A stretch of 64,000 nt of DNA. It comes from an uncultured Bacteriovoracaceae bacterium (GTDB lineage: Bacteria; Bdellovibrionota; UBA1018). Both the position numbers and the translations under genes were made by a program. The stretch is from NCBI GenBank assembly GCA_964364175.1, contig CAYILR010000020.1, positions 7,302-71,301 on the forward strand. The letters are read 5' to 3'. The notes beneath the pieces are model-generated. The model ran no database searches. It was given only the letters and a program-made list of their open reading frames with translations, and was not told the origin of the DNA. Positions within the stretch are counted from its first letter, which is position 1. The number at the start of each line of letters is the position of its first letter. Shown one piece after another: positions 1 through 64,000 of this stretch.

Positions 1-91
1 AGGATTCCTTCAGAATCAGGGGTCACAAATTTGGGTGTGATTGACTTTCTCATCATCGCTCGGGTAGAGCACCCTCAGTGGAGGATGTATT

Positions 92-718
92 ATGGTGATT
101 TACGGGCTTCGTGCGCCGTTTCCGTTTCTTAAGGGACATGTTCGACATATTCGGCCGGTTTGGTTGATGGAGGAACTCGGTGTTCCATACGAACTTCATT
201 TTCTAGATTCCGACAAAGGTGATGAGACAACTCGGGAGTATCTCGAGATCAATCCATTCGGCAAAGTTCCGGCGCTTCAGGATGGCCCGCTCAAAATGTC
301 TGAGTCGGGGGCGATTTGTACTTATCTTGCCGAAAAATTTGAAAAACTGATTCCATCTGCGAGAACTCCCGAACGCGCTATCCATGATCAGTGGATGTAC
401 GTCGCTGTCACTATGGTGGAGCCGCATTCGGTTCGTGTTTTGTCTGCTGATTTTTTTTACGAGGGTGAACCCGAAGGTCCTGTTTTGCGTGAAGCTGCGC
501 TGGATGCGCTCGTTCCTACTTTGGAAGTTCTTGAGTCTCACTTAGGAAAAAATACCTACATTACTGGCAATGAATTTGCTGTTGCTGACATTATGATGAC
601 CGCCAGCCTAAGGCTGGTCTCGTACACAGATATTCTACAAAAATATCCGAGCATTTGTTTTTACATCAATCGCACGACCGAGAGACCGGCCTTTTTGAAG
701 GCTATTGCTCTACAGTAA
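92..718 (+). CDS. Glutathione S-transferase family protein
   Basis: 208-aa ORF. The N-terminal thioredoxin-like GST fold (FGKVPALQDG, SESGAICTYLAEKF) is followed by a C-terminal alpha-helical domain. Confidence 0.75.
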   Translation: MVIYGLRAPFPFLKGHVRHIRPVWLMEELGVPYELHFLDSDKGDETTREYLEINPFGKVPALQDGPLKMSESGAICTYLAEKFEKLIPSARTPERAIHDQWMYVAVTMVEPHSVRVLSADFFYEGEPEGPVLREAALDALVPTLEVLESHLGKNTYITGNEFAVADIMMTASLRLVSYTDILQKYPSICFYINRTTERPAFLKAIALQ

Positions 719-749
719 TTATTTATTTTAAATAGAATGTCTTCGCTGA

Positions 750-765
750 CATCAGCCGGCTGATG
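750..765. repeat. Perfect 16-bp palindrome CATCAGCCGGCTGATG at the 5' edge of duplicated cassette copy A
   Basis: Read directly from the sequence. The same motif, CATCAGCCGGCTGAT, recurs at 3906-3920 at the head of copy B, and both are followed by a conserved small hairpin GTCCGGTTTT(T/C)GGAC. Confidence 0.6.
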
Positions 766-926
766 TTTGGGTGCGGGTGCGGAGTCCGGTTTTTGGACAT
801 GTTGGAGTGTTTTCGGTCATAAAATGTTTCATTTTTTTTTATAACTTGTTGTATTTGCAAGGGATAAAAATTTCATCTCTCATAGAAACTTTGGTATTCT
901 GAGTGCTTCAGGACGGAGTATTTTAT

Positions 927-1220
927 ATGGAAAAAATGAATGAAAACCAGTTCGAAAAAATGAAATCAGAAATCTTGCCTTCTGACGAGGTAGAAGAGGG
1001 TGAGCTCTGGAAGGCTGTTCTTGCGTCGAAGCCACGTTTTTCTAGCAATGCTGAGGCAGCGGCGGCTTATAGGCTTGAATTGGATGAGCTTGCGGTGACT
1101 CATGGTCAGACAGTAGAAGACCTCCTTCATGAGGCGCATACATCTCATATTTTTAAAGACCATCATTTCCATGCGCTCGCTCTCGAGCGTCGCATTGGCT
1201 ATTTGAGCATAAAAAAATGA
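927..1220 (+). CDS. Cassette gene 1, copy A: small acidic protein of unknown function
   Basis: The ORF track gives 903..1220, but the likely start is MEKMNENQ at 927, preceded by GGACGGAG. It is about 75% identical to the copy at 4085..4372 and overlaps the next gene by 4 bp (ATGA). Confidence 0.55.
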   Translation: MEKMNENQFEKMKSEILPSDEVEEGELWKAVLASKPRFSSNAEAAAAYRLELDELAVTHGQTVEDLLHEAHTSHIFKDHHFHALALERRIGYLSIKK

Positions 1221-1678
1221 CTCAAAAACATGATTGGGCGAGTTACCAAACCTATATCAATGCACATGAGCGTGTTCTCAGAACGTATGCAAAATTCATG
1301 GAATATCCGAAGCGATATAAACTTGATGAGGTCAATGAAAATTGGTTCATTCTTTCATGCAAAGAGTTGATTTTTACAACGTATAACGGTGGCAAAATCA
1401 GAGTCGATATTATCAAGGATGTTGAAGTAGACGTCTCAGTACCGCAGCGGAAAAAAGCTCGGACTTTTGCTTACAGCTACAGTTGTAGTCGTCCAGGTGG
1501 ATCACGTCTTATACGATATGACAGTCCCGATACTGAGGTAGGTCCTAAAACACCTGATCATCACCGCTATCACCACAAACATGACTTCACGTCAGGCAAG
1601 GAAGTCATCACGAAAGTTGCAGACGACGCCTGGCCGCATGTCAGCGATTTTTTCAATGAGGTACTTACGAGTTTCTAA
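1217..1678 (+). CDS. Cassette gene 2, copy A: 153-aa protein with a His-rich C-terminus (HHRYHHKHDF), function unknown
   Basis: 153-aa ORF translationally coupled to gene 1. It is about 75% identical to the paralog at 4369..4830, with a very conserved C-terminal half (RKKAR.FAYSY.C.R.GG..LIRYDSPD...GPKTP.HH.YHHKHDFTSGKEVIT). Confidence 0.6.
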   Translation: MTQKHDWASYQTYINAHERVLRTYAKFMEYPKRYKLDEVNENWFILSCKELIFTTYNGGKIRVDIIKDVEVDVSVPQRKKARTFAYSYSCSRPGGSRLIRYDSPDTEVGPKTPDHHRYHHKHDFTSGKEVITKVADDAWPHVSDFFNEVLTSF

Positions 1679-1703
1679 GAGCGCATCTAAGGAAATGCTG
1701 TCG

Positions 1704-2636
1704 TTATGTCCCACGCTGGGCGGCGGCGTTGATTCCGGAGAGTTCCAGGCTGTCGTAATATTCTAGGTTATCTTTGATGGCGATGAGTCGGCTTTTGTAT
1801 TTGTCAGATACGTTTCTGTAAATTGCGCCGCCGATTCCGGCGATTGCGCAAGCGGCGTTGAACATGGGGTAGCCTTCTGGCGACTTTCCAAGACAAGTGA
1901 TGTTCGATACACGTCTTCTCAGAAAATTGTAGGTTCCTGGTACTGTTTTCACAAGCGCACCAGAGTCTTCCTGAGAGTAAGCCAAGATAAAATCTGCGCG
2001 AAAATGCTGATTCTTAAATTGTTCCTTGCGAAGCCGACCTGCGTCGCTGGAATACCACTCCACAAATCCGATGCGTGTGGCTCGAATCAAGAGTCCCCGA
2101 ACAAATGGATTGTCGCCGTAGGTTTTGCTTTTTCGCTCATCCACGTTGCCTTGCGAGTCAAAATACAGATCCAGAGTAGCGTTGCCATGAATCGAGTTTT
2201 CGACAAGGAGTTCTGGATAATCTAAGTGGCCATTGATTTTACTCGCGAGCAAATCAAAAACATCCCAGACTTTGCTTTCGGTTTCCAATAATTCTCGTGC
2301 AAACTCGGCGCTCTCGCTGCCAGTGGTTGTATGAGCTTTTTTTATTGTTTGGGAGGTAGTGCCAAGGATTGGCAAAGCGAATTTGGAGAGTGCTGCAAGA
2401 GTTCCTTTTTGAACTCTGTTTGGTACTTTAGTTTGAATAGAGGTAGGACGATTTTTTATCTGAGTTGGCGTCGGACTCAATAGTTCTACTGCTATCGACT
2501 GATGAGTCGGAGGTACTATTGTATTTTTGTGTAAAAGTGGCACTGCTGCATAGAATAACGCCAAGGCACCCGAGTGGATCAGGAGCGAAATTAGAAAATA
2601 ATTTCTCGATTTTTTATTTTTTCTCACTGGACTCAT
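1704..2636 (-). CDS. TonB-like energy transducer family protein (tentative)
   Basis: The N-terminal TM helix carries an S-x3-H motif (LISLLIHSGALAL), followed by a Pro/Thr-rich spacer. The segment YPELLVENSIHGNATLDLYFDSQGNV resembles a TonB C-terminal domain, although about 110 extra C-terminal residues follow it. Confidence 0.4.
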   Translation of the reverse strand: MSPVRKNKKSRNYFLISLLIHSGALALFYAAVPLLHKNTIVPPTHQSIAVELLSPTPTQIKNRPTSIQTKVPNRVQKGTLAALSKFALPILGTTSQTIKKAHTTTGSESAEFARELLETESKVWDVFDLLASKINGHLDYPELLVENSIHGNATLDLYFDSQGNVDERKSKTYGDNPFVRGLLIRATRIGFVEWYSSDAGRLRKEQFKNQHFRADFILAYSQEDSGALVKTVPGTYNFLRRRVSNITCLGKSPEGYPMFNAACAIAGIGGAIYRNVSDKYKSRLIAIKDNLEYYDSLELSGINAAAQRGT

Positions 2637-2682
2637 TCTCCCATAAAAAAGAACAATAATCGATGCTGGATTTGTTAGACAT

Positions 2683-2830
2683 GCGTCGACTTGGCTATCT
2701 CAGCAAATGACTCGGAAGCACGGCTGGGTGAGCTACCAGACTTATATCGATGCACATGAGCGTGTTTTGAAAACGTATACGAAGGAGGTGGCCAGATCGG
2801 TCCTAGAACACCTGCTTGCCACTACGATTC
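2683..2830 (+). pseudogene. Degenerate remnant of the duplicated cassette (tail of gene 1, then a start of gene 2 with internal deletions)
   Basis: 2683-2706 matches the 3' end of gene 1 (RIGYLSK stop). 2707-2770 is about 90% identical at the DNA level to the start of gene 2 (MTRKHGWVSYQTYIDAHERVLKTY). A 30-bp segment between two direct AAAACGTAT repeats is deleted, and the sequence then jumps to the GPKTP region. Confidence 0.5.
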
Positions 2831-2833
2831 TAC

Positions 2834-3718
2834 TCAAATTGCCGAACCTACTTGGTGTAGCTCGGGTTTTCTCAATTCAACAGCAACACCTTGAGATTGA
2901 GAGTCGAAGTGTTTGGATTCTTTCTGTGATTCGCGTGGGTCACGAAAAGAGGTTTTATCGAAGAGCGCTCTTCTTTGATCTTCAATTTTTTTCTGTTTTT
3001 CTCGTTCTATTCTCTGTTCTTCCTGTTCTTTTCTCTTTTGTTCCATTTCTAGTGCTTGTTTCTGCGCTTGATATTTTTTAGCATTCACTTGTTGATCCAA
3101 AGAATATTTGGCGCCCGCGATGAGATGCTTCACAGAATCGAGGGTGTTGACAAAGACATTGTTGAAACTAGTTTCGTGATCATGCCAGTCTGCTCTAGTG
3201 TTACAAAAACTGTTAGAACTGTTTATGTTATCTGTGCCGATCTCTTTTAAAAAATCATCAGAAACTTCAGATACTATGATACTGGTTGTCCTTGGTGCTG
3301 TTTCATTACCAAAATAGTAGGAAAGTTCATAATCAATCCGCTCCACGTCAGACATGATCGAATTATTGCTATTTCTGCGTATTCTTTCTTTAAGATGAAC
3401 ATATTTTGCTCCTAATGCCTCTAACTCTCGAATCCCTTGTTTTACTTCGGGGTTTTCTGCTGCTTGAATCAGTTGCTCATGTTTGAGAAAAGCACACATG
3501 GGTCGTTTATTAAGTTCCTGAAAAAGTCGCTCTTTTTCTTCTTTGGATCGATCAGAAGCCAAATATAAATCGATTGATGAATTAATGTAGGAACGGTCGT
3601 CCTCCAAATAAATTTTAACGCTCGGATGTTCGATTTTTTGACCTTCAGCTTTTGCAACCATTGGGGATGCAGAAACTGTTAAAGCCATAGCCAATAAATA
3701 TTTGTGATTAAATTTCAT
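2834..3718 (-). CDS. Secreted hypothetical protein with a charged coiled-coil C-terminus
   Basis: The signal peptide is MKFNHKYLLAMALTVSASPMVAKA. The C-terminus is rich in K/E/Q/R repeats. Confidence 0.5.
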   Translation of the reverse strand: MKFNHKYLLAMALTVSASPMVAKAEGQKIEHPSVKIYLEDDRSYINSSIDLYLASDRSKEEKERLFQELNKRPMCAFLKHEQLIQAAENPEVKQGIRELEALGAKYVHLKERIRRNSNNSIMSDVERIDYELSYYFGNETAPRTTSIIVSEVSDDFLKEIGTDNINSSNSFCNTRADWHDHETSFNNVFVNTLDSVKHLIAGAKYSLDQQVNAKKYQAQKQALEMEQKRKEQEEQRIEREKQKKIEDQRRALFDKTSFRDPRESQKESKHFDSQSQGVAVELRKPELHQVGSAI

Positions 3719-4084
3719 AAAACCTCTCTGGGATATGATTACGCAAAGGCCATGCCAGATAGGAACGGAGGACGATGTGCTTTAATGACTAATGAGCCCA
3801 GTCGTTATGAGAAAAATAAGCTAATTTAGTTTAAAAAATTAGTTACCTTTCTGACTAGTGTTAAAAACTTGAACAGTCTTTCGAACCAATCCACCAGCAC
3901 TCAAACATCAGCCGGCTGATTTTGAGTGCAAAAACGTGTAGTCCGGTTTTCGGACACGTTGAAGTATTTCCGACATAAAATATTTTCTATTTTTTTTATA
4001 ACCTGCTGGATTTGCTAAGGATTAAAGTTTCAGGATCTCTGGAAACTTTGGTATTCTAAGGGCTTCAGAACAGGAGTGTTTTTT

Positions 4085-4372
4085 ATGGAAAAAATAATTG
4101 AAAACCGGGTCGAAAAAATGAAATCAGAAATTTTGCCTTGTGACGAGGAGGGGGAGAGTGAGCTTTGGAAGGAGATTTGCGCAGCTAAACCGCTTTTTTC
4201 TAGCAACGCGGAGGCTGCAATTGCATATCGTCGAGAGCTTGATGAACTTGCAGTGACTCACAATCAGACGGTTGAAGATCTCCTTTATGAAGCCCACACG
4301 ACTCACTTTTCCAAAGAGCATCACTTTCGTGCTCTCGCTCTAGAACGTCGAATTGGCTATCTCAGCAAATGA
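4085..4372 (+). CDS. Cassette gene 1, copy B
   Basis: The ORF track gives 4076..4372, but the likely start is MEKIIENR at 4085. It is a paralog of 927..1220 and is preceded by the same 170-bp conserved leader (3906-4075). Confidence 0.55.
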   Translation: MEKIIENRVEKMKSEILPCDEEGESELWKEICAAKPLFSSNAEAAIAYRRELDELAVTHNQTVEDLLYEAHTTHFSKEHHFRALALERRIGYLSK

Positions 4373-4830
4373 TTCGGAAGCACGACTGGGCGAGCTACCA
4401 GACTTATATGGATGCACATGAGCGTGTTTTGAAAACGTATGAAAAGTTCATGGAATTTCCAAAAACGTATACGAAAGAAGTGGCCAACGAGAGTTGGGTC
4501 ATCTTTAGATGCCAAGAGTTGATTTTTACCACTTACAACGGAAGTAAAGTTCAAGTGGATCTCCACAAGGATGTTGAAATTGATGCATCAGTTCCGACAC
4601 GTAAAAAAGCGCGGATTTTTGCATACAGTTATCATTGTGGTCGCCTTGGCGGACCTAACTTAATACGGTATGACAGTCCAGACATTCAGATAGGTCCTAA
4701 GACACCGAAGCACCACTACTATCACCACAAACACGACTTCACGTCCGGGAAGGAAGTGATTACAAGAGTTCCAAACGACTCTTGGCCGCATGTGAGTGAT
4801 TTTTTCCATGAAGTCTTGATGACTTTCTGA
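4369..4830 (+). CDS. Cassette gene 2, copy B (153 aa, His-rich C-terminus)
   Basis: It overlaps gene 1 by 4 bp and is a paralog of 1217..1678. Confidence 0.6.
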   Translation: MIRKHDWASYQTYMDAHERVLKTYEKFMEFPKTYTKEVANESWVIFRCQELIFTTYNGSKVQVDLHKDVEIDASVPTRKKARIFAYSYHCGRLGGPNLIRYDSPDIQIGPKTPKHHYYHHKHDFTSGKEVITRVPNDSWPHVSDFFHEVLMTF

Positions 4831-4858
4831 TAATCAGCCTCATCGAAACGGGGTTCAA

Positions 4859-5404
4859 ATGGTTCAATCTGTAATGGTTTTGCTGACTTTGATGGGTTTG
4901 GGTGCGCCGGTGGCTTATTCGGCGGACTTGCTGAAATGTGAGTTTCACTCGATTGACCCTGAAGATCCTGTGATGCCGGTTGTGATTTCCAAAGACAAGA
5001 AGGGCAAATTGACTCTGTCTCTTCAAGGTGAGCAACCGGTGAGTTATCCGGTATTGCGTGTTCTTGACAGGACGCTCCCGAATCTCCAGGAGATGTTGGC
5101 TTGTGATTCGAGCAGTAATTCCTTGGATGAGTGCATGGACCGATATTCCAAAAAATACAGATTCTTGGATGCGTATGAATCGATGCTTCCCCGAGAAGTT
5201 CTCTATATGCGGGATTTGTCGCAGGACTCCGTGGTCAAAGCTGATTTTGGCCTGCAAATTGAATCGATTGCTCGTGTTAGAAAATATGCTGTCGTAGGCC
5301 CCAGCAAATTCGGGCTACCGGGTTTGAACGAATACTACGATGCCAATGACAGGTTAATCGGTAGAATTCTATTCCCCGGCATCGGCGCAGGACCTTGTCG
5401 GTAG
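4859..5404 (+). CDS. Secreted hypothetical protein
   Basis: It has an N-terminal signal peptide (MVLLTLMGLGAPVAYSA). I recognise no known domain. Confidence 0.45.
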   Translation: MVQSVMVLLTLMGLGAPVAYSADLLKCEFHSIDPEDPVMPVVISKDKKGKLTLSLQGEQPVSYPVLRVLDRTLPNLQEMLACDSSSNSLDECMDRYSKKYRFLDAYESMLPREVLYMRDLSQDSVVKADFGLQIESIARVRKYAVVGPSKFGLPGLNEYYDANDRLIGRILFPGIGAGPCR

Positions 5405-5436
5405 TTTTTTATCTGGTTCTTTTGTAAGCTTATCAA

Positions 5437-6165
5437 ATGATCTCTAGCCAAGACCTGATGGTGATCGGGTTCCTCGTGTTTCTTGAAGGAATCCTTTCGA
5501 TTGATAATGCTCTCGTGCTGGCCCTTTTGGCCAAGGATCTGCCAAAATCCTTGCAACGCAAGGCCCTGACATACGGGCTTGTGGGTGCGGTTTTATTCCG
5601 TCTGATTTCGCTGGGTCTGGTGACCTACTTGATCCGTTGGCGATGGGTCAAATTTGTGGGGGGAGGGTACCTTCTTTTCATTGCGATCAAGAATCTTTTT
5701 TTTGAGGACAAATCACCCCACAAGAAATTAAAAAAATCCAGTTTTTGGAAGACTGTCTTGGTGATTGAGCTGACAGACATCGCTTTTGCAGTCGATTCGA
5801 TTTTGGCTGCTGTGGCGTTGTCTAACAAATTCTGGATTGTCTTTACTGGCGGCGTTTTGGGTCTCATCATGATGCGGTTTGCGGCGAGCATTTTTATCAA
5901 AATGCTCGACCGGTTTCCTGCGTTCGAGACGACAGCCTATCTTTTGGTTTTGGCGATCGGGGTGAAGGTGATCCTGGAGGGAATGCAAATTCCTGGAATT
6001 GATTTCCATGAAACTCATGAGCCCCCATTCTGGATTTTTTGGACGGTGGCATTGATGTGTGTCTTGTATGGATTTTCCCCTGCGAAAAAGAAAAAATCAC
6101 TGGAATCTTCACTGAAGGAAGAAGAGAAACTCAGTGATGAAATTTCTGGAGATGAACAAAGATGA
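5437..6165 (+). CDS. TerC family integral membrane protein
   Basis: The protein is multi-TM and carries the IDNALVLALL signature typical of TerC/Alx/YkoY proteins. Confidence 0.8.
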   Translation: MISSQDLMVIGFLVFLEGILSIDNALVLALLAKDLPKSLQRKALTYGLVGAVLFRLISLGLVTYLIRWRWVKFVGGGYLLFIAIKNLFFEDKSPHKKLKKSSFWKTVLVIELTDIAFAVDSILAAVALSNKFWIVFTGGVLGLIMMRFAASIFIKMLDRFPAFETTAYLLVLAIGVKVILEGMQIPGIDFHETHEPPFWIFWTVALMCVLYGFSPAKKKKSLESSLKEEEKLSDEISGDEQR

Positions 6166-7319
6166 TACTCAGGGCCCCTGCTCGCGCGAGCCTAGTTCTC
6201 TATTCATTGATTTTTTTTCAAGCCCCGCAAGGTTTTGACATCGGAAAATTTCCATTTGAAAACCTCTTGCCTCCCGAAGGCGTTGCGACTCAAAAAGAGC
6301 AGGATATTCTTAAGCAAATTTTGAAGCAAAATCACCTGGATGAAAAGCTCCTGTTCTCTGACCTGGATCATGACGGAATTCGGGATTTTACGATCTCGCA
6401 GTCGGGTGACATGACTATTATTGCTGCTGAGGATGCAGACTGGGATGGGGATGGGGTGCCCAATTTGATTGACGAGTCGATTGGAAAAACTAAGGTTGCT
6501 CAGCTTGAAAAGAAAGAATTTTTTTCAAACGAATTCAAAGCACAGCTAGGCTCGGCTACCGATCTGGCACGATCCTTGGAAATTCATGGAATCAAGGTGA
6601 TTTCCGATCGGGATTACGTTCACGATGTTTTGGTACTCGAGATTTTCAAGAAGATTCTCGAGATCACGAAGATTAAGAATGGTGGTGGTATTCGTTTTTT
6701 TCATGCGACTCGGCCCATTGCGAGCAAGGGGCAACATGTATTTTTCTCATTTGTCACGCAGTCTCGCAGTTTGGAATTCTATCCAGAACCTTTTTTGAAA
6801 TACATGAAGGAGCAGATCCGGGGCCGGTTCAAAGGTGCTCCCGCTGCACAACTGGTCAATGGATTTGTGATGCCGGTAATTGTGCACAGTCTTGCGCATG
6901 AGCTGGGGCATGCGGTGGGCTCGAAATCAGAAATAGAAAAACTGGCAAAAGATTCTGGTTGGAGTTGGAAAGTAGAACCCACGGGATCCAAATACTTAGT
7001 GGAAAAACGAGAATCGTCCAAGGCATTGAAGGAAACGAAAACAGATCTTCAATTCAAGGGGAAGAATCTTAAACAGTGGATGGGTGAGAAGGAGCTTTTT
7101 GAAAAGACTTCAGAACACCCAATGAGCATGCTCAAAAAAGCGGGCACTTTGAGCTATTACTCTTTCAGCGATCCCGATGAGTGGTGGGCGGAGAATTTTG
7201 CCGCATGTGTGTTCAAGAAAGTATTCCCAAAATCAGCTGAAGCGGACGAGTCCACGCGCTTTGAAGCCCTGATGGGTTTCCGATCAGATCTGGGGAACGA
7301 AAAGGCTTGTCGGTTTTAA
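6162..7319 (+). CDS. Hypothetical protein with an HExxH zinc-metallopeptidase-like motif and Asp-rich Ca-binding-like repeats
   Basis: The start overlaps the TerC gene by 4 bp. It contains the motifs HSLAHELGHAVG, DLDHDGIRDF and DADWDGDGVPNLID. Confidence 0.45.
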   Translation: MILRAPARASLVLYSLIFFQAPQGFDIGKFPFENLLPPEGVATQKEQDILKQILKQNHLDEKLLFSDLDHDGIRDFTISQSGDMTIIAAEDADWDGDGVPNLIDESIGKTKVAQLEKKEFFSNEFKAQLGSATDLARSLEIHGIKVISDRDYVHDVLVLEIFKKILEITKIKNGGGIRFFHATRPIASKGQHVFFSFVTQSRSLEFYPEPFLKYMKEQIRGRFKGAPAAQLVNGFVMPVIVHSLAHELGHAVGSKSEIEKLAKDSGWSWKVEPTGSKYLVEKRESSKALKETKTDLQFKGKNLKQWMGEKELFEKTSEHPMSMLKKAGTLSYYSFSDPDEWWAENFAACVFKKVFPKSAEADESTRFEALMGFRSDLGNEKACRF

Positions 7320-7746
7320 TGAGCGGTTTTCTTTGCGCCCTTAACTGCTTTCAGAACAGCTTTCTGAGCAGTCATCTCATCTAGGATTGCGAGAGCTTCG
7401 AATCGAAGATCGTTTTCAAAAATGAAACGGTAAAAATTTTCCATGTCTGGATGGTGACGAAAGTTTTTGAAAGAAGCAGAAGCTTCAGCAGTTCCGCCCG
7501 CAGTGGCAGCAGCCAACGCAGCAGCGTTGCTATCGGATGAGCGGCCTTGAGCAGCAGCTTCTTCAGCTTCGTCTTCGTCAATGGTTTCAACAGTGACGGA
7601 AATCTCAGTAGATTTCATTTCAATGACTTCGGATTTCTTGGAAGCTTTTGCTGGAGCTTTCGCAGACTTGGTTTCTGATTTGGTTTCTTTGGCGATTGCG
7701 ACAGGCTTCTTTTTGGTGGTTTTGGTGCTCATTTTTTTCCCTTTCA

Positions 7747-7747
<1 letters not shown>
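7316..7747 (-). CDS. Lys/Ala-rich basic protein (histone H1-like N-terminus), function unknown
   Basis: The N-terminus is TKTTKKKPVAIAKETKSETKSAKAPAKASKK. The gene lies immediately downstream of, and is coupled to, the sigma-54 activator gene. Confidence 0.45.
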
Positions 7748-9405
<1,658 letters not shown>

Positions 9406-9457
9406 TGACCGAAGCGGAGTATATCTTTTTTACATGGAGAAATCAAGCTAAATCCGA

Positions 9458-10201
9458 TCAAGAACGTCGGTCAAAATCTCGAAGTAAAATTTGCAAAGAA
9501 AGAAGAGATAAAAACAAAGGAATACAGGTAGTTATAGCGATCGACGGAGCTTCGATCAAGTAATCCTTACCCTGTAAAATCAACGCTCCCCAAGTATTTT
9601 TTCCGACGGGAGCCCCTAAACCCATCAAAGTCAGGGTGGCTTCGGCCAGGATTCCAGCGGCAAATAGGTCGGGAATTTTTACACGGATCCAGTGCCATAA
9701 ATGAGGGGTGAAGTGAAGCATGACGAGCCTTGGAAAAGAAGCCCCCAGGGCGCGGGTAGCAGTCATAAAGTCCTCTTGTATAATTTCCCGAGCTCGGACT
9801 TGGACTAGTCGGATCATCCCAGGCAGGGTTCCTAGGACCATAGCTGCTACCAGGGTTTTCCACCCTGGACTGATGAGTGCGGCTAGTGTGATCGAGATCA
9901 AAAGAGAGGGGAAGGCCAAGAAAAAATCGAGGAACTTCCCACTATAAAACGAGAGTTGAGCGGGTAGGGTAGCGAGTAGGCATCCTACCGTGATTCCAAT
10001 GAGCAAAGTGCAGCTGCCTATGATGAGTGAAAGCCCTGAGCTGATCGCGCTCCCTTGAAGAACAAGCCAAAGGAGCGGTCTGCCAAAAACGTCGTATCCG
10101 GGTTGAATACTGAGTGGCAGATGAAAGGGAATGTCGAGAGTGAGTGCGAAAAGGGAGAGTCCATACCAAGTGGCAAGCCAGAGATAGGCGGCTTTCCTCA
10201 T
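9458..10201 (-). CDS. ABC transporter permease, DppC/OppC-like
   Basis: It has six TM helices and the EAA loop AEATLTLMGLGAP. Confidence 0.75.
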   Translation of the reverse strand: MRKAAYLWLATWYGLSLFALTLDIPFHLPLSIQPGYDVFGRPLLWLVLQGSAISSGLSLIIGSCTLLIGITVGCLLATLPAQLSFYSGKFLDFFLAFPSLLISITLAALISPGWKTLVAAMVLGTLPGMIRLVQVRAREIIQEDFMTATRALGASFPRLVMLHFTPHLWHWIRVKIPDLFAAGILAEATLTLMGLGAPVGKNTWGALILQGKDYLIEAPSIAITTCIPLFLSLLSLQILLRDFDRRS

Positions 10202-11085
10202 AGCGATTTTGCCTCCTCTGGATTTTTGAGTCGGGGATCAATCCAAGACTGTGCCCAGTCACCTAGAGTGGTGCCCAACAGGCAAAATACAGCGGAGACC
10301 AGAACCGCAGACTCGATCAGGGGATAGTCTCTCTTTAAAACAGAGTCGACCATGAGCGTCCCCATTCCAGCACGATTAAATACAAATTCGGTGACCATTG
10401 CCCAACCCGCAAAGACAAGTCCAGCATGGGTTCCGAATTGAGCAGCGAGAGCGCCGAGCGCAGGGAAAAGAGCATATTTGAAAATGATCTTGGATTCGCT
10501 AAGTCCGCGAGATCGCGCCGCCTGCACAAAAGACAATTGGAGAGTGTCTCGGATTCGTGAGCGAATGAGTCTTGACCAAGTTCCGGTGAATGGAATGGCG
10601 ATGGCCATCGCTGCGGGCAGGATGGAGTCAAAGTGATAAGTGAGTGCGAGGATGAGCGGGCCGATGATGATGCTCGGAAGGGCTGCTGTGGTGATCCCCC
10701 AGGTGGAACAGATCCAGTGGAATACTGTGAATCGAATGGCAAGAATGGCGAGAGTGAGGCTCATAATCAGGCCAATGCTGAGTGAGGTGAGGCTGAGAAG
10801 AATGCTCGGCAGCAGATTTTCTCGAAGAATCGAGAGCACTGGCCGACGACTGATCAGAGAAATTCCGAAATTTCCTCGGAGCATTTCACGCAGGTCGTGG
10901 ACGAGCGCAGATGGCCAAGGAAGATCCAGGTGCAGGTCGGCTCGAAGCTGTGCGTGAGGGATTTTGGTTCCGGTCTCTGCGACAAGAACATCGATGGGAT
11001 CACCCGGGAGCAACCGAATCATACCGCGAGTTGCGATAAAAATCAGAAGGAGAGTAAAGATCAACACAAGAAAACGGCGAAGCAT
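10198..11085 (-). CDS. ABC transporter permease, DppB/OppB-like
   Basis: The ORF track extends to 11217, but the likely start is MLRRFLVLIF (ATG at 11083-11085). The N-terminus is DppB-like (LLPGDPIDVL) and there is a 4-bp overlap with the downstream permease. Confidence 0.75.
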   Translation of the reverse strand: MLRRFLVLIFTLLLIFIATRGMIRLLPGDPIDVLVAETGTKIPHAQLRADLHLDLPWPSALVHDLREMLRGNFGISLISRRPVLSILRENLLPSILLSLTSLSIGLIMSLTLAILAIRFTVFHWICSTWGITTAALPSIIIGPLILALTYHFDSILPAAMAIAIPFTGTWSRLIRSRIRDTLQLSFVQAARSRGLSESKIIFKYALFPALGALAAQFGTHAGLVFAGWAMVTEFVFNRAGMGTLMVDSVLKRDYPLIESAVLVSAVFCLLGTTLGDWAQSWIDPRLKNPEEAKSL

Positions 11086-11096
11086 GAATAGGGATT

Positions 11097-11930
11097 CTAT
11101 TTTCCTGTACTGCTTTGCAAGAATTTTTCTGCTTTTTCTTTTGTCGTGCGATCGATCATTGCTTTGCGCGTGGGAAATTCGATTCTCAGAGGAAGTCCGG
11201 AATTTTCGAGATACCAAATCGAGAGCTGGCCCACGTGGTTGACCGCGATTTTTTTAGTATGAGTTTTTTTGCTGAACTCGTCATCGGGTTTGAGTTGAAT
11301 GGATCCCGGCTGCGGGGAGAAGGCAACTTCGAGGTTGTCTTCCAGGATGGCCTGAAAGCTATAAGTCTGACCGGTCTTCATTTTTTGCAATTTTTCATGA
11401 ATCAAAACTGGGAAGAGAGAAGAGAAGAAGGCCTCTGAATTGATTCGCTTGCGGATGGCAGGAAGTTCCTGTCCATTTTTGATGATTTTCACAATGAGAG
11501 TGCCATCTTGTTGAAGAGTGCCATCGATCAGCGTTTCGACGGATTGGGCGAGGCTGTGAAAATTAAATAAAATGGGTTTTAAAAATGGTTCCGAAGCGGC
11601 GACTGCAGTCAGGGATTCTTCGTTGATCGCGCCTTCTTCCAGCTTGAAAGTCTTGTTTTTGTAGACCCAACGTCCTGCGGCATCCAATTCACAGCGTTCG
11701 TTGTAGTAGGCGGCAGGCACAGCGCCTTGAAGCGTCAGAATGAACCAATCATCCCATAGGATTTTTGACGCTGCGGCCTGAGTGGAAGAAGTTGTGACTA
11801 CGGGTTTAGAAGCTGGTTTTTTAGGGGGTGCAGCTTGAGCTGGAGATAGGATAAAAAAAATCACTAGAACGGGGATCAAGATTCGTATTTTCATTCTATT
11901 TAAGAATAGAAGATTCATCCCCTCTGTCAA
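11097..11930 (-). CDS. Secreted hypothetical protein heading the permease operon
   Basis: It has a signal peptide (MKIRILIPVLVIFFILSPAQA). At 277 aa it is too short for a canonical family-5 substrate-binding protein. Confidence 0.45.
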   Translation of the reverse strand: MTEGMNLLFLNRMKIRILIPVLVIFFILSPAQAAPPKKPASKPVVTTSSTQAAASKILWDDWFILTLQGAVPAAYYNERCELDAAGRWVYKNKTFKLEEGAINEESLTAVAASEPFLKPILFNFHSLAQSVETLIDGTLQQDGTLIVKIIKNGQELPAIRKRINSEAFFSSLFPVLIHEKLQKMKTGQTYSFQAILEDNLEVAFSPQPGSIQLKPDDEFSKKTHTKKIAVNHVGQLSIWYLENSGLPLRIEFPTRKAMIDRTTKEKAEKFLQSSTGK

Positions 11931-12021
11931 GCAAGGGTGCTATCAGCGCGAAGCGTAGCACGATCTTTGATTTAAGACCGCCATCCTATCATCCGATCTG
12001 GAGTCTAGGAGGCTCTTCCAC

Positions 12022-14907
12022 GTGCGTTTGTGTGTCAATTTTTTGAACAACATGAATTTAATGGGATGCCTTTCAGGCGTTCTTGGGGGGCTCTTTTTGT
12101 TGCTGGGGCCGGCGGTGAGCTTTGCTGGTGAGGAGTGTGTGGTTTTCCCGGTGGGAGATGAGCAGGTGATTGCAACTTCAGGGAGCTACACCTCTCAGCT
12201 TTCTCCGGATGGGAAAAAAGTGGTTACTGTGCATCGTAATGGAACAGCGATCATCCGTGACCTGGAAAGTGGCAAGGAAACTAAAATTCAGCATCAGGCC
12301 GGGGTCAATTCCACTCAATTCTCACCGAATGGGAAAAAAATAGTCACTGCGTCTTATGATGAAACAGCGGTCATCCGTGATCTGGAAAATGGGAAGGAAA
12401 CTAAAATCCAGCATCAAGCCGGGGTCAATTCCGCTCAGTTCTCACCGGACGGGAAAAAAGTAGTCACTGCGTCGAGTGATGGAACAGGGGTCATCCGTGA
12501 CCTAGAAAGTGGGAAGGAAACCAAAATCCAGCATCAAGACCGGGTCAATTCCGCTCAGTTTTCTCCGGATGGGAAAAAAGTGGTCACTACGTCTTATGAT
12601 GGAACAGCGATCGTCCGTGACCTGGAAAGTGGGAAGGAAACCAAAATTCAGCATCGAAACGGAGTCATTTCTGCTCGGTTTTCTCCGGATGGGAAAAAAG
12701 TGGTGACTGCGTCTCTTGATCAAACAGCGATCATCCGTGACCTAGAAAGTGGGAAGGAAACCAAAATTCAGCATCAAGGCTGGGTCTATTCCGCGCAGTT
12801 TTCACCGGATGGGAAAAAAGTAGTCACTGCGTCAAGTGATGAAACAGCGATCGTCCGTGACCTGGAAAGTGGGAAGGAAACTAAAATCCAGCATCAAGAC
12901 CAGGTCAATTCCGCTCAGTTCTCACCAGATGGGAAAAAAGTAGTCACTGCGTCTTCTGATCGAACAGCGATCACCCATGATCTAGAAAGTGGGAAGGAAA
13001 CTAAAATCCAGCATTCAGGCTGGGTCAGTTCCGCTCAGTTCTCCCCCGATGGTAAAAAGTTATTCATTCAAACAGTCCGCGGTTTTTCGATTTTATCCCA
13101 AGACACGGTTTGTGTTTCTGATCCGCTAAAAATCAAAGCAGATACCTGCGTTCAGTGCTCCCAGCAAAAGCCGAGTGTGCTGGATTCATCTGTGTCGTCT
13201 CATTTGAGTCTGTGGATGGAAAAAGAGCGCTGCCAAGGCCCTTGGGATGAAAAAAAATGGGCTGGAGATACTTCTTTGCCCGCATCGAATCCTCTGCCGC
13301 CAAAAGAGGCTTTGAGTTTTCTGAAGCGCTTTCAAAAACCGGAAGGATTTGATCCTGCAAAACATCTTCCGATCTTACTCGCTATTTTTCGCTCAGGCCT
13401 GGTGCGTGAGGAGCCCTCGCTCATTCAAGGCACTCTACAGTCGGTTCTTTCACGTTCTACCTTGCTCTACGACCGATTGCTGAAAGACTTTCCCGAGGTG
13501 AATCAGCTGACTTCTTCTTCGCCGAATTCACTCGCGTGTCGAACGCTCGAAGAAGAAAAGCGGGTGCTAGGTGCTACAAAAAGATACCTCCTAACTCTCC
13601 TCGTTAAAAACGGCGAAAAAACAAAATTCGAAAACTGGGACTCCCTGAAGCCACTGGCCCCTGTTTTATCCAAGCTCCCTCAAGAACAAAAAGCAGCGTT
13701 CATCGAGCAAATCGGCCAGTCGCTTGCCAACGATGCCGCCGATTCGCCTGAATTTCACAATATTTTTGTGAGTAAAATTCTCAAATTCACCAAGCATGCG
13801 ATCGCCCCTTATTTTGGAGAGGCAAAAAAACCCATTTCGGATCTCACGTACATGCGCACAAAAAACTTAGTGGAGCCCCTGATTCTCGGGGACTTACCCA
13901 TCGAAGTGGTGGGTAGCAATCCCAAAGGCACGAAGAGTGCCTACGGCTTTTATTCGCAACTCCTAGACCCGATCAAAATTCCAGATACCATCCAACCCGG
14001 AATGGTGATTTCTGAAAGCAAGCTTCAGTGGAAGCAAGGAAAGGATCAGTACTCCGTTCCACTCAAGATCAGTATGAGGGAAGCAGGAAAAACCATTATC
14101 CCCGAAGGCGACTCTCCGGATTACGAAGGTCTTTGGAAAGACGGAAAACTCACGGGGTTAGTGATTGCCGGAAGCAATCTTGGAAAAGATGGGGCCACAG
14201 TCATCACAGAGTACTTACGTTATTATTTAAGGCAAGGATTTGAGTTTGACGAAGAGAAAAAATCGATTTCAAATCTCAAACAATTTCTCGGCGATCAAGT
14301 GAGCTCCGGAAAACTCGATTACCTGTTTAAAGAAGCGCACTCGGACGGAGATGAAAAAAACCTGTTTCGAGTCGATACGGAGGGGCTACTCATGCGTGGT
14401 ACGAAGACGCATCCCGACGGGAAAAAAGAAGAAGTGTTTTTAGTCGTTCCAAAAAGCGAGGGAGTGCAAAAAACCGAACTCATCCCCAATCAAGAGTTTG
14501 GGGAGTGGGTGAGAGGGCGAGAAAAAAATAACCAAGGCCAGCTCGTGTATTTCAACACGAGCTGCTGGTCAAAAACCAAAGCTTTACACGAGATCGAAGC
14601 GGCAAGTACATCGAAGCTCCTGAATATCCCAACGCTTACGATCACCCGAACTTTTGGAAACTACGAAGGAAACCCCGAGCGAGAGATGCTTCATGCGTTT
14701 CGGGAGCGAAAAAACTACTCCGAAATTCGCCAAGCCCTCTCCGAAGACGAATTCAATGGCTATGCCAAGGGAACGAAGAACGTGTTTATTTTTCCCGACG
14801 AAGAGCGCTACAAAGACGAGATCACCCGAGTGGTGGCCACTCCGCTCGACATCCAGCTGCAAATCCAAAAAAATGGCAAGCCTTACTCCATCGAGCAGGC
14901 TGAGTAG
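12022..14907 (+). CDS. Secreted 8-bladed beta-propeller (WD40/PD40-like) repeat protein with a roughly 600-aa C-terminal domain of unknown function
   Basis: It has a GTG start with a perfect AGGAGG RBS 9 nt upstream, and a signal peptide. It contains about eight tandem 40-aa repeats (SPDGKKVVTAS.D.TA.IRDLESGKETKIQHQ). Confidence 0.7.
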   Translation: MRLCVNFLNNMNLMGCLSGVLGGLFLLLGPAVSFAGEECVVFPVGDEQVIATSGSYTSQLSPDGKKVVTVHRNGTAIIRDLESGKETKIQHQAGVNSTQFSPNGKKIVTASYDETAVIRDLENGKETKIQHQAGVNSAQFSPDGKKVVTASSDGTGVIRDLESGKETKIQHQDRVNSAQFSPDGKKVVTTSYDGTAIVRDLESGKETKIQHRNGVISARFSPDGKKVVTASLDQTAIIRDLESGKETKIQHQGWVYSAQFSPDGKKVVTASSDETAIVRDLESGKETKIQHQDQVNSAQFSPDGKKVVTASSDRTAITHDLESGKETKIQHSGWVSSAQFSPDGKKLFIQTVRGFSILSQDTVCVSDPLKIKADTCVQCSQQKPSVLDSSVSSHLSLWMEKERCQGPWDEKKWAGDTSLPASNPLPPKEALSFLKRFQKPEGFDPAKHLPILLAIFRSGLVREEPSLIQGTLQSVLSRSTLLYDRLLKDFPEVNQLTSSSPNSLACRTLEEEKRVLGATKRYLLTLLVKNGEKTKFENWDSLKPLAPVLSKLPQEQKAAFIEQIGQSLANDAADSPEFHNIFVSKILKFTKHAIAPYFGEAKKPISDLTYMRTKNLVEPLILGDLPIEVVGSNPKGTKSAYGFYSQLLDPIKIPDTIQPGMVISESKLQWKQGKDQYSVPLKISMREAGKTIIPEGDSPDYEGLWKDGKLTGLVIAGSNLGKDGATVITEYLRYYLRQGFEFDEEKKSISNLKQFLGDQVSSGKLDYLFKEAHSDGDEKNLFRVDTEGLLMRGTKTHPDGKKEEVFLVVPKSEGVQKTELIPNQEFGEWVRGREKNNQGQLVYFNTSCWSKTKALHEIEAASTSKLLNIPTLTITRTFGNYEGNPEREMLHAFRERKNYSEIRQALSEDEFNGYAKGTKNVFIFPDEERYKDEITRVVATPLDIQLQIQKNGKPYSIEQAE
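12196..13065 (+). repeat. Tandem 120-bp DNA repeats (about 7.5 copies, more than 85% identical) encoding the propeller blades
   Basis: The periodicity is visible directly, for example 12241-12360 against 12361-12480. It produces spurious antisense ORFs at 12502..12723. Confidence 0.8.
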
Positions 14908-14963
14908 TTACTCAGGGAGCAGGTACTCTATCTCGGCGATGTGGGTCGCTTTTAGTTCGATGA

Positions 14964-14993
14964 CTTCACACGTGTGAAGTGAAGCGGTTTTTT
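14964..14993 (+). terminator. Putative Rho-independent terminator after the propeller gene
   Basis: A palindrome CTTCACACGTGTGAAG (14964-14979) is followed shortly by a T6 run (14988-14993). Confidence 0.4.
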
Positions 14994-15223
14994 ACAAAAT
15001 ATTCGATTTGATTTGACAGAAAAACTACATTCAAAAATCGACTACAAGTAACTTCTCGAATCGCTAAAATAGGATCCAAATGTTTTTCTAAAATGGATTC
15101 GTCTGAGCGGATTTGTGTGCGTTTAGTTTGAGTTTTTCAGATTGAGTTTCGAATTAATAAATCGTGAAAATCGAGCATTTTAGAACTCATGTTAGGGTGA
15201 TTTCTCCATTAGGAAAGGGAATC

Positions 15224-15984
15224 AAAATGAAAAATTTAAATCTGCTTTCGGATCAGGAGCTCGTTCAACACACCCAAAGTTTAGTTTGCGAAGAACAAAA
15301 ACTGGTGGCTCAGGTTTTGGATTGCCTGGAGGAGGTTTTTGCTCGGAGGCTCTATCTCAAAATGGGCTACAGCTCGATGTTTGAATTTTGTAAGAATGAA
15401 TTGGGTTACAGTGACGGAACAGCTCAGATCCGGATCGATGCGTTAAAACTCACTCAGCTTCTTCCAGAGGTCAAAGAGGACATCCTAAAAAATAATGCGA
15501 CGATTACTCAGGCTGCTTTTTTGAATAAATTTCTTCGTCAGGAAAAAAAGATTACGAATGTAGAACGGCCGATCGAAGAGAAAAAGAACAGGACAAAACC
15601 CGAATCATCGGTCCAGACAAAACTCAAATTCAATTTGTTGTGGATAGCGAGTGTGCCGAGTTGATGGAACGGTTCAAAGAATTGTATCCTCAAGATTCGA
15701 GCCAGTACGTTGAGCTTTTTAAAAAGGCTCTCCAGATCGCGCTCAAAGCAAAGGATCCGAAAGAAAAATCCAAATCTAAAATTGAAGATTCACTTCACAC
15801 ATATGAAGTGAAAAAGCGTCCGTACATTTCCATCCCAGTCAGACGTGAGTTGCTCCGTTTGGCTCAAGGCGGTAGCTCGGAACCTAGCAATCTCACTGTG
15901 CTTTGCGCAGCCCACAACGCTTTCCGTGCAGTGGAAGAATATGGTGTTCAAAAAATGCGGCCGTTCTTGAGAGGGTTGAAGTAA
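15224..15984 (+). pseudogene. Frameshifted DUF222/HNH endonuclease-like gene
   Basis: Two overlapping ORFs in different frames (15164..15664 and 15640..15984) together rebuild one protein. The N-terminal part is homologous to the fragment at 54190, and the C-terminal part carries an HNH-like motif (GGSSEPSNLTVLCAAHN) whose cysteines are degenerated. Confidence 0.55.
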
Positions 15985-16173
15985 CAAAACGTCCAGCCGT
16001 GTCTCCCTCTAGGGGTGTCGTCAGCACTGTCTCATCGAGAAGTAAACCTCGTCGCTTTTTTGACAGTTCAATTCGATGCCATCAAGCCCCACTCCGGAAT
16101 CGCCGATTAGTCAACCGGAGGACTCGCAGGAGCGAGGCCTCCCGACAGTGCATCAGCACTGCCGCGTAGCACG

Positions 16174-17118
16174 ATGCGGAGCGGAGGGGGAGCACAGAGC
16201 CAGATGAATCTAGAATCCATTGTTCGCGGTGAATTTGTGATTAATGCGGCGTACGGCATCTTGGGGCTAGCGGTTTTTATCGTCGCTCGAATGATCTTGC
16301 AGGAGCAAGAGACTCGCGCTGCCCAGGACAATATGGACGATCGCGACCGCAAGCCCAGCAGTGGCTTGGTGGGGCTGACTCGTCCATTTTTCACGCAATA
16401 TATTGTTCCCATGGTGCGAGGAAAGGCGTTTTGGGACAATAAGCGCCGTGATTTCAGACGCTTGATTATTTCTGCAGGCTTAAAAGAAGAATTAACTCCG
16501 GATGAATTCATTGCGTTCAAATTTTTCCTGATCGTATTTTTCCCATTAGTGGGCGGGATTTTGAAGGCGATGGATATGCTCGACGTCAGTGCTTTGACGG
16601 TTTTGGGCTCTGGAGTCGCAGGATGGTTTTATCCGAATTTCTGGGCAAATGGTCGAGTGGCGCGACGTCAAAAAGATATTCTGAAAGCAATGCCATTCAT
16701 CGTGGATTTGCTCGCACTTTCGACTGAAGCAGGATTGGATTTCGTCGGTGCGATCGGAAAGGTTTGCGAAAAGGCTGTTCCCAGTCCCCTGGTTGAGGAA
16801 TTGGGGCAAATGTTGAAAGAAATCAAAGTGGGATCCTCACGCCAGGAAGCGCTTCGCGAGATGTCGCTTCGGATCAATATGAAAGAAGTCAGTTCTTTCG
16901 TCGCGATTCTGATTTCAGCCGACCAAATGGGGGCGTCGATCGGAAAAACTCTTCGTCAACAATCTGAACAAATTCGAAACGCACGTATTATCGCTGCGGA
17001 AAAAGCGGGTGCTGCTGCATCACAAAAAGTCTTGTTGCCCATGGTGATATTTATTCTACCATGTGTATTTATTATGATTTTCGGACCGTTCGTTCTGGAG
17101 ACGCTCAATCAAAAATAA
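16174..17118 (+). CDS. tadC: Tad pilus assembly protein TadC (type II secretion system F family)
   Basis: It has a T2SS-F domain with 3-4 TM helices and is paralogous to the TadB gene at 31382. The true start may be MNLES at 16204. Confidence 0.75.
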   Translation: MRSGGGAQSQMNLESIVRGEFVINAAYGILGLAVFIVARMILQEQETRAAQDNMDDRDRKPSSGLVGLTRPFFTQYIVPMVRGKAFWDNKRRDFRRLIISAGLKEELTPDEFIAFKFFLIVFFPLVGGILKAMDMLDVSALTVLGSGVAGWFYPNFWANGRVARRQKDILKAMPFIVDLLALSTEAGLDFVGAIGKVCEKAVPSPLVEELGQMLKEIKVGSSRQEALREMSLRINMKEVSSFVAILISADQMGASIGKTLRQQSEQIRNARIIAAEKAGAAASQKVLLPMVIFILPCVFIMIFGPFVLETLNQK

Positions 17119-17122
17119 AACC

Positions 17123-17515
17123 ATGCCCAAAACCAAGAACACCCCCATCACTGTCGAACTCGTTAAGACTCATGTCAAAATTGCCGATCAGTGCCATGTG
17201 GCGGTGTCTTATATGGACCGTCTGAGGGGGTTGATTGGACGCCAATCATTGCCTGTGGGGGAGGGTGTGCTCTTCCCTCGGTGCAATAGCATCCATATGT
17301 GGTTTATGAGTATTCCAATTGATGTCGTTTTCTTGGACAAGTCGATCCAGGATGGCAATCGGTCCATCTGGAGGGTGACTTCTGTTCACGAGTCGGTGCG
17401 CCCTTGGAAGGCTCTGCCACTGAATGACTGGGCTGCAGCTGATGTGCTCGAATTGCCGGTAGGGACCATTCGACGACATTCTATTTATCCAGGAGACGAA
17501 ATATGTTCAAGCTGA
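17123..17515 (+). CDS. DUF192 domain protein
   Basis: The core SIHMWFMSIPIDVVFLD matches DUF192/COG1430. The 3' end overlaps the next gene. Confidence 0.6.
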   Translation: MPKTKNTPITVELVKTHVKIADQCHVAVSYMDRLRGLIGRQSLPVGEGVLFPRCNSIHMWFMSIPIDVVFLDKSIQDGNRSIWRVTSVHESVRPWKALPLNDWAAADVLELPVGTIRRHSIYPGDEICSS

Positions 17516-19146
17516 CGGTGGTCGCCGGACCTAACCGGGGCAGCAATTTCGTCGTGCAAGAGGGTGAGACAAGCATCGGTCGTCAGACAGGCAATGTGAT
17601 TGTGTTGCCCTCTTCAAAGGTTTCAAAAAAACACTGTTCGATCAATGTCAAAGACGGTGAAGTCAGCATCAAAGATGAGGGAAGTTCCAATGGGACTTTC
17701 GTGAATGGAGTTCTGACTCGTGCCAAGAAGCTCAACCCAGGCGATCGTATTGGAGTGGGAGATTTTGTTTTTGAAATTTCTGTTCCGGGTCTCAGAACGA
17801 ATCGGATTGCTCCCGCCCTGACAGGTTTTGGAAATGTTGTAGCAATGCCTGGAGTTTCGTTGCCAGGGACTGCGGCAAATGCAGCGGCATCCCCAGCGCT
17901 TACGGGTTCGATTGATTTGTCCTCGGCAGGGTCAGCAATGGATCCCAACGTGATGCCCAAAGATCCCAAAGGGAAGATCATTTGGCTTTTTGAAAATCGA
18001 CTGATGCCTGTTTTTTATGGTTTGATTTTGAAGCACGAGTGGAAAATCGTCGGCTTGGTCATGATGGGCGGGCTCTTGCTTGCGAATTTGATTGTGGCTG
18101 TTCAGCCAATTGTGCAGTCCGGAAGAAACGCAATGGTCCGAGAGACTATGAGGCGTGCGAGTTTGATCGCTAAACAAATTGTAGAAAAAAATTCAGCGGC
18201 CATGCTGAATCGCGCTGAAACAAAAACTGAAATTGGCAGTTTGGAGCGAGAAGACGGTGTTCGCATGGCGGTGCTCACCGATCTGGATTTGCGTGTGATC
18301 GCGCCAGGCACGAAAATGAATCAATACATCACGAGCGGTGGCGAGGCTGCAGAAGCCACTCGGGCGCGAAATGCGTTCCGGAAAGGCCGCGAAACTGGGA
18401 TATTCATGGAAATCGGAGACGGAATCGTAGTGGCCATTGAGCCAATGAAGATTCTGGATGCTTCGATTGGAAAAAATGTGGTTGTCGCAATGGCGATTGT
18501 GTCGATCGATGCCACTCTTTCGACTCCTGAAATCGGAGAAGTCGGGGTGACTTATTCTGAGACTCTGATCCTGACAGGGTTGATCACTCTGTTGGTTTTC
18601 TTGATTCTTTATAAGCTGACACTCAAGCCGTTGAATGTTTTGAACGATGACATCGATCGAGTTCTCAAGGGCGAAACCAATCAGGTCACCCGTGAATTCA
18701 AGTTCGAGGAGATTGGCAATTTGATCGACAACATCAATTCTGCTCTCCAAAGAATTCCGCGAGGCTCAGGCGGCGCGACCGTGGATAACTCCGGTGGGCC
18801 GGATGATTTCCTCAACCCGGTCAAGATCCTGCTGACTCTCACTAAAGTCGGTGTGTTGATTTTGGATGATCAGAAGAAAATCTTGGGGCTCAATCCATTT
18901 TTCGAGGAGATTTCCGGGATACGCTCGGACGGCTCGATCGGGCAAGAACCCAGCGCAGTGGCAAGGGATCAAGCTTTTGCACAGATGTCGGTGGATATGC
19001 TGAATCGGGCTCCTTCGGGTGGAGAGGGAGTGACGGAGGATTTCGATTTTTCTGGAGTGGCGTGCAAGATCTTTGTTTCAGCTTTGGGGACATCTGGAAC
19101 GGCCCCAAAAGGTTACATGATGCTGGTTTCGAGGAGTGAAACGTGA
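17503..19146 (+). CDS. FHA domain-containing membrane protein
   Basis: The N-terminal FHA domain is recognisable (SIGRQ...SKKHCSI...SSNGTFVNG). It is followed by two TM segments and a long C-terminal region. Confidence 0.8.
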   Translation: MFKLTVVAGPNRGSNFVVQEGETSIGRQTGNVIVLPSSKVSKKHCSINVKDGEVSIKDEGSSNGTFVNGVLTRAKKLNPGDRIGVGDFVFEISVPGLRTNRIAPALTGFGNVVAMPGVSLPGTAANAAASPALTGSIDLSSAGSAMDPNVMPKDPKGKIIWLFENRLMPVFYGLILKHEWKIVGLVMMGGLLLANLIVAVQPIVQSGRNAMVRETMRRASLIAKQIVEKNSAAMLNRAETKTEIGSLEREDGVRMAVLTDLDLRVIAPGTKMNQYITSGGEAAEATRARNAFRKGRETGIFMEIGDGIVVAIEPMKILDASIGKNVVVAMAIVSIDATLSTPEIGEVGVTYSETLILTGLITLLVFLILYKLTLKPLNVLNDDIDRVLKGETNQVTREFKFEEIGNLIDNINSALQRIPRGSGGATVDNSGGPDDFLNPVKILLTLTKVGVLILDDQKKILGLNPFFEEISGIRSDGSIGQEPSAVARDQAFAQMSVDMLNRAPSGGEGVTEDFDFSGVACKIFVSALGTSGTAPKGYMMLVSRSET

Positions 19147-20225
19147 AGAATGCACTGAGATTCAGAAAAAATCTGCTGGAGCCTCAGGAGGGCGAAGTGG
19201 CGCGGCTGAAAGTAGTGCAGGGTCCTGATTATGGATCGGTCTATGTTCTGCGAGGCAGCCCGGTGAGCATTGGGCGAGGGGAAGATTGCGACGTGATGTT
19301 GACCGATTTGAAAACATCGCGAAAGCACGCCACCGTGCACTTGACCGGAAATCACTGGACAGTCAAGGATCTGGGAAGCGCCAATGGGATCAAGGTGAAT
19401 GGTGAGCATTCGGCAGGTTCTCCCATCTACACTGGGGATAGCGTGGGTTTGGGTGAAACGATTCTAGAGTTTTTTACACGAGAATCAGATACTCGGTTGA
19501 TTGTTGCTGCCCCAAGAACTGTGACGGAGTTGCAATCCAGCCAGCAACTGCTGCTTGATCGAAAAAACGAAATCCGAGCAATCGGAAAAGTGAAAGGCCC
19601 CACTCGTGCTTCAGCTGCAGCGAGAGTTCAAACGGGGCCAGCTCCCGCTACTGACGCCAGTCCGGTCGAAAAAATTAAATTTTGGGTTCAGAACAATAAA
19701 AAAATAGCAATCGCTGGGGCAATTGGACTCGTGGTGCTCATGATGATGGGGGATGATCCGCCTAAAAAGAAGGTCGCAAAAAAGAAGCCGGAGGCAGAGA
19801 GGGATTTAGCGAATTTTTTGCCATCCGATGATCCCGTGATTGAGAAACAAGCAGATGTTTTTTTTCGGGCGGGTTGGCGAGAGTACCGCGAGATGAATTA
19901 CTTGCGTGCAAAGTCCGAGTTTGAAACGGTTCTGCAAATGGCCCCCGGCCATAAGATGGCGCGCTTGTATTTAGATAAATCGACTAAGTCCATAGAAGAG
20001 TTGGTTCAAAATCATTTGGGAAAAGGGAAAAAAAATCAGTCATCTGGAAAGCTGAAGGCAGCAAAAGGAAATTACGAAGCTGTGATGCGGCTGTTGTACA
20101 GAGACCAAACAAATTCTGCCTACGTGGAAGCAAAAGACCAATTAGAAAAAGTGATTAGAGAGATCAAAGGTGAAAAAGAACCGGCCCGTGCTCCAGCAGC
20201 AACGGACAAGGGGGGATCTAACTAA
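19143..20225 (+). CDS. FHA domain-containing protein
   Basis: It carries an FHA domain (VSIGRGEDCDV...SRKHATV...SANGIKVNG), a central TM helix and a TPR/coiled-coil-like C-terminus. Confidence 0.8.
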   Translation: MKNALRFRKNLLEPQEGEVARLKVVQGPDYGSVYVLRGSPVSIGRGEDCDVMLTDLKTSRKHATVHLTGNHWTVKDLGSANGIKVNGEHSAGSPIYTGDSVGLGETILEFFTRESDTRLIVAAPRTVTELQSSQQLLLDRKNEIRAIGKVKGPTRASAAARVQTGPAPATDASPVEKIKFWVQNNKKIAIAGAIGLVVLMMMGDDPPKKKVAKKKPEAERDLANFLPSDDPVIEKQADVFFRAGWREYREMNYLRAKSEFETVLQMAPGHKMARLYLDKSTKSIEELVQNHLGKGKKNQSSGKLKAAKGNYEAVMRLLYRDQTNSAYVEAKDQLEKVIREIKGEKEPARAPAATDKGGSN

Positions 20226-22492
20226 TGGGTGCAGCCGCACTTCTCACGATTAGTCGCAATGGCGAAAACATTCGATCTCAATCGATCGAAGGTGAGAGTG
20301 TGCTTGGCCGTTCTGACGATTGCGATATTCGCCTGGATGATCGCGCAGTATCACGGCAACACGCAGTTTTGCGGGTCGTTGGGGATGGAGTGCAAATTGA
20401 GAAAAAAAGTGATTTTGCTCCGTTGATAGTGAATGGGGCAGAATGCACGCAGGCGGTGGTCAAAGAGGGGGATGTCATTTCGATTGGTCCCTACTTGATG
20501 AGAATCGCTATGAGCAAAAAGGAAGCCGCGCCGTCGGCTGAAATTACACAAGCTACCGAGACACCGCAAACCCCAGAGGCGGCAGAGCCACCGGTTGACG
20601 GAGTTGCTGAGAATTCTGCCGAGGCACCTGCGCCCTCAGAGGAGGGAGTTGCCCAATCGACGCCGGCAGAAGGTGAATTTGCCACAGCAGAAGCTGTGGG
20701 AGTGGAGACTCCTGCTGGCGAAGTGCCATCGGATCAGCCCTCTGGATTTTTGGCCGATGATGGGGATGGAAAAACCCGGGTTGGAGCCTTGCCAAAAATT
20801 GTTGCCATGCTTCGCGTGACGGCTGGATTGAGTTCGCACGAGGAGCTCGCAATCAATAAACCTGAGATGACTATTGGTCGGGGTCAGAATTGTGATCTAG
20901 TGATTCAGGATAAAAAATCATCCAGAAAACATGCAGTCATCCGGCAAAGCGGAATCCGATACATCATCAAAGATCTGGATTCTGCCAACGGAACTTTGTT
21001 GAACGGGCAAGCCATTCAAGAGCACGAATTGTCCAGCGAGGATGTCATCAAGATTGGTGAAACTGAGATCAAGTTCCTCGCCTTGAATCAAGACTACGAA
21101 GAACAGAAGAAAGACTTCATTCAAGTGACTCCAGATTTGGATGAGATGCCTGCAGATGAGCCTGTGGACATGGGGCAGGGGCTCGCCCTGTCTGGGATGG
21201 AATCACTCGGCAATGCTCCGGGTCCATCTGTGGCAACACAGCAGACGGCATCCGGAACTGGCGGTTTGTCTGGAATGATTTCTGGAATTGCTGGATTAGG
21301 TGGTTCTGGGAAAACTCCAGGCAAGAAGCAGTCCTTGATGGAAAAATTCCGAGCCATGCCTCCCAAGCGCCAGGCAATTGTGGGTGCATTGGTGTTGGCG
21401 TTGCTCTGGTTTGTGTTTGAGGACGATCCAGAACCAGTCAAAAAGGTGAAAAAGAAAAATGCAGCAGTTGCAACGAATGGAGCGCCTGGATCCGCTGCAT
21501 CGGGATTGCCTGTGGATGCAGAGACCAAGCGACGGATGGATTTTCAAAGGCTGACCGGTGAGCAGAAAAAATTCATCGAGGCACAGTATGCCCTGGCATT
21601 TGATTATTATCGTAATAAAGAATACGACAAAACTTTGTTCGAATTAGAGAAAATTTTTGTCTTGGTTCAGGACTACGAGCGCGCCAGAGAGATCGAGAGT
21701 TACGCGAAAGAAGGCAAACGCAAAACGGAAGCCCTCCAAGAAGAAAAGCGCCGAAAAGACGAGGAAGAAAAGTTCAAGAAAAAGGTCCAGGAATTTGAAA
21801 AAGACCTGCAAGCTTCGGTCAATAAAAAGGACTACGAGAAGGCCAAAGAAATCATGGCTGAGCTATTGACCCTCGATCCTGAGAACGCCGGCGTAAAAAG
21901 CGCCAAAAAAGCGATCGAAGCATTTGAAGACCAAAAGCGCATGGAAGAGCAGCAAAAACAAGTGCAGATGGAAATCAATACTCGAGCCAAGGACATGTAC
22001 AAGCAATCGAAAAAATACCAAGACGAAGGCCGCTGCTATGATGCGATGGACGGAGTTCAGAAAATTGGGGAAATTGGTGCCACTGAGCTGGAGCCCATCG
22101 AGCAGGCGAAAAAATTGATCACTGAATGCCAAAGCTCCATTCGAAAAAGGCGGGATCCGATTCTTGCGAAGGCTAAGCAGAAAGAACAGGCTGGCGAATA
22201 CCGGGAGGCTTTCGAGCTTTATCGAAAAGCTACCCGCGCAGATCCTCGGCACGGAGCTGGCTATGCAGGAATGAATCGGATCCGAGACACACTTCACCAG
22301 ATGGCGAAGATCATTTACACGGAAGGTGTGTTTGCTGAGAGCTACAGCGATTTCAAGATAGCGCAGGATAAATTCAGAGAGTGCATGTCCGTGGCCCCAG
22401 AAGATGATCATTACTACGAGGTTGCAAAAAAACGCCTCGCTAAATATCTCCGCGTTTCGAAACGTAAACCCGCAGAGGAAAGTGCAAAATGA
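20225..22492 (+). CDS. Protein with two FHA domains, a TM helix and a long coiled-coil/TPR-like tail
   Basis: The first FHA domain is VLGRSDDCDIRL...SRQHAVL and the second is MTIGRGQNCDLVI...SRKHAVI...SANGTLLNG. Between them lies a Pro/Ala/Glu-rich linker. Confidence 0.8.
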   Translation: MGAAALLTISRNGENIRSQSIEGESVLGRSDDCDIRLDDRAVSRQHAVLRVVGDGVQIEKKSDFAPLIVNGAECTQAVVKEGDVISIGPYLMRIAMSKKEAAPSAEITQATETPQTPEAAEPPVDGVAENSAEAPAPSEEGVAQSTPAEGEFATAEAVGVETPAGEVPSDQPSGFLADDGDGKTRVGALPKIVAMLRVTAGLSSHEELAINKPEMTIGRGQNCDLVIQDKKSSRKHAVIRQSGIRYIIKDLDSANGTLLNGQAIQEHELSSEDVIKIGETEIKFLALNQDYEEQKKDFIQVTPDLDEMPADEPVDMGQGLALSGMESLGNAPGPSVATQQTASGTGGLSGMISGIAGLGGSGKTPGKKQSLMEKFRAMPPKRQAIVGALVLALLWFVFEDDPEPVKKVKKKNAAVATNGAPGSAASGLPVDAETKRRMDFQRLTGEQKKFIEAQYALAFDYYRNKEYDKTLFELEKIFVLVQDYERAREIESYAKEGKRKTEALQEEKRRKDEEEKFKKKVQEFEKDLQASVNKKDYEKAKEIMAELLTLDPENAGVKSAKKAIEAFEDQKRMEEQQKQVQMEINTRAKDMYKQSKKYQDEGRCYDAMDGVQKIGEIGATELEPIEQAKKLITECQSSIRKRRDPILAKAKQKEQAGEYREAFELYRKATRADPRHGAGYAGMNRIRDTLHQMAKIIYTEGVFAESYSDFKIAQDKFRECMSVAPEDDHYYEVAKKRLAKYLRVSKRKPAEESAK

Positions 22493-23211
22493 ACTTACCT
22501 GTCAAAGCACAGGCTGTCTTTCATTCGCCAGGGAAAAGGAAAATCCAGGAGGATTTCGCTTTGAGCATGCCTCAGAAATCTATCTTTGTCATGTGTGACG
22601 GATTTGGAGGAGGAAACTCTGGAATTCAAGCAGCGAAATCCGCTTGCGATTCTGTAAAAGGGTTTTTGGAGAAAGAGGCGGGGGATTTAGAGGCGACTCT
22701 TCCATTCGTGCTGCGAAGCTACTACTCATTGGCCGGAAATGTTTTGTTTAATGCTCTGATTCACGCAAATCGGAAGGTCAATCTGCTGAACAAGGGCAAG
22801 AATGTTCATGAAAAAGGCGGAGCTTCTGTGCTGGCCGGATTCATGGATGGGGATTTGCTGGCTTTGGCAAATGTCGGAGCCTGCACAGCATGGCTAATCA
22901 GGGATGGGGGTGCTACCGAGATCGTTGTGCCCAGAACGTATGGACGATTGGTGAATCCATTTCATGATGGCCCTGATTTGTACGGCCAAGCGCCTCTCAT
23001 GGCTGTAGGGATGGGCGAGGATGTTGAGCCGGAGATTTTTGAATGCAGGTTGCATTCAGGGGATTGCGTTCTTCTGATGACCGATGGGGTTACAGCTGAA
23101 GAGCGGGGTAAACTATTTCAGTTGATTCCGGATGGTCCTCAGGCCATCGAAAAAAATCTGAAAAATCAAAAATTTGATGACAATGCCTCTGTTTTAGCCA
23201 TTTATTTCTAA
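22489..23211 (+). CDS. PP2C-family Ser/Thr protein phosphatase
   Basis: It has the PP2C motifs MCDGFGGGNSG and LLMTDGV, and it overlaps the preceding FHA gene by 4 bp. Confidence 0.8.
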   Translation: MNLPVKAQAVFHSPGKRKIQEDFALSMPQKSIFVMCDGFGGGNSGIQAAKSACDSVKGFLEKEAGDLEATLPFVLRSYYSLAGNVLFNALIHANRKVNLLNKGKNVHEKGGASVLAGFMDGDLLALANVGACTAWLIRDGGATEIVVPRTYGRLVNPFHDGPDLYGQAPLMAVGMGEDVEPEIFECRLHSGDCVLLMTDGVTAEERGKLFQLIPDGPQAIEKNLKNQKFDDNASVLAIYF

Positions 23212-23280
23212 TCAATTTTATTCAATTCTGAAGGTTCGCGAGGGCTCTCAAGTATTTTCGTTTTCACTCCGATGGATTAA

Positions 23281-24348
23281 TTGGAGAGCTATCTTATGAA
23301 CGGTGATCGTATAAACTATTATCGAGCGGGTTGGGTGACTCTTATCCTATTGCAGACATCAGTGCCTGCGTGGGCTGTGAGTGTCGATAGTGCCTTCGGA
23401 ATCAGGATGACGGGCGCCGTTCCGGCGGGCTGCCCCTATGATGAGGTTTCCAGAAAATTGGTGCGAAAAGATCTTGAGGATCAATATGGTAGCTTAAATC
23501 AAAAGCCAAGCAAGAAGGAAGATGAAGAGGACCCAGTTGATAGTCCTACGGTAATCAATCTGACTCAGTATTATCGATCGATTTGTGAGAACACGACCAC
23601 AGCAATGAACGATGTTTTGACTGCTATTCAAGAGACTCAGTTGGATAGAACGCTTTGTATCGCATTGAATAATCCGAATGGCCCAATTAAGCAGAATGTA
23701 TTTCAGAATAAATTTAATTTAGAGATGAGACGTCGATTTACTGCAAGAAGATTCCCATCTGGCCCTGTGGGGAATGAAGGAGCGAGGTATGAGGGACAGA
23801 CTGATATTGGTTTCAGTGCAGAGATGAGAGAATGGGGTTACACTGAGTTTGCGCATGGATATAATAAAAATTATGTTGTGAAAATTTGTACCAATTCATT
23901 GATTAGTACGAAACCTCCTAGGTCTAGGCGCATTTCGGTTCCTGGTCCTTCTGTTGATAATCAATATTGTGTTGATGTAAAATTAATAGACAAATTGAAA
24001 TGCGAGGGTAATTCCCCAAAACCGTTGGAATTGTATCAGACGGGGGATGTTTGTAAAAATTTTCCAGGCATTCCGGACGATGTTAAAAATGGTGCTTTTG
24101 GTCCGAGTGTAGCGGTAGGAAGCTCGCTGGAAAATTTCCTGCTTGCTAGTGGATATCCTCAGGCGTGCATTGATTTGGATAAGCAAGAACCGATCGGTGA
24201 ACAGAAAAAAGACAGCAGCGGCTCATCAGTCAGCGGGAGCATGCGCAAGCGCATCGAAGATCGCGGAGTGGTTTATCAAGAAGAAAGTTCTGGAAGGGCG
24301 TCCCGCGCTCCCTCATCAAAGAGGCGTGTCAAAACGGACACAGAGTGA
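23281..24348 (+). CDS. Secreted Cys-rich hypothetical protein
   Basis: It has a signal peptide and many cysteines. I recognise no known domain. Confidence 0.45.
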   Translation: MESYLMNGDRINYYRAGWVTLILLQTSVPAWAVSVDSAFGIRMTGAVPAGCPYDEVSRKLVRKDLEDQYGSLNQKPSKKEDEEDPVDSPTVINLTQYYRSICENTTTAMNDVLTAIQETQLDRTLCIALNNPNGPIKQNVFQNKFNLEMRRRFTARRFPSGPVGNEGARYEGQTDIGFSAEMREWGYTEFAHGYNKNYVVKICTNSLISTKPPRSRRISVPGPSVDNQYCVDVKLIDKLKCEGNSPKPLELYQTGDVCKNFPGIPDDVKNGAFGPSVAVGSSLENFLLASGYPQACIDLDKQEPIGEQKKDSSGSSVSGSMRKRIEDRGVVYQEESSGRASRAPSSKRRVKTDTE

Positions 24349-24369
24349 GAATCAATGAAGGAACTTTAC

Positions 24370-24399
24370 TTGACAAATTATATACAATATTCATATAAT
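24370..24399 (+). promoter_or_regulatory. Near-consensus sigma-70 promoter for the first flp pilin gene
   Basis: TTGACA lies at 24370-24375 and TATAAT at 24394-24399, separated by an 18-bp spacer. An RBS GGAAGGAG lies 5 nt before the ATG at 24423. Confidence 0.5.
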
Positions 24400-24422
24400 A
24401 ATAGTGTAGGGAAGGAGAACGT

Positions 24423-24614
24423 ATGAGCATCCAAGCATTTCTCAAAAAGCTTTGGAAAGACGATCAGGGGCAATCGACGACGGAATACATCCTGATTCTT
24501 TCTGTGGTCGTGATGATCGCGATGAAATTCAGAAAAGAATTCGGCGACCGTTTGACCAAAATCACGGGTAAACTCGGTGAAGAAATTGAATCACAAACTT
24601 CTCAGGGCAACTAG
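24423..24614 (+). CDS. flp: Flp family type IVb pilin
   Basis: The 63-aa product carries the Flp motif GQSTTEYILIL and a hydrophobic stretch. Confidence 0.8.
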   Translation: MSIQAFLKKLWKDDQGQSTTEYILILSVVVMIAMKFRKEFGDRLTKITGKLGEEIESQTSQGN

Positions 24615-24807
24615 CAGGCTCTTGAAGGACGAAAGCGGCCAAGCAATCACGGAGTACATGCTCCTCTTATCAGCATGTGTTGTAGGTGCAGCTACGTTTA
24701 CTCGCAAATTGCTCGGAGTTCTGGATTTAGGGATCGCACGTCTGGGCGGACAACTCGAACAAGATCTTAAAACCGGAAGGACTGGCTTGAGTGCATGGAA
24801 AAACTGA
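24577..24807 (+). CDS. Flp family pilin, second paralog
   Basis: It carries the motif GQAITEYMLLL. The annotated ATG overlaps flp-1, so the true start may be a downstream TTG. Confidence 0.6.
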   Translation: MKKLNHKLLRATSRLLKDESGQAITEYMLLLSACVVGAATFTRKLLGVLDLGIARLGGQLEQDLKTGRTGLSAWKN

Positions 24808-25336
24808 GCTTTTTCAAGGCGCAGTCATTGCCATCTCGCTCTTAGCAGCGGGATCGGATTTGGTTCGAGGAAAAATTTACAACTTATTGACCATACCAGC
24901 CCTCATCGCTGGTGTGGTTTTTTCGTTTTGGGTGGGAGGCTGGGAGGCTGGGCTCAACAGTGGGCTTGGAATCGCGGCCGGATTGCTCCTCTATGGCTGG
25001 ATGTTTTGGATTGGAGTCATGGGAGGCGGGGACGTGAAGCTGCTCATGGCATTGGGTGCTTGGGGAGGAATAGGCTATGTCGTTGAAACAGGTTTGGTTG
25101 CTGTTTTTCTGGGTGGGTTGTTAGGAGCCATTACCCTTGTTTTCAAGGGTCGAATGAAAAGTTTCATTGAGAAAATCAGGATGACATTGATGAGCGTGGT
25201 CGTGAAGCAGCTCGAATATATCCCTCCGAAAATCGATTACAAATTGACGATGCCCTACGGAGTTCCTATTGCCATCGCGGCGATTTGGTCAGCATTCGCG
25301 GACCCACTGGCTCAGCTGGGATTGAAACTATGGTGA
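24791..25336 (+). CDS. cpaA: Prepilin peptidase CpaA/TadV (A24 family)
   Basis: It is a multi-TM protein with the conserved motif GGGDVKLL. Confidence 0.8.
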   Translation: MHGKTELFQGAVIAISLLAAGSDLVRGKIYNLLTIPALIAGVVFSFWVGGWEAGLNSGLGIAAGLLLYGWMFWIGVMGGGDVKLLMALGAWGGIGYVVETGLVAVFLGGLLGAITLVFKGRMKSFIEKIRMTLMSVVVKQLEYIPPKIDYKLTMPYGVPIAIAAIWSAFADPLAQLGLKLW

Positions 25337-25605
25337 GAGACAGAAAAGACTCAGAGAGCGGTCAGGCTATCGTCGAGTATATTCTGATGATGTCCGTCGT
25401 TGTGATGGGTTTCATGCTGCTCTCTCGTGGATTGGTTAAAATTAAATTTGCGGAAAAGATGATGAGTCCGATTACCGGAACCTATGCTCGAACCTACCAA
25501 TACGGCCATCCCAAGGGAAAAGGTTATGACGATGGGGGTCCAGAAAATCATCCCCGTGCGAGGGGCGGCAATAATTTCCGACTATTTTTAAATCCAAGAT
25601 GGTGA
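25330..25605 (+). CDS. Flp/TadE-like prepilin, third paralog, with an extended C-terminus
   Basis: The ORF track starts at 25285, but the likely start is MVRDRKD at 25330. It carries the motif SGQAIVEYILMM. Confidence 0.5.
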   Translation: MVRDRKDSESGQAIVEYILMMSVVVMGFMLLSRGLVKIKFAEKMMSPITGTYARTYQYGHPKGKGYDDGGPENHPRARGGNNFRLFLNPRW

Positions 25606-26174
25606 AAAAATTAGATCAGATGAGATTCAGTAAACGCCGTAAAAAAAATGAATCGGGGCAAACCACAGTCGAATTTGCCCTGACTTTGGTTTTTGCGATG
25701 TCGGTCGTATTTTTTTACATCCAGCTCAGCCTGGTTTTGGCTTTTAGTAATTATGTCCAATACGCCACTTTTATGGCAGCGAGAGCCTACTATGCGGGAA
25801 GTGCTTCGCACGGTGATCAAATCAAAAGAGCAGAAAATGTCATCAAGCGTATGCTCAAAAGGGGCGTTGACGCCCCCGGAGCAGATCGATTTCCGTCTAT
25901 AGCCAAAGGTACTGGAGATGGCGATCTCAAAGGTGCTAAAATCGGACCTCATGACAAATTTAGCCCGACAACAAGGGACTATAGTTGGCTGGAGGGAGTC
26001 CGATACACATTTAGGAGCCGCATTTTCATGATCCCCATGGGGGGGTCTCAGAAAAGTGACAAGGTCAATTCTGTGACACTAACGTCGGAAAGCTGGCTCG
26101 GACGGGAACCTTCGGTAGATGATTGTGCTGGATACATGTCAACATTCCCAGCGATTATTGACAACGGCTGCTGA
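25599..26174 (+). CDS. TadE-like pseudopilin
   Basis: The N-terminal TadE-like motif is GQTTVEFALTL followed by a TM segment. Confidence 0.65.
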   Translation: MVKKLDQMRFSKRRKKNESGQTTVEFALTLVFAMSVVFFYIQLSLVLAFSNYVQYATFMAARAYYAGSASHGDQIKRAENVIKRMLKRGVDAPGADRFPSIAKGTGDGDLKGAKIGPHDKFSPTTRDYSWLEGVRYTFRSRIFMIPMGGSQKSDKVNSVTLTSESWLGREPSVDDCAGYMSTFPAIIDNGC

Positions 26175-26685
26175 CGAGGCAGGCCAAAGTGTCATTGAAT
26201 TTATTTTCATGCTGCCGCTGATGGTGGGCATGGCCGTTATTCTTCTTCGGGTCAATACGGTGATTCAAATTGGAATCGTGAATCAGAAATATGCGCGTGC
26301 GCAAGCACTTTGGATGGCATTCAATAGTGCGTATTATCCAAGGGCCGAGGACGTTATAAAAGATTTTATACCCAACAAATATAATAAAATGGTCATTGGT
26401 GTTGGGGGCGAGCAAATCCCTGAAGAGGGGCTTGGAGTTCCTCCCGCTAGCACCTACAAAATTGCCAGAACCAAACGAACAGAAAAAATTGGTAGCACTG
26501 CCGATCAAGAAGAACCGAAAGAACGAATCGAGGTTCGAGTGAGAAATACGGTCACGCTTTGCACGCAGCTCAATTTTTTCAGGATCGGCACTACTGAAAC
26601 ACCCGCGAACCCGGCCAATCCTGAATATCGCGTTCCACCCGAGGGCGTGGGAATGGATTTCTGTAGGGGGCCAAGTGAACAATAA
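26119..26685 (+). CDS. TadE/TadF-like pseudopilin
   Basis: It carries GQSVIEFIFMLPLMV. The annotated start overlaps the upstream gene by 56 bp, so the real start is likely the TTG at about 26158. Confidence 0.6.
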   Translation: MIVLDTCQHSQRLLTTAADEAGQSVIEFIFMLPLMVGMAVILLRVNTVIQIGIVNQKYARAQALWMAFNSAYYPRAEDVIKDFIPNKYNKMVIGVGGEQIPEEGLGVPPASTYKIARTKRTEKIGSTADQEEPKERIEVRVRNTVTLCTQLNFFRIGTTETPANPANPEYRVPPEGVGMDFCRGPSEQ

Positions 26686-27511
26686 AGCATTAACTCTTTC
26701 GCTCGTCATGGCAGTCATCGCGGTGTTTTTCGTGCAAAGCTACGTCACGAGCATCGAGGAAGAGGCGCGCAAAAAATTTGGGACCGAGGTTCTTGTGGTC
26801 AAGGCGAAACGAGACATCAAGGAGCAAGAGACCATCAACGAAACGCATTTGCAGCTAGTGGCCATCCCAAAAACATTTCTGGAACCTGCATCCGTGTTCT
26901 TTGAGAAAAAAGAAGAAGATGCTGAGTCCCGCAAGGGCATGGCTGCGCTTTCTGGAACGGTTGCGATGGTACCGATCAAAAGTGGTGAGCAAATGACTTA
27001 CAACAAAATCGTGGAGCCGAGCATACGCACTGGGCTGGCTCCGCAGATTGCTCCAGGACGCAGAGCGATCTCTGTCACAGTGAGCGATGTCACCGGAGTC
27101 TCAAAATTAGTTAAACCCGGCGATCGGATCGATCTGGTGGCCGTGATGGACACAGGGGGCGGGAAAGAAAACAGAATTGCAAAAACCATCCTTCAGGACG
27201 TTGTAATTTTGGCAGTGGGGAAGAACGTGACCAATAACGTTCCACGCATTCTTCAGGATGATGGTTCAGGTAAACCTAGGGTCAAATCATTGGTAGAGGA
27301 CACAAGCTTCGGAACCATCACATTGGAGCTCGATCCCACCCAAAGCCAGGCACTGGCACTGGTCATGACTAACTCCGAAAACGTTTTGGTGGTGACACTC
27401 AGGAACAATGACGACATCGATCGTCAGGCAACCGGTGTCACTACTTTGAATGATGTTTTGGGTGCAGATGTTGCAAAGCGGGCACCCGCAGGAGCAGGTG
27501 GAAAAAAATGA
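26675..27511 (+). CDS. cpaB: Flp pilus assembly protein CpaB/RcpC
   Basis: It has an N-terminal TM anchor followed by a SAF-like domain and a CpaB C-terminal domain. Confidence 0.8.
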   Translation: MNNKALTLSLVMAVIAVFFVQSYVTSIEEEARKKFGTEVLVVKAKRDIKEQETINETHLQLVAIPKTFLEPASVFFEKKEEDAESRKGMAALSGTVAMVPIKSGEQMTYNKIVEPSIRTGLAPQIAPGRRAISVTVSDVTGVSKLVKPGDRIDLVAVMDTGGGKENRIAKTILQDVVILAVGKNVTNNVPRILQDDGSGKPRVKSLVEDTSFGTITLELDPTQSQALALVMTNSENVLVVTLRNNDDIDRQATGVTTLNDVLGADVAKRAPAGAGGKK

Positions 27512-29205
27512 TGATGAGTTTCATCGGGACTAAACCCCTTCGGGTATGCTTACTCTTTCTTTGGATAGCATCGATGGGGCAGGTGTATGCTCAGGATGCG
27601 GCCGCACCTGCAGCAAGTGCTGACAGCACCGAGCAACAGTTTGAAGGTGGATCCAACAAGGGCATGGGCGCAGTGGCTGTTCCTGGTAAAAAAAATTACA
27701 GACGTTCTCGATTAACTCACGATGAGTCCGAAGGAAAAGCGGACAAGCGCTATGTGTTGCTCGCGACAGGCGAAGATCGAGCGGTCGATCTGGACTTTGA
27801 GGCCAACGCGGGTGCAAACGGAATTTCCATTGGTAACCCTCAAGTGGTGACCACGACGTTGGTGAAAATTGGTGAGAAGCGGCAAATTGTTTTTAAACCT
27901 CTGAAGGCCGGAGAGACCAACGTCACCGTTCGCGACAATGATGGAACATTGAGGCTGATTTTTGCAGTTCGCGTGTCAGGTTCCAATATGCTGAGAAGCG
28001 CGGGTGAGTTGCGCGAATTGCTCAAAGACATTGAAGGCATCGAGATCAAAATCGTGGGTCCGAAAATCATCGTCGATGGGGAGATACTTGTTCCCGGAGA
28101 TTATGCACGCATGATTTCTGTGATTTCAGACCCAGTCTATGCGCCCAATATTATGAATTTGACCACACTTTCTCCCCTGGCGATGACGATGCTCGCAGAA
28201 AGAATCCAACAAGACATCAGCACTTTCGCGGAGAACGTCAAAACTCGAGTGGTCAATGGGATGATTTTTTTGGAGGGAGAAGTTGACGACGTGGATAAAG
28301 CCAGGCGCGCAGCTGAGGTCGCCAAGCTGTACCTGCCTGAAGCAAAACCAGGAAACCCGATTCAAAGCCGAGATCCGACTGCGCAAGTGATTCAAAATCG
28401 CGGTTTGGTTCAAAACTTCATCGTTGTGACACCTCCGCCGCCTAAGAAACAAGAAAAATTAGTTCGTGTGACCATTCATTTTGTCGAGTTGGCGAAGGAT
28501 TACACCAAAGTATTCGGGTTCAAATGGCAGCCGGGATTCACCGCGGACCCACAAATCACAATTGGAACCACTCAAACAGGTGGCACAGGTGCGCAGGCGA
28601 ATGGCAGCAACGGAAACGCTTCTTTTACCGCAACGATTTCCAGCTTGTTCCCAAAGCTCAGCAACGCTCAAAACGCAGGTTATGCCAGAATTTTAAAAAC
28701 AGGCACTCTGATGACTCGCAGCGGACAGCCCGCCACGCTCAATGAACAAACTAATATTCCATTCAGTGTCATGGGACCCAACGGACAGGCCGCCTCCACT
28801 CAAGCGAATGTGGGCTTGACGGTTGCTGTTACTCCTCTGATCCTAGGGCAAAGCGAAGATATTCAGCTCGATTTAGATCTGAACCAAATCAATCTGACTG
28901 GAAAAAGCGGATCGGTTCCCATTACCGCCTCGCATGCGATCAAAACAAAACTCTATGTAAAATCCAGCGAGAGCGCTGCTGTCGCTGGTGTGATTTCGCA
29001 AGACGTCGGAACTGATTTCAACAAGGACGATCCGAGCGCCGTTGCCCAGGGTGGGCAGACGAGTCCGCTGTTCACGCTCATGCATTCGAAGTCCTACCGA
29101 AAAAAGAAATCCCAATTCGTTATTTTTGTGACTCCACAAATCATCGAAAACGCATCTGACGGCAGCGATGATATGAAGAAAAATTTCAGAGTGAAGGTGA
29201 AATAA
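27508..29205 (+). CDS. cpaC: Tad secretin CpaC/RcpA
   Basis: It has a signal peptide and a C-terminal secretin domain (LFTLMHSKSYRKKKSQFVIFVTPQII). Confidence 0.85.
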   Translation: MMMSFIGTKPLRVCLLFLWIASMGQVYAQDAAAPAASADSTEQQFEGGSNKGMGAVAVPGKKNYRRSRLTHDESEGKADKRYVLLATGEDRAVDLDFEANAGANGISIGNPQVVTTTLVKIGEKRQIVFKPLKAGETNVTVRDNDGTLRLIFAVRVSGSNMLRSAGELRELLKDIEGIEIKIVGPKIIVDGEILVPGDYARMISVISDPVYAPNIMNLTTLSPLAMTMLAERIQQDISTFAENVKTRVVNGMIFLEGEVDDVDKARRAAEVAKLYLPEAKPGNPIQSRDPTAQVIQNRGLVQNFIVVTPPPPKKQEKLVRVTIHFVELAKDYTKVFGFKWQPGFTADPQITIGTTQTGGTGAQANGSNGNASFTATISSLFPKLSNAQNAGYARILKTGTLMTRSGQPATLNEQTNIPFSVMGPNGQAASTQANVGLTVAVTPLILGQSEDIQLDLDLNQINLTGKSGSVPITASHAIKTKLYVKSSESAAVAGVISQDVGTDFNKDDPSAVAQGGQTSPLFTLMHSKSYRKKKSQFVIFVTPQIIENASDGSDDMKKNFRVKVK

Positions 29206-29206
29206 A

Positions 29207-31369
29207 ATGGCGGGACATTTAATCGCAGTTGTAGGCGGAAAGGGTGGGGTTGGAAAAAGCGTCTTCGCTGCCAATCTTGCTATTGCGCACTTACAGAACT
29301 TTAAACAAAGACCATTGATCATAGATCTGGATCTTTCCAGTTTGGGTGATCAGAATATTATTCTTGGCCAGAATCCACCCAAAACGATCATTGAACTCAC
29401 CAAGGCACAAGGAATTAGCATCGATCCCAAAGGGCTTGCACCGTTTATGCTAAACGCGCCTGCAGGATATTCTTTTATCGGTGCACCCAAAGATGCGATT
29501 CTCGCTCGCGATTTGGACATGGATGGCCTGGGACGGCTGATGAAATCTATTACCAATGTATTTAATTTGGTGGTTGTGGATTGTGGAAATGGAATGGATC
29601 CCCATGCACTAAAAGTCATGGAATATGCCACGGCAATTTTTGTGGTGACTACAGCAGACGTGATTGTCATCAACCAAACCAAGAGAATTCTGACTAAGAT
29701 TCAAGAGCTGCTTTTTCCGCCAGAAATGGTTCAAATTGTGATCAATAGATATTCCGCAAATAGCATCGTCAATCCACAGCTGATTCAGAAAAACCTGGGT
29801 CGAGCTATTTTCGGAGCAATCCCCGATGATCCCATGACAGCAGATAGCTCGCTGGCAAAAAGCACGCCGATTTGCCTGGCAGTGCCGAGTTCTCCCTCGG
29901 CCAAGGCGTATCATGAGATGGTTCGAAAAATGCAACAAGTGGGGTTGCTGGATAAATTAGCGCAACTCAAAAAGCCAACAGGCGTTGTTGCAAAAGCAGC
30001 AGCGGGTGCAGGCGGTGCTGAAGCGCCTAAGGAAGGTTCTCAAGCTGCGGGAGGTCCGGGTGGACGAAGTTCTTCGGCCGCAGCGGATCCATGGACTTCG
30101 ATGAAATTGAGAATTCACAAAGGTCTAGTGGAGCAGATGGATCTTAAGAAAATGACTACGAATACGGATGATCCCAAGCAAAAATCCATCCTGAGAGAAA
30201 AAACACAAAAAGTAATCTTGGATATTTTGGCAGTGGAGGATGCTGGAGCCCTTTTGGGAACTCGTGAGCTGAAGGCGCAAATTGTGAAAGAAGTCCTGGA
30301 TGAGGCTTTGGGGCTTGGTCCCCTCGAGGACTTTCTCGCTGACGATAGCGTGACTGAAATTATGGTCAACGCAAGAAATCAAATTTATCTCGAAAAAGCC
30401 GGCAAGGCCATGCTCTCAAAAATAACTTTTTCGAGCGAGCTTCAAATGATGAACATTGTAGAACGGATTGTGACACCGCTCGGGCGTCGCGTGGACGAGA
30501 AAGTTCCCTATTGCGACGCTCGTTTGCAGGATGGGTCTCGAGTGCATGTGATTATCCCTCCTTTGGCGCTTCGAGGGCCAACTATTACAATTCGAAAATT
30601 TCCAAAAAAGAGAATTTTGCCAGAAGACTTGGTGACCTTCGGATCGATGACTCAGGAGATTTGTGATTTCCTCCGATGTTGTGTCGAGGCAAAATTAAAT
30701 ATTGTGGTTTCTGGTGGTACTGGATCAGGAAAAACTACTTTGCTGAACGTGCTATCCAGCTTTATTCCAGCGACAGAGCGTATCATTACTGTGGAGGATT
30801 CCGCAGAGCTTCAGTTGGTTCAGGATCATGTGGTTCGTCTCGAAACACGACCCAAGAACATTGAAGGTGAGGGTGAAGTCAGTATTCGAGATTTGATTAA
30901 ATGCTGCCTCCGAATGAGGCCAGATCGTATCGTAGTCGGTGAGTGTCGGGGCGGAGAGACGCTGGATATGTTGCAGGCAATGAATACAGGGCACTCAGGA
31001 TCCCTCACGACGTTGCATGCCAATAATCCTCGCGAGTGCCTGGGTCGTATCGAGACACTGTGTATGATGGCAGGATTGGCGCTGCCACTCAAAGCAATTC
31101 GAGAAACATCAGCGGCGGCCGTCAATTTGATTATTCAACAAAGTAGATTGAATGATGGAGCCAGAAAGGTGACTTACATCACTGAGGTCACCGGGATGCA
31201 GGGCGAGGTCATTAGCTTGCAGGATATTTTCTTATTTAAACAAGAGGGGCTTGATAAAAAAAGGAAAATCATCGGTCGATTTGTTCCTACCGGGTTTATT
31301 CCGAAATTTGTTGAGGATATGGAAGCTAAGGGTATGAAAATTTCTAGAGGACTTTTTGCCGCAAAATAA
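29207..31369 (+). CDS. Fusion protein: N-terminal MinD/ParA-like CpaE(TadZ) ATPase domain plus C-terminal CpaF/TadA secretion ATPase
   Basis: Residues 1-260 carry a deviant Walker A (GGKGGVGKS). After a Gly/Ala-rich linker, residues 300-720 form a complete CpaF with Walker A GGTGSGKTT and the motif GHSGSLTTLHANNPRE. The reading frame is continuous for 720 codons. Confidence 0.8.
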   Translation: MAGHLIAVVGGKGGVGKSVFAANLAIAHLQNFKQRPLIIDLDLSSLGDQNIILGQNPPKTIIELTKAQGISIDPKGLAPFMLNAPAGYSFIGAPKDAILARDLDMDGLGRLMKSITNVFNLVVVDCGNGMDPHALKVMEYATAIFVVTTADVIVINQTKRILTKIQELLFPPEMVQIVINRYSANSIVNPQLIQKNLGRAIFGAIPDDPMTADSSLAKSTPICLAVPSSPSAKAYHEMVRKMQQVGLLDKLAQLKKPTGVVAKAAAGAGGAEAPKEGSQAAGGPGGRSSSAAADPWTSMKLRIHKGLVEQMDLKKMTTNTDDPKQKSILREKTQKVILDILAVEDAGALLGTRELKAQIVKEVLDEALGLGPLEDFLADDSVTEIMVNARNQIYLEKAGKAMLSKITFSSELQMMNIVERIVTPLGRRVDEKVPYCDARLQDGSRVHVIIPPLALRGPTITIRKFPKKRILPEDLVTFGSMTQEICDFLRCCVEAKLNIVVSGGTGSGKTTLLNVLSSFIPATERIITVEDSAELQLVQDHVVRLETRPKNIEGEGEVSIRDLIKCCLRMRPDRIVVGECRGGETLDMLQAMNTGHSGSLTTLHANNPRECLGRIETLCMMAGLALPLKAIRETSAAAVNLIIQQSRLNDGARKVTYITEVTGMQGEVISLQDIFLFKQEGLDKKRKIIGRFVPTGFIPKFVEDMEAKGMKISRGLFAAK

Positions 31370-31381
31370 GGTGAACTTGAA

Positions 31382-32242
31382 ATGAAAGTTTTAGGATTAT
31401 CACTATTGGGGATAGCGATTTTTTCTATTTCCTATATTTACAGTAAAAGATTTTTGGAATGGATGCGATTTCAGTCTCTTGGAACCAGAGACTATCTGGT
31501 TGAAAAACTGGCGTCGATGTTCATCGAAGTTTCTCCTGAGAAAGTATTGATGTATTTGGTGGGCGCTAGTGTTTTTGTGGGTGGTATTTTCTTTATTCTC
31601 CTTCTCCCGAACGTTCTATTAGGTTTGTTGATTGGCGGCATTTTTGGATCTCTGGTTTGGAAAATTCCCAGGCCAGTGGTCGACAAAATGTACGAAAAGC
31701 GCGTCGACAAATTTGTCCTTCAGATGGTGGACGGATTGGGATTGATGTCTAATGGGCTCAAGTCCGGGCTGTCTGTTGTGCAAGCTTTGGGTCTGGTCGC
31801 TCAGGAAATGCCAAACCCCATTCAGCAGGAATTCAATTTGATCCTGAGCGAGAACAAAGTGGGGGTATCCATCGAGGATGCATTCTTGAATCTATCAAAA
31901 AGGATCAAGGCGGACGACGTGGAGATGTTTGTGACCTCGATCAATATTTTGAAGGAGACCGGCGGAAATTTGGCGGAAACTTTCGATACGATTGTCGTTA
32001 CCATCCGAGAACGGATCAAGGTTCAGGCCAAAATATCGTCCATGGTCGCGCAAGGATTTTACCAGGGTGTCTTTGTGATGATGATTCCTCCCATATTGGG
32101 CGTGGTTTTTTACCAAACTGATCCCGAATTCATGAAACCCCTCTTCACAACTGCGATTGGATGGGGGATGATTTTGTTGATGGTCATTTTGGAGACGATC
32201 GGATTTTTTGTGATTATGCATATTATCAAAATTGAGGTTTGA
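31382..32242 (+). CDS. tadB: Tad pilus assembly protein TadB (T2SS-F family)
   Basis: It has a T2SS-F domain, three TM helices, and is a paralog of tadC. Confidence 0.8.
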   Translation: MKVLGLSLLGIAIFSISYIYSKRFLEWMRFQSLGTRDYLVEKLASMFIEVSPEKVLMYLVGASVFVGGIFFILLLPNVLLGLLIGGIFGSLVWKIPRPVVDKMYEKRVDKFVLQMVDGLGLMSNGLKSGLSVVQALGLVAQEMPNPIQQEFNLILSENKVGVSIEDAFLNLSKRIKADDVEMFVTSINILKETGGNLAETFDTIVVTIRERIKVQAKISSMVAQGFYQGVFVMMIPPILGVVFYQTDPEFMKPLFTTAIGWGMILLMVILETIGFFVIMHIIKIEV

Positions 32243-33924
32243 AAATGAGGTCAGAGAATATGAAAAAATTATGCGTCATTTTGTTGACTGTTTTTGCAGC
32301 TCAAGCTGCAGAAGCGAATGTGAGCCTGAAAAACGGGAATTTTTTCATTGGATACACAGATCTCATTTATTCTGGTGGATTTGAGCCGAAGGTCGAGCGG
32401 GTTTATAATTCCAAGACGGCTCACAATGGGATGTTTGGACATGGATGGGGCAATGAATACGAAGTCTATTTGTCCGTAGGACCTGACGGCAGCGTCACTG
32501 TGCACGAGTACGGTGGAGGTGCAGAAAATAGATTCACTCCAGTCGGATTCAAGGGTGACGATGTAAAAGCAGCGGTGGAAAAAATTGCGGCTGCTGCAAA
32601 AAAAGTGGGTGGAATCGGCAGCAATGATCAGCTGGACGGGTACAAAAAGAGACTTTTGTCGGATGCCAGCTTTAGAAATGAGGAGTGGGAGAAATATCAT
32701 AAGCAGGGCAAGTTGGAGGCTAAGACCCTTGCCGACGGCACCCAATTGCAGTCAGTTCAGTTCAACTACCAATACATCACTAAAGTTAAATCAGGCTATG
32801 TGCGCAGCTTTGAGAGCGGGAAATCAGAATTTTTTGATGCCAGAGGGCACTTGAGCAAAATTTCTGATAAAAACAATAACTACATTAATTTGACCTATAG
32901 CCAAGACGGAAAACTTCAAAAGATCGTCGACAATTTCAATCGAAAAATTTTCTTCACATTCAACAACAAAGGAAAAGTGGAGAAAATTCAAGGTGATGAT
33001 GGGAAAGAGGCAACCTACAAGTACAACGACGAGGGAGAGCTAGCTTATAGCAAGGACGTGGATGGCAATGTCTACAATCACAAATACTCCAGCGATCATT
33101 TTCACAACATGACAGAGATTGCCTACGCAGATAAAACTGCGTTGCAAATTGCTTATTATGACCGGGATAAATTCCAGAACGTAAAAAGCATCAAAGATCG
33201 TGATGGCAGCATGACCAGCTATGAGTACAGCATGGATAAGTCTGCAGGCCGCACAGCTGTTTCTGTAAAAGTCGTTTCAGCTGACAAGAAATTAATTTCA
33301 GAGAGCCGTTATGAGTATTACACCAAAAGCAAAGGCGATGGCGAGCCCTGGACATACAAAATGATCGCTGTGATCGATGGAGATAAAACTGAAACAGTCT
33401 ATAATGAGTCTGCCGGTCTGCCCGTCTCCATAAAAAAGGGAGATGAGGAAGTTTCATTCGATTACGATGCAAAAGGCCGAGTGACCAAGAAAGTTGCTTC
33501 GAACGAAGTGACAGAGTTGACCTACGATAAAAATGCCGGAAAAGTCAGTCGAGTGGTTCGTTATCCTAAATCGAGCCCCAAGCAATCGGTGTGGTCAGAC
33601 TTTCAGTACGACGATAAAGGCAATTTACTGACCGCGAAAAATTCTGCAAGCAAGGCAGTGAGATTATTTTATGATACCAACGGTCGAATCAAGAGCATGG
33701 TGGATCAAGATAAGAAACGAATCGATTTCAAATATAACGAGCACTCGAAGCCTGTGGAAATTATTTACCAATCCTTGGGTTCGATCACTGTGACCTATGG
33801 AAGCAATGGGGATATCAAAAAAGTAGAAAGCTCCGCTGGCAGGAAAATTGCGCTTCAGGTGACGTCTGCATTCCAGAATCTATTGGAAATTATTAAACCG
33901 GCAGGTGTGAATCTGTCATTCTAA
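32239..33924 (+). CDS. Secreted YD-repeat (RHS-repeat-like) protein, translationally coupled to tadB
   Basis: It has a signal peptide and multiple Y-x-YD-x-x-G-(R/K)-L type repeats (FDARGHLSKI, YKYNDEGELAYS, FDYDAKGRVTKK, YDTNGRIKSM). It overlaps tadB by 4 bp. Confidence 0.65.
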   Translation: MKMRSENMKKLCVILLTVFAAQAAEANVSLKNGNFFIGYTDLIYSGGFEPKVERVYNSKTAHNGMFGHGWGNEYEVYLSVGPDGSVTVHEYGGGAENRFTPVGFKGDDVKAAVEKIAAAAKKVGGIGSNDQLDGYKKRLLSDASFRNEEWEKYHKQGKLEAKTLADGTQLQSVQFNYQYITKVKSGYVRSFESGKSEFFDARGHLSKISDKNNNYINLTYSQDGKLQKIVDNFNRKIFFTFNNKGKVEKIQGDDGKEATYKYNDEGELAYSKDVDGNVYNHKYSSDHFHNMTEIAYADKTALQIAYYDRDKFQNVKSIKDRDGSMTSYEYSMDKSAGRTAVSVKVVSADKKLISESRYEYYTKSKGDGEPWTYKMIAVIDGDKTETVYNESAGLPVSIKKGDEEVSFDYDAKGRVTKKVASNEVTELTYDKNAGKVSRVVRYPKSSPKQSVWSDFQYDDKGNLLTAKNSASKAVRLFYDTNGRIKSMVDQDKKRIDFKYNEHSKPVEIIYQSLGSITVTYGSNGDIKKVESSAGRKIALQVTSAFQNLLEIIKPAGVNLSF

Positions 33925-33954
33925 TGTGAATGTCATTAATCAGGAGGAAAGATC

Positions 33955-34155
33955 ATGAAAAGGAACATAACTATTCTAATTTTAAGTGCGTGGCTGGTGA
34001 GTGCAGGGATTTGCCTCGCAGATGAAACCAGTCCTCGATGTGATGCTCGAGCTGGCAATGCGGGAAACAAACCAGGAACTGTGCCAGCAGGAACTTCGAC
34101 TCAAGGCAACCAGGGTTCGACATCAGCCGATAGACCCACTCCGACCCATAGCTGA
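33955..34155 (+). CDS. Small secreted low-complexity protein
   Basis: A strong AGGAGG RBS lies 9 nt upstream, and the product has a signal peptide. Confidence 0.35.
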   Translation: MKRNITILILSAWLVSAGICLADETSPRCDARAGNAGNKPGTVPAGTSTQGNQGSTSADRPTPTHS

Positions 34156-34173
34156 TCTGCTGGGCCTGGGCCC

Positions 34174-35427
34174 TTAGCTCGCCTCTCGCTTAGTCATTTG
34201 CTCGGTCAGGTTGTTGACCAATCCGGCTGCTTCCTTGACTGCCATAAAGTCCTTCTTGGAAATGGCTCGCATGCAGCCGCGCAGAATTTCCGGATTGAAT
34301 TGACGCGGAAACGTCCCAGACTTTTCAAGTGCTTTGAGTGCTTGAACCGCCTCTTCTAAACCGCGCTTTTTACCATCCCAGCGGCCAGAACACATGGAAT
34401 CTATCAAATCGGCAACTGCAATCAATTGAGAGAAGTCGTTGATGTCGAAGCTTCTGATTTTTCCAGGATAGCCGCTGCCATCAAATTTTTCGTGATGCTG
34501 CCCAACATAGAGACGAATTTTTTCTGATAGTTCTGGCGCCAACTCCTGAATCATGTCGACAGAAAGCGAAACATGCTTCTCGTATTCTCCAGAGAGCGCT
34601 GGGTTGGATAGCGAGCTCCAAAGCAAGGATGCGTTTTCTTGTTTCATTTGGCCCAGTCCCACATCGTGAAGCAGTCCGGCCGTCGCAAGCTCCCACAAAT
34701 CAGTTCTTTGAATGTTTCCGAAAGACATAGCGAATAGAACGGCAAGAGTGCCCACATTGGCTGAGTGTTCCAGGTCTTTGTCCTGGTGTGCGCTTTCCCA
34801 GATTTGGTCTAAGACGGCCTTAGTTTCTTTTTTTAATTCAGGCGGTGGTGCTACAAAGTGTTTTACAAAATCCCTGGCATCGTCTTTTTTCTGGCTGTCA
34901 GCTTTTTTATCGGCTTCATTTTTACTTTCTGGCCCAAAAGTTTGCTGGAGAACGTCATGTGCTGCTTCCGATATGGCTTTCTTTTTCTGCTCTTCTGTCA
35001 ACTCTTTGGATTCCGCAATTTCAACGCTGGCTACCGCTGCAGGAGGTGCTGAGGGGGTCTCCTTCTCCTCTTCGACAGGGGGAGGAGGTGGCTCTGCTTT
35101 TGTCGAGGCTGCGACGGTTTCTTGGGTACTCACGGGGGGAGGTGCGTTTGTCTTTGCATCGGTCTGTAAAGCGATTTCTGCTGGCCCCTTTTCGCTGAGA
35201 TAAGCCAAGTAGGCCTCTTTTTCAGAGTGATGAATCCAGATTTTTTGGATTCCTCGCTTGGAATAGTCAGCAATAAATTCATCAGTAGGGGAAAAACCTT
35301 CTTTTCTCCAAAGCAGGACATGGTTATTGCTTTCAAAATAGAGATAAATATCGAAAGTGATCGGAACGAAGGGCTTGATATTTCCTAATTCAATACTGAA
35401 GTAGTCGCGAATATCCCTGGATTTCAT
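34174..35427 (-). CDS. HD-GYP domain phosphodiesterase (c-di-GMP)
   Basis: The HD motif LLHDVGLG and the GYP motif HHEKFDGSGYP are present. The N-terminal regulatory domain and a Pro/Glu-rich linker are unusual. Confidence 0.75.
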   Translation of the reverse strand: MKSRDIRDYFSIELGNIKPFVPITFDIYLYFESNNHVLLWRKEGFSPTDEFIADYSKRGIQKIWIHHSEKEAYLAYLSEKGPAEIALQTDAKTNAPPPVSTQETVAASTKAEPPPPPVEEEKETPSAPPAAVASVEIAESKELTEEQKKKAISEAAHDVLQQTFGPESKNEADKKADSQKKDDARDFVKHFVAPPPELKKETKAVLDQIWESAHQDKDLEHSANVGTLAVLFAMSFGNIQRTDLWELATAGLLHDVGLGQMKQENASLLWSSLSNPALSGEYEKHVSLSVDMIQELAPELSEKIRLYVGQHHEKFDGSGYPGKIRSFDINDFSQLIAVADLIDSMCSGRWDGKKRGLEEAVQALKALEKSGTFPRQFNPEILRGCMRAISKKDFMAVKEAAGLVNNLTEQMTKREAS

Positions 35428-36488
35428 GTCTTGACACCAACTCCGCCGGATTTCATCTCTTGCACTAATTTTTCGCTGTCCTTGAGCTTTTGTTCCAAGC
35501 TGCGAATTCGCTCATCTAGGGGATTCTTGGATGACAAAGGTTCTCCGACTGCAGTTTCCTTTACCAAAGCCACTGACAAGGGTTCGATCCAGAATGTTTT
35601 CAGCTCATCAGGGTTTTCGAGCGAGGGAGCGTGAGCGCTGAACCCTGCAATCATTTCCACTTGCCGTGTTTCAGGGATGAAATGCACACGAAGCCAATCC
35701 GTCGCTTTTCTCAGAAGATAAGCAGCACTCCATGTGGGAGATAAGTTTGGCCAGAAACAGGACAATGCATCTTTGGGGGAATTCCATCCAGCCATGGTGA
35801 ATACGAATCGAAATACAAGCGAATGAGCATCGCCTGAAATATTCAGAGCTCCCTTGGATTGAGAAGAAAGATTGAAAGACAACAAAGCGATGAGGGCAGA
35901 CTGAATTTGCAATGAGCGGGAATTCCAGGGGGCTTGTTCCAGCAAGACCAAGTCACTCATCAATTTTCCAGCGAAAGTGGGGCTATGGGTTTCAACTTCA
36001 GTGAACCAGATTTTTGATTTTTCATCCAAAATCGGTTCAATTCCCCAACGTAATTTGTCAGATGCCACAGCCAGGGTCATTCGGATGGATTCTTCCCTGG
36101 ATATTTTATAGTAATCCAGAATAATTGCTCGATTCTGCCCCGCCTGCTCGCCTAGCTCGTAAGGCATCACGCGATCTCCAAAATAACCCGCAAAAGTTGG
36201 CCCGCTAGTTCGAGTCAAACCGTAAAAAGCCTCTATTTTGCTCCATGCCAAGTAGCGGTACCAGGGCACCAATACGAGATGAAAAGGTTCTTTCGCTGCC
36301 TCCAGCGACTTCAGAACACCTGCCTCGTCACTATCGGCAGGAAGGTATTGGATATTCGCGTAGGCACCGAGCGAGTAAAATGCGCGGTCAAGAATTTGAC
36401 CCCTCTCGCGGGAAAGCCTGGAATCGCTTAAAATAGCTATTCTGGGTTGGCCTGGACTCATCATATCCGGATCGGATTTTTTAAACAA
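35424..36488 (-). CDS. Hypothetical protein coupled to the HD-GYP gene
   Basis: It overlaps the HD-GYP gene by 4 bp. I recognise no known domain. Confidence 0.45.
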   Translation of the reverse strand: MFKKSDPDMMSPGQPRIAILSDSRLSRERGQILDRAFYSLGAYANIQYLPADSDEAGVLKSLEAAKEPFHLVLVPWYRYLAWSKIEAFYGLTRTSGPTFAGYFGDRVMPYELGEQAGQNRAIILDYYKISREESIRMTLAVASDKLRWGIEPILDEKSKIWFTEVETHSPTFAGKLMSDLVLLEQAPWNSRSLQIQSALIALLSFNLSSQSKGALNISGDAHSLVFRFVFTMAGWNSPKDALSCFWPNLSPTWSAAYLLRKATDWLRVHFIPETRQVEMIAGFSAHAPSLENPDELKTFWIEPLSVALVKETAVGEPLSSKNPLDERIRSLEQKLKDSEKLVQEMKSGGVGVKT

Positions 36489-36544
36489 AGTTTAAAATTT
36501 ATAAGCGTGAAACTTCGGATAAAGTTAAGCTATCCTATAATGGA

Positions 36545-38185
36545 ATGGGTGGTTCTTTACGCAGAAAGTTGCAGTTTTTCGGTTTTTCTCTTGTGGCGCT
36601 GTGCCTCCTGGCATCTTCTTTGAGTCTGTACCGGATTGCCGAGGTAGGGCGCTCGTTGCAGTCAGTCAACAGCGTCTCGATTCCCCTGGGCCATCTTTTG
36701 ATGCAGCTCAAGAGTGACGCAGATGTGCTGAAGCGCGAAACTGAACGAAGTTTGGGAAAATCACATTGGGACGATCCTCATTGGAAACCTCGTGCGGTTC
36801 CTGAATGGATTATCAACATCGTTCGCGAAGAGATTTTGAAGTTGGACCACCTGGTCCAATCCAGCTCTGATTTGAGCCAAGAATGGAAGGACTGGAGCCT
36901 GCGTGTCAGCAGCGATTTGGAAAGGCTGCGTACGGACGCGCACCGGATTCATCAACTGATTGAAAAGCGAAATATTCTGGAAGCCTCCCAGCTGCAGCAA
37001 AAATGGCAAGCTGGAATGGAAGATTGGGCGAGACAGCTGAATTGGGGAATTCGCGAGTCGGATCATCTTTCACAAATCAAGTTTGCGCAATCCATGGAAA
37101 AAGTTTTGCAACTTCGCACAGGACTGGAAACGGTTTTGATGATTGTGGTATTGCTTTCGATTCTCATGATTTGGATGGGTGAGAAAACGCTGCGGCCTCT
37201 AGGGCAGCTGACGCAGCTTGCGAGGGAAATTTCACAAAGGGGTCTTCGCCGTCAGGATAAAGCCCTGCTTCCAAAAATTTATACACAGAGACAAGATGAA
37301 ATCGGTCAGCTTGCACAAGAATTTCAAAGAATGGCGACCGCGCTACTAGAAAGAGAAAAAGACCTGGAAATGCAAAAAAGCTGTATTCAGCAGCAGAATA
37401 CACAGCTCAAGGAAATGGTAGAGCTCCAGCGACGCCTCCGCCATGCGGAAGATCTTGCGGCAATGGGAAGAATGTCAGCTCAAGTAGCGCATGAAGTCCG
37501 AAACCCTTTGCATTCAATCGGCCTTGAGGCTGAACTTGCAGCTGAGTTAGCTCAGAATCACGGGATTCCAGAACTCAGGCAGTCCGCGTTGTCGATCTTA
37601 GCGTCAGTGGATCGGCTGGAGACCATCACTGACAATTATTTAAAGCTATCGCGATTGTCCTCTGGAAATAAAAAACAATTTCCCATCAGTGATTTATTGC
37701 AGTCCGTGTTGGCAACTTATGCACCTGTTTGCGAGGCGCAAGGAGTTAAGGTGAATTGGTCGATCGGTGAGCGTGCGCTTCAGATCGAGGGAGATCAAAG
37801 TCTGCTCGAACAAGTTCTAGGTAATCTATTGAGAAATTCTTTGCAGGCCCTGGAAGGTGCTCATACTTCGAATCCAAAAATTGAATTAAGTGTGGGTGCA
37901 ACCGAGGCGGGGGGTTCGTGGCTTTGCATTCATGATAATGGGCCTGGAATCAGCCAAGAGCAGCAATGCAAACTTTTTATTCCATTTGAAACCACCAAGG
38001 CACAGGGAACAGGACTGGGGTTATCATTTTCTAAAAAAGTAATGGAAGATCACGGCGGGCGAATTGAATATAGTGGCGATGATGCTGGTCAAACTGCGGG
38101 CGCATCGTTTTTGCTCATTTTTCCGGCTTATTTGAACACGGAGGGACATGTCGATCATGGCATCGAGCATCTTGTTAGTGGATGA
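36545..38185 (+). CDS. Sensor histidine kinase
   Basis: It has an N-terminal TM helix, a periplasmic/HAMP region, an H-box (AHEVRNPLHSI) and a HATPase G-box (GTGLGLSFSKKVMEDHGGRI). Confidence 0.8.
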   Translation: MGGSLRRKLQFFGFSLVALCLLASSLSLYRIAEVGRSLQSVNSVSIPLGHLLMQLKSDADVLKRETERSLGKSHWDDPHWKPRAVPEWIINIVREEILKLDHLVQSSSDLSQEWKDWSLRVSSDLERLRTDAHRIHQLIEKRNILEASQLQQKWQAGMEDWARQLNWGIRESDHLSQIKFAQSMEKVLQLRTGLETVLMIVVLLSILMIWMGEKTLRPLGQLTQLAREISQRGLRRQDKALLPKIYTQRQDEIGQLAQEFQRMATALLEREKDLEMQKSCIQQQNTQLKEMVELQRRLRHAEDLAAMGRMSAQVAHEVRNPLHSIGLEAELAAELAQNHGIPELRQSALSILASVDRLETITDNYLKLSRLSSGNKKQFPISDLLQSVLATYAPVCEAQGVKVNWSIGERALQIEGDQSLLEQVLGNLLRNSLQALEGAHTSNPKIELSVGATEAGGSWLCIHDNGPGISQEQQCKLFIPFETTKAQGTGLGLSFSKKVMEDHGGRIEYSGDDAGQTAGASFLLIFPAYLNTEGHVDHGIEHLVSG

Positions 38186-39521
38186 TGATTTGCAAGGATT
38201 GGAATCAACTCGAAAAATCCTCGAGCTGGAATCATTTCAAGTGGATGTGGCCAAGGATGGGCAAGAAGCCTTGGAGAAGGTACGCTCAAAAAATGCTGCT
38301 GGCGCGATGTACGATTTGGTGATTACGGATGTCCGCATGCCCAAGATGAGTGGATTGGAGTTTCTTCGTGCTTTGCAGCTATGTGGGCTGGAAGTGCCTG
38401 TTGTCCTGATGACCGCATTTGGCCGAGTGGAAGAGGCTGTTTGGGCCATGAAAATAGGCGCAGTAGATTTTCTTACGAAGCCATTTAAGCGCCACGCTCT
38501 TTTGACGGCGGTCCGAGCAGCACTCCAAAAAGCAAAGCCAAAAGGGAAGGAGCAAAAAGGCCTGAATCCCCCGCTGCAGGCCGATGATTTGGTGGGTGAG
38601 TCTCAGGTGATGGAAAAACTGAAACAGCAAATTTCCCAAGTTGCAGCGACTCCAGCCACGATTTTGTTGACTGGGGAAAGCGGGACAGGAAAAGAAAAAA
38701 TAGCTCGGTTGATTCATCAAAAAAGTTCACGTGCAAAGCAGCCATTTCTTGCAATCAATTGTGCAGCAATGCCCGAGGCTTTGATTGAGTCTGAACTTTT
38801 TGGATTTGAGAAGGGCTCCTTTACGGGAGCCTATGCTGCGCACCGAGGGATGTTTGAAGCGGCGGATGGAGGGACTTTGCTCTTGGACGAAGTGGGGGAT
38901 ATGCCTCTTTCGTTGCAAGGAAAACTTCTCCGTGTTTTGCAGGAGAATGAAGTCAGGCGCGTGGGATCTACTCAGTCGATTCGTGTGAATGTCCGCATCA
39001 TCGCAGCAACCCATCAGGATTTGAGACAGCGTGTTGCGGAAGGAAAATTCAGGCAAGATTTGCTGTATCGTCTAGAGGTGATTGCCTTGCGAGCGCCTGC
39101 TCTCCGGGAAAGAGTTCAAGACATTCCGTTGCTCTCTGGCTTTTTTCTGAGCCGATCTTCTAAACAGCACGACAAGAAAATATCCGTCATCACTCCTGAA
39201 GTGCTGCGGATTTTCAGCGAGCATTCTTGGCCCGGAAACGTTCGAGAACTCTCCAATGTAATCGAACGTGCAGTGATTTTAGCTGAAGGCCTGGAAATCC
39301 ATCCGCAAGATCTGCCCGCATACCTTCGTGATTCAGCCATGGTATCCTCCACGGAATCATGGATAGAGTCGATTCAAATCCCAGTGGGTACGTCACTGAA
39401 GCAAGTCGAAGACCTGATGATTAAAAAGACGCTCGAAGCGACTGAAGGTGACAAGAACCTGGCCGCAAAACTGCTGGGGCTGACTTCCAGAACGATTTAC
39501 CGAAAATTAGAGAGAACCTGA
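38148..39521 (+). CDS. Sigma-54-dependent response regulator (NtrC family)
   Basis: It has a receiver domain (LLVDDD, DVRMPKMSG), an AAA+ sigma-54 domain (GESGTGKEKIARLIH, ESELFGFEKGSFTGA) and a C-terminal HTH. Confidence 0.85.
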   Translation: MSIMASSILLVDDDLQGLESTRKILELESFQVDVAKDGQEALEKVRSKNAAGAMYDLVITDVRMPKMSGLEFLRALQLCGLEVPVVLMTAFGRVEEAVWAMKIGAVDFLTKPFKRHALLTAVRAALQKAKPKGKEQKGLNPPLQADDLVGESQVMEKLKQQISQVAATPATILLTGESGTGKEKIARLIHQKSSRAKQPFLAINCAAMPEALIESELFGFEKGSFTGAYAAHRGMFEAADGGTLLLDEVGDMPLSLQGKLLRVLQENEVRRVGSTQSIRVNVRIIAATHQDLRQRVAEGKFRQDLLYRLEVIALRAPALRERVQDIPLLSGFFLSRSSKQHDKKISVITPEVLRIFSEHSWPGNVRELSNVIERAVILAEGLEIHPQDLPAYLRDSAMVSSTESWIESIQIPVGTSLKQVEDLMIKKTLEATEGDKNLAAKLLGLTSRTIYRKLERT

Positions 39522-40169
39522 TGTGGAGCTGATGAGGAATTCAAAGTTTGGATGATTCCACTTGAGTTCGAGCGCTTTGTTTTGTGACGCAAATCGGCTG
39601 CAAAAACCAAAAATCCACCAGGTGAACAACTCGCATAAAACAGGTCGTTGAACGAGATCGGGTTGAATCCATTCTGCCGAAATCAGCTCTGGTCTGAGAC
39701 AGCGGTGAATAAAAGGTGATTTTTTTGCATGAATCCACACAGGTGTGCCTCGCAGTGCAAAAAAAACCTCCTGCAGCTCCAGTTTGGAATCCCAATCGGC
39801 GTGTGACCATTTTTCCACGGCGTAGCGGCTACCGGCCCCTTTCATGAGATCATTTGCTAGTCGCAGTATTTCGGGAGATTTCTTCAGACCCTCTGCAAGA
39901 GTGGAGAGGCACTCAAATATTTTTACTTCCGATTGAGATAAAAAGGATTCAGCTGAATCTGCTCCCAGCAGATTGTCTCGATTTTTTTTATTGGTTTTTT
40001 CATTCCAAATCGGAAGCGCGTTTTTCGCGGATGAATCCACGAGCTCAAAGCAATCATTTGCAAGAAGTTGCAGCTCGATCAGGGCTGAGTGCCAATGATC
40101 CTGCTGAAAAGATAGCTCTCTCTGAAACCACACGCTCTCTATGCTGACATGAAGGGAGAACTCCGGCAA
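39507..40169 (-). CDS. Hypothetical protein (TTG start)
   Basis: 220-aa ORF whose start codon directly abuts a C/G homopolymer. Confidence 0.35.
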   Translation of the reverse strand: MPEFSLHVSIESVWFQRELSFQQDHWHSALIELQLLANDCFELVDSSAKNALPIWNEKTNKKNRDNLLGADSAESFLSQSEVKIFECLSTLAEGLKKSPEILRLANDLMKGAGSRYAVEKWSHADWDSKLELQEVFFALRGTPVWIHAKKSPFIHRCLRPELISAEWIQPDLVQRPVLCELFTWWIFGFCSRFASQNKALELKWNHPNFEFLISSTSGSL

Positions 40170-40179
40170 GAGGGGGGAT

Positions 40180-40189
40180 GGGGGGGGGG
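40180..40189. repeat. G10 homopolymer (C10 on the minus strand) within the G-rich tract 40172-40193
   Basis: The sequence is read directly: GGGGGGATGGGGGGGGGGAGGG. It lies between the genes 40236..40856 and 39507..40169, both on the minus strand. Confidence 0.6.
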
Positions 40190-40235
40190 AGGGATATCTT
40201 GCCGGAGTATTCTGGTGACAACTGTTATTTCACTG

Positions 40236-40856
40236 CTACTTCTTCACAGTGAAGGTGATGTTGTCTAAATTTCTTCCGCAGAAGAGAGCATTGCTGCCCG
40301 TCATTCCGCAGGACACAAATCGCATGCTAACTTGGTCGATCATGTAAGGGTAAACCAACTCGAAGGTCACCATATCGGTGCTCGAGATTGGATTGCTTTT
40401 GAAAACGGCAGTTCTGAATGCCAAACCTTCTGCATTAGCAACTGTGTAAAAAGGATAGCTGAAAGTGACGCCAAAATCCGGCGAAGAGAACGCGACTTTG
40501 AGACAATTTTTCTCGTCCACAGTGACATTGACGTTTGCATCGTGCGAGGTGCTGTTTCCATATATTGGATCAGCAATGGTCATCGTCCGATTGGTGAAGT
40601 TGTGTACGTAGGCTTTCATGTCTGGTGAGCACGCTTCACTGGAGTTCTGCGGAGTACTTCCAGGTTTACTGCCTGTGGGCGGTCCAAAAGTGTTGGGGGG
40701 TTGAAGGGCTGGATTTCCAGGGTTTGTGGGTGGGGCTGCTGGAGTCAGGTTGGTGTTGGTTGGTGTGCTTTCAGCGCTTCCGCAACCGACTGCCGACAGG
40801 GACAACAACGCTGCTCCCAATGCTACCAATATAATTTTTTTGCTTCGCATTTTCAT
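40236..40856 (-). CDS. Lipoprotein, hypothetical
   Basis: The signal peptide carries a lipobox (LSLSAVGC), followed by a Pro/Thr-rich linker. Confidence 0.5.
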   Translation of the reverse strand: MKMRSKKIILVALGAALLSLSAVGCGSAESTPTNTNLTPAAPPTNPGNPALQPPNTFGPPTGSKPGSTPQNSSEACSPDMKAYVHNFTNRTMTIADPIYGNSTSHDANVNVTVDEKNCLKVAFSSPDFGVTFSYPFYTVANAEGLAFRTAVFKSNPISSTDMVTFELVYPYMIDQVSMRFVSCGMTGSNALFCGRNLDNITFTVKK

Positions 40857-40946
40857 AAATCTCTCTCACTCTACTCACGGAGAGGTATTGCACAAGGAGT
40901 GCCAATTCGGACACACTGTAAAACCCTTATTACATCTAAAATGTGT

Positions 40947-43649
40947 TTAAGAAATAGACAGCTGTAAACACTCTTGTGAGAGTTTTTGAAGCTGCGCTCG
41001 GTGCTCAGTCAGTTCGCCATGCGCTTTCAAAAGGTCATTCGCTGCTGTGTCAGCCACTTCAAGGAATTTGGGGAGTTTCAGGTAATCCGCAAGTTCGCCC
41101 CAGGTAGGATGGGTGACCCCCTCCAAAAGACTTTCGATCATATCCAATACACGCGTTCGATCGGAGAAAAGGTAGAGTGAGTGACCCGACTCGGTCAGAA
41201 ACAGAATACCAGGTGAAGGTGATTTGACCCTCTCAAAACGTCCGATGGGAATATGGTTGGGCAAGCTACCTTTGAGCCGGACGGCTGGATGAATGGTCGC
41301 TGGTAGGAATTCGGCCCCGGTCATCGCTTGAGAGAGGACTTGTTTCCAGATCATTTTTCCATTCGGATTCACCATGGAGCTCAATGCATTCAAATGCTCT
41401 TCGGATTCATGCAGCAAGCGGGTACACAAAACAAAGACGCGACCTCGAGCTGGGGACTGGGAATTTTTTTGCACTGATTCCAAGACCTGAAGTGGATTTT
41501 TTTTAATTTGCCCCGGCAAAGGATCCGAAATCGGCGGAGGGTCCTTCAGAGCGGATATGAGCCAGCGTGGAATCGGAAGATATTTAAACAAAGCTTCTGT
41601 TAAAACCCAACGGTCATTTTTCTTCTCGCAATGGTTTTCCAACCAAAGACGCATCAAATCCGATTCCAGGTAGCACTTCAAAGGAGGAAGCCAAGTCGTG
41701 TCGGGAAAACGAATGAGAATCAACTCTTTTTCCTGAGGCGGGCGATTGAAGGTAGGAATCACAGACAATCCGCAGCCGTCCCCTGTGCGGACCGTTTTGA
41801 CCCATACGGCGTTTTTCAGGACGAAACTAGGAATGGGGGGTACCGGTAATGTTGCACCCGAAAGAGACGATTTGCCGCCATGGACTTGAACGGTGGCGAA
41901 GCTCGCTAAAGGATCCGACTGAGTGCGCAGAATTTCAATTTGAGCCTGTTGATTGTGATTGGTAGGATCCGGCCATTTTTGGATCCAGTCCCTTTGGTAG
42001 GTGGGGCTTTCGTGCCTGTGAATCTGCCATGCATGATTTTGTGAGGGCGCAGGATTGGTTTTCAAAACCGAGGAGCTTAGGGCAGATCCCAGCAAAACAG
42101 GAACTTCAATGTGGCTTCTGATTTGTCCACGAATTGTAATCCGGACAGGGCGGTGTGCATGCCGAGCATCGATTGAAGCTTCTCTTTGAAATAGGTAAAC
42201 AAATTTTGGAAATAAAGGAGCGGGTGATGGGAGAGAATGCTCCACTTGCGAGAAATCCCACTCGGCAATTAATTTTGATTTTTCTAGGAAGAGCGATAGT
42301 AGCGCCTCCCCGTCATTCTTGGTCAGAGGTTCTTCGCGGATCCACCACATCCATCCGCCAGGGCGTAGTTTCGTCAGTGTGACTCCTGCCTGAAGTCCGC
42401 CCATGCTGCTGGTAGGGCAGCGGATTTTTTTAAAATATTCCAGCTCGTCCAGCATTTCTTTGAAACGGATCGCTTCCCCTGATTTTTGATTGAGGCGGAC
42501 ACAATGCTCTTCCACCACAAATCCTAGATCACAGGCCTCAATTTCAGCAATTTTTCCCAGAATGGGGGAGGTCAATGAAGTGCCAGAGAACCCCAGACTC
42601 AGTTGTTCGCGAGAATGGGTTTCCAGTCCTGTTCCTGTCGTCCACAGGGGCGGTGAGCAAGGCCCCCACCAAAGTTTTGCAAATTCTGCTGCGTAGAACT
42701 GCAGAGCTTGGGATTCAGTGCCTATCCACTGAAAATCGCCAGGCGCAGAACGCATCAAGGTCCCGTCGCGCAATGTGGGAGAGAAAATGATTTTCTTCCT
42801 GGGAATGGGGGAAGAATTTTCTGATGGATTGAACCCTGCAGAAATGATCGCGTTCCATAAGCTCGAATAAAATCGAACATCATAGCTTTTGAGTTCCGGC
42901 CAGGCGGGTTGGTGCCGACGAATGCCAAAGAACAGATCCAGCATGATCTGCGGGGTTTCCTGCTCAAGTCGCAGGGACTCCATTTTTTTCCATATGTCTT
43001 GTTGAATATAATTGCCGGGGTTGTACCAAGAGAACAGGTTCTGCGTTGTAATGTTCCATCGTTCGCAATTGCCAGGCCGCAGGAATCCCTGAAGAGCCTG
43101 GCTGAGGTGATAGTTGAGAGAACCTAAGTCCTCCATTTTCCAGCGGCGGATTCCTCGGTCAGTCCATGCCTTGAGCAGCAATACTTGGGCTAGGTAGAAT
43201 ACAGCGAGTTCCTCAAAGTAGGTCAAAAGTGCTATGTTTTGAGCGGGTGTCCTGGGGCCATCGATCCAGCTTTGCAGCCAAATATTGGGATCGCTGTGTT
43301 TTTTCGGAATTCCTCCCGCGCCCTCCGAAAGCAGCTCGAGGTATTGTGCGATTGAGGCTCTCCGAGTGCGATTGACCTGCATCAACGCCATGGGTTTTTC
43401 CAAAAGTTCGCTCATCATCTGAGAAGCGAGCTGGGCAAAAACCGGAAGAATCGAAGTGAGTATCCGCTTTGGAGGAGGAAGGATGTTTTTTTGGAATAGG
43501 GGTGGTGCGGGCGGAGGAATGGGACTCATGCCTAGAGCCTGGCCGAGTAAATCTGGAATGGGTACGGCACCCTCGGGCTTTTGAGCCTGAGAATGCGTAG
43601 CGCCCAGTGACTTTCCAGAAAGCAGAGAAGTCAGCTGTTGAGAATCCAT
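40947..43649 (-). CDS. Large (900 aa) hypothetical cytoplasmic protein
   Basis: It is one long uninterrupted ORF. I recognise no catalytic motif. Confidence 0.5.
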   Translation of the reverse strand: MDSQQLTSLLSGKSLGATHSQAQKPEGAVPIPDLLGQALGMSPIPPPAPPLFQKNILPPPKRILTSILPVFAQLASQMMSELLEKPMALMQVNRTRRASIAQYLELLSEGAGGIPKKHSDPNIWLQSWIDGPRTPAQNIALLTYFEELAVFYLAQVLLLKAWTDRGIRRWKMEDLGSLNYHLSQALQGFLRPGNCERWNITTQNLFSWYNPGNYIQQDIWKKMESLRLEQETPQIMLDLFFGIRRHQPAWPELKSYDVRFYSSLWNAIISAGFNPSENSSPIPRKKIIFSPTLRDGTLMRSAPGDFQWIGTESQALQFYAAEFAKLWWGPCSPPLWTTGTGLETHSREQLSLGFSGTSLTSPILGKIAEIEACDLGFVVEEHCVRLNQKSGEAIRFKEMLDELEYFKKIRCPTSSMGGLQAGVTLTKLRPGGWMWWIREEPLTKNDGEALLSLFLEKSKLIAEWDFSQVEHSLPSPAPLFPKFVYLFQREASIDARHAHRPVRITIRGQIRSHIEVPVLLGSALSSSVLKTNPAPSQNHAWQIHRHESPTYQRDWIQKWPDPTNHNQQAQIEILRTQSDPLASFATVQVHGGKSSLSGATLPVPPIPSFVLKNAVWVKTVRTGDGCGLSVIPTFNRPPQEKELILIRFPDTTWLPPLKCYLESDLMRLWLENHCEKKNDRWVLTEALFKYLPIPRWLISALKDPPPISDPLPGQIKKNPLQVLESVQKNSQSPARGRVFVLCTRLLHESEEHLNALSSMVNPNGKMIWKQVLSQAMTGAEFLPATIHPAVRLKGSLPNHIPIGRFERVKSPSPGILFLTESGHSLYLFSDRTRVLDMIESLLEGVTHPTWGELADYLKLPKFLEVADTAANDLLKAHGELTEHRAQLQKLSQECLQLSIS

Positions 43650-43747
43650 CTGTAAAGCATTTCCCCCGTTAAAAACGAACTTGGACTATCTGAATAACAA
43701 AGATTCAGATTCTTCTCAAACTTCTTGGATTTTTTTCCGAGAAGTTT

Positions 43748-44383
43748 TTGAGTGCTATTGCACCCAACAATGGATCGGGGATTCGACTCATGTCAGCAGA
43801 GAAGAAAATAGAAGCGGTCGAAAATCAGGAAATTAACGAAATTGTCAATGATATTGGCAAATTGCAGGCTGAACTGCAGAAAACAGCGGAACCTGTGGCT
43901 CAGCGTCCCAATTTGACAGTCGTGCCCGATCTGCCTGCCGAGCCACCTGTCGAGGGTCATGAATTTCAGGGAGGAGGTTCGGGAGAGGCCTCGCTTGAGG
44001 ACACGCTGGGGTCGATGAAAGAAGAAGAGCCTGCGTCTGGAAAAAGTATATTGGATGTCGCTCCAGCTGAACCCACACCCGCGCCGGTAGTGGCAGCTGA
44101 GGCAGAGCCAGCGGCTGCAGTAGAAACAGTTGCTCAACAGTCTCTAGAGAAAGAAGTGGAGGCAGAAGTGAGTCGAGAAATAGAAGAAAATACATCAGCA
44201 GCAGAGGATGGTTCGTTAACACTCAAGCTGACCGGGAAAATGAAATTGAAGCTCAATTACGAATATTCCGGCAATGAAGTGAGTGTGCATTTTGATGAGG
44301 ATTTCCTCCATGTCGAAATGGCCGATGGTACCGAGTTCAAAATTCCTGTTCATAAGAAATCCCAGAGTTCACAAGCGGCCTAA
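43748..44383 (+). CDS. Acidic Pro/Ala/Glu-rich hypothetical protein
   Basis: A low-complexity acidic region is followed by a small C-terminal beta-rich domain. Confidence 0.4.
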   Translation: MSAIAPNNGSGIRLMSAEKKIEAVENQEINEIVNDIGKLQAELQKTAEPVAQRPNLTVVPDLPAEPPVEGHEFQGGGSGEASLEDTLGSMKEEEPASGKSILDVAPAEPTPAPVVAAEAEPAAAVETVAQQSLEKEVEAEVSREIEENTSAAEDGSLTLKLTGKMKLKLNYEYSGNEVSVHFDEDFLHVEMADGTEFKIPVHKKSQSSQAA

Positions 44384-44403
44384 GAGCAAGTACAGTCTCA
44401 TCA

Positions 44404-44991
44404 GTGCAGATCACTGGTGGAGAATTCAAAGGTCGTCCTCTCAAAGTTCCTCCCGGGCAAAATACCCGTCCTACTCTTGCAAAACTCAGACAAGCCATGT
44501 TCAATTCGATTCAGGCTTATATTCCTGATGCACGGGTTCTCGATTTATTTGCAGGATCGGGTTCGCTTGGGATTGAAGCCTTGTCTCGCGGCGCCGAATC
44601 AGTTGTTGCGGTTGAAAATCATTCGGGCGCGGCGCGGGCGATTGAACAAAACGTCCAAATATTCAAAATCCAAGACCGCTATCAGTTGATTCGCGAGAAT
44701 GTTGCAAAGGTCTGGCCCAGAGTGCTTGAAAAAGGGCCGTTTGATCTGGTTTTTGCGGATCCTCCTTATGAAGATGGCTGGGAGGGCCGGCTTTTGACCG
44801 AGGCACCGTGGGAAATTCTGCTCAAGCCCGATGGACTTTTTCTGTTGGAGTGGGGTGCTCTCAAATCTGGCAAAAAAGAGTTGCCGGAAAGTGTTCCATT
44901 TCTTGTCAAAATCCGAGAAAAAAACTATGGTGACACGGTTTTAACGACCTATCGTTGTGTAGTTAAACAAGCCAGTGAGGAGGCTGTTTGA
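44404..44991 (+). CDS. rsmD: 16S rRNA (guanine966-N2)-methyltransferase RsmD
   Basis: It has the motifs GGEFKGRPLKVPPG, the SAM-binding VLDLFAGSGSLGIEALSRGA, and DLVFADPPY. Confidence 0.8.
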   Translation: MQITGGEFKGRPLKVPPGQNTRPTLAKLRQAMFNSIQAYIPDARVLDLFAGSGSLGIEALSRGAESVVAVENHSGAARAIEQNVQIFKIQDRYQLIRENVAKVWPRVLEKGPFDLVFADPPYEDGWEGRLLTEAPWEILLKPDGLFLLEWGALKSGKKELPESVPFLVKIREKNYGDTVLTTYRCVVKQASEEAV

Positions 44992-45473
44992 GTTTGCGCG
45001 CTATTTATCCTGGTTCTTTCGATCCCCTGACTAATGGGCATTTGGACATTTTGGATCGGAGCCTGAAATTCTGTTCCGAAGTTATCATTGTTGTTGCGGG
45101 GACCGGTCGCAAGGATCCGCTTTTTACGCCTGAAGAAAGAGTGGAAACCATCCGCGAAGTCACGCGCAAGCGCAAAGGCGTGAAAGTGGATCACTGGGAT
45201 GGATTGATCATGGACTATGCGCAAAAGCACAACATCAACGCAGTGATCCGGGGGCTGAGAGCCGCGAGCGATTTTGAGTACGAGTTCATGATGGCCAGCA
45301 TGAACCAGCAAATCCACTCAGAAGTAGAGACTCTGTTCATGATGACCGGGCAGAATTTGTTTTTCGTGAGTTCAACAATGATTAAAGAGTTATTCAGGTA
45401 CGGGGGAGATATTTCGCCATACGTTCCGCGGGAAGTCGTTCGGCGATTAAAGATGAAAGGAAAAAACCGATGA
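44988..45473 (+). CDS. coaD: Phosphopantetheine adenylyltransferase
   Basis: The motif AIYPGSFDPLTNGHLDI is present, and rsmD-coaD synteny is conserved. Confidence 0.9.
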   Translation: MSLRAIYPGSFDPLTNGHLDILDRSLKFCSEVIIVVAGTGRKDPLFTPEERVETIREVTRKRKGVKVDHWDGLIMDYAQKHNINAVIRGLRAASDFEYEFMMASMNQQIHSEVETLFMMTGQNLFFVSSTMIKELFRYGGDISPYVPREVVRRLKMKGKNR

Positions 45474-46648
45474 CCCCCTCTCTCTCAAAAAGGCTAGATG
45501 GAGTTTCGGAGAGTGCAACTCTTCGACTCAACGCCAAAGTGCAGGAACTCAAAGCGGCGGGCAAACCTGTGATTAATCTCACTGCAGGGGAACCCGATTT
45601 CAACGTCCCCGATCCTGTCAAGCAGGCGGTGATCGATGCGGTCCATCAGAATCAATCCAAATACACTCCTGTCCCCGGAATCATGAAATTGCGTGAGGCG
45701 ATTGCAGAGAAAACCAATCGCGATCAACCGTCGCTGGCTGCAAAAAAACCTTGGGCCGCGAAGAATGTCATCGTGACCAATGGCGGGAAACAGGCACTCT
45801 CGAATTTCTTTTTTGCAACCTTGAATCCTGGAGACGAAGTTCTGATTCCAAGCCCGTTTTGGGTGAGCTATCCAGAAATGGTGATGATTGCAGGCGGAGT
45901 GCCCAAACTCGTGCCATCAACTTTTGAGAGTGGATTCAAAATCAATCCTGGGGATCTGCGTCGTGCGATTACGCCACGGACGAAAGTTTTGGTGTTGAAC
46001 TCCCCATCGAATCCCACGGGAGTGATGTATTCAAAAGAGGAGCTCAAAAAACTAGGTGAAGTCTTGAAGGCGCCGGGAGCCGAGCAAATCTGGATCGTGA
46101 GTGATGAAATCTACGACCGCATTATTTTAGGGGATCTGCCGTTTTGCTCTTTTGGCGAGGCCTGTCCGGATCTTGGCGATCGAATTGTGACGGTGGGAGG
46201 GCTGTCAAAAAGTGCTGCGATGACAGGATGGCGCGTCGGCTGGAGTGTAGCGTCTGTGAACGTGACGCAAGCCATGAATACACTGCAGGGGCAGAGTACA
46301 TCGGGCATTAACGCCCCCGCACAGTGGGCAGCAATTGCCTCGTTGAAATTGCCAGAAAAAACCTTTGAATTACAGCAGGATATTTTTAAACGACGCCTTC
46401 AGATCGCGTTGGAAATTTTATCTAAATCTGCGAAAATAAAGTGGGTAGTCCCTGCTGGCTCGTTTTATCTATTTGTGGGTGTTGGGGAGGATTCTGTTTC
46501 GTTTTGCGAACGACTTTTGGAACAGGCTCTGGTGGCCGTGGTTCCAGGTGAGCCGTTTGGTGAAAAGGAATTCGTGCGAATCAGTTTCGCAACCGACGAC
46601 CAAACGCTTCGGCAAGGACTTGAGAAGCTTGTGAAATTCACAGGCTGA
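45470..46648 (+). CDS. Pyridoxal-phosphate-dependent aminotransferase (class I, aspartate aminotransferase-like)
   Basis: It has the PLP-lysine region GLSKSAAMTGWRVGW and a class-I fold. Confidence 0.85.
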   Translation: MTPSLSKRLDGVSESATLRLNAKVQELKAAGKPVINLTAGEPDFNVPDPVKQAVIDAVHQNQSKYTPVPGIMKLREAIAEKTNRDQPSLAAKKPWAAKNVIVTNGGKQALSNFFFATLNPGDEVLIPSPFWVSYPEMVMIAGGVPKLVPSTFESGFKINPGDLRRAITPRTKVLVLNSPSNPTGVMYSKEELKKLGEVLKAPGAEQIWIVSDEIYDRIILGDLPFCSFGEACPDLGDRIVTVGGLSKSAAMTGWRVGWSVASVNVTQAMNTLQGQSTSGINAPAQWAAIASLKLPEKTFELQQDIFKRRLQIALEILSKSAKIKWVVPAGSFYLFVGVGEDSVSFCERLLEQALVAVVPGEPFGEKEFVRISFATDDQTLRQGLEKLVKFTG

Positions 46649-46669
46649 GAATATTTCTGAGGAGGTTTT

Positions 46670-47746
46670 TTGCTGAGGATTCATCTGCTAGGAAGGCAGA
46701 GAAGACATCCTGGATGGATTTGGGTGAGCCGCGCGCTGGCAAGTGTGTTTTTTTGTTTTTTTCTCAACGCGGTACTGGGCTGCAGTGCTCCCAAAAAGGA
46801 CTCGACCCCTCTCGGAAAAAAAGCAGCAATCGATAGCGTAAATAATTTCCTGAGCACACAACAGTGTGGAAAGGCGATCGACGAAATTGAACCCGTGTAC
46901 AACTCGTCGGCAAGTGACAATGAAGTTCGCTTTGCCCGGTCCAATGCTCATGCTTGCGCGGCAGGTGTAGATTTTATCGGAACCAATTTAGGTTTGGCTA
47001 CGGGAGGGTCGTTGTCGGGCTCTGGGTTCTGGTCGAATCTGGCGAAAATTTTCCCAAAGGCAGTTCCAATTCCCGGCGTTCCTGACAGCCAAGTGGAAAA
47101 TGCGTGGAAAGCCCAAGATGCGTTGATGGCGATGCTACTGTCAGGAACTGTAGTTCCCGACAAATATAAAAATGATGAATATGATTTACATGATCAACCC
47201 TCGCATAATGTGGGTTCGCTCGTAACCACGCAGCGAACAGACGATTCTAATTTATACATGATTTATGCATCGATGGCTGCGATGGGAGCTTTGCAAAATC
47301 GATACAGTGGGACAATTCCTAGAACAGGCACTAAGAATTTTCCGCTGGGTTACAAAAACTATGCAACGGATGGATGGCAGAAAATTGCAAATATGGACAT
47401 AGAGGGCTGCTCGTTTGCAGGTTCATTTTTGTTGATGTTGGATGGGATTATCGCGAGTTCACGTTCTCTGGGCAAACTTAGGAATGCTTTGAGTCAGGTT
47501 GAGACACTTGCAACCTACATCAACAATGCCTGCGAGTTGGGTTGTCAGGGCTCTGTGCCGTCGGGATATCCAGGAACCGGGACGGGATGCAGTGGCATCC
47601 CCTCTGGAGCCTGCAATCCTTGCCCGTTTAGTTTGCGACGACGGACTTCGTGTACGACCAAGGTGGATAATCGCGAGGGTTGTGCTGCTGCTGGCATTGC
47701 GTACTTTGTCACGAACGATCCTTCGTTTGGATGGCTGGGTCCGTGA
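46670..47746 (+). CDS. Cys-rich lipoprotein, hypothetical
   Basis: The signal peptide has a lipobox (AVLGCS). Confidence 0.45.
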   Translation: MLRIHLLGRQRRHPGWIWVSRALASVFFCFFLNAVLGCSAPKKDSTPLGKKAAIDSVNNFLSTQQCGKAIDEIEPVYNSSASDNEVRFARSNAHACAAGVDFIGTNLGLATGGSLSGSGFWSNLAKIFPKAVPIPGVPDSQVENAWKAQDALMAMLLSGTVVPDKYKNDEYDLHDQPSHNVGSLVTTQRTDDSNLYMIYASMAAMGALQNRYSGTIPRTGTKNFPLGYKNYATDGWQKIANMDIEGCSFAGSFLLMLDGIIASSRSLGKLRNALSQVETLATYINNACELGCQGSVPSGYPGTGTGCSGIPSGACNPCPFSLRRRTSCTTKVDNREGCAAAGIAYFVTNDPSFGWLGP

Positions 47747-48864
47747 GGTATTTGAAAAAAAATCTCACATTTTATTTTTTTTCCGGAATGGTGTGGGTGG
47801 CGTTGATCGGCGAATCAGCATTCGCGTACGAACCCGAGTATCGTCCTCTCTATCGAGGCGCTCGAGCTATGGCTATGGGTGGATCCTATGTTGCTTTGGC
47901 TGATGATGAACAAGCTATTTTTTATAATCCCGCGGGCATGGCAGGAATACGAACTCCTCAGTTCAGGTATGCTTCGATGGATGCTGTCGTAGGAACTTCG
48001 CTCATCAATAAATACGAAGAAGCGGCCGCGCAGGTTGCAGAAATTTCTGGAGTCAGCGCTGACAGTTTAAATATTTTGATGGGAAAAGATATTTATTCCC
48101 AGGGACAGCTTGCTGCAACTTTGGTCGCTCCCAACGTTGGATTTGCTTATTTGATCGATGGCCAAGGTTCATTCATGTTGCGTAATTCTGCCGCCCCGGT
48201 GTTGGACATGGGCTATCAGATTACACATGGCGTTCAAATAGCGACAGGAATATCGCTAGCAGGCCGCAGGCAGAAGAAACGTTGGGATTTCCGAGTGGGA
48301 GTCGCCGGAAAATGGATGTACCGCAGGGGAGGGTACGAGACTCTTCATCTTTCTGAGGTGATGCAAATTCGGAAAGATTTTCTGGCAACGTTGGCTCCCG
48401 GGTTTGGCAGTGGATATGGAGGAGATTTAGGTGTTCAGGCCATCCGGTATTTAGACAATCGTCGCTGGAAATTAATGGCAGGTGCTGCTTTTACTGATGT
48501 GGGTAGCACGATTTTCACTGGAGCAGAAAAGGTAGATAATCAGCAGGGAAACCTGAGTGCTGGAGTGGCCGCTCAACTCAAAGTGGGGGAATTTCTCACC
48601 ACCACGCTCTCTTATGAAATGAATCAGATCAATTATTCAAATATTGATTGGCGCAAAAGAAATCACATTGGATTTGAAATGACATTCCCATTTATTTCTC
48701 TGATGGGCGGGATCAATCAAGTCTTCTTGACCTATGGCGCACGGTTCGATTTATGGATTTTCAATATCACTTTGTATTCGTATCAAGAGGAATTGAATAC
48801 GTTGGTGAATCAGTATCCGCAGCGGCGGTATGGGATCAATGCTACTTTGAAGTTTGATATTTAA
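47731..48864 (+). CDS. Outer-membrane beta-barrel protein, FadL/OMPP1-like family (tentative)
   Basis: The ORF track starts at 47680, but the likely start is MAGSVRYL at 47731. It has a signal peptide, the motif AMAMGGSYVALADDEQAIFYNPAGMA, and an aromatic-rich C-terminus. Confidence 0.5.
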   Translation: MAGSVRYLKKNLTFYFFSGMVWVALIGESAFAYEPEYRPLYRGARAMAMGGSYVALADDEQAIFYNPAGMAGIRTPQFRYASMDAVVGTSLINKYEEAAAQVAEISGVSADSLNILMGKDIYSQGQLAATLVAPNVGFAYLIDGQGSFMLRNSAAPVLDMGYQITHGVQIATGISLAGRRQKKRWDFRVGVAGKWMYRRGGYETLHLSEVMQIRKDFLATLAPGFGSGYGGDLGVQAIRYLDNRRWKLMAGAAFTDVGSTIFTGAEKVDNQQGNLSAGVAAQLKVGEFLTTTLSYEMNQINYSNIDWRKRNHIGFEMTFPFISLMGGINQVFLTYGARFDLWIFNITLYSYQEELNTLVNQYPQRRYGINATLKFDI

Positions 48865-48865
48865 A

Positions 48866-49335
48866 TCGGTGAACAGTGTACTGTGAACGGTGAACTGTAA
48901 CTGTTGACCGTGTACGGTCACGGTGCGCAGTTTTTGCACAGTCGGTAAATGTGGGCGCCAAGAACATCTGCCTGTTGAATCAATTCGGGTGTTCCTGAGA
49001 GTAAGAGCAAGCATTGGACTTCACGCAGTGAGCCCAGAGCGGTTCGTAAGTTCTAAAATTAACAAAAACTTCTGGCAATCAGGCAAACGGGCAGGCAGGC
49101 AAACTGGTTACAGGTACAGGTAACTGGGCACCGTTACTGTAAACCGTACACTGTTCACAGTTAACTGATCTTGGATCTTTCTGGAAATTCACAAATTTTG
49201 AAAACATCAGATCCACTCGCAGCTTCACTCTATCGATTGATTCAGAACCCTGGAGGCTCATCCTGATGCCTGAACCCGATACCCGATACCCGAACCTGAA
49301 ACCAGCTTGCCCGTTTGCCAGTCTGCCTGAAGTAT
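48866..49335. other. Long non-coding dyad-symmetric intergenic region between convergent genes
   Basis: GTGAACAGTGTAC (48870-48882) reappears as its reverse complement GTACACTGTTCAC (49148-49160). The block CAGGCAAACGGGCAGGCAGGCAAACTGG (49079-49106) has an inverted partner at 49262-49330. There is no credible ORF. Confidence 0.4.
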
Positions 49336-49341
49336 TGTCCC

Positions 49342-50322
49342 CTACTGTTTCGGGCAAATCGCCTCAAGCGATTGTGTCCGGCTAGGATCTATAAGAATCC
49401 CCTGAGTGATCAGTAAGTTGACTTGCTTCATCCCAAGATGCTCGGGGAGTTCTTGAACTTTTTCTGTGTATCTATTTTTTTGTCTTCGAATCCACCACGT
49501 GTCCAGGTTGGGGCAGTGGGTCATCAAGTAGGGCTTCACCTTGCTGAAAAGGTTGGCCAACATATGCGAGGGGTAAAAAGACTCATCCCAATAAGGATTG
49601 ATATAAGGTTCAAGATTGATTCTTCGTGAAAGTTCCCAGCCTCTGAGTGTTTGTTGCAAGAGGGGATCTTTACCTTCGCAAAAGCTTCGCAGGTAATTCA
49701 TGCCTTGGAAGTTGGATTCGAGATCGGCATAGGAGAACACCCCGCTCGAAGTGTATCCAAAGAAATTATTTTCGGTGTAGATCCCATAGTTCACCCCTGC
49801 CAGGATCGCTTGATTTTTTGTTCCGCCGGTCCGCAGTGTCTCTAGGTATCTTTTTAAATATTCTCCGCCCACTGTAATGAAATGGCTGAGTTTGTCAGTG
49901 CCAAAACGAACATCGTAGACTTCCATTGTTTTTCCCAAAGGTAAAAATCTTCGGAAAAAAGCCTCGCGGTACACAGATGTCTCTGTTGTCGAGTTTCTTT
50001 CGAACTTGTACGAAGGGAAGGTGTCGACTTCGCCTCGATCGAATGCCCAATCTTCAATGTGATCAATAAAAGAAAGCGTGCTCTTCTCTGTTTTGGAGAT
50101 TTCTAAAGCGATGGACCAGCAGTCCCTGGATTTCCAATTGCGGCCTTGGTTGACTCTTTGGAGTACCGAATTGGTTTGTTTTTCGAGATAAGATTCTAGA
50201 GCATGACTGGAGTCGTTCAGGTGTTCTCCCCAGGCCATGTATTGATCGGTTTCGAGAGCCGAGCTTGTGACAGAAATCAAAAACACGGTCATGGGGATGG
50301 CCAAACGAAGCGGATACGACAT
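49342..50322 (-). CDS. Secreted hypothetical protein
   Basis: It has a signal peptide (MTVFLISVTSSA). Confidence 0.45.
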   Translation of the reverse strand: MSYPLRLAIPMTVFLISVTSSALETDQYMAWGEHLNDSSHALESYLEKQTNSVLQRVNQGRNWKSRDCWSIALEISKTEKSTLSFIDHIEDWAFDRGEVDTFPSYKFERNSTTETSVYREAFFRRFLPLGKTMEVYDVRFGTDKLSHFITVGGEYLKRYLETLRTGGTKNQAILAGVNYGIYTENNFFGYTSSGVFSYADLESNFQGMNYLRSFCEGKDPLLQQTLRGWELSRRINLEPYINPYWDESFYPSHMLANLFSKVKPYLMTHCPNLDTWWIRRQKNRYTEKVQELPEHLGMKQVNLLITQGILIDPSRTQSLEAICPKQ

Positions 50323-50405
50323 ATTAAAACTCTTTTAGGCTAGAAATTAATTTCAGCGTTTATTACACAGCGATTAAAACAAATCAATGTGAATAAGGCA
50401 CAATG

Positions 50406-52013
50406 CTACATCCGGAAGACGCCAAACCGGGTTTCTTCGATCGGCGCATTGAGGGTGCTGGAAAGAGCCAGTCCAAGTACATCCCTGGTCTTCCAGGGGG
50501 TGAGGATTCCGTCGTCCCAAAGCCTGGCGGTGCTCGAATAAGGGCTGCCTTCCCGTTCGTATTGCTCTCGGATCGGATCCTGGATTTTCGCGATTTCGGC
50601 TGCAGACAGGGTTTTGCCCTGGGCTTGGAGCTGTTCCACTTTGACCTGGCTGAGGACATTGGCGGCCTGTTCCCCGCCCATCACAGAAATTCTCGAGTTG
50701 GGCCACATCCACATGAATCGAGGTTGATAGGCTCTACCGCACATCCCATAGTTTCCAGCCCCATAGCTTCCACCGATCACGACCGTGAATTTGGGTACAT
50801 TGACCGTCGAAACAGCAGTCACCATTTTTGCACCGTCCCGGGCGATTCCGCCCGATTCGTATTTTTTTCCCACCATGAATCCGGTGATGTTTTGAAGGAA
50901 TAGTAGGGGCGTTTTGCGCTGACCACAGAGCTCCACAAAGTGGGCTACCTTGAGGGCGGTCTCGCTAAACAAGATTCCGTTGCTCGCGACAATCCCAATT
51001 GGCCAACCCCAGAGATGCGCAAATCCGCACACCACAGTGGTTGCATAAAGAGGCTTGAATTCATGAAATTCCGATCCATCCACCAGCCGAGCAATGATCT
51101 CTCGCGCATCAAAAGGCTTGCGGAGGTCAGTCGGTAGTATCCCTGCAATTTCTTTTGGATCGTAGAGGGGATCCACGGGGGTTTTGCGAGTGATCTGCGC
51201 ACCCGGACCGCGGTTCAGATGAGCAATGATCGATCGGGCAATTTCAAGAGCATGCTCGTCGTTTTCTGCCAAGTGGTCGGCGACACCTGAGGTACGGGCA
51301 TGGACATCACCGCCCCCCAGTTCCTCGGCAGTGACTGTCTCTCCAGTGGCAGCTTTGACCAAAGGGGGTCCACCCAAGAAAATCGTTCCCTGATTCCGCA
51401 CAATGATCGTCTCGTCCGACATCGCGGGGACGTATGCGCCGCCGGCAGTGCACGAACCCATGACCACAGCAATCTGTGGAATTCCCATCGAAGACATTTG
51501 TGCCTGGTTATAGAAAATCCGCCCGAAATGTTCTCGATCTGGAAATACCTCGGCCTGCATCGGCAGGAATGCCCCGCCGGAATCGACCAGGTAAACGCAG
51601 GGCAATCGATTCTCACGAGCAACTTCTTGAGCGCGTAGGTGTTTTTTTACTGTGAGTGGAAAGTAAGTTCCGCCTTTCACCGTGGCGTCGTTGGCGACGA
51701 CCATGACCTCACGGCCATGGACTACACCAATTCCTGTAATAATGCCGGCTCCTGGAGCTGTTCCATCGTACATGTCCCAGGCGGCGAGAGGAGATAGTTC
51801 TAAGAAAGGAGTTCCGGGATCTAGCAAGCCCTGAACTCGCTCGCGAGCGGGGAGTTTGCCTCTTTTTTTATGTCGGTCGATGGATTCTTGGCCGCCGCCC
51901 AGTCGAACTTGAGCCAGCCGATCGTCCAGCTCTTGCGCTAGCTTCTGGTGGTGAGCGGCGTTGGTTTTGAACTCAGGTGACTGAGTTTGAACACTGGATG
52001 AGATCACAGGCAT
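50406..52013 (-). CDS. Methylcrotonyl-CoA carboxylase carboxyltransferase (beta) subunit
   Basis: It belongs to the acyl-CoA carboxyltransferase family. At 535 aa it is the length typical of MccB/LiuB. Confidence 0.85.
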
Positions 52014-52046
52014 AGGGCTGAACCTTTCAGCCCCAAGTTACACACT

Positions 52047-52952
52047 CTAGATAGCTTGATCAACACTTTCGATGGTGTGAGCGGTTCCTTGTCGGAGGCT
52101 ATCGATGTAAAGGCTGCAAGAATACTCAGCTCCGGTTCGAGTACAGAGGATGTTTTGTCCTTTTTTCGCATCGGCTCCGGTTTTTGTTCTCACAGGAGCA
52201 ATATGCATGTTTCCGTAGAGGGCGAACGCATCGTAACCACTGAAACTGATCACGGCATAACCGCCGCCCTCTTGGTCGTACCCTGTGCATGCAGTCACTG
52301 GACGGAATTGAACGCTTAGCTGAAGATTTGTGGATGAATGTTCTGGGAATGCACCAGGAGCTGCACTGTGATCGGCTTTAACATTTGTGGTGATCGTATT
52401 AGCGCTACCAGTTCGGTAATTGATGTAGACATAACATTCGTAGATTGAGTTCTGAGGTGCGGATGTTTTTGCTCCTTCAAAACAAGCAACGTTTTGGCCT
52501 TTTTTGACATTAGGGGCGACCCAACCGGTGGCGGGGTTGCCTCGTTCTGGAATGATTTGGAGAGCATTGTAGAGAGCTTTTCCGTCTTGGCCAGGAAGGC
52601 GGACGTATCCCCAATTCGTTGTGCTGGGGTAACTGAGGTGCAAGTTGTTGCCGAAATAATCATTGCGGGGCGTGGGTTTTTTCTCAGTTGGTCCAGTAGG
52701 GGTTGTTGGGGTTGGGGCAGTTTGGTTTTGACCTGCAATCGCAGCGTTTTGTAAGTGGTTTTGTGCGTTGGGATCAGGGTTTTGAGTGCCGTTGCCAGCT
52801 GTTGGATGTGCTTCGCCGCCTTTAGCAGTAGCTGCATGGGGATCTTGCTGCGCTTTTCGATAAAGCGAAACATCCAGATAATCTTTTCCGCAACCGACAA
52901 TCGTCGTCGCACCAATCAGCAATCCAACAGAAACAGCATTTCGTAACTTCAT
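52047..52952 (-). CDS. Lipoprotein with an internal sequence duplication, hypothetical
   Basis: The lipobox is IVGCG, and KKGQN...C... repeat modules are present. Confidence 0.45.
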   Translation of the reverse strand: MKLRNAVSVGLLIGATTIVGCGKDYLDVSLYRKAQQDPHAATAKGGEAHPTAGNGTQNPDPNAQNHLQNAAIAGQNQTAPTPTTPTGPTEKKPTPRNDYFGNNLHLSYPSTTNWGYVRLPGQDGKALYNALQIIPERGNPATGWVAPNVKKGQNVACFEGAKTSAPQNSIYECYVYINYRTGSANTITTNVKADHSAAPGAFPEHSSTNLQLSVQFRPVTACTGYDQEGGGYAVISFSGYDAFALYGNMHIAPVRTKTGADAKKGQNILCTRTGAEYSCSLYIDSLRQGTAHTIESVDQAI

Positions 52953-53300
52953 AAAAAAATACCTCTTACGGAGGTGCATAGTACTTTAGTTGAGTTAATT
53001 AGTCAAGAAATTTAAATTATGTTTATTGATTCCCGAAAACAGAACAAAAAACACAAAAAATTGTTGTTAATCAAGTTAAACCATTGAACCAACTTGTCCA
53101 AGCAACACAACTGAGTATTAGTGCTTGGATTACTAATTTAGTGGGTAAGAATTTCGAACGCTTCTCTGAAAACTCCCTATCGCCAACACCCATCACAATC
53201 ACAAAATCGGCTTTTATTGGGAAGTGGGAAAAGGGCGGGTGCGGGAGCGCCCGCCCAATTGATTCCAAAACACTCGATTGTACCCTATTCGTAGCTTCGT

Positions 53301-53795
53301 TTAAGGTTGGTAGTCCACATCAGGGGGCGGGAGATCTGTATGGCACGCAAGTTTCGTGTAAAATGCCTCGCCACCGATATCGTCATTGTTCCCCATCACT
53401 GCTTTCAACTGCAGGTCTTTGGGGTCCATGAAAAGCATAAAAGTGTAGCCGTTCCCGTATGATCCATCAAAAATGACTTCGTAATTATATCCGCCCCCGT
53501 ATGGATTTTTCCGAAACTCTACCCACTTGAGTTTCTCGGGGTAATACTCTGAGAAATTTGGAATCGAAATGCCACGGATAGACTTCCAGGGAGATTGCCA
53601 ATCAGAAAATTTAAGAACGATCTTGGGTCGACGATCGTTGCTAACATCAATGTGAGCTGCAATCGGGACACGCGAGCTTCTAGGAAGATACTGGCCAACG
53701 CCTTCGCAGGTAATTATTTTTTGGTTCTCGATGGGACTTGATGCAAGGGCTAATCCGTTAGATAAAATCATGCAAAAAAAAATAATTTTTTTCAT
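53301..53795 (-). CDS. Secreted hypothetical protein
   Basis: It has a signal peptide (MKKIIFFCMILSNGLALA). Confidence 0.4.
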   Translation of the reverse strand: MKKIIFFCMILSNGLALASSPIENQKIITCEGVGQYLPRSSRVPIAAHIDVSNDRRPKIVLKFSDWQSPWKSIRGISIPNFSEYYPEKLKWVEFRKNPYGGGYNYEVIFDGSYGNGYTFMLFMDPKDLQLKAVMGNNDDIGGEAFYTKLACHTDLPPPDVDYQP

Positions 53796-54189
53796 GACGG
53801 AAAACTAACATTCTGTACCGAAAAAGTCAAATTTTATATCTAGTTTTTATTTAATACGAAATAACTTATAAGTACGAATTTGAGTGGAATGATTCAATAA
53901 CAATCGTTGTTATTCAGACGTTCGGATGGAATTTTGAATGGAATGTTTTTAAAAAAAATGGGTGTGATCCAGTTTTTTATTGACGTTATTTGAACTGATT
54001 TATTTCGATAGCATCGAATTTTTTGTGCGTGTGAAATAGGTTTTTAATGCCAAATACTACTTCGTTCGTCCTGAGTCATTTTTGGAGCTCTGATTGGAAA
54101 TTTCCTGTCGTTTTTTTGATTTTGAAGTTCGTTAAAAATAGCATTTTTAAAACCTGTGTTACCTTTCTTCTTCGAAAGGAAAACAGCCC

Positions 54190-54459
54190 ATGAAAACCCA
54201 ATTTTACTCTCTCCGCGACCAAATTCTAGTTTCCGAAACGAGAAAACTCGTTGCTCAAGAACAGCAAATCGTCGATCAGGTTCTTGATTATTTACAGGAA
54301 ATTTATTCTCGCAGAGTTCATCTCAAGATGGGGTACTCGTCTCTGACTCAATTTTGTATTAAGGAGTTGGGCTATAGTCCCGGTACTGCACAAACTCGGG
54401 TGGATGCGCTGGAGCCGTTAACCCCCCCAATTAAAAGCAGTGATTTTTTATTGAGCTAG
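54190..54459 (+). pseudogene. Truncated paralog of the DUF222/HNH endonuclease gene (N-terminal fragment only)
   Basis: The 89-aa fragment aligns with the N-terminus of the 15224 gene (KLVAQEQ.IVDQVLD.L.E...RR..LKMGYSS...FC.KELGYS.GTAQ.R.DAL). Confidence 0.5.
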
Positions 54460-54527
54460 CTGATGGGGTGTGCTACTCGGCCTTTGGATAATAAATGGCA
54501 ATCAATTTTTTGAGGAGATTTGCATGA

Positions 54528-55054
54528 AATTTGTCACTCGATTTTTAGTCATGGCTACCTTCATTTTAGGCGTCAGTGCCTATGCGACGGAGACTGTTTC
54601 CCCAATGGAGTGTACGGGACCGCAAACTGTTTATGACAAAATCAAAGCTCTCTACGTGGAAGGAACATTGCCGCAGTTCACTCCCTACCTGGAGAAGTTG
54701 ACCTCGGGTCGTTGTTTTCTCAAGAAAGACCCGAATGCCCCCATAGCGGCGTATTTTGCTCCCAACGAGAAAAATGACTTGGGTCCTATTGATCCTACTC
54801 CTCAATATGAGGGAGCTATTCAATATAATCACAACTTGGAACCTGGATATTTTGATGATTCGAAGGTTACTCTGAGCAACAATCACGTAGCAGCGTGGAG
54901 AGTTCGGCTCATATTGTCGGATGATCGCACCTATGTCATGAACTACGAATCAAAAGAGAAACTCTTCGTGCGTAGTTCAGGTTCTTTTTTAGTGGCAATT
55001 GCAACTGCCGATGATCAGGAAACGGCCGTCTGTTACTTCTTTAAAACTCATTGA
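54528..55054 (+). CDS. Secreted hypothetical protein
   Basis: The ORF track starts at 54470, but the likely start is MKFVTRFL at 54528, and the product has a signal peptide. Confidence 0.4.
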
Positions 55055-55128
55055 GAAGCTGCCCAAGACTCAGCATTGACAATCCCCATTGATCCCAGGA
55101 TAACTGGGGCTCACGAGGGGATTCTGCT

Positions 55129-55938
55129 ATGAGTTATGAGACGCTAGTCACTCAATTGGATGCTCGAGGTGTGCTATACGTGCGCCTAAACCGACCGGAC
55201 GTTCGCAATGCATTTAACGAAAAAGTGATTACTGAACTTTATCAAGTTTTTACCAAAGACGCGGTGAAACCCGAAGTTCGCGTGGCTGTCCTGAGCGGGA
55301 ATGGTCCGGTGTTTTGCGCGGGCGGTGATCTGAACTGGATGAAGGAATCTGTCGATCTGACTCTCGAACAGAATCTTGCAGACACCCGCAAATTGGCGGA
55401 GCTTTTCAGAACGATGAATGAATTTTCGAAGCCTCTGATCGGTGCAGTTCACGGCGCTGCAATTGGGGGCGGGGTCGGATTGGTGAGCATTTGTGATGTG
55501 GTAATCGCTTCCACTGAAACTCAATTCAGTTTGAGTGAAGTTCGGTTGGGGATCGTCCCGGCCTGCATTGGCCCGTTCGTCGTGGCGAAAATCGGCCCCT
55601 CTCATGCACGCGGAATGTTCATGAGTGCCGAGAGATTTTCTGCGGAGCGAGCACGAGAAATTGGGTTGATTCATGAGGTGGTGAACGATCCGGCATGTCT
55701 TGAGGCCTCGATTGAGAAAACCCTTGCTCGAATGCTGGATTGTGGTCCTCAAGCAATGGCGATTGCGAAAAAATTAGTTCTGGATTTGAGCTGGCCCGAG
55801 AAACGTTCCAAACTGGGTGACTGCCTGGAATATGTGGCGAAAGTCTTGGCCGAAGTGCGAGCCTCGGCCGAAGGCCAAGAGGGTGTGCGCGCCTTTCTCG
55901 AAAAACGAAAACCCAACTGGATTAAGAGCGCCAAGTGA
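55129..55938 (+). CDS. Enoyl-CoA hydratase (methylglutaconyl-CoA hydratase-like)
   Basis: It has the crotonase fold and the motifs AVHGAAIGGG and CAGGDL. Confidence 0.85.
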   Translation: MSYETLVTQLDARGVLYVRLNRPDVRNAFNEKVITELYQVFTKDAVKPEVRVAVLSGNGPVFCAGGDLNWMKESVDLTLEQNLADTRKLAELFRTMNEFSKPLIGAVHGAAIGGGVGLVSICDVVIASTETQFSLSEVRLGIVPACIGPFVVAKIGPSHARGMFMSAERFSAERAREIGLIHEVVNDPACLEASIEKTLARMLDCGPQAMAIAKKLVLDLSWPEKRSKLGDCLEYVAKVLAEVRASAEGQEGVRAFLEKRKPNWIKSAK

Positions 55939-57404
55939 AAATGAAGCTTTTGGTCGCCAACCGATCCGAGATTGCTTGCCGGATTTTTCAGGCCTGTCGT
56001 GAATTGGGAATATCAACTGTGGCTGTGTACGCACCCGGTGATGAGGAAGCACGGCATCTGACTTACGCGGACGAAGTCATCGAGGTTTCAAGTTATCTCA
56101 AAGTCGAAGAAGTGGTTGGTGCAGCCCGATCCAGCGGATCCAATCTCGTTCATCCGGGATATGGGTTTCTGTCGGAACGTCCCGTTTTTGCACGTACAGT
56201 GGAAGCTGCGGGAATCACGTTCGTCGGTCCACGAGCCGAAACAATGGAAGCTCTCGGCGGAAAAATCGATGCCAAGGAACTCGCGGCGAAACTCGGCGTG
56301 CCTATTTTGCCGTGGGCGCGGGTGGCACAAGGGCAAGACATTAAAAAAGCTGCACGAACCGTGGGATTTCCGCTGTTGCTCAAAGCGGCTTCTGGCGGTG
56401 GCGGCAAAGGCATGCGTCGAGTGACACGCGAAGAGGATCTCGAGTCGGCGGCAGAGAGCGCAAGCGCAGAGGCTGTGTCTGCATTTGGTGATGGCACCTT
56501 GTTTTTGGAAAAACTGGTTGAAAAACCCCGCCACATCGAAGTCCAGGTTTTCGGGGATGGATTAGGCGGCGTAGTTCATCTTCATGAGCGCGAATGTTCG
56601 TTGCAAAGGCGCCATCAAAAAATTTGGGAAGAAGCTACGGCGCCGAATCTTTCGGATGCTACACGCAAAGGTTTGCAAGAGGCGGCGCTCAAACTATCTC
56701 AGCATGTGAAATACCGCAGCGCAGGCACTTTGGAATTTCTTGTCGACGAAACAGGAGAATTTTATTTCCTCGAAATGAATACGCGGCTTCAAGTCGAGCA
56801 TCCTGTCACTGAACTGGTGACGGGAGTAGATCTCGTTCACGCGCAAATTCAACAGGCGCTGGAACCTAAAAAAAGTCGATTGCCCCAAGTTCAAACCCCG
56901 CGTGGACATGCGATCGAAGTGAGGATTTATGCCGAAGATCCTGCGCTCGGGTTTGTGCCCACTCCTGGCAAGGTAGAGCGCCTGCGCTGGCCAATGGGCC
57001 CCGGGATTCGCGTTGATAGCGGGATTGAAGAAGGCCAAACCGTCGGGACCGGGTTCGATTCAATGTTGGCCAAGCTCATCGTTTCTGCTGAGAATCGCCA
57101 AATGGCGATTGCGCGGATGAAATACGCGCTCGAAGAAACAGTGATTCTCGGACTGGGAACCAATCAAGTTTATCTGCATGCATTGTGTAGCAACTCAGCT
57201 GTTCAAAAAGGACAGGTCTATACGAGCTTCTTGGACAAAGAATTCGCCGCAGAATTCAAACCCCAGATTTCTTCTGATGATTTGGGAATGCTCGCCCAGG
57301 CAGCCCAAAAAGGCTTGCCTGCTGGAGTTTCCTCTGGCGGCACGCCGAGTTCCACCATTGCGTCCCCCTGGAGTTTGATTTCACGCGAAGGGCTGGCTCC
57401 ATGA
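55935..57404 (+). CDS. Biotin carboxylase subunit (BC domain of methylcrotonyl-CoA carboxylase alpha)
   Basis: It has the ATP-grasp motifs KAASGGGGKGMR and EMNTRLQVEHPVTE. Confidence 0.85.
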   Translation: MKMKLLVANRSEIACRIFQACRELGISTVAVYAPGDEEARHLTYADEVIEVSSYLKVEEVVGAARSSGSNLVHPGYGFLSERPVFARTVEAAGITFVGPRAETMEALGGKIDAKELAAKLGVPILPWARVAQGQDIKKAARTVGFPLLLKAASGGGGKGMRRVTREEDLESAAESASAEAVSAFGDGTLFLEKLVEKPRHIEVQVFGDGLGGVVHLHERECSLQRRHQKIWEEATAPNLSDATRKGLQEAALKLSQHVKYRSAGTLEFLVDETGEFYFLEMNTRLQVEHPVTELVTGVDLVHAQIQQALEPKKSRLPQVQTPRGHAIEVRIYAEDPALGFVPTPGKVERLRWPMGPGIRVDSGIEEGQTVGTGFDSMLAKLIVSAENRQMAIARMKYALEETVILGLGTNQVYLHALCSNSAVQKGQVYTSFLDKEFAAEFKPQISSDDLGMLAQAAQKGLPAGVSSGGTPSSTIASPWSLISREGLAP

Positions 57405-57874
57405 AAGAAACATGGAAACTTTCTGGAAAAAAAAATGAACTCACCACCGAGGGGAAGGAAAATGCCGCTCCGTGGACTTACTCTCTCCGCCCAGGAGGTT
57501 GGATCATTGCTCAACGCGGTTCGGAACGCAGGAGATTTCAATTTTTTCGCCGCCCAGGTTGGCAGAGTGCATCAGCAAGCGGACGGCTTTGGTCGGGCGA
57601 GTTGCAACAGAAAACCCATGGTTCCGAGGCAGGGATTGCGGGGACAGATTCTGATCTCAATGCGCAGTTCCCTGGGAAGGTAAGAAAAATTCTCGTGCAA
57701 GCAGGTCAAAAGGTCACAGTGGGACAGCCGCTGATTCTTGTTGAAGCCATGAAAATGGAATTTGAAATCAAAGCGCCATCTGCAGGATTGATTAGCGCGG
57801 TACGCGTGAAGGAAGGTCAGCAGCTCTCTCCTGGTGATCGATTTTTTGATTTTGTGGGAGAAACGTCGGCATGA
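57401..57874 (+). CDS. Biotin carboxyl carrier / biotinyl domain protein
   Basis: The C-terminal biotinylation motif is EAMKME. It overlaps the BC gene by 4 bp. Confidence 0.7.
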   Translation: MKETWKLSGKKNELTTEGKENAAPWTYSLRPGGWIIAQRGSERRRFQFFRRPGWQSASASGRLWSGELQQKTHGSEAGIAGTDSDLNAQFPGKVRKILVQAGQKVTVGQPLILVEAMKMEFEIKAPSAGLISAVRVKEGQQLSPGDRFFDFVGETSA

Positions 57875-58794
57875 ATGTCCGCATTTTTGAAGTCGGCCCG
57901 CGCGATGGTTTGCAGAACGAGTCCCGGACGGTAGCACTTCAGACCAAGCTGCATTGGATTCAGGGATTGATCAGTGCTGGGTTACGTGATTTGGAAGTGG
58001 GTGCTTTCGTTCGTGGCGACCGTGTTCAGCAGATGGCTGACAGCGAAAAAGTTTTTCAGGCATGGAAGTCGGGCGCGATCAGAACTGGGAAGGCCACCGG
58101 CTGGGCGCTCGTCCCGAATTTGACGGGCCTTGAACACGCTGTTGCTGCGGGTGTTCGTGCGATCGGTGTTTTTACAGCGGCAAGTGACGGATTCAATGAG
58201 CGCAATATAGGAATGTCGATTGAGGACTCGCTTGATGAAATTCAGAAAATTGTCAAAGAAGCTCGTCGTCACAAATTGAAAGTTCGAGGCTATATTTCGA
58301 CGGTATTTGGTTGTCCATTTGATGGCAAGGTTGCACCGAAGCAAGCACTTAAAGTAGCAGAGAAATTGTTTGATTTGGGTGTGCCCGAAATCTCGCTGGC
58401 CGACACCATTGGTGTTGCTGACCCTGGGCTTGTGAAGCGGGTTTTGCAGCCAGCTCTCAAGAGTTGGGGTGCAAAGCGACTGGCAGTTCATTTTCACGAT
58501 ACCCGCGGAACGGCGCTTGCAAACACATTGCGATCGCTTGATCTTGGAATTCGCATTGTGGATAGTTCGGCGGGTGGTCTAGGGGGATGCCCTTTTGCGC
58601 CCGGAGCGACTGGGAATCTCGCCACAGAAGACCTAGTTTACATGCTCAATGGAATGGGTGTGAAAACCGGAGTCAATCTGGATCGGCTTGCTGAGGTGAA
58701 TCTAGAGTTCTGCCGGATGATTCAGCGCCCACTGAGCAGCAGATATTTGCAAGCTTTTGCATCGAGTAGTTTAAATCACAGGAATGGGGCATGA
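57871..58794 (+). CDS. Hydroxymethylglutaryl-CoA lyase
   Basis: The N-terminus is VRIFEVGPRDGLQNE, consistent with the TIM-barrel HMGL family. Confidence 0.85.
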   Translation: MNVRIFEVGPRDGLQNESRTVALQTKLHWIQGLISAGLRDLEVGAFVRGDRVQQMADSEKVFQAWKSGAIRTGKATGWALVPNLTGLEHAVAAGVRAIGVFTAASDGFNERNIGMSIEDSLDEIQKIVKEARRHKLKVRGYISTVFGCPFDGKVAPKQALKVAEKLFDLGVPEISLADTIGVADPGLVKRVLQPALKSWGAKRLAVHFHDTRGTALANTLRSLDLGIRIVDSSAGGLGGCPFAPGATGNLATEDLVYMLNGMGVKTGVNLDRLAEVNLEFCRMIQRPLSSRYLQAFASSSLNHRNGA

Positions 58795-59528
58795 TTCGAT
58801 TTTTGTGGGTGGTTGTGCTGGGTTCGATTTGGGGTTTGATCGTAGCGCTTCTTACGATCGCCTTATCTCCGATTCTCTATCCAATTTACGGCGTCAATAT
58901 GTTCATGGCGCGAGTGGTTTCCTGGGGTTTTATGAAAATCGCAGGAATCCAACTCGAAATTCGCGGCACTGAGAATATTCCGAAAGATCATTTCTGCGTG
59001 GTGACGCTCAATCACCAGAGTTCTTTGGATTTCATTACTTTCGCATCGGTTGCGCCTTTGGGAATGGCGGTGATTGGGAAAAAAGAACTCGCTTATATCC
59101 CGATCATTGGATTGCTTTGGATTCTTGGAAGAAATCTGTCGATTGATCGATCCAATCGCGGTGATTCCATTCATAAATTTAAAACTGCTGCAAAAATCAT
59201 GTCTGAAAAAAAATTACTCGTAGCTGTTTGTCCCGAGGGAACCCGAAACTGGTCGGGAGAAGGATTGCTTCCTTTCAAAAAAGGGGCATTTCATCTGGCA
59301 ATTCAAGCACAAGCACCCGTCACCCCGGCAGTTTGCACGCAGGTCAAACGAGTTTTTGACTTCCGAGGGAAAAAAGTTCCAGGAGGAAAACTCATTGTTG
59401 AGTTTTTGCCACCGATTCCCACAAAGGGGATGGAAGTCTCAAATGCTGATTCGGTTTGTACAGAGACTCGAAGCAAAATGCTTGCAAAACTAGAGCTTCT
59501 TGAAAAAGAAATTCGCATTTCTGCTTAA
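58791..59528 (+). CDS. plsC: 1-acyl-sn-glycerol-3-phosphate acyltransferase
   Basis: The HX4D motif (LNHQSSLD) and the CPEGTRN motif are present. Confidence 0.8.
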   Translation: MIRFLWVVVLGSIWGLIVALLTIALSPILYPIYGVNMFMARVVSWGFMKIAGIQLEIRGTENIPKDHFCVVTLNHQSSLDFITFASVAPLGMAVIGKKELAYIPIIGLLWILGRNLSIDRSNRGDSIHKFKTAAKIMSEKKLLVAVCPEGTRNWSGEGLLPFKKGAFHLAIQAQAPVTPAVCTQVKRVFDFRGKKVPGGKLIVEFLPPIPTKGMEVSNADSVCTETRSKMLAKLELLEKEIRISA

Positions 59529-59596
59529 AATAAAACAAGGCAGTTGCTTTTTTTTTTCCACTGCCATAGGTTCCGGCCTGTATAGGAGGACAGGGG

Positions 59597-60151
59597 ATGA
59601 ACTTATTCAACCGCCGTCAGGGCGTCGTGTATCTATTTTTAACAAGTCTCATGGTGTTGCAGGTCAACCCAGCTTGGGCAACATTAGGCAACGCCTTCAA
59701 ACAGGTCAGTCGGACTCAGTTTCAAATCTGGTTGTTTGATCAGACTGCTGGAAATTTTGAAATCTACAGCATTCAGAACATTCAACTCTTCAATTCTGCG
59801 CGCGATAGCACCAAACCATCTTGCGTGGATGAGCAGGGAAATCTAAAACTTTTTCCCGCGCGCGCCTCTGACTTGGTGTTGAATCCCAAAGACGACTGGG
59901 CACGTTTTGTCATTGAAAGATGGGACCAGGGCAAGTGCAATTACTGGTTTAACTCAGGTAGTTTTCTCCTGACATTGCGATCTAAGGTAGATGGGAGTTT
60001 TCTACAAATCCATGTGACCATTGATCAGTTTTTTCATGCGAAACGTTTTCGCAACCTCATTGATGTACCTGTGAGTGAAGCTTTGAAATCGGGTCGTAGT
60101 AAACTCAAGATCACAGTCGATAGTGTCGAGCCTGTCATTAATTTATTGTGA
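59597..60151 (+). CDS. Secreted hypothetical protein
   Basis: It has a signal peptide. Confidence 0.4.
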   Translation: MNLFNRRQGVVYLFLTSLMVLQVNPAWATLGNAFKQVSRTQFQIWLFDQTAGNFEIYSIQNIQLFNSARDSTKPSCVDEQGNLKLFPARASDLVLNPKDDWARFVIERWDQGKCNYWFNSGSFLLTLRSKVDGSFLQIHVTIDQFFHAKRFRNLIDVPVSEALKSGRSKLKITVDSVEPVINLL

Positions 60152-61077
60152 GGGGTTTTATGAAAAAAGAAATATTGGTTTTGGGTCGAAGTGCAGTTTT
60201 TGTTTTAGGGTTACTGGTTTCCATTTCTGCTTTCGCAGGTGACATTGTGGATGATGTCCGGGAGGAGTGCGGTGTTTACGTTGGACCTTCGCGAGTCAAA
60301 CACCAGTATTGTATTTACACTCCCATCGATCAGCATGGAGATCAGCCCAGGCAGGTTTTATTTCACTTTCCAGGATATCCAGAGACTGTTTTTGCTGGCA
60401 GAAATTTGGTGGGTATCTACTCCTTCTATTTCAAGGCGTCTCAGAGAGTGACACCGTTTTTCGTTACACTTTATTCCGGAAAATTGAACGCATTTTCAGA
60501 TGTGGTTGAAAATGGGACTCAGCTTTCCACACTCGATTCGTTTGTGACGGAGTTTGCTCCTTGGTTGAAGACAAAGCTGCCGATTGTTGGCAATACTTTT
60601 GCGTTTGGATATTCGCTGGGAGGTCAAAATATTCTTCAGCTTCAGTCCAGGTTCCCAGGGATTTTTTCCGGAATCAGCATTTCGTGTCCAGCGCTTTTTA
60701 CGGCGTCACCGTTCCACGGATTGATTGGGGCCTATCGGTATGCCCGGAAAACCAGCGCCAGGGTATGGCCTGTTTATATGTATTTTGTGAAAATCCGAGG
60801 TTATTTCAAAAATTTTAAAATCTGGAGTCGCAATAATATTCTGAGCCATCTGGATCGCTTTGATGTGGGCCGGGAAAAAATGCCTTATATTTATCTTTCG
60901 GCCAATACGCAGGATGAGCTGGGATTTGAAACCGGCAGCGAGATTTTTTACAGAGAGTTGAGAGCAAAAGGGTATCCCATTGAATTTGAAAGAAGGCCGG
61001 GGGGGCATATCAGTTTCAGTTTTGCCAATCAGATCAATTCTTTGATCCAGAATACAAGCTTAGGGATGTTGGAGTAG
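60148..61077 (+). CDS. Alpha/beta hydrolase (esterase-like)
   Basis: It has a signal peptide and a GxSxG nucleophile elbow (GYSLGG). Confidence 0.6.
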   Translation: MRGFMKKEILVLGRSAVFVLGLLVSISAFAGDIVDDVREECGVYVGPSRVKHQYCIYTPIDQHGDQPRQVLFHFPGYPETVFAGRNLVGIYSFYFKASQRVTPFFVTLYSGKLNAFSDVVENGTQLSTLDSFVTEFAPWLKTKLPIVGNTFAFGYSLGGQNILQLQSRFPGIFSGISISCPALFTASPFHGLIGAYRYARKTSARVWPVYMYFVKIRGYFKNFKIWSRNNILSHLDRFDVGREKMPYIYLSANTQDELGFETGSEIFYRELRAKGYPIEFERRPGGHISFSFANQINSLIQNTSLGMLE

Positions 61078-61124
61078 TAGTACGTAGTCAAGAAGTAACG
61101 AGTCTAATTCACTAGGAGGACAAA

Positions 61125-61967
61125 ATGAATAGCAAGAAAATATGGCGATGGTTAAACGTTTTAAGTGTAGTGTCGTTGGCAGCTTATGCGGGTGATGAAG
61201 CCGGTCGAAAAAGCACAGGCCCTGATGGAATGGCTTTGATTCCTGCAGGTGTTTATCTCATGGGTTCGGTGCGCAATGCATCGGATGAATTACCATTTCG
61301 GAGAGTTTTTATCAGTGATTTATTGGTCGATCGATATGAGACCACAAATTTTGAATACAACGAATTTTTGAAGGCAAAATACCCAGCTGAGCCTGAGAAT
61401 ATGGGCCCAGAAAATTTTCCTGTGATGGTCAGTTGGCCCCGAGCTAATGAGTACTGTGCATTTCGTGATAAAAGACTCATGACCGAAGCTGAATGGGAAA
61501 AAGTCGCCAAAGGCGGCGTCAATGCCCGCTATGCCACCTCTACTGGAGAACTCAGCAATGACCTAGCTCGCATCGGAGATCATTATTCAGGACCGACAGC
61601 GGTAGGAAGTTTTCCTCCGAATCCTTATGGTGTTTATGACCTAGTCGGAAATGTCAGCGAGTGGACTGCGGATTGGTATCACAATCGTTCATATACAGAT
61701 TGTTTTGGTGGCACCTGGAACTCGATTGAAGATCGAAAAGTTTGCATGAATCCAGCCGGGTTGACCCTTAAGGACAAACTGATGAAGGAATGGCGCTGGC
61801 CCACTCGCGTTCATCGAGGCATTTATTGGGGTCGAGCTGGGGCAGGGGACGATGCAACAGCGATGGTCTATATGACTTCATACCGTGGAAATTACGTTCC
61901 CGACATTGCAGACCGCAATCCGAAGTACAATATTGTGGGAATTCGCTGCGCCAAACTCGCACACTAA
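61125..61967 (+). CDS. Formylglycine-generating enzyme (SUMF1/FGE-sulfatase) domain protein
   Basis: It carries the FGE-sulfatase motifs RVFISDLLVDRYETTNFEY and GVYDLVGNVSEWTADWY. Confidence 0.8.
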   Translation: MNSKKIWRWLNVLSVVSLAAYAGDEAGRKSTGPDGMALIPAGVYLMGSVRNASDELPFRRVFISDLLVDRYETTNFEYNEFLKAKYPAEPENMGPENFPVMVSWPRANEYCAFRDKRLMTEAEWEKVAKGGVNARYATSTGELSNDLARIGDHYSGPTAVGSFPPNPYGVYDLVGNVSEWTADWYHNRSYTDCFGGTWNSIEDRKVCMNPAGLTLKDKLMKEWRWPTRVHRGIYWGRAGAGDDATAMVYMTSYRGNYVPDIADRNPKYNIVGIRCAKLAH

Positions 61968-61975
61968 AACCTGAT

Positions 61976-63967
61976 TTACCAAACAGAACAGCGATCGGCA
62001 GGCGTCATCGGTGAGCCAGGTTGGCAACCGAACGCCTGCTCGAACGCTGTGAAATTAGATAGCGGCACATTCACTCGATATTTAGGGAGTGAATGGACGT
62101 TCGTCAAAATTTGATTCCGCACAGCTTCAGGACGCATCAAGGTGCACCACGATTGAGCGAACGAGAGGAAAAATTCCTGAATCTGCTCGGGCGTCACCTG
62201 GTTTTGTTGAGACTTCAAATAAGCCAAATATGAAATTCTGATTCCACCATTGTCAGCAATGTTTTCACCTAGAGTTTGATCGCCTCGGAGACGTTCACCT
62301 TCCTCGACAAATTGAGAGTATTGATTCACCAGGCAAGATGCGCGCTGAGTGAAGAGCTGCAGGGTTTGATCGCTCCACCAATTGACCATCGAGCCATCTG
62401 CATTAAACTGACGACCTTGATCATCGAATCCGTGAGTGATCTCGTGCCCAATGACCATTCCAATCGCGCCGTAATTCGAAGCGGCTGTTGCTTCAGCTGA
62501 GAAGAAGGGGGGTTGCAGAATTCCGGCGGGAAATGCAATTTCGTTTAACAAGGGATCATAGTACGCGTTGACCAAGAACGCTGGCATCAACCAACGTCCT
62601 CGATCCACAGGTTTTCGAAATTCCTCGGCATCGTGATTCGATTGGGTGGTTGCCACATGGAGTGCGTTTAATAAATAGGATTCACCGATATCGGATAGAA
62701 GTTCAGTTGGCCATTGGTCTGGATAGCCGATTTTAGGATGAATTCTTTCGAGCTTTCGAGTCGCTTCTGCGCGAGTCGGATCATCCAGCCAATCCGAATG
62801 ATTGATTTTGTCGCGCATTGCGGATTCGAGATTGTGGATCAGTTCAAGAGCTTTTGCTTTTGAGTTTCCAGCAAATTTTCTGTTGATATATTCTTTCTCA
62901 AGATCTGTAGGTAGAGCTTGAGCTGTGCTGTCGACACATGTTTTCCACCGAGGCAGCTGGGCTTTTGCGCCGCTCAAGACTTTGTTGAATTCAAAACTTG
63001 CATCCAACCAGCTCTGCTCCATTTTGCCTGCCGTTTGTACGAGCAGATGCCCTAGTAAATAGGTTTTGATGTTTTCGAGTGGCTCAGTCGTGAGTAGCAG
63101 CCCCATGGATCTAAAAAATTCAGGACCTGTGACAGCGATTTTGTCTTGCGAGTTGAGATCGTAGCCCATTTTTTGAAAGTAAATCGTCCAAGCAAAATCG
63201 GGTGCGTCAGCCTGCAATTTGCTCAGGGTTTGAATTTTCAAATAACGAGCGATGTCCCGCTCCTCTGCCGGGCTTAAGCTGAACTGAGCAATCTGTGTTT
63301 CAATTCGCAGAACGGTGTCAGCGTACGCCTGTGCTTGTGCGCCTGGAATACCTGAGAGTGTGAACAAAGTTTGGAGGTATTGACGAAGAGCTGCACGAAT
63401 CGTTCGATTTTTCTCATGATCCACCAGATAAAAGCTTTTCTCTCGAAGAATAAGGCCGCCCTGTGTGAGATTGAGCTGATTTTTTGTGGCGTCGTTTACA
63501 TCGGTATCCACATATGTTTTATATAAAAATGAATAGCCCATCATTTTTAGGGATCCGACCGTGTCTGCAATTTGATGCTGAGATTTGATTTGCCGAATCG
63601 TAGCCGTGAGACTTGCGAATGTGTCAATGGTTTCAGGTGATGCTTGTGTTGCGTTCAAGCAAGAACGATAAAATTTGGTGAGGCTTTCGGATGGAGATGT
63701 TTCAAGAATGTTTCGAAGAATTTCTTGGTTGGCGGTATAAATAGAATAAAAACTGCGAGACCATTGCGAGCGATCTTCTGGGATCGTATTGCGCTTCAGC
63801 CAATTTCCACAGGAATACTGATAAAAGTCAGAACAGGGATTGATGCTGGGATCAATTGCGGAATAATCAACTAGGGTTGCATCGGCAAATCCCAGCGGAA
63901 TATTCAAATTTAAAAATAAAAACACCATCCATACGTTTGTCGCTCTCATGCCGCGCAGAGTTATCAT
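61976..63967 (-). CDS. M13 family zinc metallopeptidase (PepO/neprilysin-like)
   Basis: It has a signal peptide and the motifs NAYY, HExxH (GHEITHGFD) and ENIADNGG. Confidence 0.85.
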   Translation of the reverse strand: MITLRGMRATNVWMVFLFLNLNIPLGFADATLVDYSAIDPSINPCSDFYQYSCGNWLKRNTIPEDRSQWSRSFYSIYTANQEILRNILETSPSESLTKFYRSCLNATQASPETIDTFASLTATIRQIKSQHQIADTVGSLKMMGYSFLYKTYVDTDVNDATKNQLNLTQGGLILREKSFYLVDHEKNRTIRAALRQYLQTLFTLSGIPGAQAQAYADTVLRIETQIAQFSLSPAEERDIARYLKIQTLSKLQADAPDFAWTIYFQKMGYDLNSQDKIAVTGPEFFRSMGLLLTTEPLENIKTYLLGHLLVQTAGKMEQSWLDASFEFNKVLSGAKAQLPRWKTCVDSTAQALPTDLEKEYINRKFAGNSKAKALELIHNLESAMRDKINHSDWLDDPTRAEATRKLERIHPKIGYPDQWPTELLSDIGESYLLNALHVATTQSNHDAEEFRKPVDRGRWLMPAFLVNAYYDPLLNEIAFPAGILQPPFFSAEATAASNYGAIGMVIGHEITHGFDDQGRQFNADGSMVNWWSDQTLQLFTQRASCLVNQYSQFVEEGERLRGDQTLGENIADNGGIRISYLAYLKSQQNQVTPEQIQEFFLSFAQSWCTLMRPEAVRNQILTNVHSLPKYRVNVPLSNFTAFEQAFGCQPGSPMTPADRCSVW

Positions 63968-64000
63968 AAGAGATATTTAAAAGATAGAGTCGTTGAGGTA

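What the first reader, a model, noticed from the sequence alone, without database searches (positions are those of the whole stretch)
12196..13065. Eight beta-propeller blades encoded by near-identical 120-bp tandem DNA repeats in a secreted 961-aa protein
The 40-aa WD40/PD40-like units (SPDGKKVVTAS-D-TA-IRDLESGKETKIQHQ) are more than 85% identical at the nucleotide level, which is far more than blades of a propeller normally are. This indicates recent expansion or ongoing concerted evolution, and it makes copy number recombinationally unstable, potentially varying the protein between strains. The repeat array is joined to an unrelated C-terminal domain of about 600 aa with no recognisable family. 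Long perfect repeats are also a classic site for assembly collapse or expansion.
Basis: seen in the sequence. Interest (0 to 1): 0.6.

Follow-up and report, generated by a model that had tools for sequence, protein, structure and literature searches.

The report
Recently amplified WD40 blades, secreted protein
A predicted exported protein of an uncultured predatory-type bacterium (Bdellovibrionota) has a ring-shaped binding domain whose blades were copied recently from one blade and differ mainly on the binding face; this kind of repeat is already well documented, and the more novel part is the uncharacterised, possibly protease-like tail.

Summary
The repeat is real but overstated. ORF 12022-14907 (961 aa, AGGAGG ribosome-binding site, signal-peptide-like N-terminus) carries a 120-bp tandem array (TRF 12194-13058, 7.2 copies, 84% matches, no indels) encoding eight 40-aa WD40 units. 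Only the six inner units are highly alike (80-90% nt, mean 85.7%). The outer two are 53-66%. The longest exact repeat is 39 nt, so there are no "long perfect repeats" and assembly collapse is unlikely.

Identical amino acids use the same codon in 75-79% of unit pairs, against 41% expected from codon usage and 17-39% against units of homologues. The blades therefore share recent ancestry, by amplification or gene conversion. Variation concentrates at five or six positions flanking a conserved Val and a conserved Asp. These match the d-a loop and b-c turn sites of the propeller's top face that are diversified in fungal HNWD proteins.

The C-terminal 600 aa define a Bdellovibrionota-restricted family (about 411 clusters) with no Pfam, NCBIfam or PDB sequence match. 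Its confident AlphaFold model is a helical domain, a beta-sandwich and an alpha/beta domain. Invariant Asn/His/Cys sit in a legumain/caspase-like order, but fold matches are weak.

Highly repetitive propellers are a known class, so this is a new member of a known kind.

The parts
12007..12012 (+). Shine-Dalgarno-like AGGAGG, 9 nt upstream of the GTG start
   Evidence: Read directly from the sequence printed. It supports GTG 12022 as the start codon.
12022..14907 (+). Whole gene: 961-aa exported WD40 / C-terminal-module protein
   Evidence: ORF list. An identical protein, P0001, is in the NCBI-derived collection.
12022..12126 (+). Predicted Sec signal peptide (aa 1-35, MRLCVNFLNNMNLMGCLSGVLGGLFLLLGPAVSFA|GEE)
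   Evidence: Charged n-region, hydrophobic core and small-residue S-F-A site, read from the translation. Homologues have equivalent hydrophobic N-termini followed by a conserved Cys. No signal-peptide predictor was available, so this is inference.
12136..12195 (+). N-terminal conserved Cys39 plus a strand-d-like segment (CVVFPVGDEQVIATSGSY). It probably supplies the eighth outer strand that closes the ring.
   Evidence: Family consensus C-x4-G. The segment resembles the KETKIQH strand-d segments. Ring closure is inferred; the propeller was not modelled.
12154..13113 (+). Eight 40-aa WD40 units (8 x 120 nt) forming the beta-propeller
12274..12993 (+). Six highly similar inner units (units 2-7): nt identity 80-90%, aa identity 72-85%
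13186..13815 (+). All-helical (HEAT/TOG-like) domain, aa 389-598
   Evidence: AlphaFold2 model, pLDDT 91. The only weak Foldseek hits are CLASP2 TOG and other alpha-solenoids.
13837..14076 (+). Beta-sandwich domain, aa 606-685
   Evidence: DSSP of the model.
14101..14904 (+). Alpha/beta domain with the family's invariant residues, aa 694-961. It is a candidate legumain/caspase-like (clan CD) cysteine hydrolase.
   Evidence: Model pLDDT 92.7. The best-probability annotated fold hits are legumain and a viral C14 caspase-domain protein; both are non-significant.
14176..14178 (+). Asn719 in (V/I)AGSN, directly after strand beta1
   Evidence: At least 90% conserved. It has the same position and motif as Asn42 (VAGSN) of human legumain, whose sequence was verified against the PDB.
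14338..14340 (+). His773 in the invariant KEAHSDGDEKN motif, directly after strand beta3
   Evidence: Invariant in 40 of 40 sequences.
14563..14565 (+). Cys848 in the invariant N-x-S-C-x-S-x-x-K motif, between strand beta4 and a helix
   Evidence: Invariant in 40 of 40 sequences. It is the seventh, unpaired Cys of the mature protein.

Best explanation
The array encodes the eight blades of a WD40 beta-propeller at the N-terminus of a Sec-exported protein from an uncultured Bdellovibrionota bacterium.

**Origin of the repeat.** Six inner blades descend from one blade that was amplified in this lineage, or was kept homogeneous by gene conversion. They have since diverged by about 15% in nucleotides.

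**Pattern of divergence.** The framework residues are under purifying selection. The amino-acid differences pile up at five or six positions per blade:
- the three residues after the conserved His, and the residue after the conserved Val (the d-a loop);
- the two residues flanking the conserved Asp (the b-c turn).

By analogy with solved WD40 propellers, these positions form the top, ligand-binding face. Each blade therefore offers a different contact patch on a constant scaffold.

**Proposed function (inferred).** The propeller is the target-recognition module. It is fused, through a helical domain and a beta-sandwich, to a conserved C-terminal alpha/beta domain. That domain has invariant Asn719, His773 and Cys848 at the ends of strands beta1, beta3 and beta4, which is the arrangement of legumain/caspase-type (clan CD) cysteine peptidases. 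I propose that the protein acts outside the cytoplasm, in the periplasm, the medium or the prey, as a cysteine hydrolase that recruits its substrate through the propeller.

**What is shown and what is inferred.** Shown: the repeat anatomy, the shared ancestry of units at the codon level, the positions of variability, the family distribution, and the confident domain models. Inferred: export, top-face binding, catalytic activity and any role in predation.
For: **Repeat anatomy**
- establish the ORF, the array and the eight units.
- WD40 assignment: Pfam 142 bits against a cutoff of 27.

**Shared ancestry of units**
- Identical codons at identical residues: 0.75-0.79 within the gene, 0.41 expected from codon usage, 0.17-0.39 against homologues' units.
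- Unit identity is 0.82-0.89 within a gene and 0.50-0.70 between genes, with 3-24 fixed differences in the 78-nt core.

**Selection pattern**
- Framework dN/dS is 0.13. Variable columns have pN 0.455 against pS 0.085 (the sites were chosen post hoc).
- The same columns have the top entropy in four separately homogenised arrays: window, L001, L002 and L003.
- They match the pairs flanking conserved residues in the d-a loop and b-c turn that are under positive selection in Podospora HNWD proteins (PMC1805685).

**Independent, sporadic amplification**
- Only 4 of 27 analysed family members have DNA-level repeats. This fits PMC9218822.

**Export**
- The N-terminus is signal-like. There are conserved Cys residues on either side of the propeller. 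The mature protein has 7 Cys.

**C-terminal module**
- About 411 clusters match the profile at E<=1e-3; every relative with a taxon label (33 genome loci; two named proteins) is Bdellovibrionota.
- AlphaFold2 pLDDT is 91 and 92.7.
- KEAHSDGD..N and N.SC.S..K are invariant.
- The order of secondary-structure elements is b1-a1-b2-a2-b3-His-(hairpins)-a3-b4-Cys-a4-b5.
- The best-probability annotated structural matches in two libraries are both clan CD peptidases: legumain 5obt_A (prob 0.51, TM 0.32-0.37, rmsd 6.5 over 222 columns) and a viral C14 caspase-domain protein (E=0.019, prob 0.51).
Against: **Against the peptidase assignment**
- No fold match reaches significance. All Foldseek E-values exceed 0.007 and TM-scores are below 0.4.
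- hhalign of the family profile against human legumain gave probability 0.6% and a different register.
- No Pfam, NCBIfam, PADLOC or PHROG model matches.
- The invariant motif is much longer than a catalytic dyad needs. It weakly resembles an EF-hand loop, so a metal-binding or non-proteolytic role is possible.

**Against other parts of the model**
- The propeller itself was not modelled, so eight closed blades and the top-face location of the variable sites rest on sequence analogy.
- The dN/dS contrast uses sites picked because they vary.
- Synonymous divergence of about 0.3 means the amplification is not recent. Ongoing conversion is not demonstrated.
- There are no expression, localisation, read-level or strain data.
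- No conserved neighbouring gene hints at a pathway.
Confidence: 0.5

Rival explanations
1. The propeller is a recently amplified binding scaffold, as above, but the C-terminal 600 aa are not an enzyme. They would be a structural, adhesive or metal-binding module, so the protein is a secreted adaptor or adhesin.
For: - No significant sequence or fold match to any peptidase.
- The invariant KEAHSDGDE motif gives weak EF-hand-like hits to calmodulin (E=0.007).
- A large helical solenoid and a beta-sandwich are typical interaction modules.
Against: - Eleven consecutive invariant or nearly invariant polar residues, plus an invariant Cys at a strand-to-helix junction, across relatives that are only 26-45% identical to it overall, are typical of active sites.
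- The Cys count is odd, which leaves Cys848 free.
- The only annotated fold hits of moderate probability are clan CD peptidases, in two separate libraries.
Confidence: 0.27
2. The similarity of the blades reflects only strong protein-level constraint on ancient blades. There was no recent amplification or concerted evolution.
For: - Framework dN/dS is low (0.13).
- The core amino-acid consensus FSPDGKKVVTAS.DGTAIIRDL is shared with homologue L001, at 78% aa identity between genes.
Against: - Synonymous sites are homogenised within each gene: 0.75-0.96 identical codons, against 0.41 expected and 0.17-0.56 between genes.
- There are gene-specific fixed nucleotide differences.
- Most family members have blades with no detectable internal periodicity (lag identity about 0.1).
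Confidence: 0.05
3. The array, or its copy number of eight, is an assembly artefact caused by collapse or expansion of repeats in a metagenome assembly.
For: - The contig is evidently from a metagenome-assembled genome; all relatives are MAGs.
- Repeats are a known assembly hazard (PMC9218822).
- The two other complete repetitive homologues have seven blades.
Against: - Every unit is unique. No 41-mer recurs, and only one 39-mer does.
- The frame is intact with zero indels.
- There are eight strand-d-like segments and eight a-b-c segments, which is a complete set for a closed propeller.
- An identical protein is held in the NCBI-derived collection (P0001); it may derive from the same assembly.
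Confidence: 0.06
4. The hypervariable codons are written by a dedicated mutagenic system, such as a diversity-generating retroelement, rather than by ordinary mutation plus selection.
For: Variation is concentrated in a few codons per unit. DGR-diversified sensor proteins exist in bacteria (PMC10907252; abstract only).
Against: - There is no second copy (template repeat) of the unit anywhere else in the 64-kb window, by blastn or tblastn.
- Variable codons do not show an adenine-specific pattern; examples are GCC GGG, GAC CGG, AAC GGA and GGC TGG.
- Differences are between paralogous units, not between a template and a variable region.
Confidence: 0.02

Closest known systems
Highly repetitive (recently amplified) beta-propellers, e.g. 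the WRAP domain of Nostoc Npun_R6612 and about 9,900 other proteins (Pereira & Lupas 2022, PMC9218822)
   Same: - Blades have more than 60% median identity (0.725 here).
- They are of WD40 type.
- The first strand is non-amplified and conserved.
- Close homologues carry arrays whose units cluster by gene, which indicates independent amplification.
- Blade numbers of 7-8.
   Different: - Here the propeller is in an exported protein of Bdellovibrionota.
- It is fused N-terminally to a family-specific 600-aa module that no domain library contains.
- The array is moderately old (dS about 0.3), not near-identical.
Podospora anserina HNWD/NWD proteins (HET-E, HET-D, HET-R): NACHT-WD40 NLR-like receptors with concertedly evolving WD repeats (PMC1805685, PMC2873952)
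   Same: - The framework is homogenised.
- Hypervariable residues occur in pairs flanking a conserved residue, in the d-a loop and the b-c turn.
- Repeat number varies between relatives.
   Different: - There is no NACHT/NTPase or HET domain.
- The protein is bacterial and has a signal peptide.
- The propeller is N-terminal.
- No evidence of unit exchange among paralogues.
- Identity is lower than in HNWD repeats.
- Positive selection was not formally tested.
Legumain / asparaginyl endopeptidase (MEROPS C13) and other clan CD peptidases (caspases C14, gingipains C25, clostripain C11, separase C50)
   Same: - The catalytic-type residues come in the order Asn, His, Cys, each just after a hydrophobic beta-strand.
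- The (V/I)AGSN motif is identical to legumain's Asn42 motif.
- A C-x-S follows the Cys, as in legumain's EACESGS.
- The order of secondary-structure elements is the same.
- The best-probability annotated fold hits are these peptidases.
   Different: - There is no significant sequence or Foldseek match.
- The His-Cys spacing is 75 aa against about 41 aa, because of inserted hairpins.
- The invariant HSDGDEKN extension is absent from known clan CD families.
- Activity has not been tested.
Bacterial effector-WD40 conflict-system proteins (TIR-WD40, caspase-WD40)
   Same: The closest propeller relatives outside the family (up to 53% identity) include TIR-domain and caspase-family WD40 proteins. 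They share the logic of an effector domain plus a repeat sensor.
   Different: - Those proteins carry the effector at the N-terminus (from established knowledge of these families, not checked here) and, in the names and Pfam lists seen, no comparable C-terminal module.
- Here the domain order is reversed and there is a signal peptide.
- There is no PADLOC match.
Prolyl oligopeptidase / DPP-IV (S9) and TolB-type propeller proteins
   Same: An N-terminal beta-propeller precedes a C-terminal hydrolase-like domain. JGI named homologue P0007 "dipeptidyl aminopeptidase/acylaminoacyl peptidase".
   Different: - There is no S9 catalytic domain or Ser-Asp-His triad.
- The TolB model scores 109 bits against a cutoff of 343.
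- The JGI name reflects only the propeller.

Membership tests
WD40 repeat beta-propeller (Pfam PF00400) | Whole-protein score above Pfam's gathering threshold, with several repeats | tested here: met
   142.2 bits against a cutoff of 27, with 6 stretches passing.
WD40 repeat beta-propeller (Pfam PF00400) | About 40-aa units with a conserved His near the start, an Asp in the b-c turn and a W/F-D-like end of strand c | tested here: met
   The units read ..IQH-xxx-V-x-S..FSPDGKKVVTAS-x-D-x-TA-x-IRDL. His and Asp are conserved. WD is replaced by RD.
WD40 repeat beta-propeller (Pfam PF00400) | Seven or eight blades closing into a ring | tested here: inconclusive
   There are eight a-b-c segments and eight strand-d-like segments.
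Highly repetitive beta-propellers (criterion of PMC9218822) | Median pairwise blade identity above 60% | tested here: met
   The median aa identity over all 28 blade pairs is 0.725, and 0.80 for units 2-7. The criterion is quoted.
Highly repetitive beta-propellers (criterion of PMC9218822) | Blades of one gene share nucleotides that differ from those of homologues (independent amplification or homogenisation) | tested here: met
HNWD-type diversifying WD repeats | Hypervariable residues in the d-a loop and b-c turn, flanking conserved residues | tested here: met
   The entropy peaks fall in the same columns in four arrays. They match the pattern of codons 7/9 and 25/27 in PMC1805685. Structural placement is by analogy only.
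HNWD-type diversifying WD repeats | Statistically supported positive selection at those codons | tested here: inconclusive
   pN is 0.455 against pS 0.085 at the variable columns, but the sites were chosen post hoc and there are only six units.
HNWD-type diversifying WD repeats | Repeat-number polymorphism between strains and unit exchange among paralogues | not testable with these tools
   No strains or reads were available. Blade number is 8 here and 7 in two distant homologues. No paralogue lies in the window.
HNWD-type diversifying WD repeats | NACHT/NTPase domain (NLR architecture) | tested here: not met
   No NTPase family appears among the Pfam or NCBIfam hits.
Clan CD cysteine peptidases (legumain C13, caspase C14) | Catalytic His then Cys, each after a hydrophobic strand of an alpha/beta sandwich (plus Asn after beta1 in C13) | tested here: met
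   Asn719, His773 and Cys848 follow strands b1, b3 and b4 in the model. This holds at the level of sequence and predicted secondary structure only; 3D distances could not be read.
Clan CD cysteine peptidases (legumain C13, caspase C14) | Significant structural similarity to a clan CD member | tested here: inconclusive
   - Legumain 5obt_A: E=0.11, prob 0.51, TM 0.32-0.37.
- Viral C14 protein: E=0.019, prob 0.51.
- Nothing reaches E<=1e-3.
Clan CD cysteine peptidases (legumain C13, caspase C14) | Sequence-profile match to Peptidase_C13, C14, C11 or C25 | tested here: not met
   There are no Pfam hits even at E<=10, for 17 members. hhalign against human legumain gives probability 0.6%.
Clan CD cysteine peptidases (legumain C13, caspase C14) | Cys-dependent peptidase or transpeptidase activity | not testable with these tools
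   This needs biochemistry.
TolB / S9 peptidase propeller proteins | Score above the TolB equivalog cutoff, or presence of an S9 catalytic domain | tested here: not met
   TIGR02800 scores 109 bits against a cutoff of 343. The C-terminal part has no Peptidase_S9 hit.
Diversity-generating retroelement target | A template repeat and a reverse transcriptase nearby | tested here: not met
   There is no other copy of the unit in the 64-kb window. The rest of the genome was not available.

The most novel reading that the evidence does not exclude
The family would be a previously undescribed, Bdellovibrionota-specific clan-CD-like cysteine peptidase that is exported. Its substrate choice would be set by a WD40 propeller that different lineages repeatedly rebuild from a single blade and then diversify on the binding face. 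That amounts to an extracellular "sensor plus protease" in predatory bacteria, tuned to variable targets such as prey envelope proteins, and would mirror outside the cell the repeat-diversification logic of NLR-type immune receptors.
Probability: 0.25. Interest if true: 0.6.

Novelty: new member of a known kind. Interest (0 to 1): 0.35.

Why it matters
As a repeat phenomenon it adds one more example to a well-catalogued class. It also shows the class in a phylum and an architecture (signal peptide, propeller, unknown module) not named in the parts of the papers I read.

Its practical value is as an entry point to an uncharacterised protein family. That family has about 400 sequence clusters and was found only in Bdellovibrionota among relatives with a taxon label. 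It has a confident structural model, an invariant Asn/His/Cys set that can be mutated, and a recognition domain whose specificity-determining positions can be read off the repeat alignment.

If the tail is a protease and the propeller selects prey or envelope targets, the family would bear on how predatory bacteria recognise and process diverse prey.

Tried and rejected
**Structure libraries**
- Foldseek with the whole 597-aa C-terminal model gave only weak alpha-solenoid hits and spurious aldolase hits.

**Sequence tests of the legumain idea**
- hhalign of family profile A3 against human legumain gave probability 0.6% in the wrong register. The legumain sequence was recalled from memory and then verified as identical to PDB 4fgu/7fqh.
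- A database search seeded with legumain, meant to build a diverse C13 profile, listed only vertebrate orthologues at 84% identity or more. It was useless for that purpose and cost one search.
- A profile search of PDB sequences returned only calmodulin EF-hand hits on the KEAHSDGDE motif (E about 0.007-0.09). I rejected these as homology. The model has a strand and loop of an alpha/beta domain there, and only a DxDGD-like string is shared. A metal-binding role for the motif stays open.

**Context and origin**
- There is no conserved neighbouring gene across 37 loci, so there is no operon-based functional hint.
- The DGR idea was rejected.
- Known defence systems (PADLOC) and phage families (PHROGs) gave no match.
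- GC content of the gene (0.46-0.49) matches the flanks, so there is no sign of recent horizontal transfer.

**Other**
- A literature hit pairing Bdellovibrio with WD40 (PMC6851490) proved irrelevant.
- Terminator-like and ORF calls inside the array, on the other strand or in other frames, are by-products of the repeat.


Full report
**1. What is there**

The window has a 961-aa ORF on the + strand at 12022-14907. It starts with GTG, nine bases downstream of AGGAGG at 12007-12012.

Tandem Repeats Finder reports one array at 12194-13058. It has period 120, 7.2 copies, 84% matches, no indels and score 1142. The repeat finder puts six 300-nt copies in register at exact 120-nt spacing. These coordinates match the finding (12196-13065).

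Translated in a 40-aa register from nt 12154, the region gives eight units. Each has an [FL]SP[DN]G anchor at exact 40-residue spacing.

Pfam WD40 scores 142 bits against a gathering cutoff of 27 (E=2e-42). PD40 gives E=5.6e-10, and the TolB model is far below its cutoff.

The periodicity is far beyond chance. Lag-120 identity is 0.786, against at most 0.31 in 200 codon-shuffled controls.

**2. How alike the units really are**

| Units compared | nt identity | aa identity |
|---|---|---|
| Units 2-7, pairwise | 80-90% (mean 85.7%) | 72-85% (mean 80%) |
| Unit 1 vs units 2-7 | 59-66% | not summarised |
| Unit 8 vs units 2-7 | 53-59% | not summarised |

Unit 1 diverges in its N-terminal half and unit 8 in its C-terminal half.

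- The longest exact direct repeat is 39 nt. No 41-mer recurs in the array.
- "Eight near-identical" units and "long perfect repeats" are therefore overstatements.
- With no shared 41-mers, zero indels and eight distinct units, assembly collapse or expansion is unlikely. Read-level confirmation was not possible.

**3. Why the units are alike**

Nei-Gojobori counts among units 2-7 give pS 0.26 (dS about 0.32) and dN 0.12. So the amplification is not very recent.

Protein-level constraint alone does not explain the similarity:

| Comparison | Fraction of identical codons at identical residues |
|---|---|
| Window units, within the gene | 0.75-0.79 |
| Expected from codon usage of the gene's own C-terminal half | 0.41 |
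| Window units vs units of three repetitive homologues | 0.17-0.39 |

I recovered DNA for three homologues with repetitive arrays: L001/P0004, L002/P0010 and L003/P0007.

- Units cluster by gene: 0.82-0.89 nt identity within a gene and 0.50-0.70 between genes.
- There are 3-24 gene-specific fixed differences in the 78-nt core, and the linkers are entirely different.
- This is the signature of independent amplification from a single blade, or of concerted evolution.
- Pereira & Lupas describe it for beta-propellers in general. They catalogued 9,919 proteins with more than 60% median blade identity, most often WD40 with 7 blades (PMC9218822).
- By their criterion this protein qualifies, with a median blade identity of 0.725.

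**4. Where the units differ**

Within units 2-7, six columns have three or more residues. They are:

- the second and third of the three residues after the conserved His;
- the residue after the conserved Val;
- the two residues flanking the conserved Asp;
- one strand-c position.

Framework columns have dN/dS 0.13. The variable columns have pN 0.455 against pS 0.085. That contrast is circular, because the sites were chosen for being variable.

An independent check removes part of the circularity. The same columns (H-x-x-x-V-x and S-x-D-x) carry the highest entropy in all four separately homogenised arrays.

They correspond to the pattern in the Podospora HNWD proteins. There, codons 7/9 and 25/27 flank conserved residues in the d-a loop and the b-c turn. 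They lie on the top interaction face and are under positive selection (PMC1805685).

The most economical reading is a constant scaffold with blade-specific contact residues on the ligand-binding face. The structural placement is by analogy.

**5. Blade number**

The window has eight a-b-c segments. It also has eight strand-d-like segments: seven KETKIQH segments and an N-terminal DEQVIAT segment. That is a complete set for an eight-bladed ring closed by the N-terminal strand.

The two other complete repetitive homologues have seven anchors. Blade number therefore differs within the family, although between distant relatives (about 43-46% identical in the C-terminal region), not between strains.

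**6. The rest of the protein**

The C-terminal ~600 aa have no Pfam, NCBIfam or PDB-sequence match.

Family distribution:

- A word-indexed search finds 40 relatives. Most are ~840-1045-aa proteins; about a quarter are 430-630 aa.
- A profile of the last 273 aa finds 411 cluster representatives at E<=1e-3, 302 of them at E<=1e-30, among 1.84 billion representatives.
- A scan of one genome per species finds 33 loci. Almost all carry Bdellovibrionota-lineage labels (Bdellovibrionia, Oligoflexia, Bacteriovoracaceae, Pseudobdellovibrionaceae); one is labelled only 'uncultured bacterium' and one 'Deltaproteobacteria bacterium'.
- The best genome match is 53% identical, so the window's own organism is not a species representative.
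- Of 23 full-length genome representatives, none has DNA-level repeats or detectable internal periodicity in its N-terminal region.
- Many relatives have divergent WD40 blades (for example P0002, P0006, P0008, P0012, P0016). Others have N-terminal regions that Pfam does not recognise (sequences).
- Highly repetitive arrays are thus sporadic in the family: 4 of the 27 analysed.

AlphaFold2 with the family alignment gives a confident model (pLDDT 91.1, pTM 0.88). Numbered within the C-terminal query, it comprises:

- a ten-helix domain (aa 25-234);
- a beta-sandwich (aa 242-321);
- an alpha/beta domain (aa 345-597). Re-predicted alone, this domain has pLDDT 92.7.

**7. A candidate active site**

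Across 40 sequences that are only 26-45% identical to the window protein, the invariant residues include K-E-A-H-S-D-G-D..N and N.S-C.S..K. G-S-N after the first strand is nearly invariant. In full-length numbering these are Asn719, His773 and Cys848.

In the model they sit immediately after strands b1, b3 and b4. The element order is b1-a1-b2-a2-b3-His-(hairpins)-a3-b4-Cys-a4-b5. From established knowledge of clan CD peptidases, this is the residue order and topology of legumain (Asn42/His148/Cys189) and of caspases.

Motif comparison with human legumain, whose sequence I verified against PDB entries:

| Position | Human legumain | This protein |
|---|---|---|
| After b1 (Asn) | VAGSN | IAGSN |
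| After b4 (Cys) | EACES | TSCWS |

The formal tests are weak.

- Foldseek against PDB finds nothing at E<=1e-3. The hit with the highest probability and TM-score is Arabidopsis legumain 5obt_A (E=0.11, prob 0.51, TM 0.32-0.37, rmsd 6.5 over 222 columns).
- Foldseek against viral models ranks a "Peptidase C14 caspase domain" protein second (E=0.019, prob 0.51). An uncharacterised phage protein ranks third (prob 0.89).
- hhalign against legumain fails.

I therefore treat "clan-CD-like cysteine hydrolase" as the leading hypothesis, at roughly 50-60%. It is not a membership.

A weak EF-hand-like match of the HSDGDE motif to calmodulin may hint at metal binding. It is not evidence of homology.

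**8. Location and context**

The N-terminus (aa 1-35) has a basic residue, a hydrophobic core and an S-F-A|G site. Homologues have comparable N-termini followed by a conserved Cys.

A Cys precedes the propeller (Cys39) and another follows it (Cys364), and several more are conserved. The mature protein has seven Cys, which is consistent with three disulfides and a free Cys848. This supports export, but it is inference.

The gene stands alone.

- It lies next to, and on the opposite strand from, a small secreted-looking ORF and an ABC-permease pair.
- Downstream lie two small low-GC ORFs, then T2SS-F/Tad-like, DUF192 and FHA-PAS genes.
- No neighbour is conserved across 37 loci.
- There is no PADLOC or PHROG match.

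The nearest propellers outside the family are at most 53% identical. They include TIR-WD40 and caspase-WD40 proteins. There is no evidence of unit sharing with other genes, and no second copy of the unit in the window. This also argues against a DGR.

**9. Verdict**

Its strength is overstated: six units at about 86% identity, not eight near-identical units, and no perfect repeats.
- The evolutionary interpretation, recent amplification or concerted evolution, is supported at codon level.
- The artefact worry is largely removed.
- The phenomenon belongs to a well-described class, so the finding is a new member of a known kind.
- The more interesting by-product is an uncharacterised family that appears confined to Bdellovibrionota. 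It has a confident model and an invariant Asn/His/Cys set. Its recognition domain has been rebuilt from a single blade in several lineages.

Interest 0.35.

Noticed in passing
window 15164-15984: Two small ORFs (166 aa and 114 aa) overlap by 25 nt in different frames, in a low-GC stretch (0.41 against about 0.48). The second has a weak HNH-endonuclease match (phrog_7785, E=0.002). Together they look like a frameshifted or decaying mobile-element gene just downstream of the propeller gene.
   Followed up: partly
L002 557-1696 and 4703-6130; L003 2809-3981; L004 2454-3665; L006 2121-3545; L008 6062-7354; L021 5331-6512: Orphan ATPase genes lie next to family members in several unrelated loci. 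AAA_14/DUF4143 ATPases are found in L002, L004, L008 and L021. ATPase_2/AAA_16 (DUF234-type) genes are found in L002, L003 and L006. Two of the three repetitive homologues are among these loci. This could be chance or could mark variable genomic islands.
   Followed up: partly
window 14329-14361 (aa 770-780, KEAHSDGDEKN): The family's invariant motif gives weak EF-hand-like hits to calmodulin (IREADVDGDG), with E about 0.007-0.09. This may indicate a Ca2+-binding loop next to the candidate catalytic His.
   Followed up: partly
window 12408-12422, 12528-12543, 13008-13023 (minus strand); ORFs 12502-12723 (-) and 12509-12706 (+): Terminator-like hairpins recur in phase with the 120-nt repeat (at 120-nt multiples). 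There are also out-of-frame and antisense ORFs inside the array. Both are by-products of the repeat, not independent features.
   Followed up: yes
L011 and L014 (assembly JBGAWT01); L012 and L016 (assembly CAZFMF01): Some Bdellovibrionota MAGs carry two paralogues of the family on different contigs. Paralogue exchange of blades could therefore be tested in those genomes.
   Followed up: no
window 11097-11930 (-): A 277-aa ORF on the opposite strand next to the propeller gene has a signal-peptide-like N-terminus and no Pfam or PHROG family. It is another uncharacterised exported protein.
   Followed up: partly
window 7747-9405 (-), 16174-17118 (+), 17503-19146 (+): Flanking genes include a GAF-domain sigma-54 activator, a T2SS-F/TadC-like membrane protein and an FHA-PAS protein. 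No link to the propeller gene was found.
   Followed up: partly
BFVD hit A0A8S5MXG5 (Myoviridae sp. ctWaE18): An uncharacterised phage protein is the best structural match to the alpha/beta domain by probability (0.89, TM 0.34-0.38, rmsd 5.4 over 223 columns). It may belong to the same unannotated fold family.
   Followed up: no

Follow-up and report, generated by a model that had tools for sequence, protein, structure and literature searches.

We found a six-gene module, encoding TadC, a DUF192 protein, three FHA-domain proteins and a PP2C-fold protein, whose conservation supports a tie to the Tad pilus machine rather than a chance neighbourhood. Tad pili are used by predatory bacteria for prey invasion, and we lean towards the view that this module is the accessory half of a predatory (Kil-type) Tad machine, licensed by phospho-signalling through a kinase acting in trans, the FHA proteins and the PP2C-fold protein. 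Earlier work in Bdellovibrio bacteriovorus and Myxococcus xanthus has already noted the FHA-Tad link itself and put it to genetic test. New here are three pThr-competent FHA pockets defined by residue, a WalK-like, kinase-less FHA protein, and an eroding PP2C site beside an invariant Thr loop.

Gene organisation

The module lies on the forward strand of the window, the 64-kb stretch of DNA, from an uncultured member of the Bdellovibrionota, that was analysed. It begins with tadC (16174..17118, 314 aa; Pfam T2SSF, 60.4 bits), which encodes the second T2SSF-type inner-membrane platform protein and stands apart from tadB. The following genes, all on the same strand, encode a DUF192 (COG1430) protein (17123..17515, 130 aa; DUF192, 60.6 bits), FHA_A (17503..19146, 547 aa; FHA, 60.6 bits, and PAS, 24.8 bits), FHA_B (19143..20225, 360 aa; FHA, 54.4 bits), FHA_C (20225..22492, 755 aa; two FHA stretches, 111 bits, and TPR) and the PP2C-fold protein (22489..23211, 240 aa; PP2C_2, 27.7 bits against a cut-off of 24, and SpoIIE, 27.1 bits against 25). 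The initial annotation had proposed this gene content, with four FHA domains, from the sequence, and the Pfam search found FHA, PP2C, T2SSF and DUF192 domains, every match exceeding its curated cut-off. The DUF192 protein shows no signal peptide or TM segment by sequence reading and hydropathy scan, and its sole PDB relative, 3pjy, is of unknown function. A 4-bp gap separates tadC from the DUF192 gene, and the ORF coordinates (16174-23211) then reproduce the overlaps of 13, 4, 1 and 4 bp noted before. The overlapping stop and start codons from the DUF192 gene to the PP2C gene suggest translational coupling, which we count in favour of a link to the Tad machine.

The noted distance of 1.2 kb to flp holds as a spacing, but it is occupied by a 355-aa ORF (23281..24348, forward strand) that has no Pfam match, is unconserved in related loci and falls outside the module. 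A perfect sigma-70 consensus promoter (TTGACA, 18-nt spacer, TATAAT), predicted by consensus match, precedes flp at 24370..24399 on the forward strand, and at least two transcription units are therefore predicted. The core Tad genes identified by Pfam follow on this strand (24423..32242): flp, an A24 prepilin peptidase, two TadE-like genes, RcpC/CpaB, a secretin, a TadZ-TadA fusion ATPase and tadB. After them come a DUF6531/RHS-repeat protein of 561 aa and a 66-aa ORF whose start resembles a signal peptide (32239..34155, forward strand), which may correspond to Bd0109 and Bd0108 of the hit locus; the RHS gene is found 3' of tadB in ~30 related loci.

FHA proteins and their pThr pockets

TM segments are predicted in all three FHA proteins by a hydropathy/TM scan and AF2 modelling, instead of in two as first described. 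The long coiled-coil/TPR-like tails attributed to all of them hold for FHA_B and FHA_C, which are TPR-like, but not for FHA_A, a PDC-TM-HAMP-PAS sensor. FHA_A comprises an N-terminal FHA domain, a disordered linker, a TM segment, a periplasmic alpha/beta sensor domain, a second TM segment, a HAMP-like helix and a PAS domain. The best Foldseek match of its AF2 model (pLDDT 79.7) is a WalK model (9a5d_A, E 6e-14, 400 columns), and its FHA domain superposes on GarA with an rmsd of 0.8-0.9. Judged from this model, FHA_A is a WalK-like transmembrane sensor without the kinase core. FHA_B carries an FHA domain, a single TM segment (~188-206) and a C-terminal TPR-like domain of ~150 aa, predicted to be periplasmic. 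FHA_C has an atypical FHA1, a linker, a canonical FHA2, a TM segment (~383-399) and a coiled-coil/TPR domain of ~350 aa, and the C-terminal parts of these two proteins are related (hhalign probability 95%). The nearest FHA structures are those of GarA and OdhI, both pThr readers, and of Bdellovibrio DgcB. A weak resemblance to the gliding protein GltG is also seen.

We then investigated the pThr pockets. Residues G26, R27, S41, H44, S61 and N63 of FHA_A are kept in 46/46 orthologues, as are R45, S59, R60, H62 and S79 of FHA_B. The pocket Arg, Ser, His and Ser-x-Asn are invariant in three of the four FHA domains (FHA_A, FHA_B and FHA2 of FHA_C), counted over 39-46 orthologues with an overall identity of just 30-50%. 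Ligand binding would account for this invariance, which is otherwise difficult to explain. FHA1 of FHA_C has [ED]-F-[AG]-P at the site of GarA S-L-N-G, and its Ser-x-Asn loop is missing in 39/39 orthologues. The linker of FHA_C contains T184, invariant in all 39 orthologues, within a D-x-x-T-[KR]-[VIL] motif directly N-terminal of FHA2.

PP2C-fold protein and the kinase

The weak Pfam match of the sixth protein is reinforced by its orthologues and by modelling. A profile of 28 orthologues matches full-length tPphA (E 1.4e-16), with Stp1, PstP and T6SS PppA also matched, and the AF2 model (pLDDT 91.5) superposes on tPphA with a TM of 0.83 and on PppA with 0.76-0.81. By profile and model, the protein has a true PP2C fold. 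Its earlier designation as a PP2C phosphatase is thus upheld for the fold and qualified for the activity, as catalytic residues are gone in many orthologues. The window copy has intact M1/M2 metal ligands and lacks the third-metal Asp, which is missing in 40/40 orthologues. The motif-1 and motif-2 Asp residues are retained in 38-39/40; losses affect the motif-8 Asp (16/40), the motif-11 acidic residue (14/40) and the phosphate-binding Arg (18/40). Because of these losses, the sequences indicate that what the family as a whole conserves cannot be dephosphorylation. A non-catalytic, family-specific loop, E63-A-G-D-x-[ED]-A-T70-L-P-F, is invariant, including T70.

No Hanks kinase was found in the 64 kb, as initially reported: the HRDxKxxN motif is absent from all six frames, and Pfam detects no Pkinase domain in any window ORF of at least 150 aa. 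A kinase gene linked to the module is likewise absent from 52/52 related loci. The attack-phase kinase Bd3148, acting in trans, has been proposed in the literature for DgcB.

These data bear on a different reading, in which the FHA proteins form a pThr-independent structural scaffold, with the FHA fold as an inner-membrane ring block as in T3SS SctD/YscD, and the PP2C-fold protein is a pseudophosphatase adaptor, with no kinase involved. The FHA-TM-periplasmic topology would suit such a scaffold, as would the Pfam Yop-YscD_cpl model scoring on par with the FHA model, the loopless FHA1 in all 39 orthologues, the erosion of PP2C catalytic residues in 35-45% of lineages beside an invariant non-catalytic loop, and the 0/52 loci with a kinase. 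We nevertheless regard it as doubtful, given the invariant pockets of FHA_A, FHA_B and FHA2, the retained motif-1 and motif-2 Asp residues, and the SctD family model (NCBIfam), which reaches 22-36 bits, far under its cut-off of 86. YscD itself is not known to carry the pThr-pocket residues.

Conservation with Tad genes

We compared the window with 52 related Bdellovibrionota loci from ~50 species-level genomes. The DUF192-FHA_A-FHA_B-FHA_C-PP2C series is complete in all 41 contigs of sufficient length, and the DUF192 gene belongs to this never-varying core. Immediately 5' of the DUF192 gene lies tadC in 35/42 loci; it is missing from the upstream position in five and 1.7-2.6 kb away in two more. 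The flp-cpa genes follow the module in the same order in 30 of the 32 loci reaching far enough and are absent downstream in the other two. Module protein identities drop to ~32%, and to ~25% in L055. In L027 and L031 the module is split from flp-cpa and the FHA genes remain with tadC; they do so in L055 as well, where a response-regulator gene (not tad) comes next, before the contig end. This synteny bears out the initial proposal that the module is part of the machine, in agreement with genetic work published on the matching operon of B. bacteriovorus.

In B. bacteriovorus, transposon mutants of tadC (Bd0470::tn) and Bd0474 (Bd0474::tn) are unable to kill prey (Duncan 2019, PMC6561027). The Bd0474 mutant attaches without prey rounding, placing its action after attachment, whereas the tadC mutant does not attach (PMC6561027). 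Bd0474 binds Bd0075 through its periplasmic TPR, and a Bd0473-Bd0475 interaction is predicted (PMC12034629). In M. xanthus, FHA genes lie immediately 5' of kilH (tadC), and KilD (FHA+TPR) localises with the Kil machine, reaching prey contacts before pilus polymerisation. It is improbable that the module is instead a separate signalling pathway (for example for gliding, c-di-GMP or a growth switch) that shares only the neighbourhood and expression timing of Tad and acts off the pilus machine. The separate flp promoter, the loci with missing or displaced tadC or without downstream flp-cpa, the attachment of the Bd0474 but not the tadC mutant and the faint GltG likeness could be read this way, but the linkage persists at ~25-32% identity and through locus splits, with the FHA genes staying with tadC, and the apparent translational coupling and both M. 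xanthus observations also speak against it.

A possible mechanism

The phospho-signalling reading is plausible. Our analysis provides the domains, the predicted topology, the conserved pThr-binding residues, the PP2C fold, the synteny and the lack of a kinase in cis, and the literature provides the predation requirement and the post-attachment phenotype; that threonines are phosphorylated, which ones, and by which kinase, is inferred. TadC would be the platform subunit, and the three FHA proteins would sit in the inner membrane with cytoplasmic FHA domains and periplasmic C-terminal parts. FHA_A may be a WalK-like sensor with an FHA domain as output in place of a histidine kinase, and the periplasmic TPR domains of FHA_B and FHA_C may contact other envelope proteins. 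The genome would encode, at another site, a Hanks-type kinase that phosphorylates threonines on machine components; candidate targets are T184 in FHA_C and, in the PP2C-fold protein, the T70 loop. By binding these marks, the canonical FHA domains could then bring about assembly of the Tad motor or license it for the step that follows attachment. The PP2C-fold protein might dock on the FHA scaffold; copies that retain an intact active site, the window copy among them, might also erase the marks.

Comparison with known systems

The T3SS proteins SctD (YscD/PrgH/MxiG) share with the module an FHA fold at a cytoplasmic N-terminus, one TM segment, a periplasmic domain and the Yop-YscD_cpl match; in the module, the periplasmic part is TPR-like without ring-building motifs and the pThr pocket is conserved. 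GarA, OdhI and Bdellovibrio DgcB are FHA switches read by a tail pThr, and T184 ahead of FHA2 may recall such a phospho-tail as a candidate site; unlike them, the module FHA proteins are membrane-anchored and multi-domain.

As in the T6SS PpkA/Fha1/PppA system, an FHA reader and a PP2C-fold protein are encoded with a trans-envelope nanomachine. In contrast to it, the module has three FHA proteins, all anchored in the membrane, where the T6SS has a single soluble Fha1; it has no kinase in cis, its PP2C active site is degenerate in many lineages, and T6SS genes are absent.

The FHA-rich Tad architecture, first thought to be undescribed, was published in 2021, when FHA proteins were reported as over-represented in Kil/Tad clusters and a signalling role was proposed for the M. 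xanthus proteins by T6SS analogy (Seef et al., PMC8460266). FHA, TPR and PAS neighbours of tadC were described in a 2025 paper (PMC12034629) and a 2026 preprint (Tesseur). The M. xanthus Kil system (KilD, MXAN_4648, MXAN_4649, MXAN_3104) resembles the module in having FHA and FHA+TPR genes beside tadC/tadB homologues of a predatory Tad (Seef 2021). It differs in that the KilF ATPase bears its own N-terminal FHA domain, whereas the window ATPase is fused to TadZ without FHA; KilD is described as cytoplasmic, and PP2C and DUF192 genes are absent from the Kil tables (Seef 2021).

In gene order, sizes of the encoded proteins and domain layout, as published, the six genes match B. bacteriovorus Bd0470-Bd0475, itself among the prior work on the FHA-Tad link (Duncan 2019, PMC6561027). 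Both comprise six co-directional genes with tadC first, a single-FHA protein (386 aa in HD100, 360 aa in the window) and a final gene of ~230-240 aa, and FHA_C resembles the published description of Bd0474 in its two cytoplasmic FHA domains, TM segment and extracytoplasmic TPR domain. In HD100 the tadC locus lies apart from tad locus 1 and the tad loci have no TadV peptidase, whereas in the window all these genes lie together, with an A24 peptidase among them. Bd0475 is labelled 'hypothetical' in HD100; the window copy is recognisably PP2C.

Organization of the tadC-headed gene cluster

The region at 16174-23211 consists of six plus-strand open reading frames, the first two separated by a 4-bp gap and the following ones overlapping by 13, 4, 1 and 4 bp. 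These tight junctions were borne out, as was every domain named in the initial annotation (T2SSF, DUF192, FHA and PP2C), the latter by Pfam search. The first two genes encode a TadC-type platform protein (T2SSF) and a DUF192 protein. The next three encode a 547-aa protein with an FHA and a PAS domain (FHA_A), a 360-aa FHA protein (FHA_B) and a 755-aa protein with two FHA domains (FHA1 and FHA2) and TPR (FHA_C); four FHA domains are spread over these three genes adjoining the tad genes. The last gene encodes a 240-aa protein barely above the PP2C_2 and SpoIIE cut-offs. The only PDB relative of the DUF192 protein is a structure of unknown function, and our literature search on DUF192 and pili returned nothing relevant. 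The contig derives from a groundwater metagenome and belongs to an uncultured Bdellovibrionota bacterium.

On the 3' side, the module is followed by flp, an A24 prepilin peptidase gene, two TadE-like genes, and the genes for RcpC, a secretin, a TadZ-TadA fusion ATPase and TadB. The tad locus itself, in the window as in most relatives, contains the Peptidase_A24 prepilin peptidase gene (24791-25336, +). The corresponding slot gave no A24 match in L035, L036, L037, L038, L040 and L043, and L054 has no called A24 gene. The ATPase (29207-31369, +; 720 aa) has a ParA/MinD (TadZ) domain fused to its N-terminus and lacks an FHA domain. The spacing of 1.2 kb reported between the operon and flp is right, and it is filled by a 355-aa open reading frame (23281-24348, +) without a Pfam match, located between the PP2C gene and flp. 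Since this frame is found in none of the other loci, we excluded it from the module. The slot before flp is variable among the relatives: some have hardly any spacer or none, and at the other extreme L002 has a 550-aa open reading frame. A putative promoter at 24370-24399 (+), 24 bp upstream of flp, is a perfect 12/12 match to the sigma-70 consensus (TTGACA, 18-nt spacer, TATAAT), and is assigned by consensus match only. Promoter-like sites as such are no more numerous in the region than expected from shuffling, and only this perfect match stands out.

Directly 3' of tadB, we found a gene for a 561-aa DUF6531/RHS/YD-repeat protein (32239-33924, +), a position that it keeps in about 30 related loci. 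The next open reading frame (33955-34155, +) encodes 66 aa, which start like a signal peptide and end in a low-complexity tail. The pair beside tadB fits what has been published on Bd0109/Bd0108, the hit-locus pair of B. bacteriovorus. Regulatory genes border the Tad region at 34174-39521 and 7747-9405, namely an HD_5 (HD-GYP-like) gene, a HAMP/HisKA/HATPase histidine kinase gene with a sigma-54 response regulator gene, and, upstream, a GAF-sigma-54 activator gene. Histidine-kinase neighbours of tad genes are likewise noted in the 2026 preprint of Tesseur et al. Just upstream of tadC, two overlapping open reading frames (15164-15984, +; 166 and 114 aa) resemble a frameshifted gene with an HNH-like C-terminus, perhaps the remains of a mobile gene; a partial copy, 49% identical, exists near ~54142. 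A 961-aa protein encoded at 12022-14907 (+) has an N-terminal WD40 propeller and a C-terminal part of 611 aa without a Pfam match, and its gene is not kept beside the module in relatives.

Distribution and synteny of the five-gene core

A word-indexed search found about 100 full-length relatives of FHA_C, nearly all labelled as Bdellovibrionota or Oligoflexia MAGs. An exhaustive HMM search, queried with a profile of lower-identity FHA_C hits (P0088-P0098), found more than 150 full-length cluster representatives at E <1e-130. Scanning species-representative genomes with an 11-sequence alignment gave 50 loci, to which four from contig look-ups were added. The loci were annotated by tblastn with the window proteins, and the family is present in 52 loci. 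The host labels of the named hits and loci are nearly all within Bdellovibrionota (Bdellovibrionales, Bdellovibrionia, Bacteriovoracaceae and Oligoflexia). A few MAGs are labelled otherwise or more broadly (Lysobacteraceae, Methylotenera, Proteobacteria and Deltaproteobacteria), which we take to be loose binning labels.

The synteny described in the initial annotation is largely conserved in related Bdellovibrionota. The order DUF192-FHA_A-FHA_B-FHA_C-PP2C is the same in all 41 contigs that are long enough (41/41), and the incomplete cases are all contig ends. The tadC gene is immediately 5' of the module in 35 of 42 loci, 1.7-2.6 kb off in two and undetected upstream in five, and the flp-cpa cluster is 3' of the module in 30 of 32 loci. 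The module is not followed by tad genes in L027 and L031. In L055, which is about 25% identical to the window, the next gene is a response regulator gene, after which the contig ends. The FHA genes remain with tadC in all three loci. Thus, what is inherited as a unit is the core of five genes, in most cases with tadC at its head and next to the rest of the Tad genes. The contiguous arrangement tadC-module-flp-cpa-hit is the common one in Bdellovibrionota, suggesting that the split arrangement of B. bacteriovorus HD100 is the derived one. A Glyco_hydro_3 (NagZ-like) gene is found directly upstream of tadC in the distantly related L002, L054 and L055, and not in the window.

Loci such as L027 and L031 would be compatible with a signalling pathway merely co-located with Tad genes. 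We consider such co-location improbable. A functional link of the module to the pilus machine, as initially argued from the position of tadC, is supported by the synteny and by published genetics: in the HD100 operon proposed as the counterpart of the six genes, insertions in Bd0470 or Bd0474 abolish prey killing (Duncan et al. 2019, PMC6561027).

FHA domains and topology of the FHA proteins

The phosphothreonine-binding signature (Gly-Arg, Ser-Arg/Lys-x-His and Ser-x-Asn-Gly) is kept in FHA_A, FHA_B and FHA2 of FHA_C in 39-46 of 39-46 orthologues, at an overall identity of only 30-50% among the FHA orthologues. Three of the four FHA domains have an intact pocket with invariant Arg, Ser, His and Ser-x-Asn, a feature shared with the T6SS pathway. 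The nearest solved relatives of these three canonical domains are true phosphothreonine readers (GarA, OdhI, FhaA, Rv1747 and Bdellovibrio DgcB). FHA1 of FHA_C keeps Arg, Ser and His, and [ED]-F-[AG]-P replaces the S-L-N-G of GarA in every orthologue; judging from these residues, FHA1 is probably not a canonical reader. Just before the canonical FHA domain of FHA_C, T184 is invariant (39/39 orthologues) in a D-x-x-T-[KR]-[VIL] motif.

The AlphaFold model of FHA_A (pLDDT 79.7) comprises, in this order, the FHA domain (1-93), a disordered linker, a TM helix, a periplasmic α/β domain (~245-336), a second TM helix, a HAMP-like helix and the PAS domain (434-544). The AF2 model contains an input module of the type TM, extracytoplasmic PDC/Cache-like domain, TM, HAMP and PAS. 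The best structural match of residues 150-547 in Foldseek is the sensor part of WalK (9a5d_A; E 6e-14 over 400 columns), and NCBIfam gave weak WalK and ArsS matches. A Pfam search found no HisKA (DHp) or HATPase_c domain in FHA_A, and the protein ends after PAS. As modelled, with a WalK-like input part and no DHp/ATPase domain, FHA_A is the input module of a sensor kinase, and the FHA domain is the only output that can be recognised in it. The initial annotation had assigned TM segments to two of the three FHA proteins and a coiled-coil tail to the first; TM segments are present in all three, and the tail of the first is the sensor module.

FHA_B and FHA_C are each predicted to span the membrane once (bitopic), and they share related TPR-like parts on the periplasmic side (hhalign probability 95%). 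One JGI annotation suggests that this TPR part of FHA_C acts as a TadD-like pilotin; this is not supported, as there is no NCBIfam TadD or PilW match. Such bitopic FHA proteins could alternatively build a phosphothreonine-independent, SctD-like structural ring, with the PP2C-fold protein as a pseudophosphatase adaptor, and the non-canonical FHA1 would be in line with this. However, SctD of the T3SS has periplasmic ring-building motifs, whereas the periplasmic part here is TPR-like. The match to the SctD (YscD/PrgH) family TIGR02500 reaches 22-36 bits against a cut-off of 86; the NCBIfam matches to GltG, TagH and SctD are all far under the cut-offs and reflect the FHA domain alone. Together with the three intact pockets, these results lead us to regard the structural ring as rather unlikely.

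The sixth gene encodes a PP2C-fold protein

A profile of 28 orthologues of the sixth protein matches tPphA, a cyanobacterial PP2C, over its whole length (E 1.4e-16), with further matches to Stp1, PstP and PppA, the phosphatase of the T6SS. The AlphaFold model (pLDDT 91.5) superposes on tPphA with a TM score of 0.83 and on PppA with 0.76-0.81. By profile and predicted structure, this is a protein of the PP2C fold. The window copy has all the M1/M2 metal ligands, D22, D37, D199 and D231 (motifs 1, 2, 8 and 11), as well as the phosphate-binding Arg (R17). Among 40 orthologues, D22 is present in 38 and D37 in 39, the motif-8 Asp (D199) in 24, the motif-11 Asp or Glu (D231) in 26 and the phosphate-binding Arg in 22. 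The third-metal Asp of the GDSR motif (D119 of tPphA) is present in none (0/40), and the window reads 'NVGAC'. In tPphA, three metals are needed for efficient catalysis, as the title of PDB entry 2y09 also states.

A loop absent from tPphA, E63-A-G-D-x-[ED]-A-T70-L-P-F-x-L-R-x-Y-[FY]-S-L-A, is invariant in 40 of 40 orthologues and falls where the model is least confident. In a divergent clade (L028, L035-L038, L040, L043 and L044), the motif-8 and motif-11 acidic residues are lost, often together with the phosphate-binding Arg, and the EAGD-x-[ED]-ATLPF loop is still carried. The copies of L054 and L055 are no longer recognised by Pfam. With the catalytic residues patchy and the loop invariant, the conserved function of the family is unlikely to be catalysis alone, and a docking role fits better. 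This agrees with the published interaction prediction between Bd0473 (FHA, 386 aa) and Bd0475, a 228-aa 'hypothetical protein' (PMC12034629). Such divergence, with active-site decay and loss of Pfam recognition, may be the reason for this annotation of Bd0475.

Possible role in the predatory Tad machine

FHA proteins are known beside Tad machines of predators. The Kil system of M. xanthus is a Tad-like machine for contact-dependent killing, in which FHA proteins are over-represented and a signalling cascade was proposed by analogy with the T6SS (Seef et al. 2021, PMC8460266). The tables of this paper list KilD (FHA and TPR) and, directly upstream of KilH (TadC), MXAN_4648 (FHA and TPR) and MXAN_4649 (FHA, PrgH-like); the paper names Bd0470 as TadC of Bdellovibrio. 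KilD reaches prey contacts before pilus polymerisation. In B. bacteriovorus, Bd0470-Bd0475 form one operon, and Bd0474 has two cytoplasmic FHA domains and an extracytoplasmic TPR domain that binds Bd0075 (PMC12034629, 2025). A Bd0474 mutant attaches to prey without prey rounding (PMC6561027). The Tesseur et al. 2026 preprint finds the Tad machine essential for prolonged attachment and invasion, and reports a TadZA fusion, a separate tadC locus and FHA/TPR/PAS neighbours. The initial view that an FHA-rich Tad architecture is undescribed therefore fails, as these four sources (PMC8460266, PMC6561027, PMC12034629 and the 2026 preprint) all link FHA proteins with Tad. The literature searched makes no mention of a phosphatase or DUF192 in the Kil or Bdellovibrio Tad context, and phosphorylation is likewise not reported there.

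The absence of a visible cognate kinase in the 64 kb holds. No HRDxKxxN motif of Hanks kinases is found in any frame of the 64-kb window, and window open reading frames of at least 150 aa contain no Pkinase domain. A tblastn search with PknB gave no match within 10 kb in any of the 52 related loci. A kinase in cis is thus rejected for the window and every related locus.

On balance, we lean towards the module being a membrane-embedded part of the predatory Tad machine with accessory and regulatory functions. The cytoplasmic FHA domains would bind phosphothreonines made by a kinase encoded elsewhere; in Bdellovibrio, Bd3148, proposed as a prey-encounter kinase with several substrates, is a candidate. 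The periplasmic sensor and TPR domains would connect to the envelope, and the PP2C-fold protein would be docked to the scaffold, removing the marks in those lineages in which its active site is intact. The output would be the licensing of the step following attachment. The domains, the predicted topology, the conserved residues, the fold and the synteny come from this analysis, and the genetics and localisation from the literature; that threonines are phosphorylated, on which proteins and by which kinase, is what we infer.

More tentatively, the module might be a transmembrane checkpoint without a described equivalent, its kinase encoded elsewhere. FHA_A, a WalK-like sensor with the histidine-kinase core swapped for an FHA reader, would sense the prey envelope, and the PP2C-fold subunit would be a phospho-regulated docking partner more than an enzyme. 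Its flexible, invariant T70 loop would be the phosphothreonine ligand of FHA_B; this mark and T184 of FHA_C would jointly license the Tad motor for the passage from attachment to invasion. Such a checkpoint would explain the catalytic decay in many lineages together with the unchanging loop.

These data bear on how prey contact leads to activation of the Tad/Kil pilus, a question for which the field names FHA proteins as candidates ('promising candidates' in a 2025 review). The comparison defines a core of DUF192, three FHA proteins and a PP2C-fold protein that is invariant over the loci examined, and tells the canonical FHA pockets apart. The sixth gene, 'hypothetical' in B. bacteriovorus, encodes a PP2C fold with a decaying active site. 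T184, T70 and the kinase-less sensor are candidate mutagenesis targets in the tractable B. bacteriovorus. The findings are incremental: the sixth protein is identified as PP2C with a decaying active site, the WalK-like sensor has no kinase core, two threonines are invariant and the contiguous arrangement is the common one. They give concrete experiments and leave the picture unchanged.

Comparison with known systems

In T6SS threonine phosphorylation, a Hanks kinase is encoded with the FHA and PP2C genes, whereas the Tad module here has none. FHA proteins are over-represented beside tad genes as in Kil, with four FHA domains in three genes of the window, and these genes are conserved in 41/41 loci. 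The Kil motor ATPase KilF has an N-terminal FHA domain, while the window ATPase has a TadZ domain instead. Kil-type systems are described as limited to predatory lineages (Myxococcales, Bdellovibrionales and Bradymonadales), and in agreement with this nearly all labels of the family analysed here are within Bdellovibrionota.

Among the closest known systems is the operon of B. bacteriovorus. The window genes show the order, sizes and domain layout of Bd0470-Bd0475, and both sets comprise six co-directional genes with tadC first, then two genes, a single-FHA gene, a 2xFHA-TM-TPR gene and a last gene for ~230 aa. This proposed orthology rests on the published descriptions, because the HD100 proteins are not among the listed matches of the word-indexed search or the best 150 of the exhaustive HMM search, which was saturated with more than 150 full-length MAG representatives, and the entries of a cluster look-up carry no organism names. 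No TadV is reported for the HD100 tad loci, whereas an A24 peptidase gene lies inside the tad locus here. The TadZ-TadA fusion is as reported for the B. bacteriovorus TadZA. The window adds no new kind of system, and represents a new member from an uncultured lineage.

Follow-up and report, generated by a model that had tools for sequence, protein, structure and literature searches.

The 64,000-nucleotide stretch of DNA from an uncultured Bacteriovoracaceae bacterium analysed here (the window) carries a gene, tadZA, best explained as an orthologue of Bd0111 of Bdellovibrio bacteriovorus, in which the adjacent genes tadZ and tadA are merged into one, the TadZ part being devoid of the receiver-like ARD and the product acting as a tethered, pole-placed motor of a Tad pilus. 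The probability that we attach to this reading is about 0.87. The fusion itself is already known: it has been described as TadZA of B. bacteriovorus HD100 (Tesseur, Denise, Santin & Laloux, July 2026 preprint, bioRxiv 10.64898/2026.07.08.737194), and the presence of a CpaE domain in CpaF has been noted for Peredibacter starrii HCB2-198.

The tadZA gene and its locus

The coordinates of the gene, its modules and its neighbours are compiled in Table 1. The reading frame begins with ATG and continues through 720 codons with zero internal stops, confirming the single polypeptide claimed in the earlier note, and protein P0001 of the public databases is 100% identical to its translation. The spacing of the Shine-Dalgarno-like sequence, the secretin stop and the ATG suggests translational coupling of tadZA to rcpA. 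Only 1 nt separates the secretin stop from the ATG, so that a receiver-like domain could not fit at the N-terminus, and the frame is likewise short upstream of the start in orthologous loci, where 0–20 in-frame codons are open in 27 loci with a single exception of 64. The pseudo-receiver domain is thus absent, as the earlier note had it; in this the TadZ module departs from the TadZ/CpaE family, as does TadZA of B. bacteriovorus. A search of the 64 kb window showed tadZA to be the only reading frame of ParA-like or TadA-like type; a separate cpaE/tadZ is absent.

Table 1. Features of the Tad locus, with positions numbered from the first letter of the window
Feature	Position	Strand	Evidence or remark
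tadC, second T2SSF platform protein	16174..17118	+	PF00482 2.3e-16; ~8 kb upstream of tad core
Two Flp-type pilin genes (24423-24614 and 24577-24807)	24423..24807	+	G/xxxxEY processing motif
tadV prepilin peptidase	24791..25336	+	PF01478 Peptidase_A24 1.7e-13
Three pseudopilin/minor pilin genes (25285-25605, 25599-26174, 26119-26685)	25285..26685	+	leader motifs
rcpC/cpaB	26675..27511	+	TIGR03177 8e-39, PF16976 2.8e-21
rcpA/cpaC secretin	27508..29205	+	PF00263 5.8e-16, PF13629
Shine-Dalgarno-like AAGGTGA	29194..29200	+	6 nt upstream of tadZA ATG
Stop codon TAA of secretin gene	29203-29205	+	tadZA ATG 1 nt beyond
tadZA	29207..31369	+	single ORF, TadZ-linker-TadA fusion
TadZ/CpaE-type ParA/MinD ATPase module, residues 1-258, without ARD	29207..29980	+	HMMs, profile, structure
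Deviant Walker A GGKGGVGKS, residues 10-18	29234..29260	+	signature Lys12, P-loop Lys17
Junction motif Q-x-x-L-L-x-x-L-A-x-L-K-K-P-T, residues 244-258	29936..29980	+	conserved in orthologues
Ala/Gly/Ser/Pro-rich linker, residues 259-293	29981..30085	+	predicted disordered, ~35 residues
TadA/CpaF motor ATPase module, residues 294-720	30086..31366	+	N-terminal helical domain + ATPase core
tadB platform protein	31382..32242	+	PF00482 1.1e-17
RHS/YD-repeat protein, Bd0109 (hit locus) counterpart	32239..33924	+	PF05593, PF20148, TIGR01643

The two Flp pilins (…DQGQSTTEYIL… and …DESGQAITEYML…) are called by reading of their motif, an HMM match being absent. All three pseudopilin/minor pilin genes display G/Qxx[VI]E[YF] leader motifs, and the middle one is TadE-like (PF07811 TadE, 7.8e-05). 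The gene order rcpC-rcpA-tadZA-tadB-RHS equals that of the tad/hit locus of Bdellovibrio (tad locus 1), for which the order Bd0108-Bd0113 of HD100 has been published. An RHS/YD gene follows tadB in all of the 27 related loci reaching far enough and in locus L034 as well. A 66-aa secreted reading frame after the RHS gene was considered as an analogue of Bd0108 and rejected, as its homologue is undetected in any related locus. No gene for RomR is present in the 64 kb window.

The window locus resembles that of Bdellovibrio also in that tadC does not adjoin tadB and that FHA, TPR and histidine-kinase genes lie close by. However, it has its own tadV, a gene reported to be absent from Bdellovibrio genomes, and its tadC is only ~8 kb upstream, whereas that of Bdellovibrio is at a distant locus. 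The lineage is also a different one, with the window protein ~52% identical to proteins of the Bdellovibrionales type. The link runs through P0128 of Bdellovibrionales, which is colinear with the window protein at 52% identity and itself shares 70% identity with proteins named Bdellovibrio sp. (P0313) and Bdellovibrionaceae. This chain, the identical synteny and the match to the published description point, though indirectly, to orthology with Bd0111 of HD100.

The motor module and the linker

The C-terminal module is a complete TadA/CpaF, possessing the T2SSE core, Walker A, catalytic Glu, His box and the N-terminal helical domain, in agreement with the full CpaF proposed from the sequence earlier. 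Residues 342-659 match PF00437 T2SSE (1.5e-60) and TIGR03819 TadA (1.5e-94), and the C-terminal part of the protein aligns to residues 79-483 of Caulobacter CpaF (9e24/8rkd) with an E value of 2e-124. Foldseek pairs the module with CpaF 8rjf (TMt 0.80), and identity to Caulobacter CpaF (8RJF, 8RKD, 9E24) is 47% over the whole structured region, with all the ATPase motifs shared. The TadA motifs, viz. Walker A GxxGxGKTT at 503-511, E579, H596 and H604, are invariant. The two proteins differ at the N-terminus, where Caulobacter CpaF has ~78 free, unaligned residues and the window protein has in their place the linker to the TadZ module.

The linker, Gly/Ala-rich in the earlier description and also rich in Ser and Pro, is predicted to be disordered, as evident from AF2 pLDDT values of <50 at residues 267-287 between two confident modules. 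Its length varies from 30 to 45 aa across orthologues, always in frame, and its column identity in the orthologue alignment is 0.35. The junction motif ahead of it (LLxxLAxLKKP) is conserved and occupies the position of the C-terminal membrane-targeting helix of MinD/CpaE, from which we infer by analogy a possible membrane-binding role. A short helix is predicted at residues 247-252; as a candidate amphipathic membrane helix it has a hydrophobic moment of 0.40–0.46, which is moderate only and unremarkable.

An internal start near Met299 would yield free TadA beside the fusion, an outcome compatible with the main explanation but improbable. The in-frame ATG (nt 30101) does lie where the TadA module begins, and Met is found there in 26/28 orthologues. 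However, no Shine-Dalgarno-like sequence precedes it, and in two orthologues (L026 and L030) a Leu codon, CTC or CTA, takes its place and would be unable to initiate. The Met belongs to the conserved motif DPWTxMKLRIH, which aligns with Caulobacter CpaF from ~residue 79; protein structure thus accounts for the constancy of this Met, and the internal start was rejected.

Identity and constraint of the N-terminal module

The N-terminal module scores clearly as a ParA/MinD ATPase, as had been predicted from its GGKGGVGKS motif, and moreover as one of the TadZ kind. Residues 4-263 match PF01656 CbiA (2e-13), TIGR01969 archaeal MinD (4e-22) and TIGR03815 CpaE_hom_Actino (1.4e-15). Foldseek places 3EA0, a 'ParA family ATPase' of Chlorobium tepidum, as the best structural match (TMt 0.93, rmsd 1.7 Å). 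This closest solved structure is likewise ARD-less, with 245 aa; unlike the window module, it is a stand-alone protein, and its atypical TadZ-type Walker A (KGGDGGS) misses the P-loop lysine.

The possibility that a MinD/FlhG-type ATPase was recruited independently and joined to TadA is slight, even though the single-sequence searches favour it: the best curated families are archaeal MinD (TIGR01969, 78.6 bits) and bacterial MinD, the top PDB matches are archaeal MinD and FlhG, with 3FKQ absent even at E <= 10, and the Walker A KGGVGKS is of the canonical MinD type. MinD and FlhG (FleN) share with the module the fold, the deviant Walker A KGGxGK[ST] and the switch I/II aspartates. Other comparisons go the other way. 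In pairwise alignment with the sequences tested, the best match is the TadZ of an unfused tad locus, at 81 bits vs 57 for MinD. A profile of the N-module family gives 161–183 bits for the TadZ of four unfused loci (L035, L037, L038, L039) vs 113 bits for MinD, and 3EA0 scores 154–165 bits over the profile comparisons, with 165 bits in a PDB-wide ranking that gives 86–118 bits for MinD/FleN. As 3FKQ, a Firmicute protein and the only solved one named TadZ, is a weak profile match (55 bits), membership in TadZ is judged from the unfused TadZ proteins of diderms, which are recognised by their gene context.

The Walker A of the window protein, KGGVGKS, fits the atypical TadZ consensus K/RGGxGx[S/T] but retains the P-loop Lys, which the atypical type lacks; the status of this lysine does not discriminate TadZ, because the canonical TadZ of unfused loci also carry KGGVGK[ST]. 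The gene context is that of TadZ too, as the module sits exactly in the tadZ slot between rcpA and tadA, its neighbours are tad genes, and no minC/minE or flagellar genes lie around it. Profile scores and gene context together support grouping of the N-module with TadZ rather than MinD.

Compared with canonical TadZ/CpaE (CpaE of C. crescentus, TadZ of A. actinomycetemcomitans and the TadZ of L035, L037 and L038), the module has the same ParA/MinD fold, deviant Walker A and gene position, directly ahead of tadA and behind rcpC/rcpA. It differs in the absence of the ARD and in its covalent junction to TadA.

It is very unlikely that the module is a decaying relic without ATPase or dimerisation function, the protein acting as plain TadA. 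Such a reading could appeal to the substitution of the P-loop lysine, K17, which is retained in the window clade but variable in other fused proteins and often replaced in the more distant ones (KGGVGQT, KGGSGVT, KGGVGAT); canonical TadZ is also reported to bind ATP and hydrolyse it poorly. However, the catalytic and dimerisation motifs (K12, K17, D40/D42 and D125) are all intact in the window clade, and over the wide fused family K12 is conserved in at least 90% and G14 and G16 are invariant. The AF2 model is confident in this module, with block pLDDT of ~85–95 through residue 250. The pN values are 0.20 for the N-module, 0.11 for the C-module and 0.42 for the linker; only pN/pS contrasts and no dN/dS are given, because synonymous sites are saturated (pS ~0.85). 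Both modules are under purifying selection. In B. bacteriovorus, moreover, TadZ plus linker suffices for the interaction with the polarity hub RomR and is also required for it (bioRxiv 10.64898/2026.07.08.737194).

Spread of the fusion and proposed working of TadZA

The same fusion was found in every one of the related genomes surveyed (27/27), the single frame being kept despite linker indels. It is also kept at full length in >120 clusters (90% identity level) of 75–81% identity, named Bdellovibrionota, Oligoflexia or Bacteriovoracaceae. An assembly or sequencing artefact, a missed stop or frameshift that joined separate cpaE and cpaF, was a concern raised by the error-prone, low-complexity Gly/Ala-rich linker; it is practically dismissed by the one frame from MinD-type start to CpaF stop in 27 independently assembled genomes, by linker lengths that differ by whole codons only, by the >120 distinct full-length clusters, and by the accumulation of full-length tagged TadZA in B. 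bacteriovorus (bioRxiv 10.64898/2026.07.08.737194). The Bd0111 protein has been seen by mass spectrometry as well.

The fusion is widespread, being present in 76/143 of the nearest 50%-identity clusters. The Bdellovibrionaceae/Bdellovibrio sp. clade (L034) has the fusion with identical synteny, and it occurs also on a Sericytochromatia-like contig (L041, GCA_040400605.1) in a tad locus that is canonical in other respects. Upstream of the nearest unfused TadA genes, at a distance of 24–120 nt, stands a tadZ of canonical build, with ARD and ParA parts. A count of independent origins from an NJ tree of TadA modules (Fitch minimum of 17 changes) was rejected, because truncated fragments were scored as unfused, distances were saturated and the tree was without support values.

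The fusion most likely arose when neighbouring tadZ and tadA genes lost the stop codon and the short spacer that separated them, and the N-terminal ARD of TadZ was probably lost together with the joining of the genes. By analogy with work on Bdellovibrio and Caulobacter, the TadA modules would assemble into a hexameric motor beneath the TadB/TadC platform and drive both extension and retraction of the Flp pilus, as the CpaF hexamer of Caulobacter does. The tethered TadZ modules would dimerise with ATP and surround the motor at the membrane, in the manner of the CpaE dimers that encircle the CpaF hexamer of Caulobacter in situ. Together with the linker they would bind a polar landmark, RomR in the case of B. 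bacteriovorus, and by this binding the machine would be assembled and retained at a single pole. The protein of B. bacteriovorus, which is ARD-less, has a flexible linker and is essential, displays a dynamic localisation with a bias to one pole (bioRxiv 10.64898/2026.07.08.737194). The covalent bond would fix TadZ:TadA at 1:1 and guarantee co-localisation; six TadZ per hexamer are thereby forced, whereas six CpaE dimers (12 copies) have been fitted in Caulobacter.

A bolder proposal, which we regard as unlikely, is that the fusion, far from being peculiar to Bdellovibrio, represents a widespread and maybe recurrent Tad design in which TadZ dimers act as clamps that gate extension versus retraction of the motor and not only its location. 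The near-invariant signature lysine and the dispensable P-loop lysine would here denote ATP-dependent dimerisation clamps; each hexamer would carry three TadZ dimers that link adjacent TadA protomers, and TadZ, through its nucleotide state, would gate the conformational cycle of TadA.

Under the preferred reading of a Bd0111-orthologous, pole-placed motor, the window brings no new phenomenon. The idea that fusion couples positioning to the motor is not new either, and experiments in B. bacteriovorus have tested part of it; because of this the window adds breadth only: a further orthologue, the patterns of conservation, the descent of the N-module from TadZ and the probable occurrence of the fusion beyond Bdellovibrionota. 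That the two proteins are covalently fused in nature is strong evidence, of the "Rosetta-stone" kind, for direct contact between TadZ/CpaE and TadA/CpaF. TadZA, with its fixed 1:1 ratio and without the ARD, offers a simplified system in which to study the positioning, and perhaps the regulation, of a pilus motor by a ParA/MinD ATPase.

Domain architecture and identity of the N-terminal module

The tadZA gene is one ORF of 720 codons, starting with ATG and free of internal stops, and its Pfam and NCBIfam matches divide it cleanly into two parts. Residues 4-263 match ParA/MinD families, namely CbiA (2e-13), archaeal MinD TIGR01969 (4e-22) and TIGR03815, the actinobacterial CpaE homologue (1.4e-15), with the deviant Walker A GGKGGVGKS at residues 10-18. 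Residues 342-659 match T2SSE (1.5e-60) and the TadA family TIGR03819 (1.5e-94), and residues 79-483 of Caulobacter CpaF align to the C-terminal part with E = 2e-124. The AlphaFold2 model, for which 58 family members served as input, has a mean pLDDT of 85 and displays two confident modules (N-module, residues 1-258; C-module, 294-720), joined by a linker in which residues 267-287 fall below a pLDDT of 50. Foldseek returned 3EA0 as the top match of the N-module (TM 0.93, rmsd 1.7 Å) and CpaF 8RJF for the C-module (TM 0.80, 47% identity). The ATG, preceded by AAGGTGA, lies 1 nt past the TAA of the secretin gene, which leaves no space for the N-terminal receiver-like domain (ARD) of TadZ. Every element of the earlier note's description, a single polypeptide with a ParA/MinD-type N-terminal part lacking the usual receiver domain, a linker and a full CpaF, is present in tadZA.

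Derivation of the N-module from MinD, not TadZ, was considered because, as a single sequence, it has its strongest matches in archaeal MinD, 3EA0 and FlhG, and gives no match to 3FKQ of Eubacterium rectale, the only solved protein named TadZ, even at E ≤ 10. Such an origin is at odds with the loci that encode the closest unfused TadA proteins, whose motor part is 52-54% identical to that of the window. Canonical tadZ lies immediately upstream of tadA in all three informative unfused loci, in the order rcpC-(rcpA)-tadZ-tadA-tadB-tadC; these tadZ genes code for 394-431 amino acids, end 14-120 nt before tadA, and in two of the three cases display a Response_reg-like match together with ParA. Among the sequences tested pairwise, the N-module finds its top match in an unfused-locus TadZ (81 bits), as compared to 57 bits for Pyrococcus MinD. 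When scored with a profile of the fused N-modules, four TadZ proteins from unfused loci reach 161-183 bits, ahead of 3EA0 (154) and MinD (113), and the same kind of profile against the whole PDB places 3EA0 first (165 bits), followed by MinD/FleN/FlhG (86-118) and 3FKQ (55). 3EA0 itself has 245 residues, no ARD and the TadZ-type Walker A KGGDGGS. The canonical Walker A of the window is no argument against TadZ, since unfused TadZ proteins also have KGGVGK[ST] or KGGVGRT. From these sequence comparisons we conclude that a TadZ/CpaE ATPase domain, after loss of its ARD, makes up the N-module; the fusion could arise because tadZ sits directly upstream of tadA.

Integrity of the fused frame

In 27 related genome loci the frame that opens with the MinD-type start (MAGHIIAVVGGK…) continues without interruption as far as the CpaF stop, and the full architecture recurs in over 120 different clusters at the 90%-identity level (75-81% identical). 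Conservation is lowest in the linker (column identity 0.35 vs 0.7-0.99 elsewhere), which varies from 30 to 45 residues across the related loci, all differences being whole codons. Non-synonymous divergence is 0.42 for the linker, 0.20 for the N-module and 0.11 for the C-module; the latter two values, set against a saturated synonymous divergence of ∼0.85, indicate purifying selection on both modules. An internal start at Met299, which would also yield free TadA, is unsupported, as no Shine-Dalgarno sequence precedes Met299 and in two orthologues a Leu codon that cannot initiate, CTC or CTA, stands at this position. The earlier note had asked for a survey of homologues and for a check of the linker for a frameshift or missed stop; the frame kept by the relatives in spite of the variable linker, the number of distinct clusters and the selection on both modules exclude, for practical purposes, an artefact.

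The tad locus and its relation to TadZA of Bdellovibrio

The genes around tadZA make up a complete Tad system.

Features of the window in and around the tad locus
Feature	Position	Remarks
GAF-containing sigma-54 activator	7747-9405 (-)	
WD40 protein	12022-14907	961 aa
tadC	16174-17118	second platform gene
Stretch that holds the FHA trio and PP2C phosphatase of the next two rows	17503-23211	between tadC and tad core
Three consecutive FHA-domain proteins	starts 17503, 19143, 20225	one with PAS; one with two FHA and TPR
PP2C phosphatase	start 22489	
Two Flp pilins	24423-24614 and 24577-24807	overlap by 38 nt as listed
tadV	24791-25336	Peptidase_A24 prepilin peptidase
Three pseudopilins	25285-26685	
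rcpC	start 26675	
rcpA	start 27508	
tadZA	29207-31369 (+)	fused ATPase
GGPGxRS-like linker motif	30050-30070	residues 282-288
tadB	start 31382	
RHS/YD-repeat protein	start 32239	
Short ORF	33955-34155	66 codons
Genes downstream of the locus	34174-39521	HD_5 (HD-GYP-like) protein and unknown 354-aa protein on minus strand; next, HAMP histidine kinase and sigma-54 response regulator, PilS/PilR-like

The window shares the order rcpC-rcpA-fusion-tadB-RHS with the tad/hit locus of B. bacteriovorus (Bd0113 rcpC - Bd0112 rcpA - Bd0111 tadA - Bd0110 tadB - Bd0109 RHS - Bd0108). Exactly the same order surrounds the fused gene in a 2.78 Mb Bdellovibrionaceae-type genome, and in each of the 27 related loci of sufficient extent the RHS gene comes after tadB. 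The short ORF directly after the Bd0109-like RHS gene, with a signal peptide and then a low-complexity Gly/Thr/Pro/Ser tail, resembles Bd0108 in position and character; no homologue of it was detectable in any related locus, and the 91-aa ORF that takes its position in L034 is no exception. The L034 locus also has an A24 gene, and its fused ATPase groups with Bdellovibrionaceae-type proteins. The whole tad core lies in the ∼14 kb gap between tadC and tadB, and the true start of the second Flp pilin ORF is probably further downstream. The FHA proteins and PP2C phosphatase suggest control of the pilus machine by Ser/Thr phosphorylation; no kinase was found among the scanned neighbours. FHA and TPR genes near the Bdellovibrio tad genes are mentioned by Tesseur et al. 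(bioRxiv 10.64898/2026.07.08.737194).

The TadZ-TadA fusion is already described as TadZA in B. bacteriovorus by the same authors, who credit an earlier paper with its first notice. [quoted passage not shown] The tethering of the positioning factor to the motor, put forward in the earlier note, is likewise their proposal (Tesseur et al., bioRxiv 10.64898/2026.07.08.737194). Mass spectrometry detected the Bd0111 protein.

The window protein differs from B. bacteriovorus TadZA only in detail. It belongs to a different lineage, ∼52% identical to Bdellovibrionales-type proteins; its locus has its own tadV, whereas Bdellovibrio genomes are reported without one, and its tadC is ∼8 kb away in the same neighbourhood, as compared to a distant locus in B. 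bacteriovorus. We infer orthology to Bd0111 through intermediates rather than direct alignment, because a chain leads from the window protein via P0128, a fused protein of Bdellovibrionales, to Bdellovibrio sp./Bdellovibrionaceae proteins, with identical synteny. The fusion is real, was correctly interpreted and is already known.

Proposed mechanism and spread of the fusion

The motifs of TadZ (K12, K17, D40/D42, D125) and TadA (Walker A 503-511, E579, His box) are intact in the clade of the window; the fused family at large keeps the signature lysine K12 at a level of at least 90% and varies in the P-loop lysine. The tethered TadZ modules would dimerise with ATP beside the membrane and, together with the linker, dock on a polar landmark, and the fusion would set six TadZ per hexamer, half the number fitted in Caulobacter (twelve). 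Where a membrane-targeting helix would be, there is a conserved LLxxLAxLKKP motif of unremarkable amphipathicity. The GGPGxRS-like motif, common to close orthologues, is located in the variable linker, immediately ahead of the conserved DPWTxMKLRIH stretch with which the TadA module begins, and might serve for docking or be a target of modification, because RomR binding needs the linker in B. bacteriovorus.

When 1.84 billion representatives at 50% identity were searched, 76 of the 143 classifiable top matches had a TadZ-like N-module fused to TadA, with identity to the window down to ∼38% overall. The two distant fused genes inspected, at loci L040 and L041, lie in tad loci without separate tadZ. 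The L041 gene (8001-10187, 728 aa, Walker A KGGLGRS) belongs to a tad locus that is fully canonical, with tadB and tadC adjacent and no RHS gene, on a contig of 253 kb; ArgRS of this contig is 62-66% identical to Candidatus Sericytochromatia proteins, its closest, which suggests that the fusion exists outside Bdellovibrionota. At L040 (7218-15627; 716 aa, KGGVGQT), no secretin is among the called genes of the tad locus, three unrelated genes separate the ATPase from tadB/tadC, and the pilin region contains a HepT/Polbeta toxin-antitoxin pair. The Atribacterota label on another fused protein has a 3 kb contig as its only basis. Database proteins P0121, P0122, P0124, P0125, P0127, P0132, P0137 and P0138 from the same search were noted for tandem TadA/CpaF modules; such chains, with two, three or four modules and 820-1600 aa, may represent motors fused in tandem or artefacts of gene calling. 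What is added to the literature is the abundance of the fusion among TadA relatives and its suggested occurrence beyond Bdellovibrionota.
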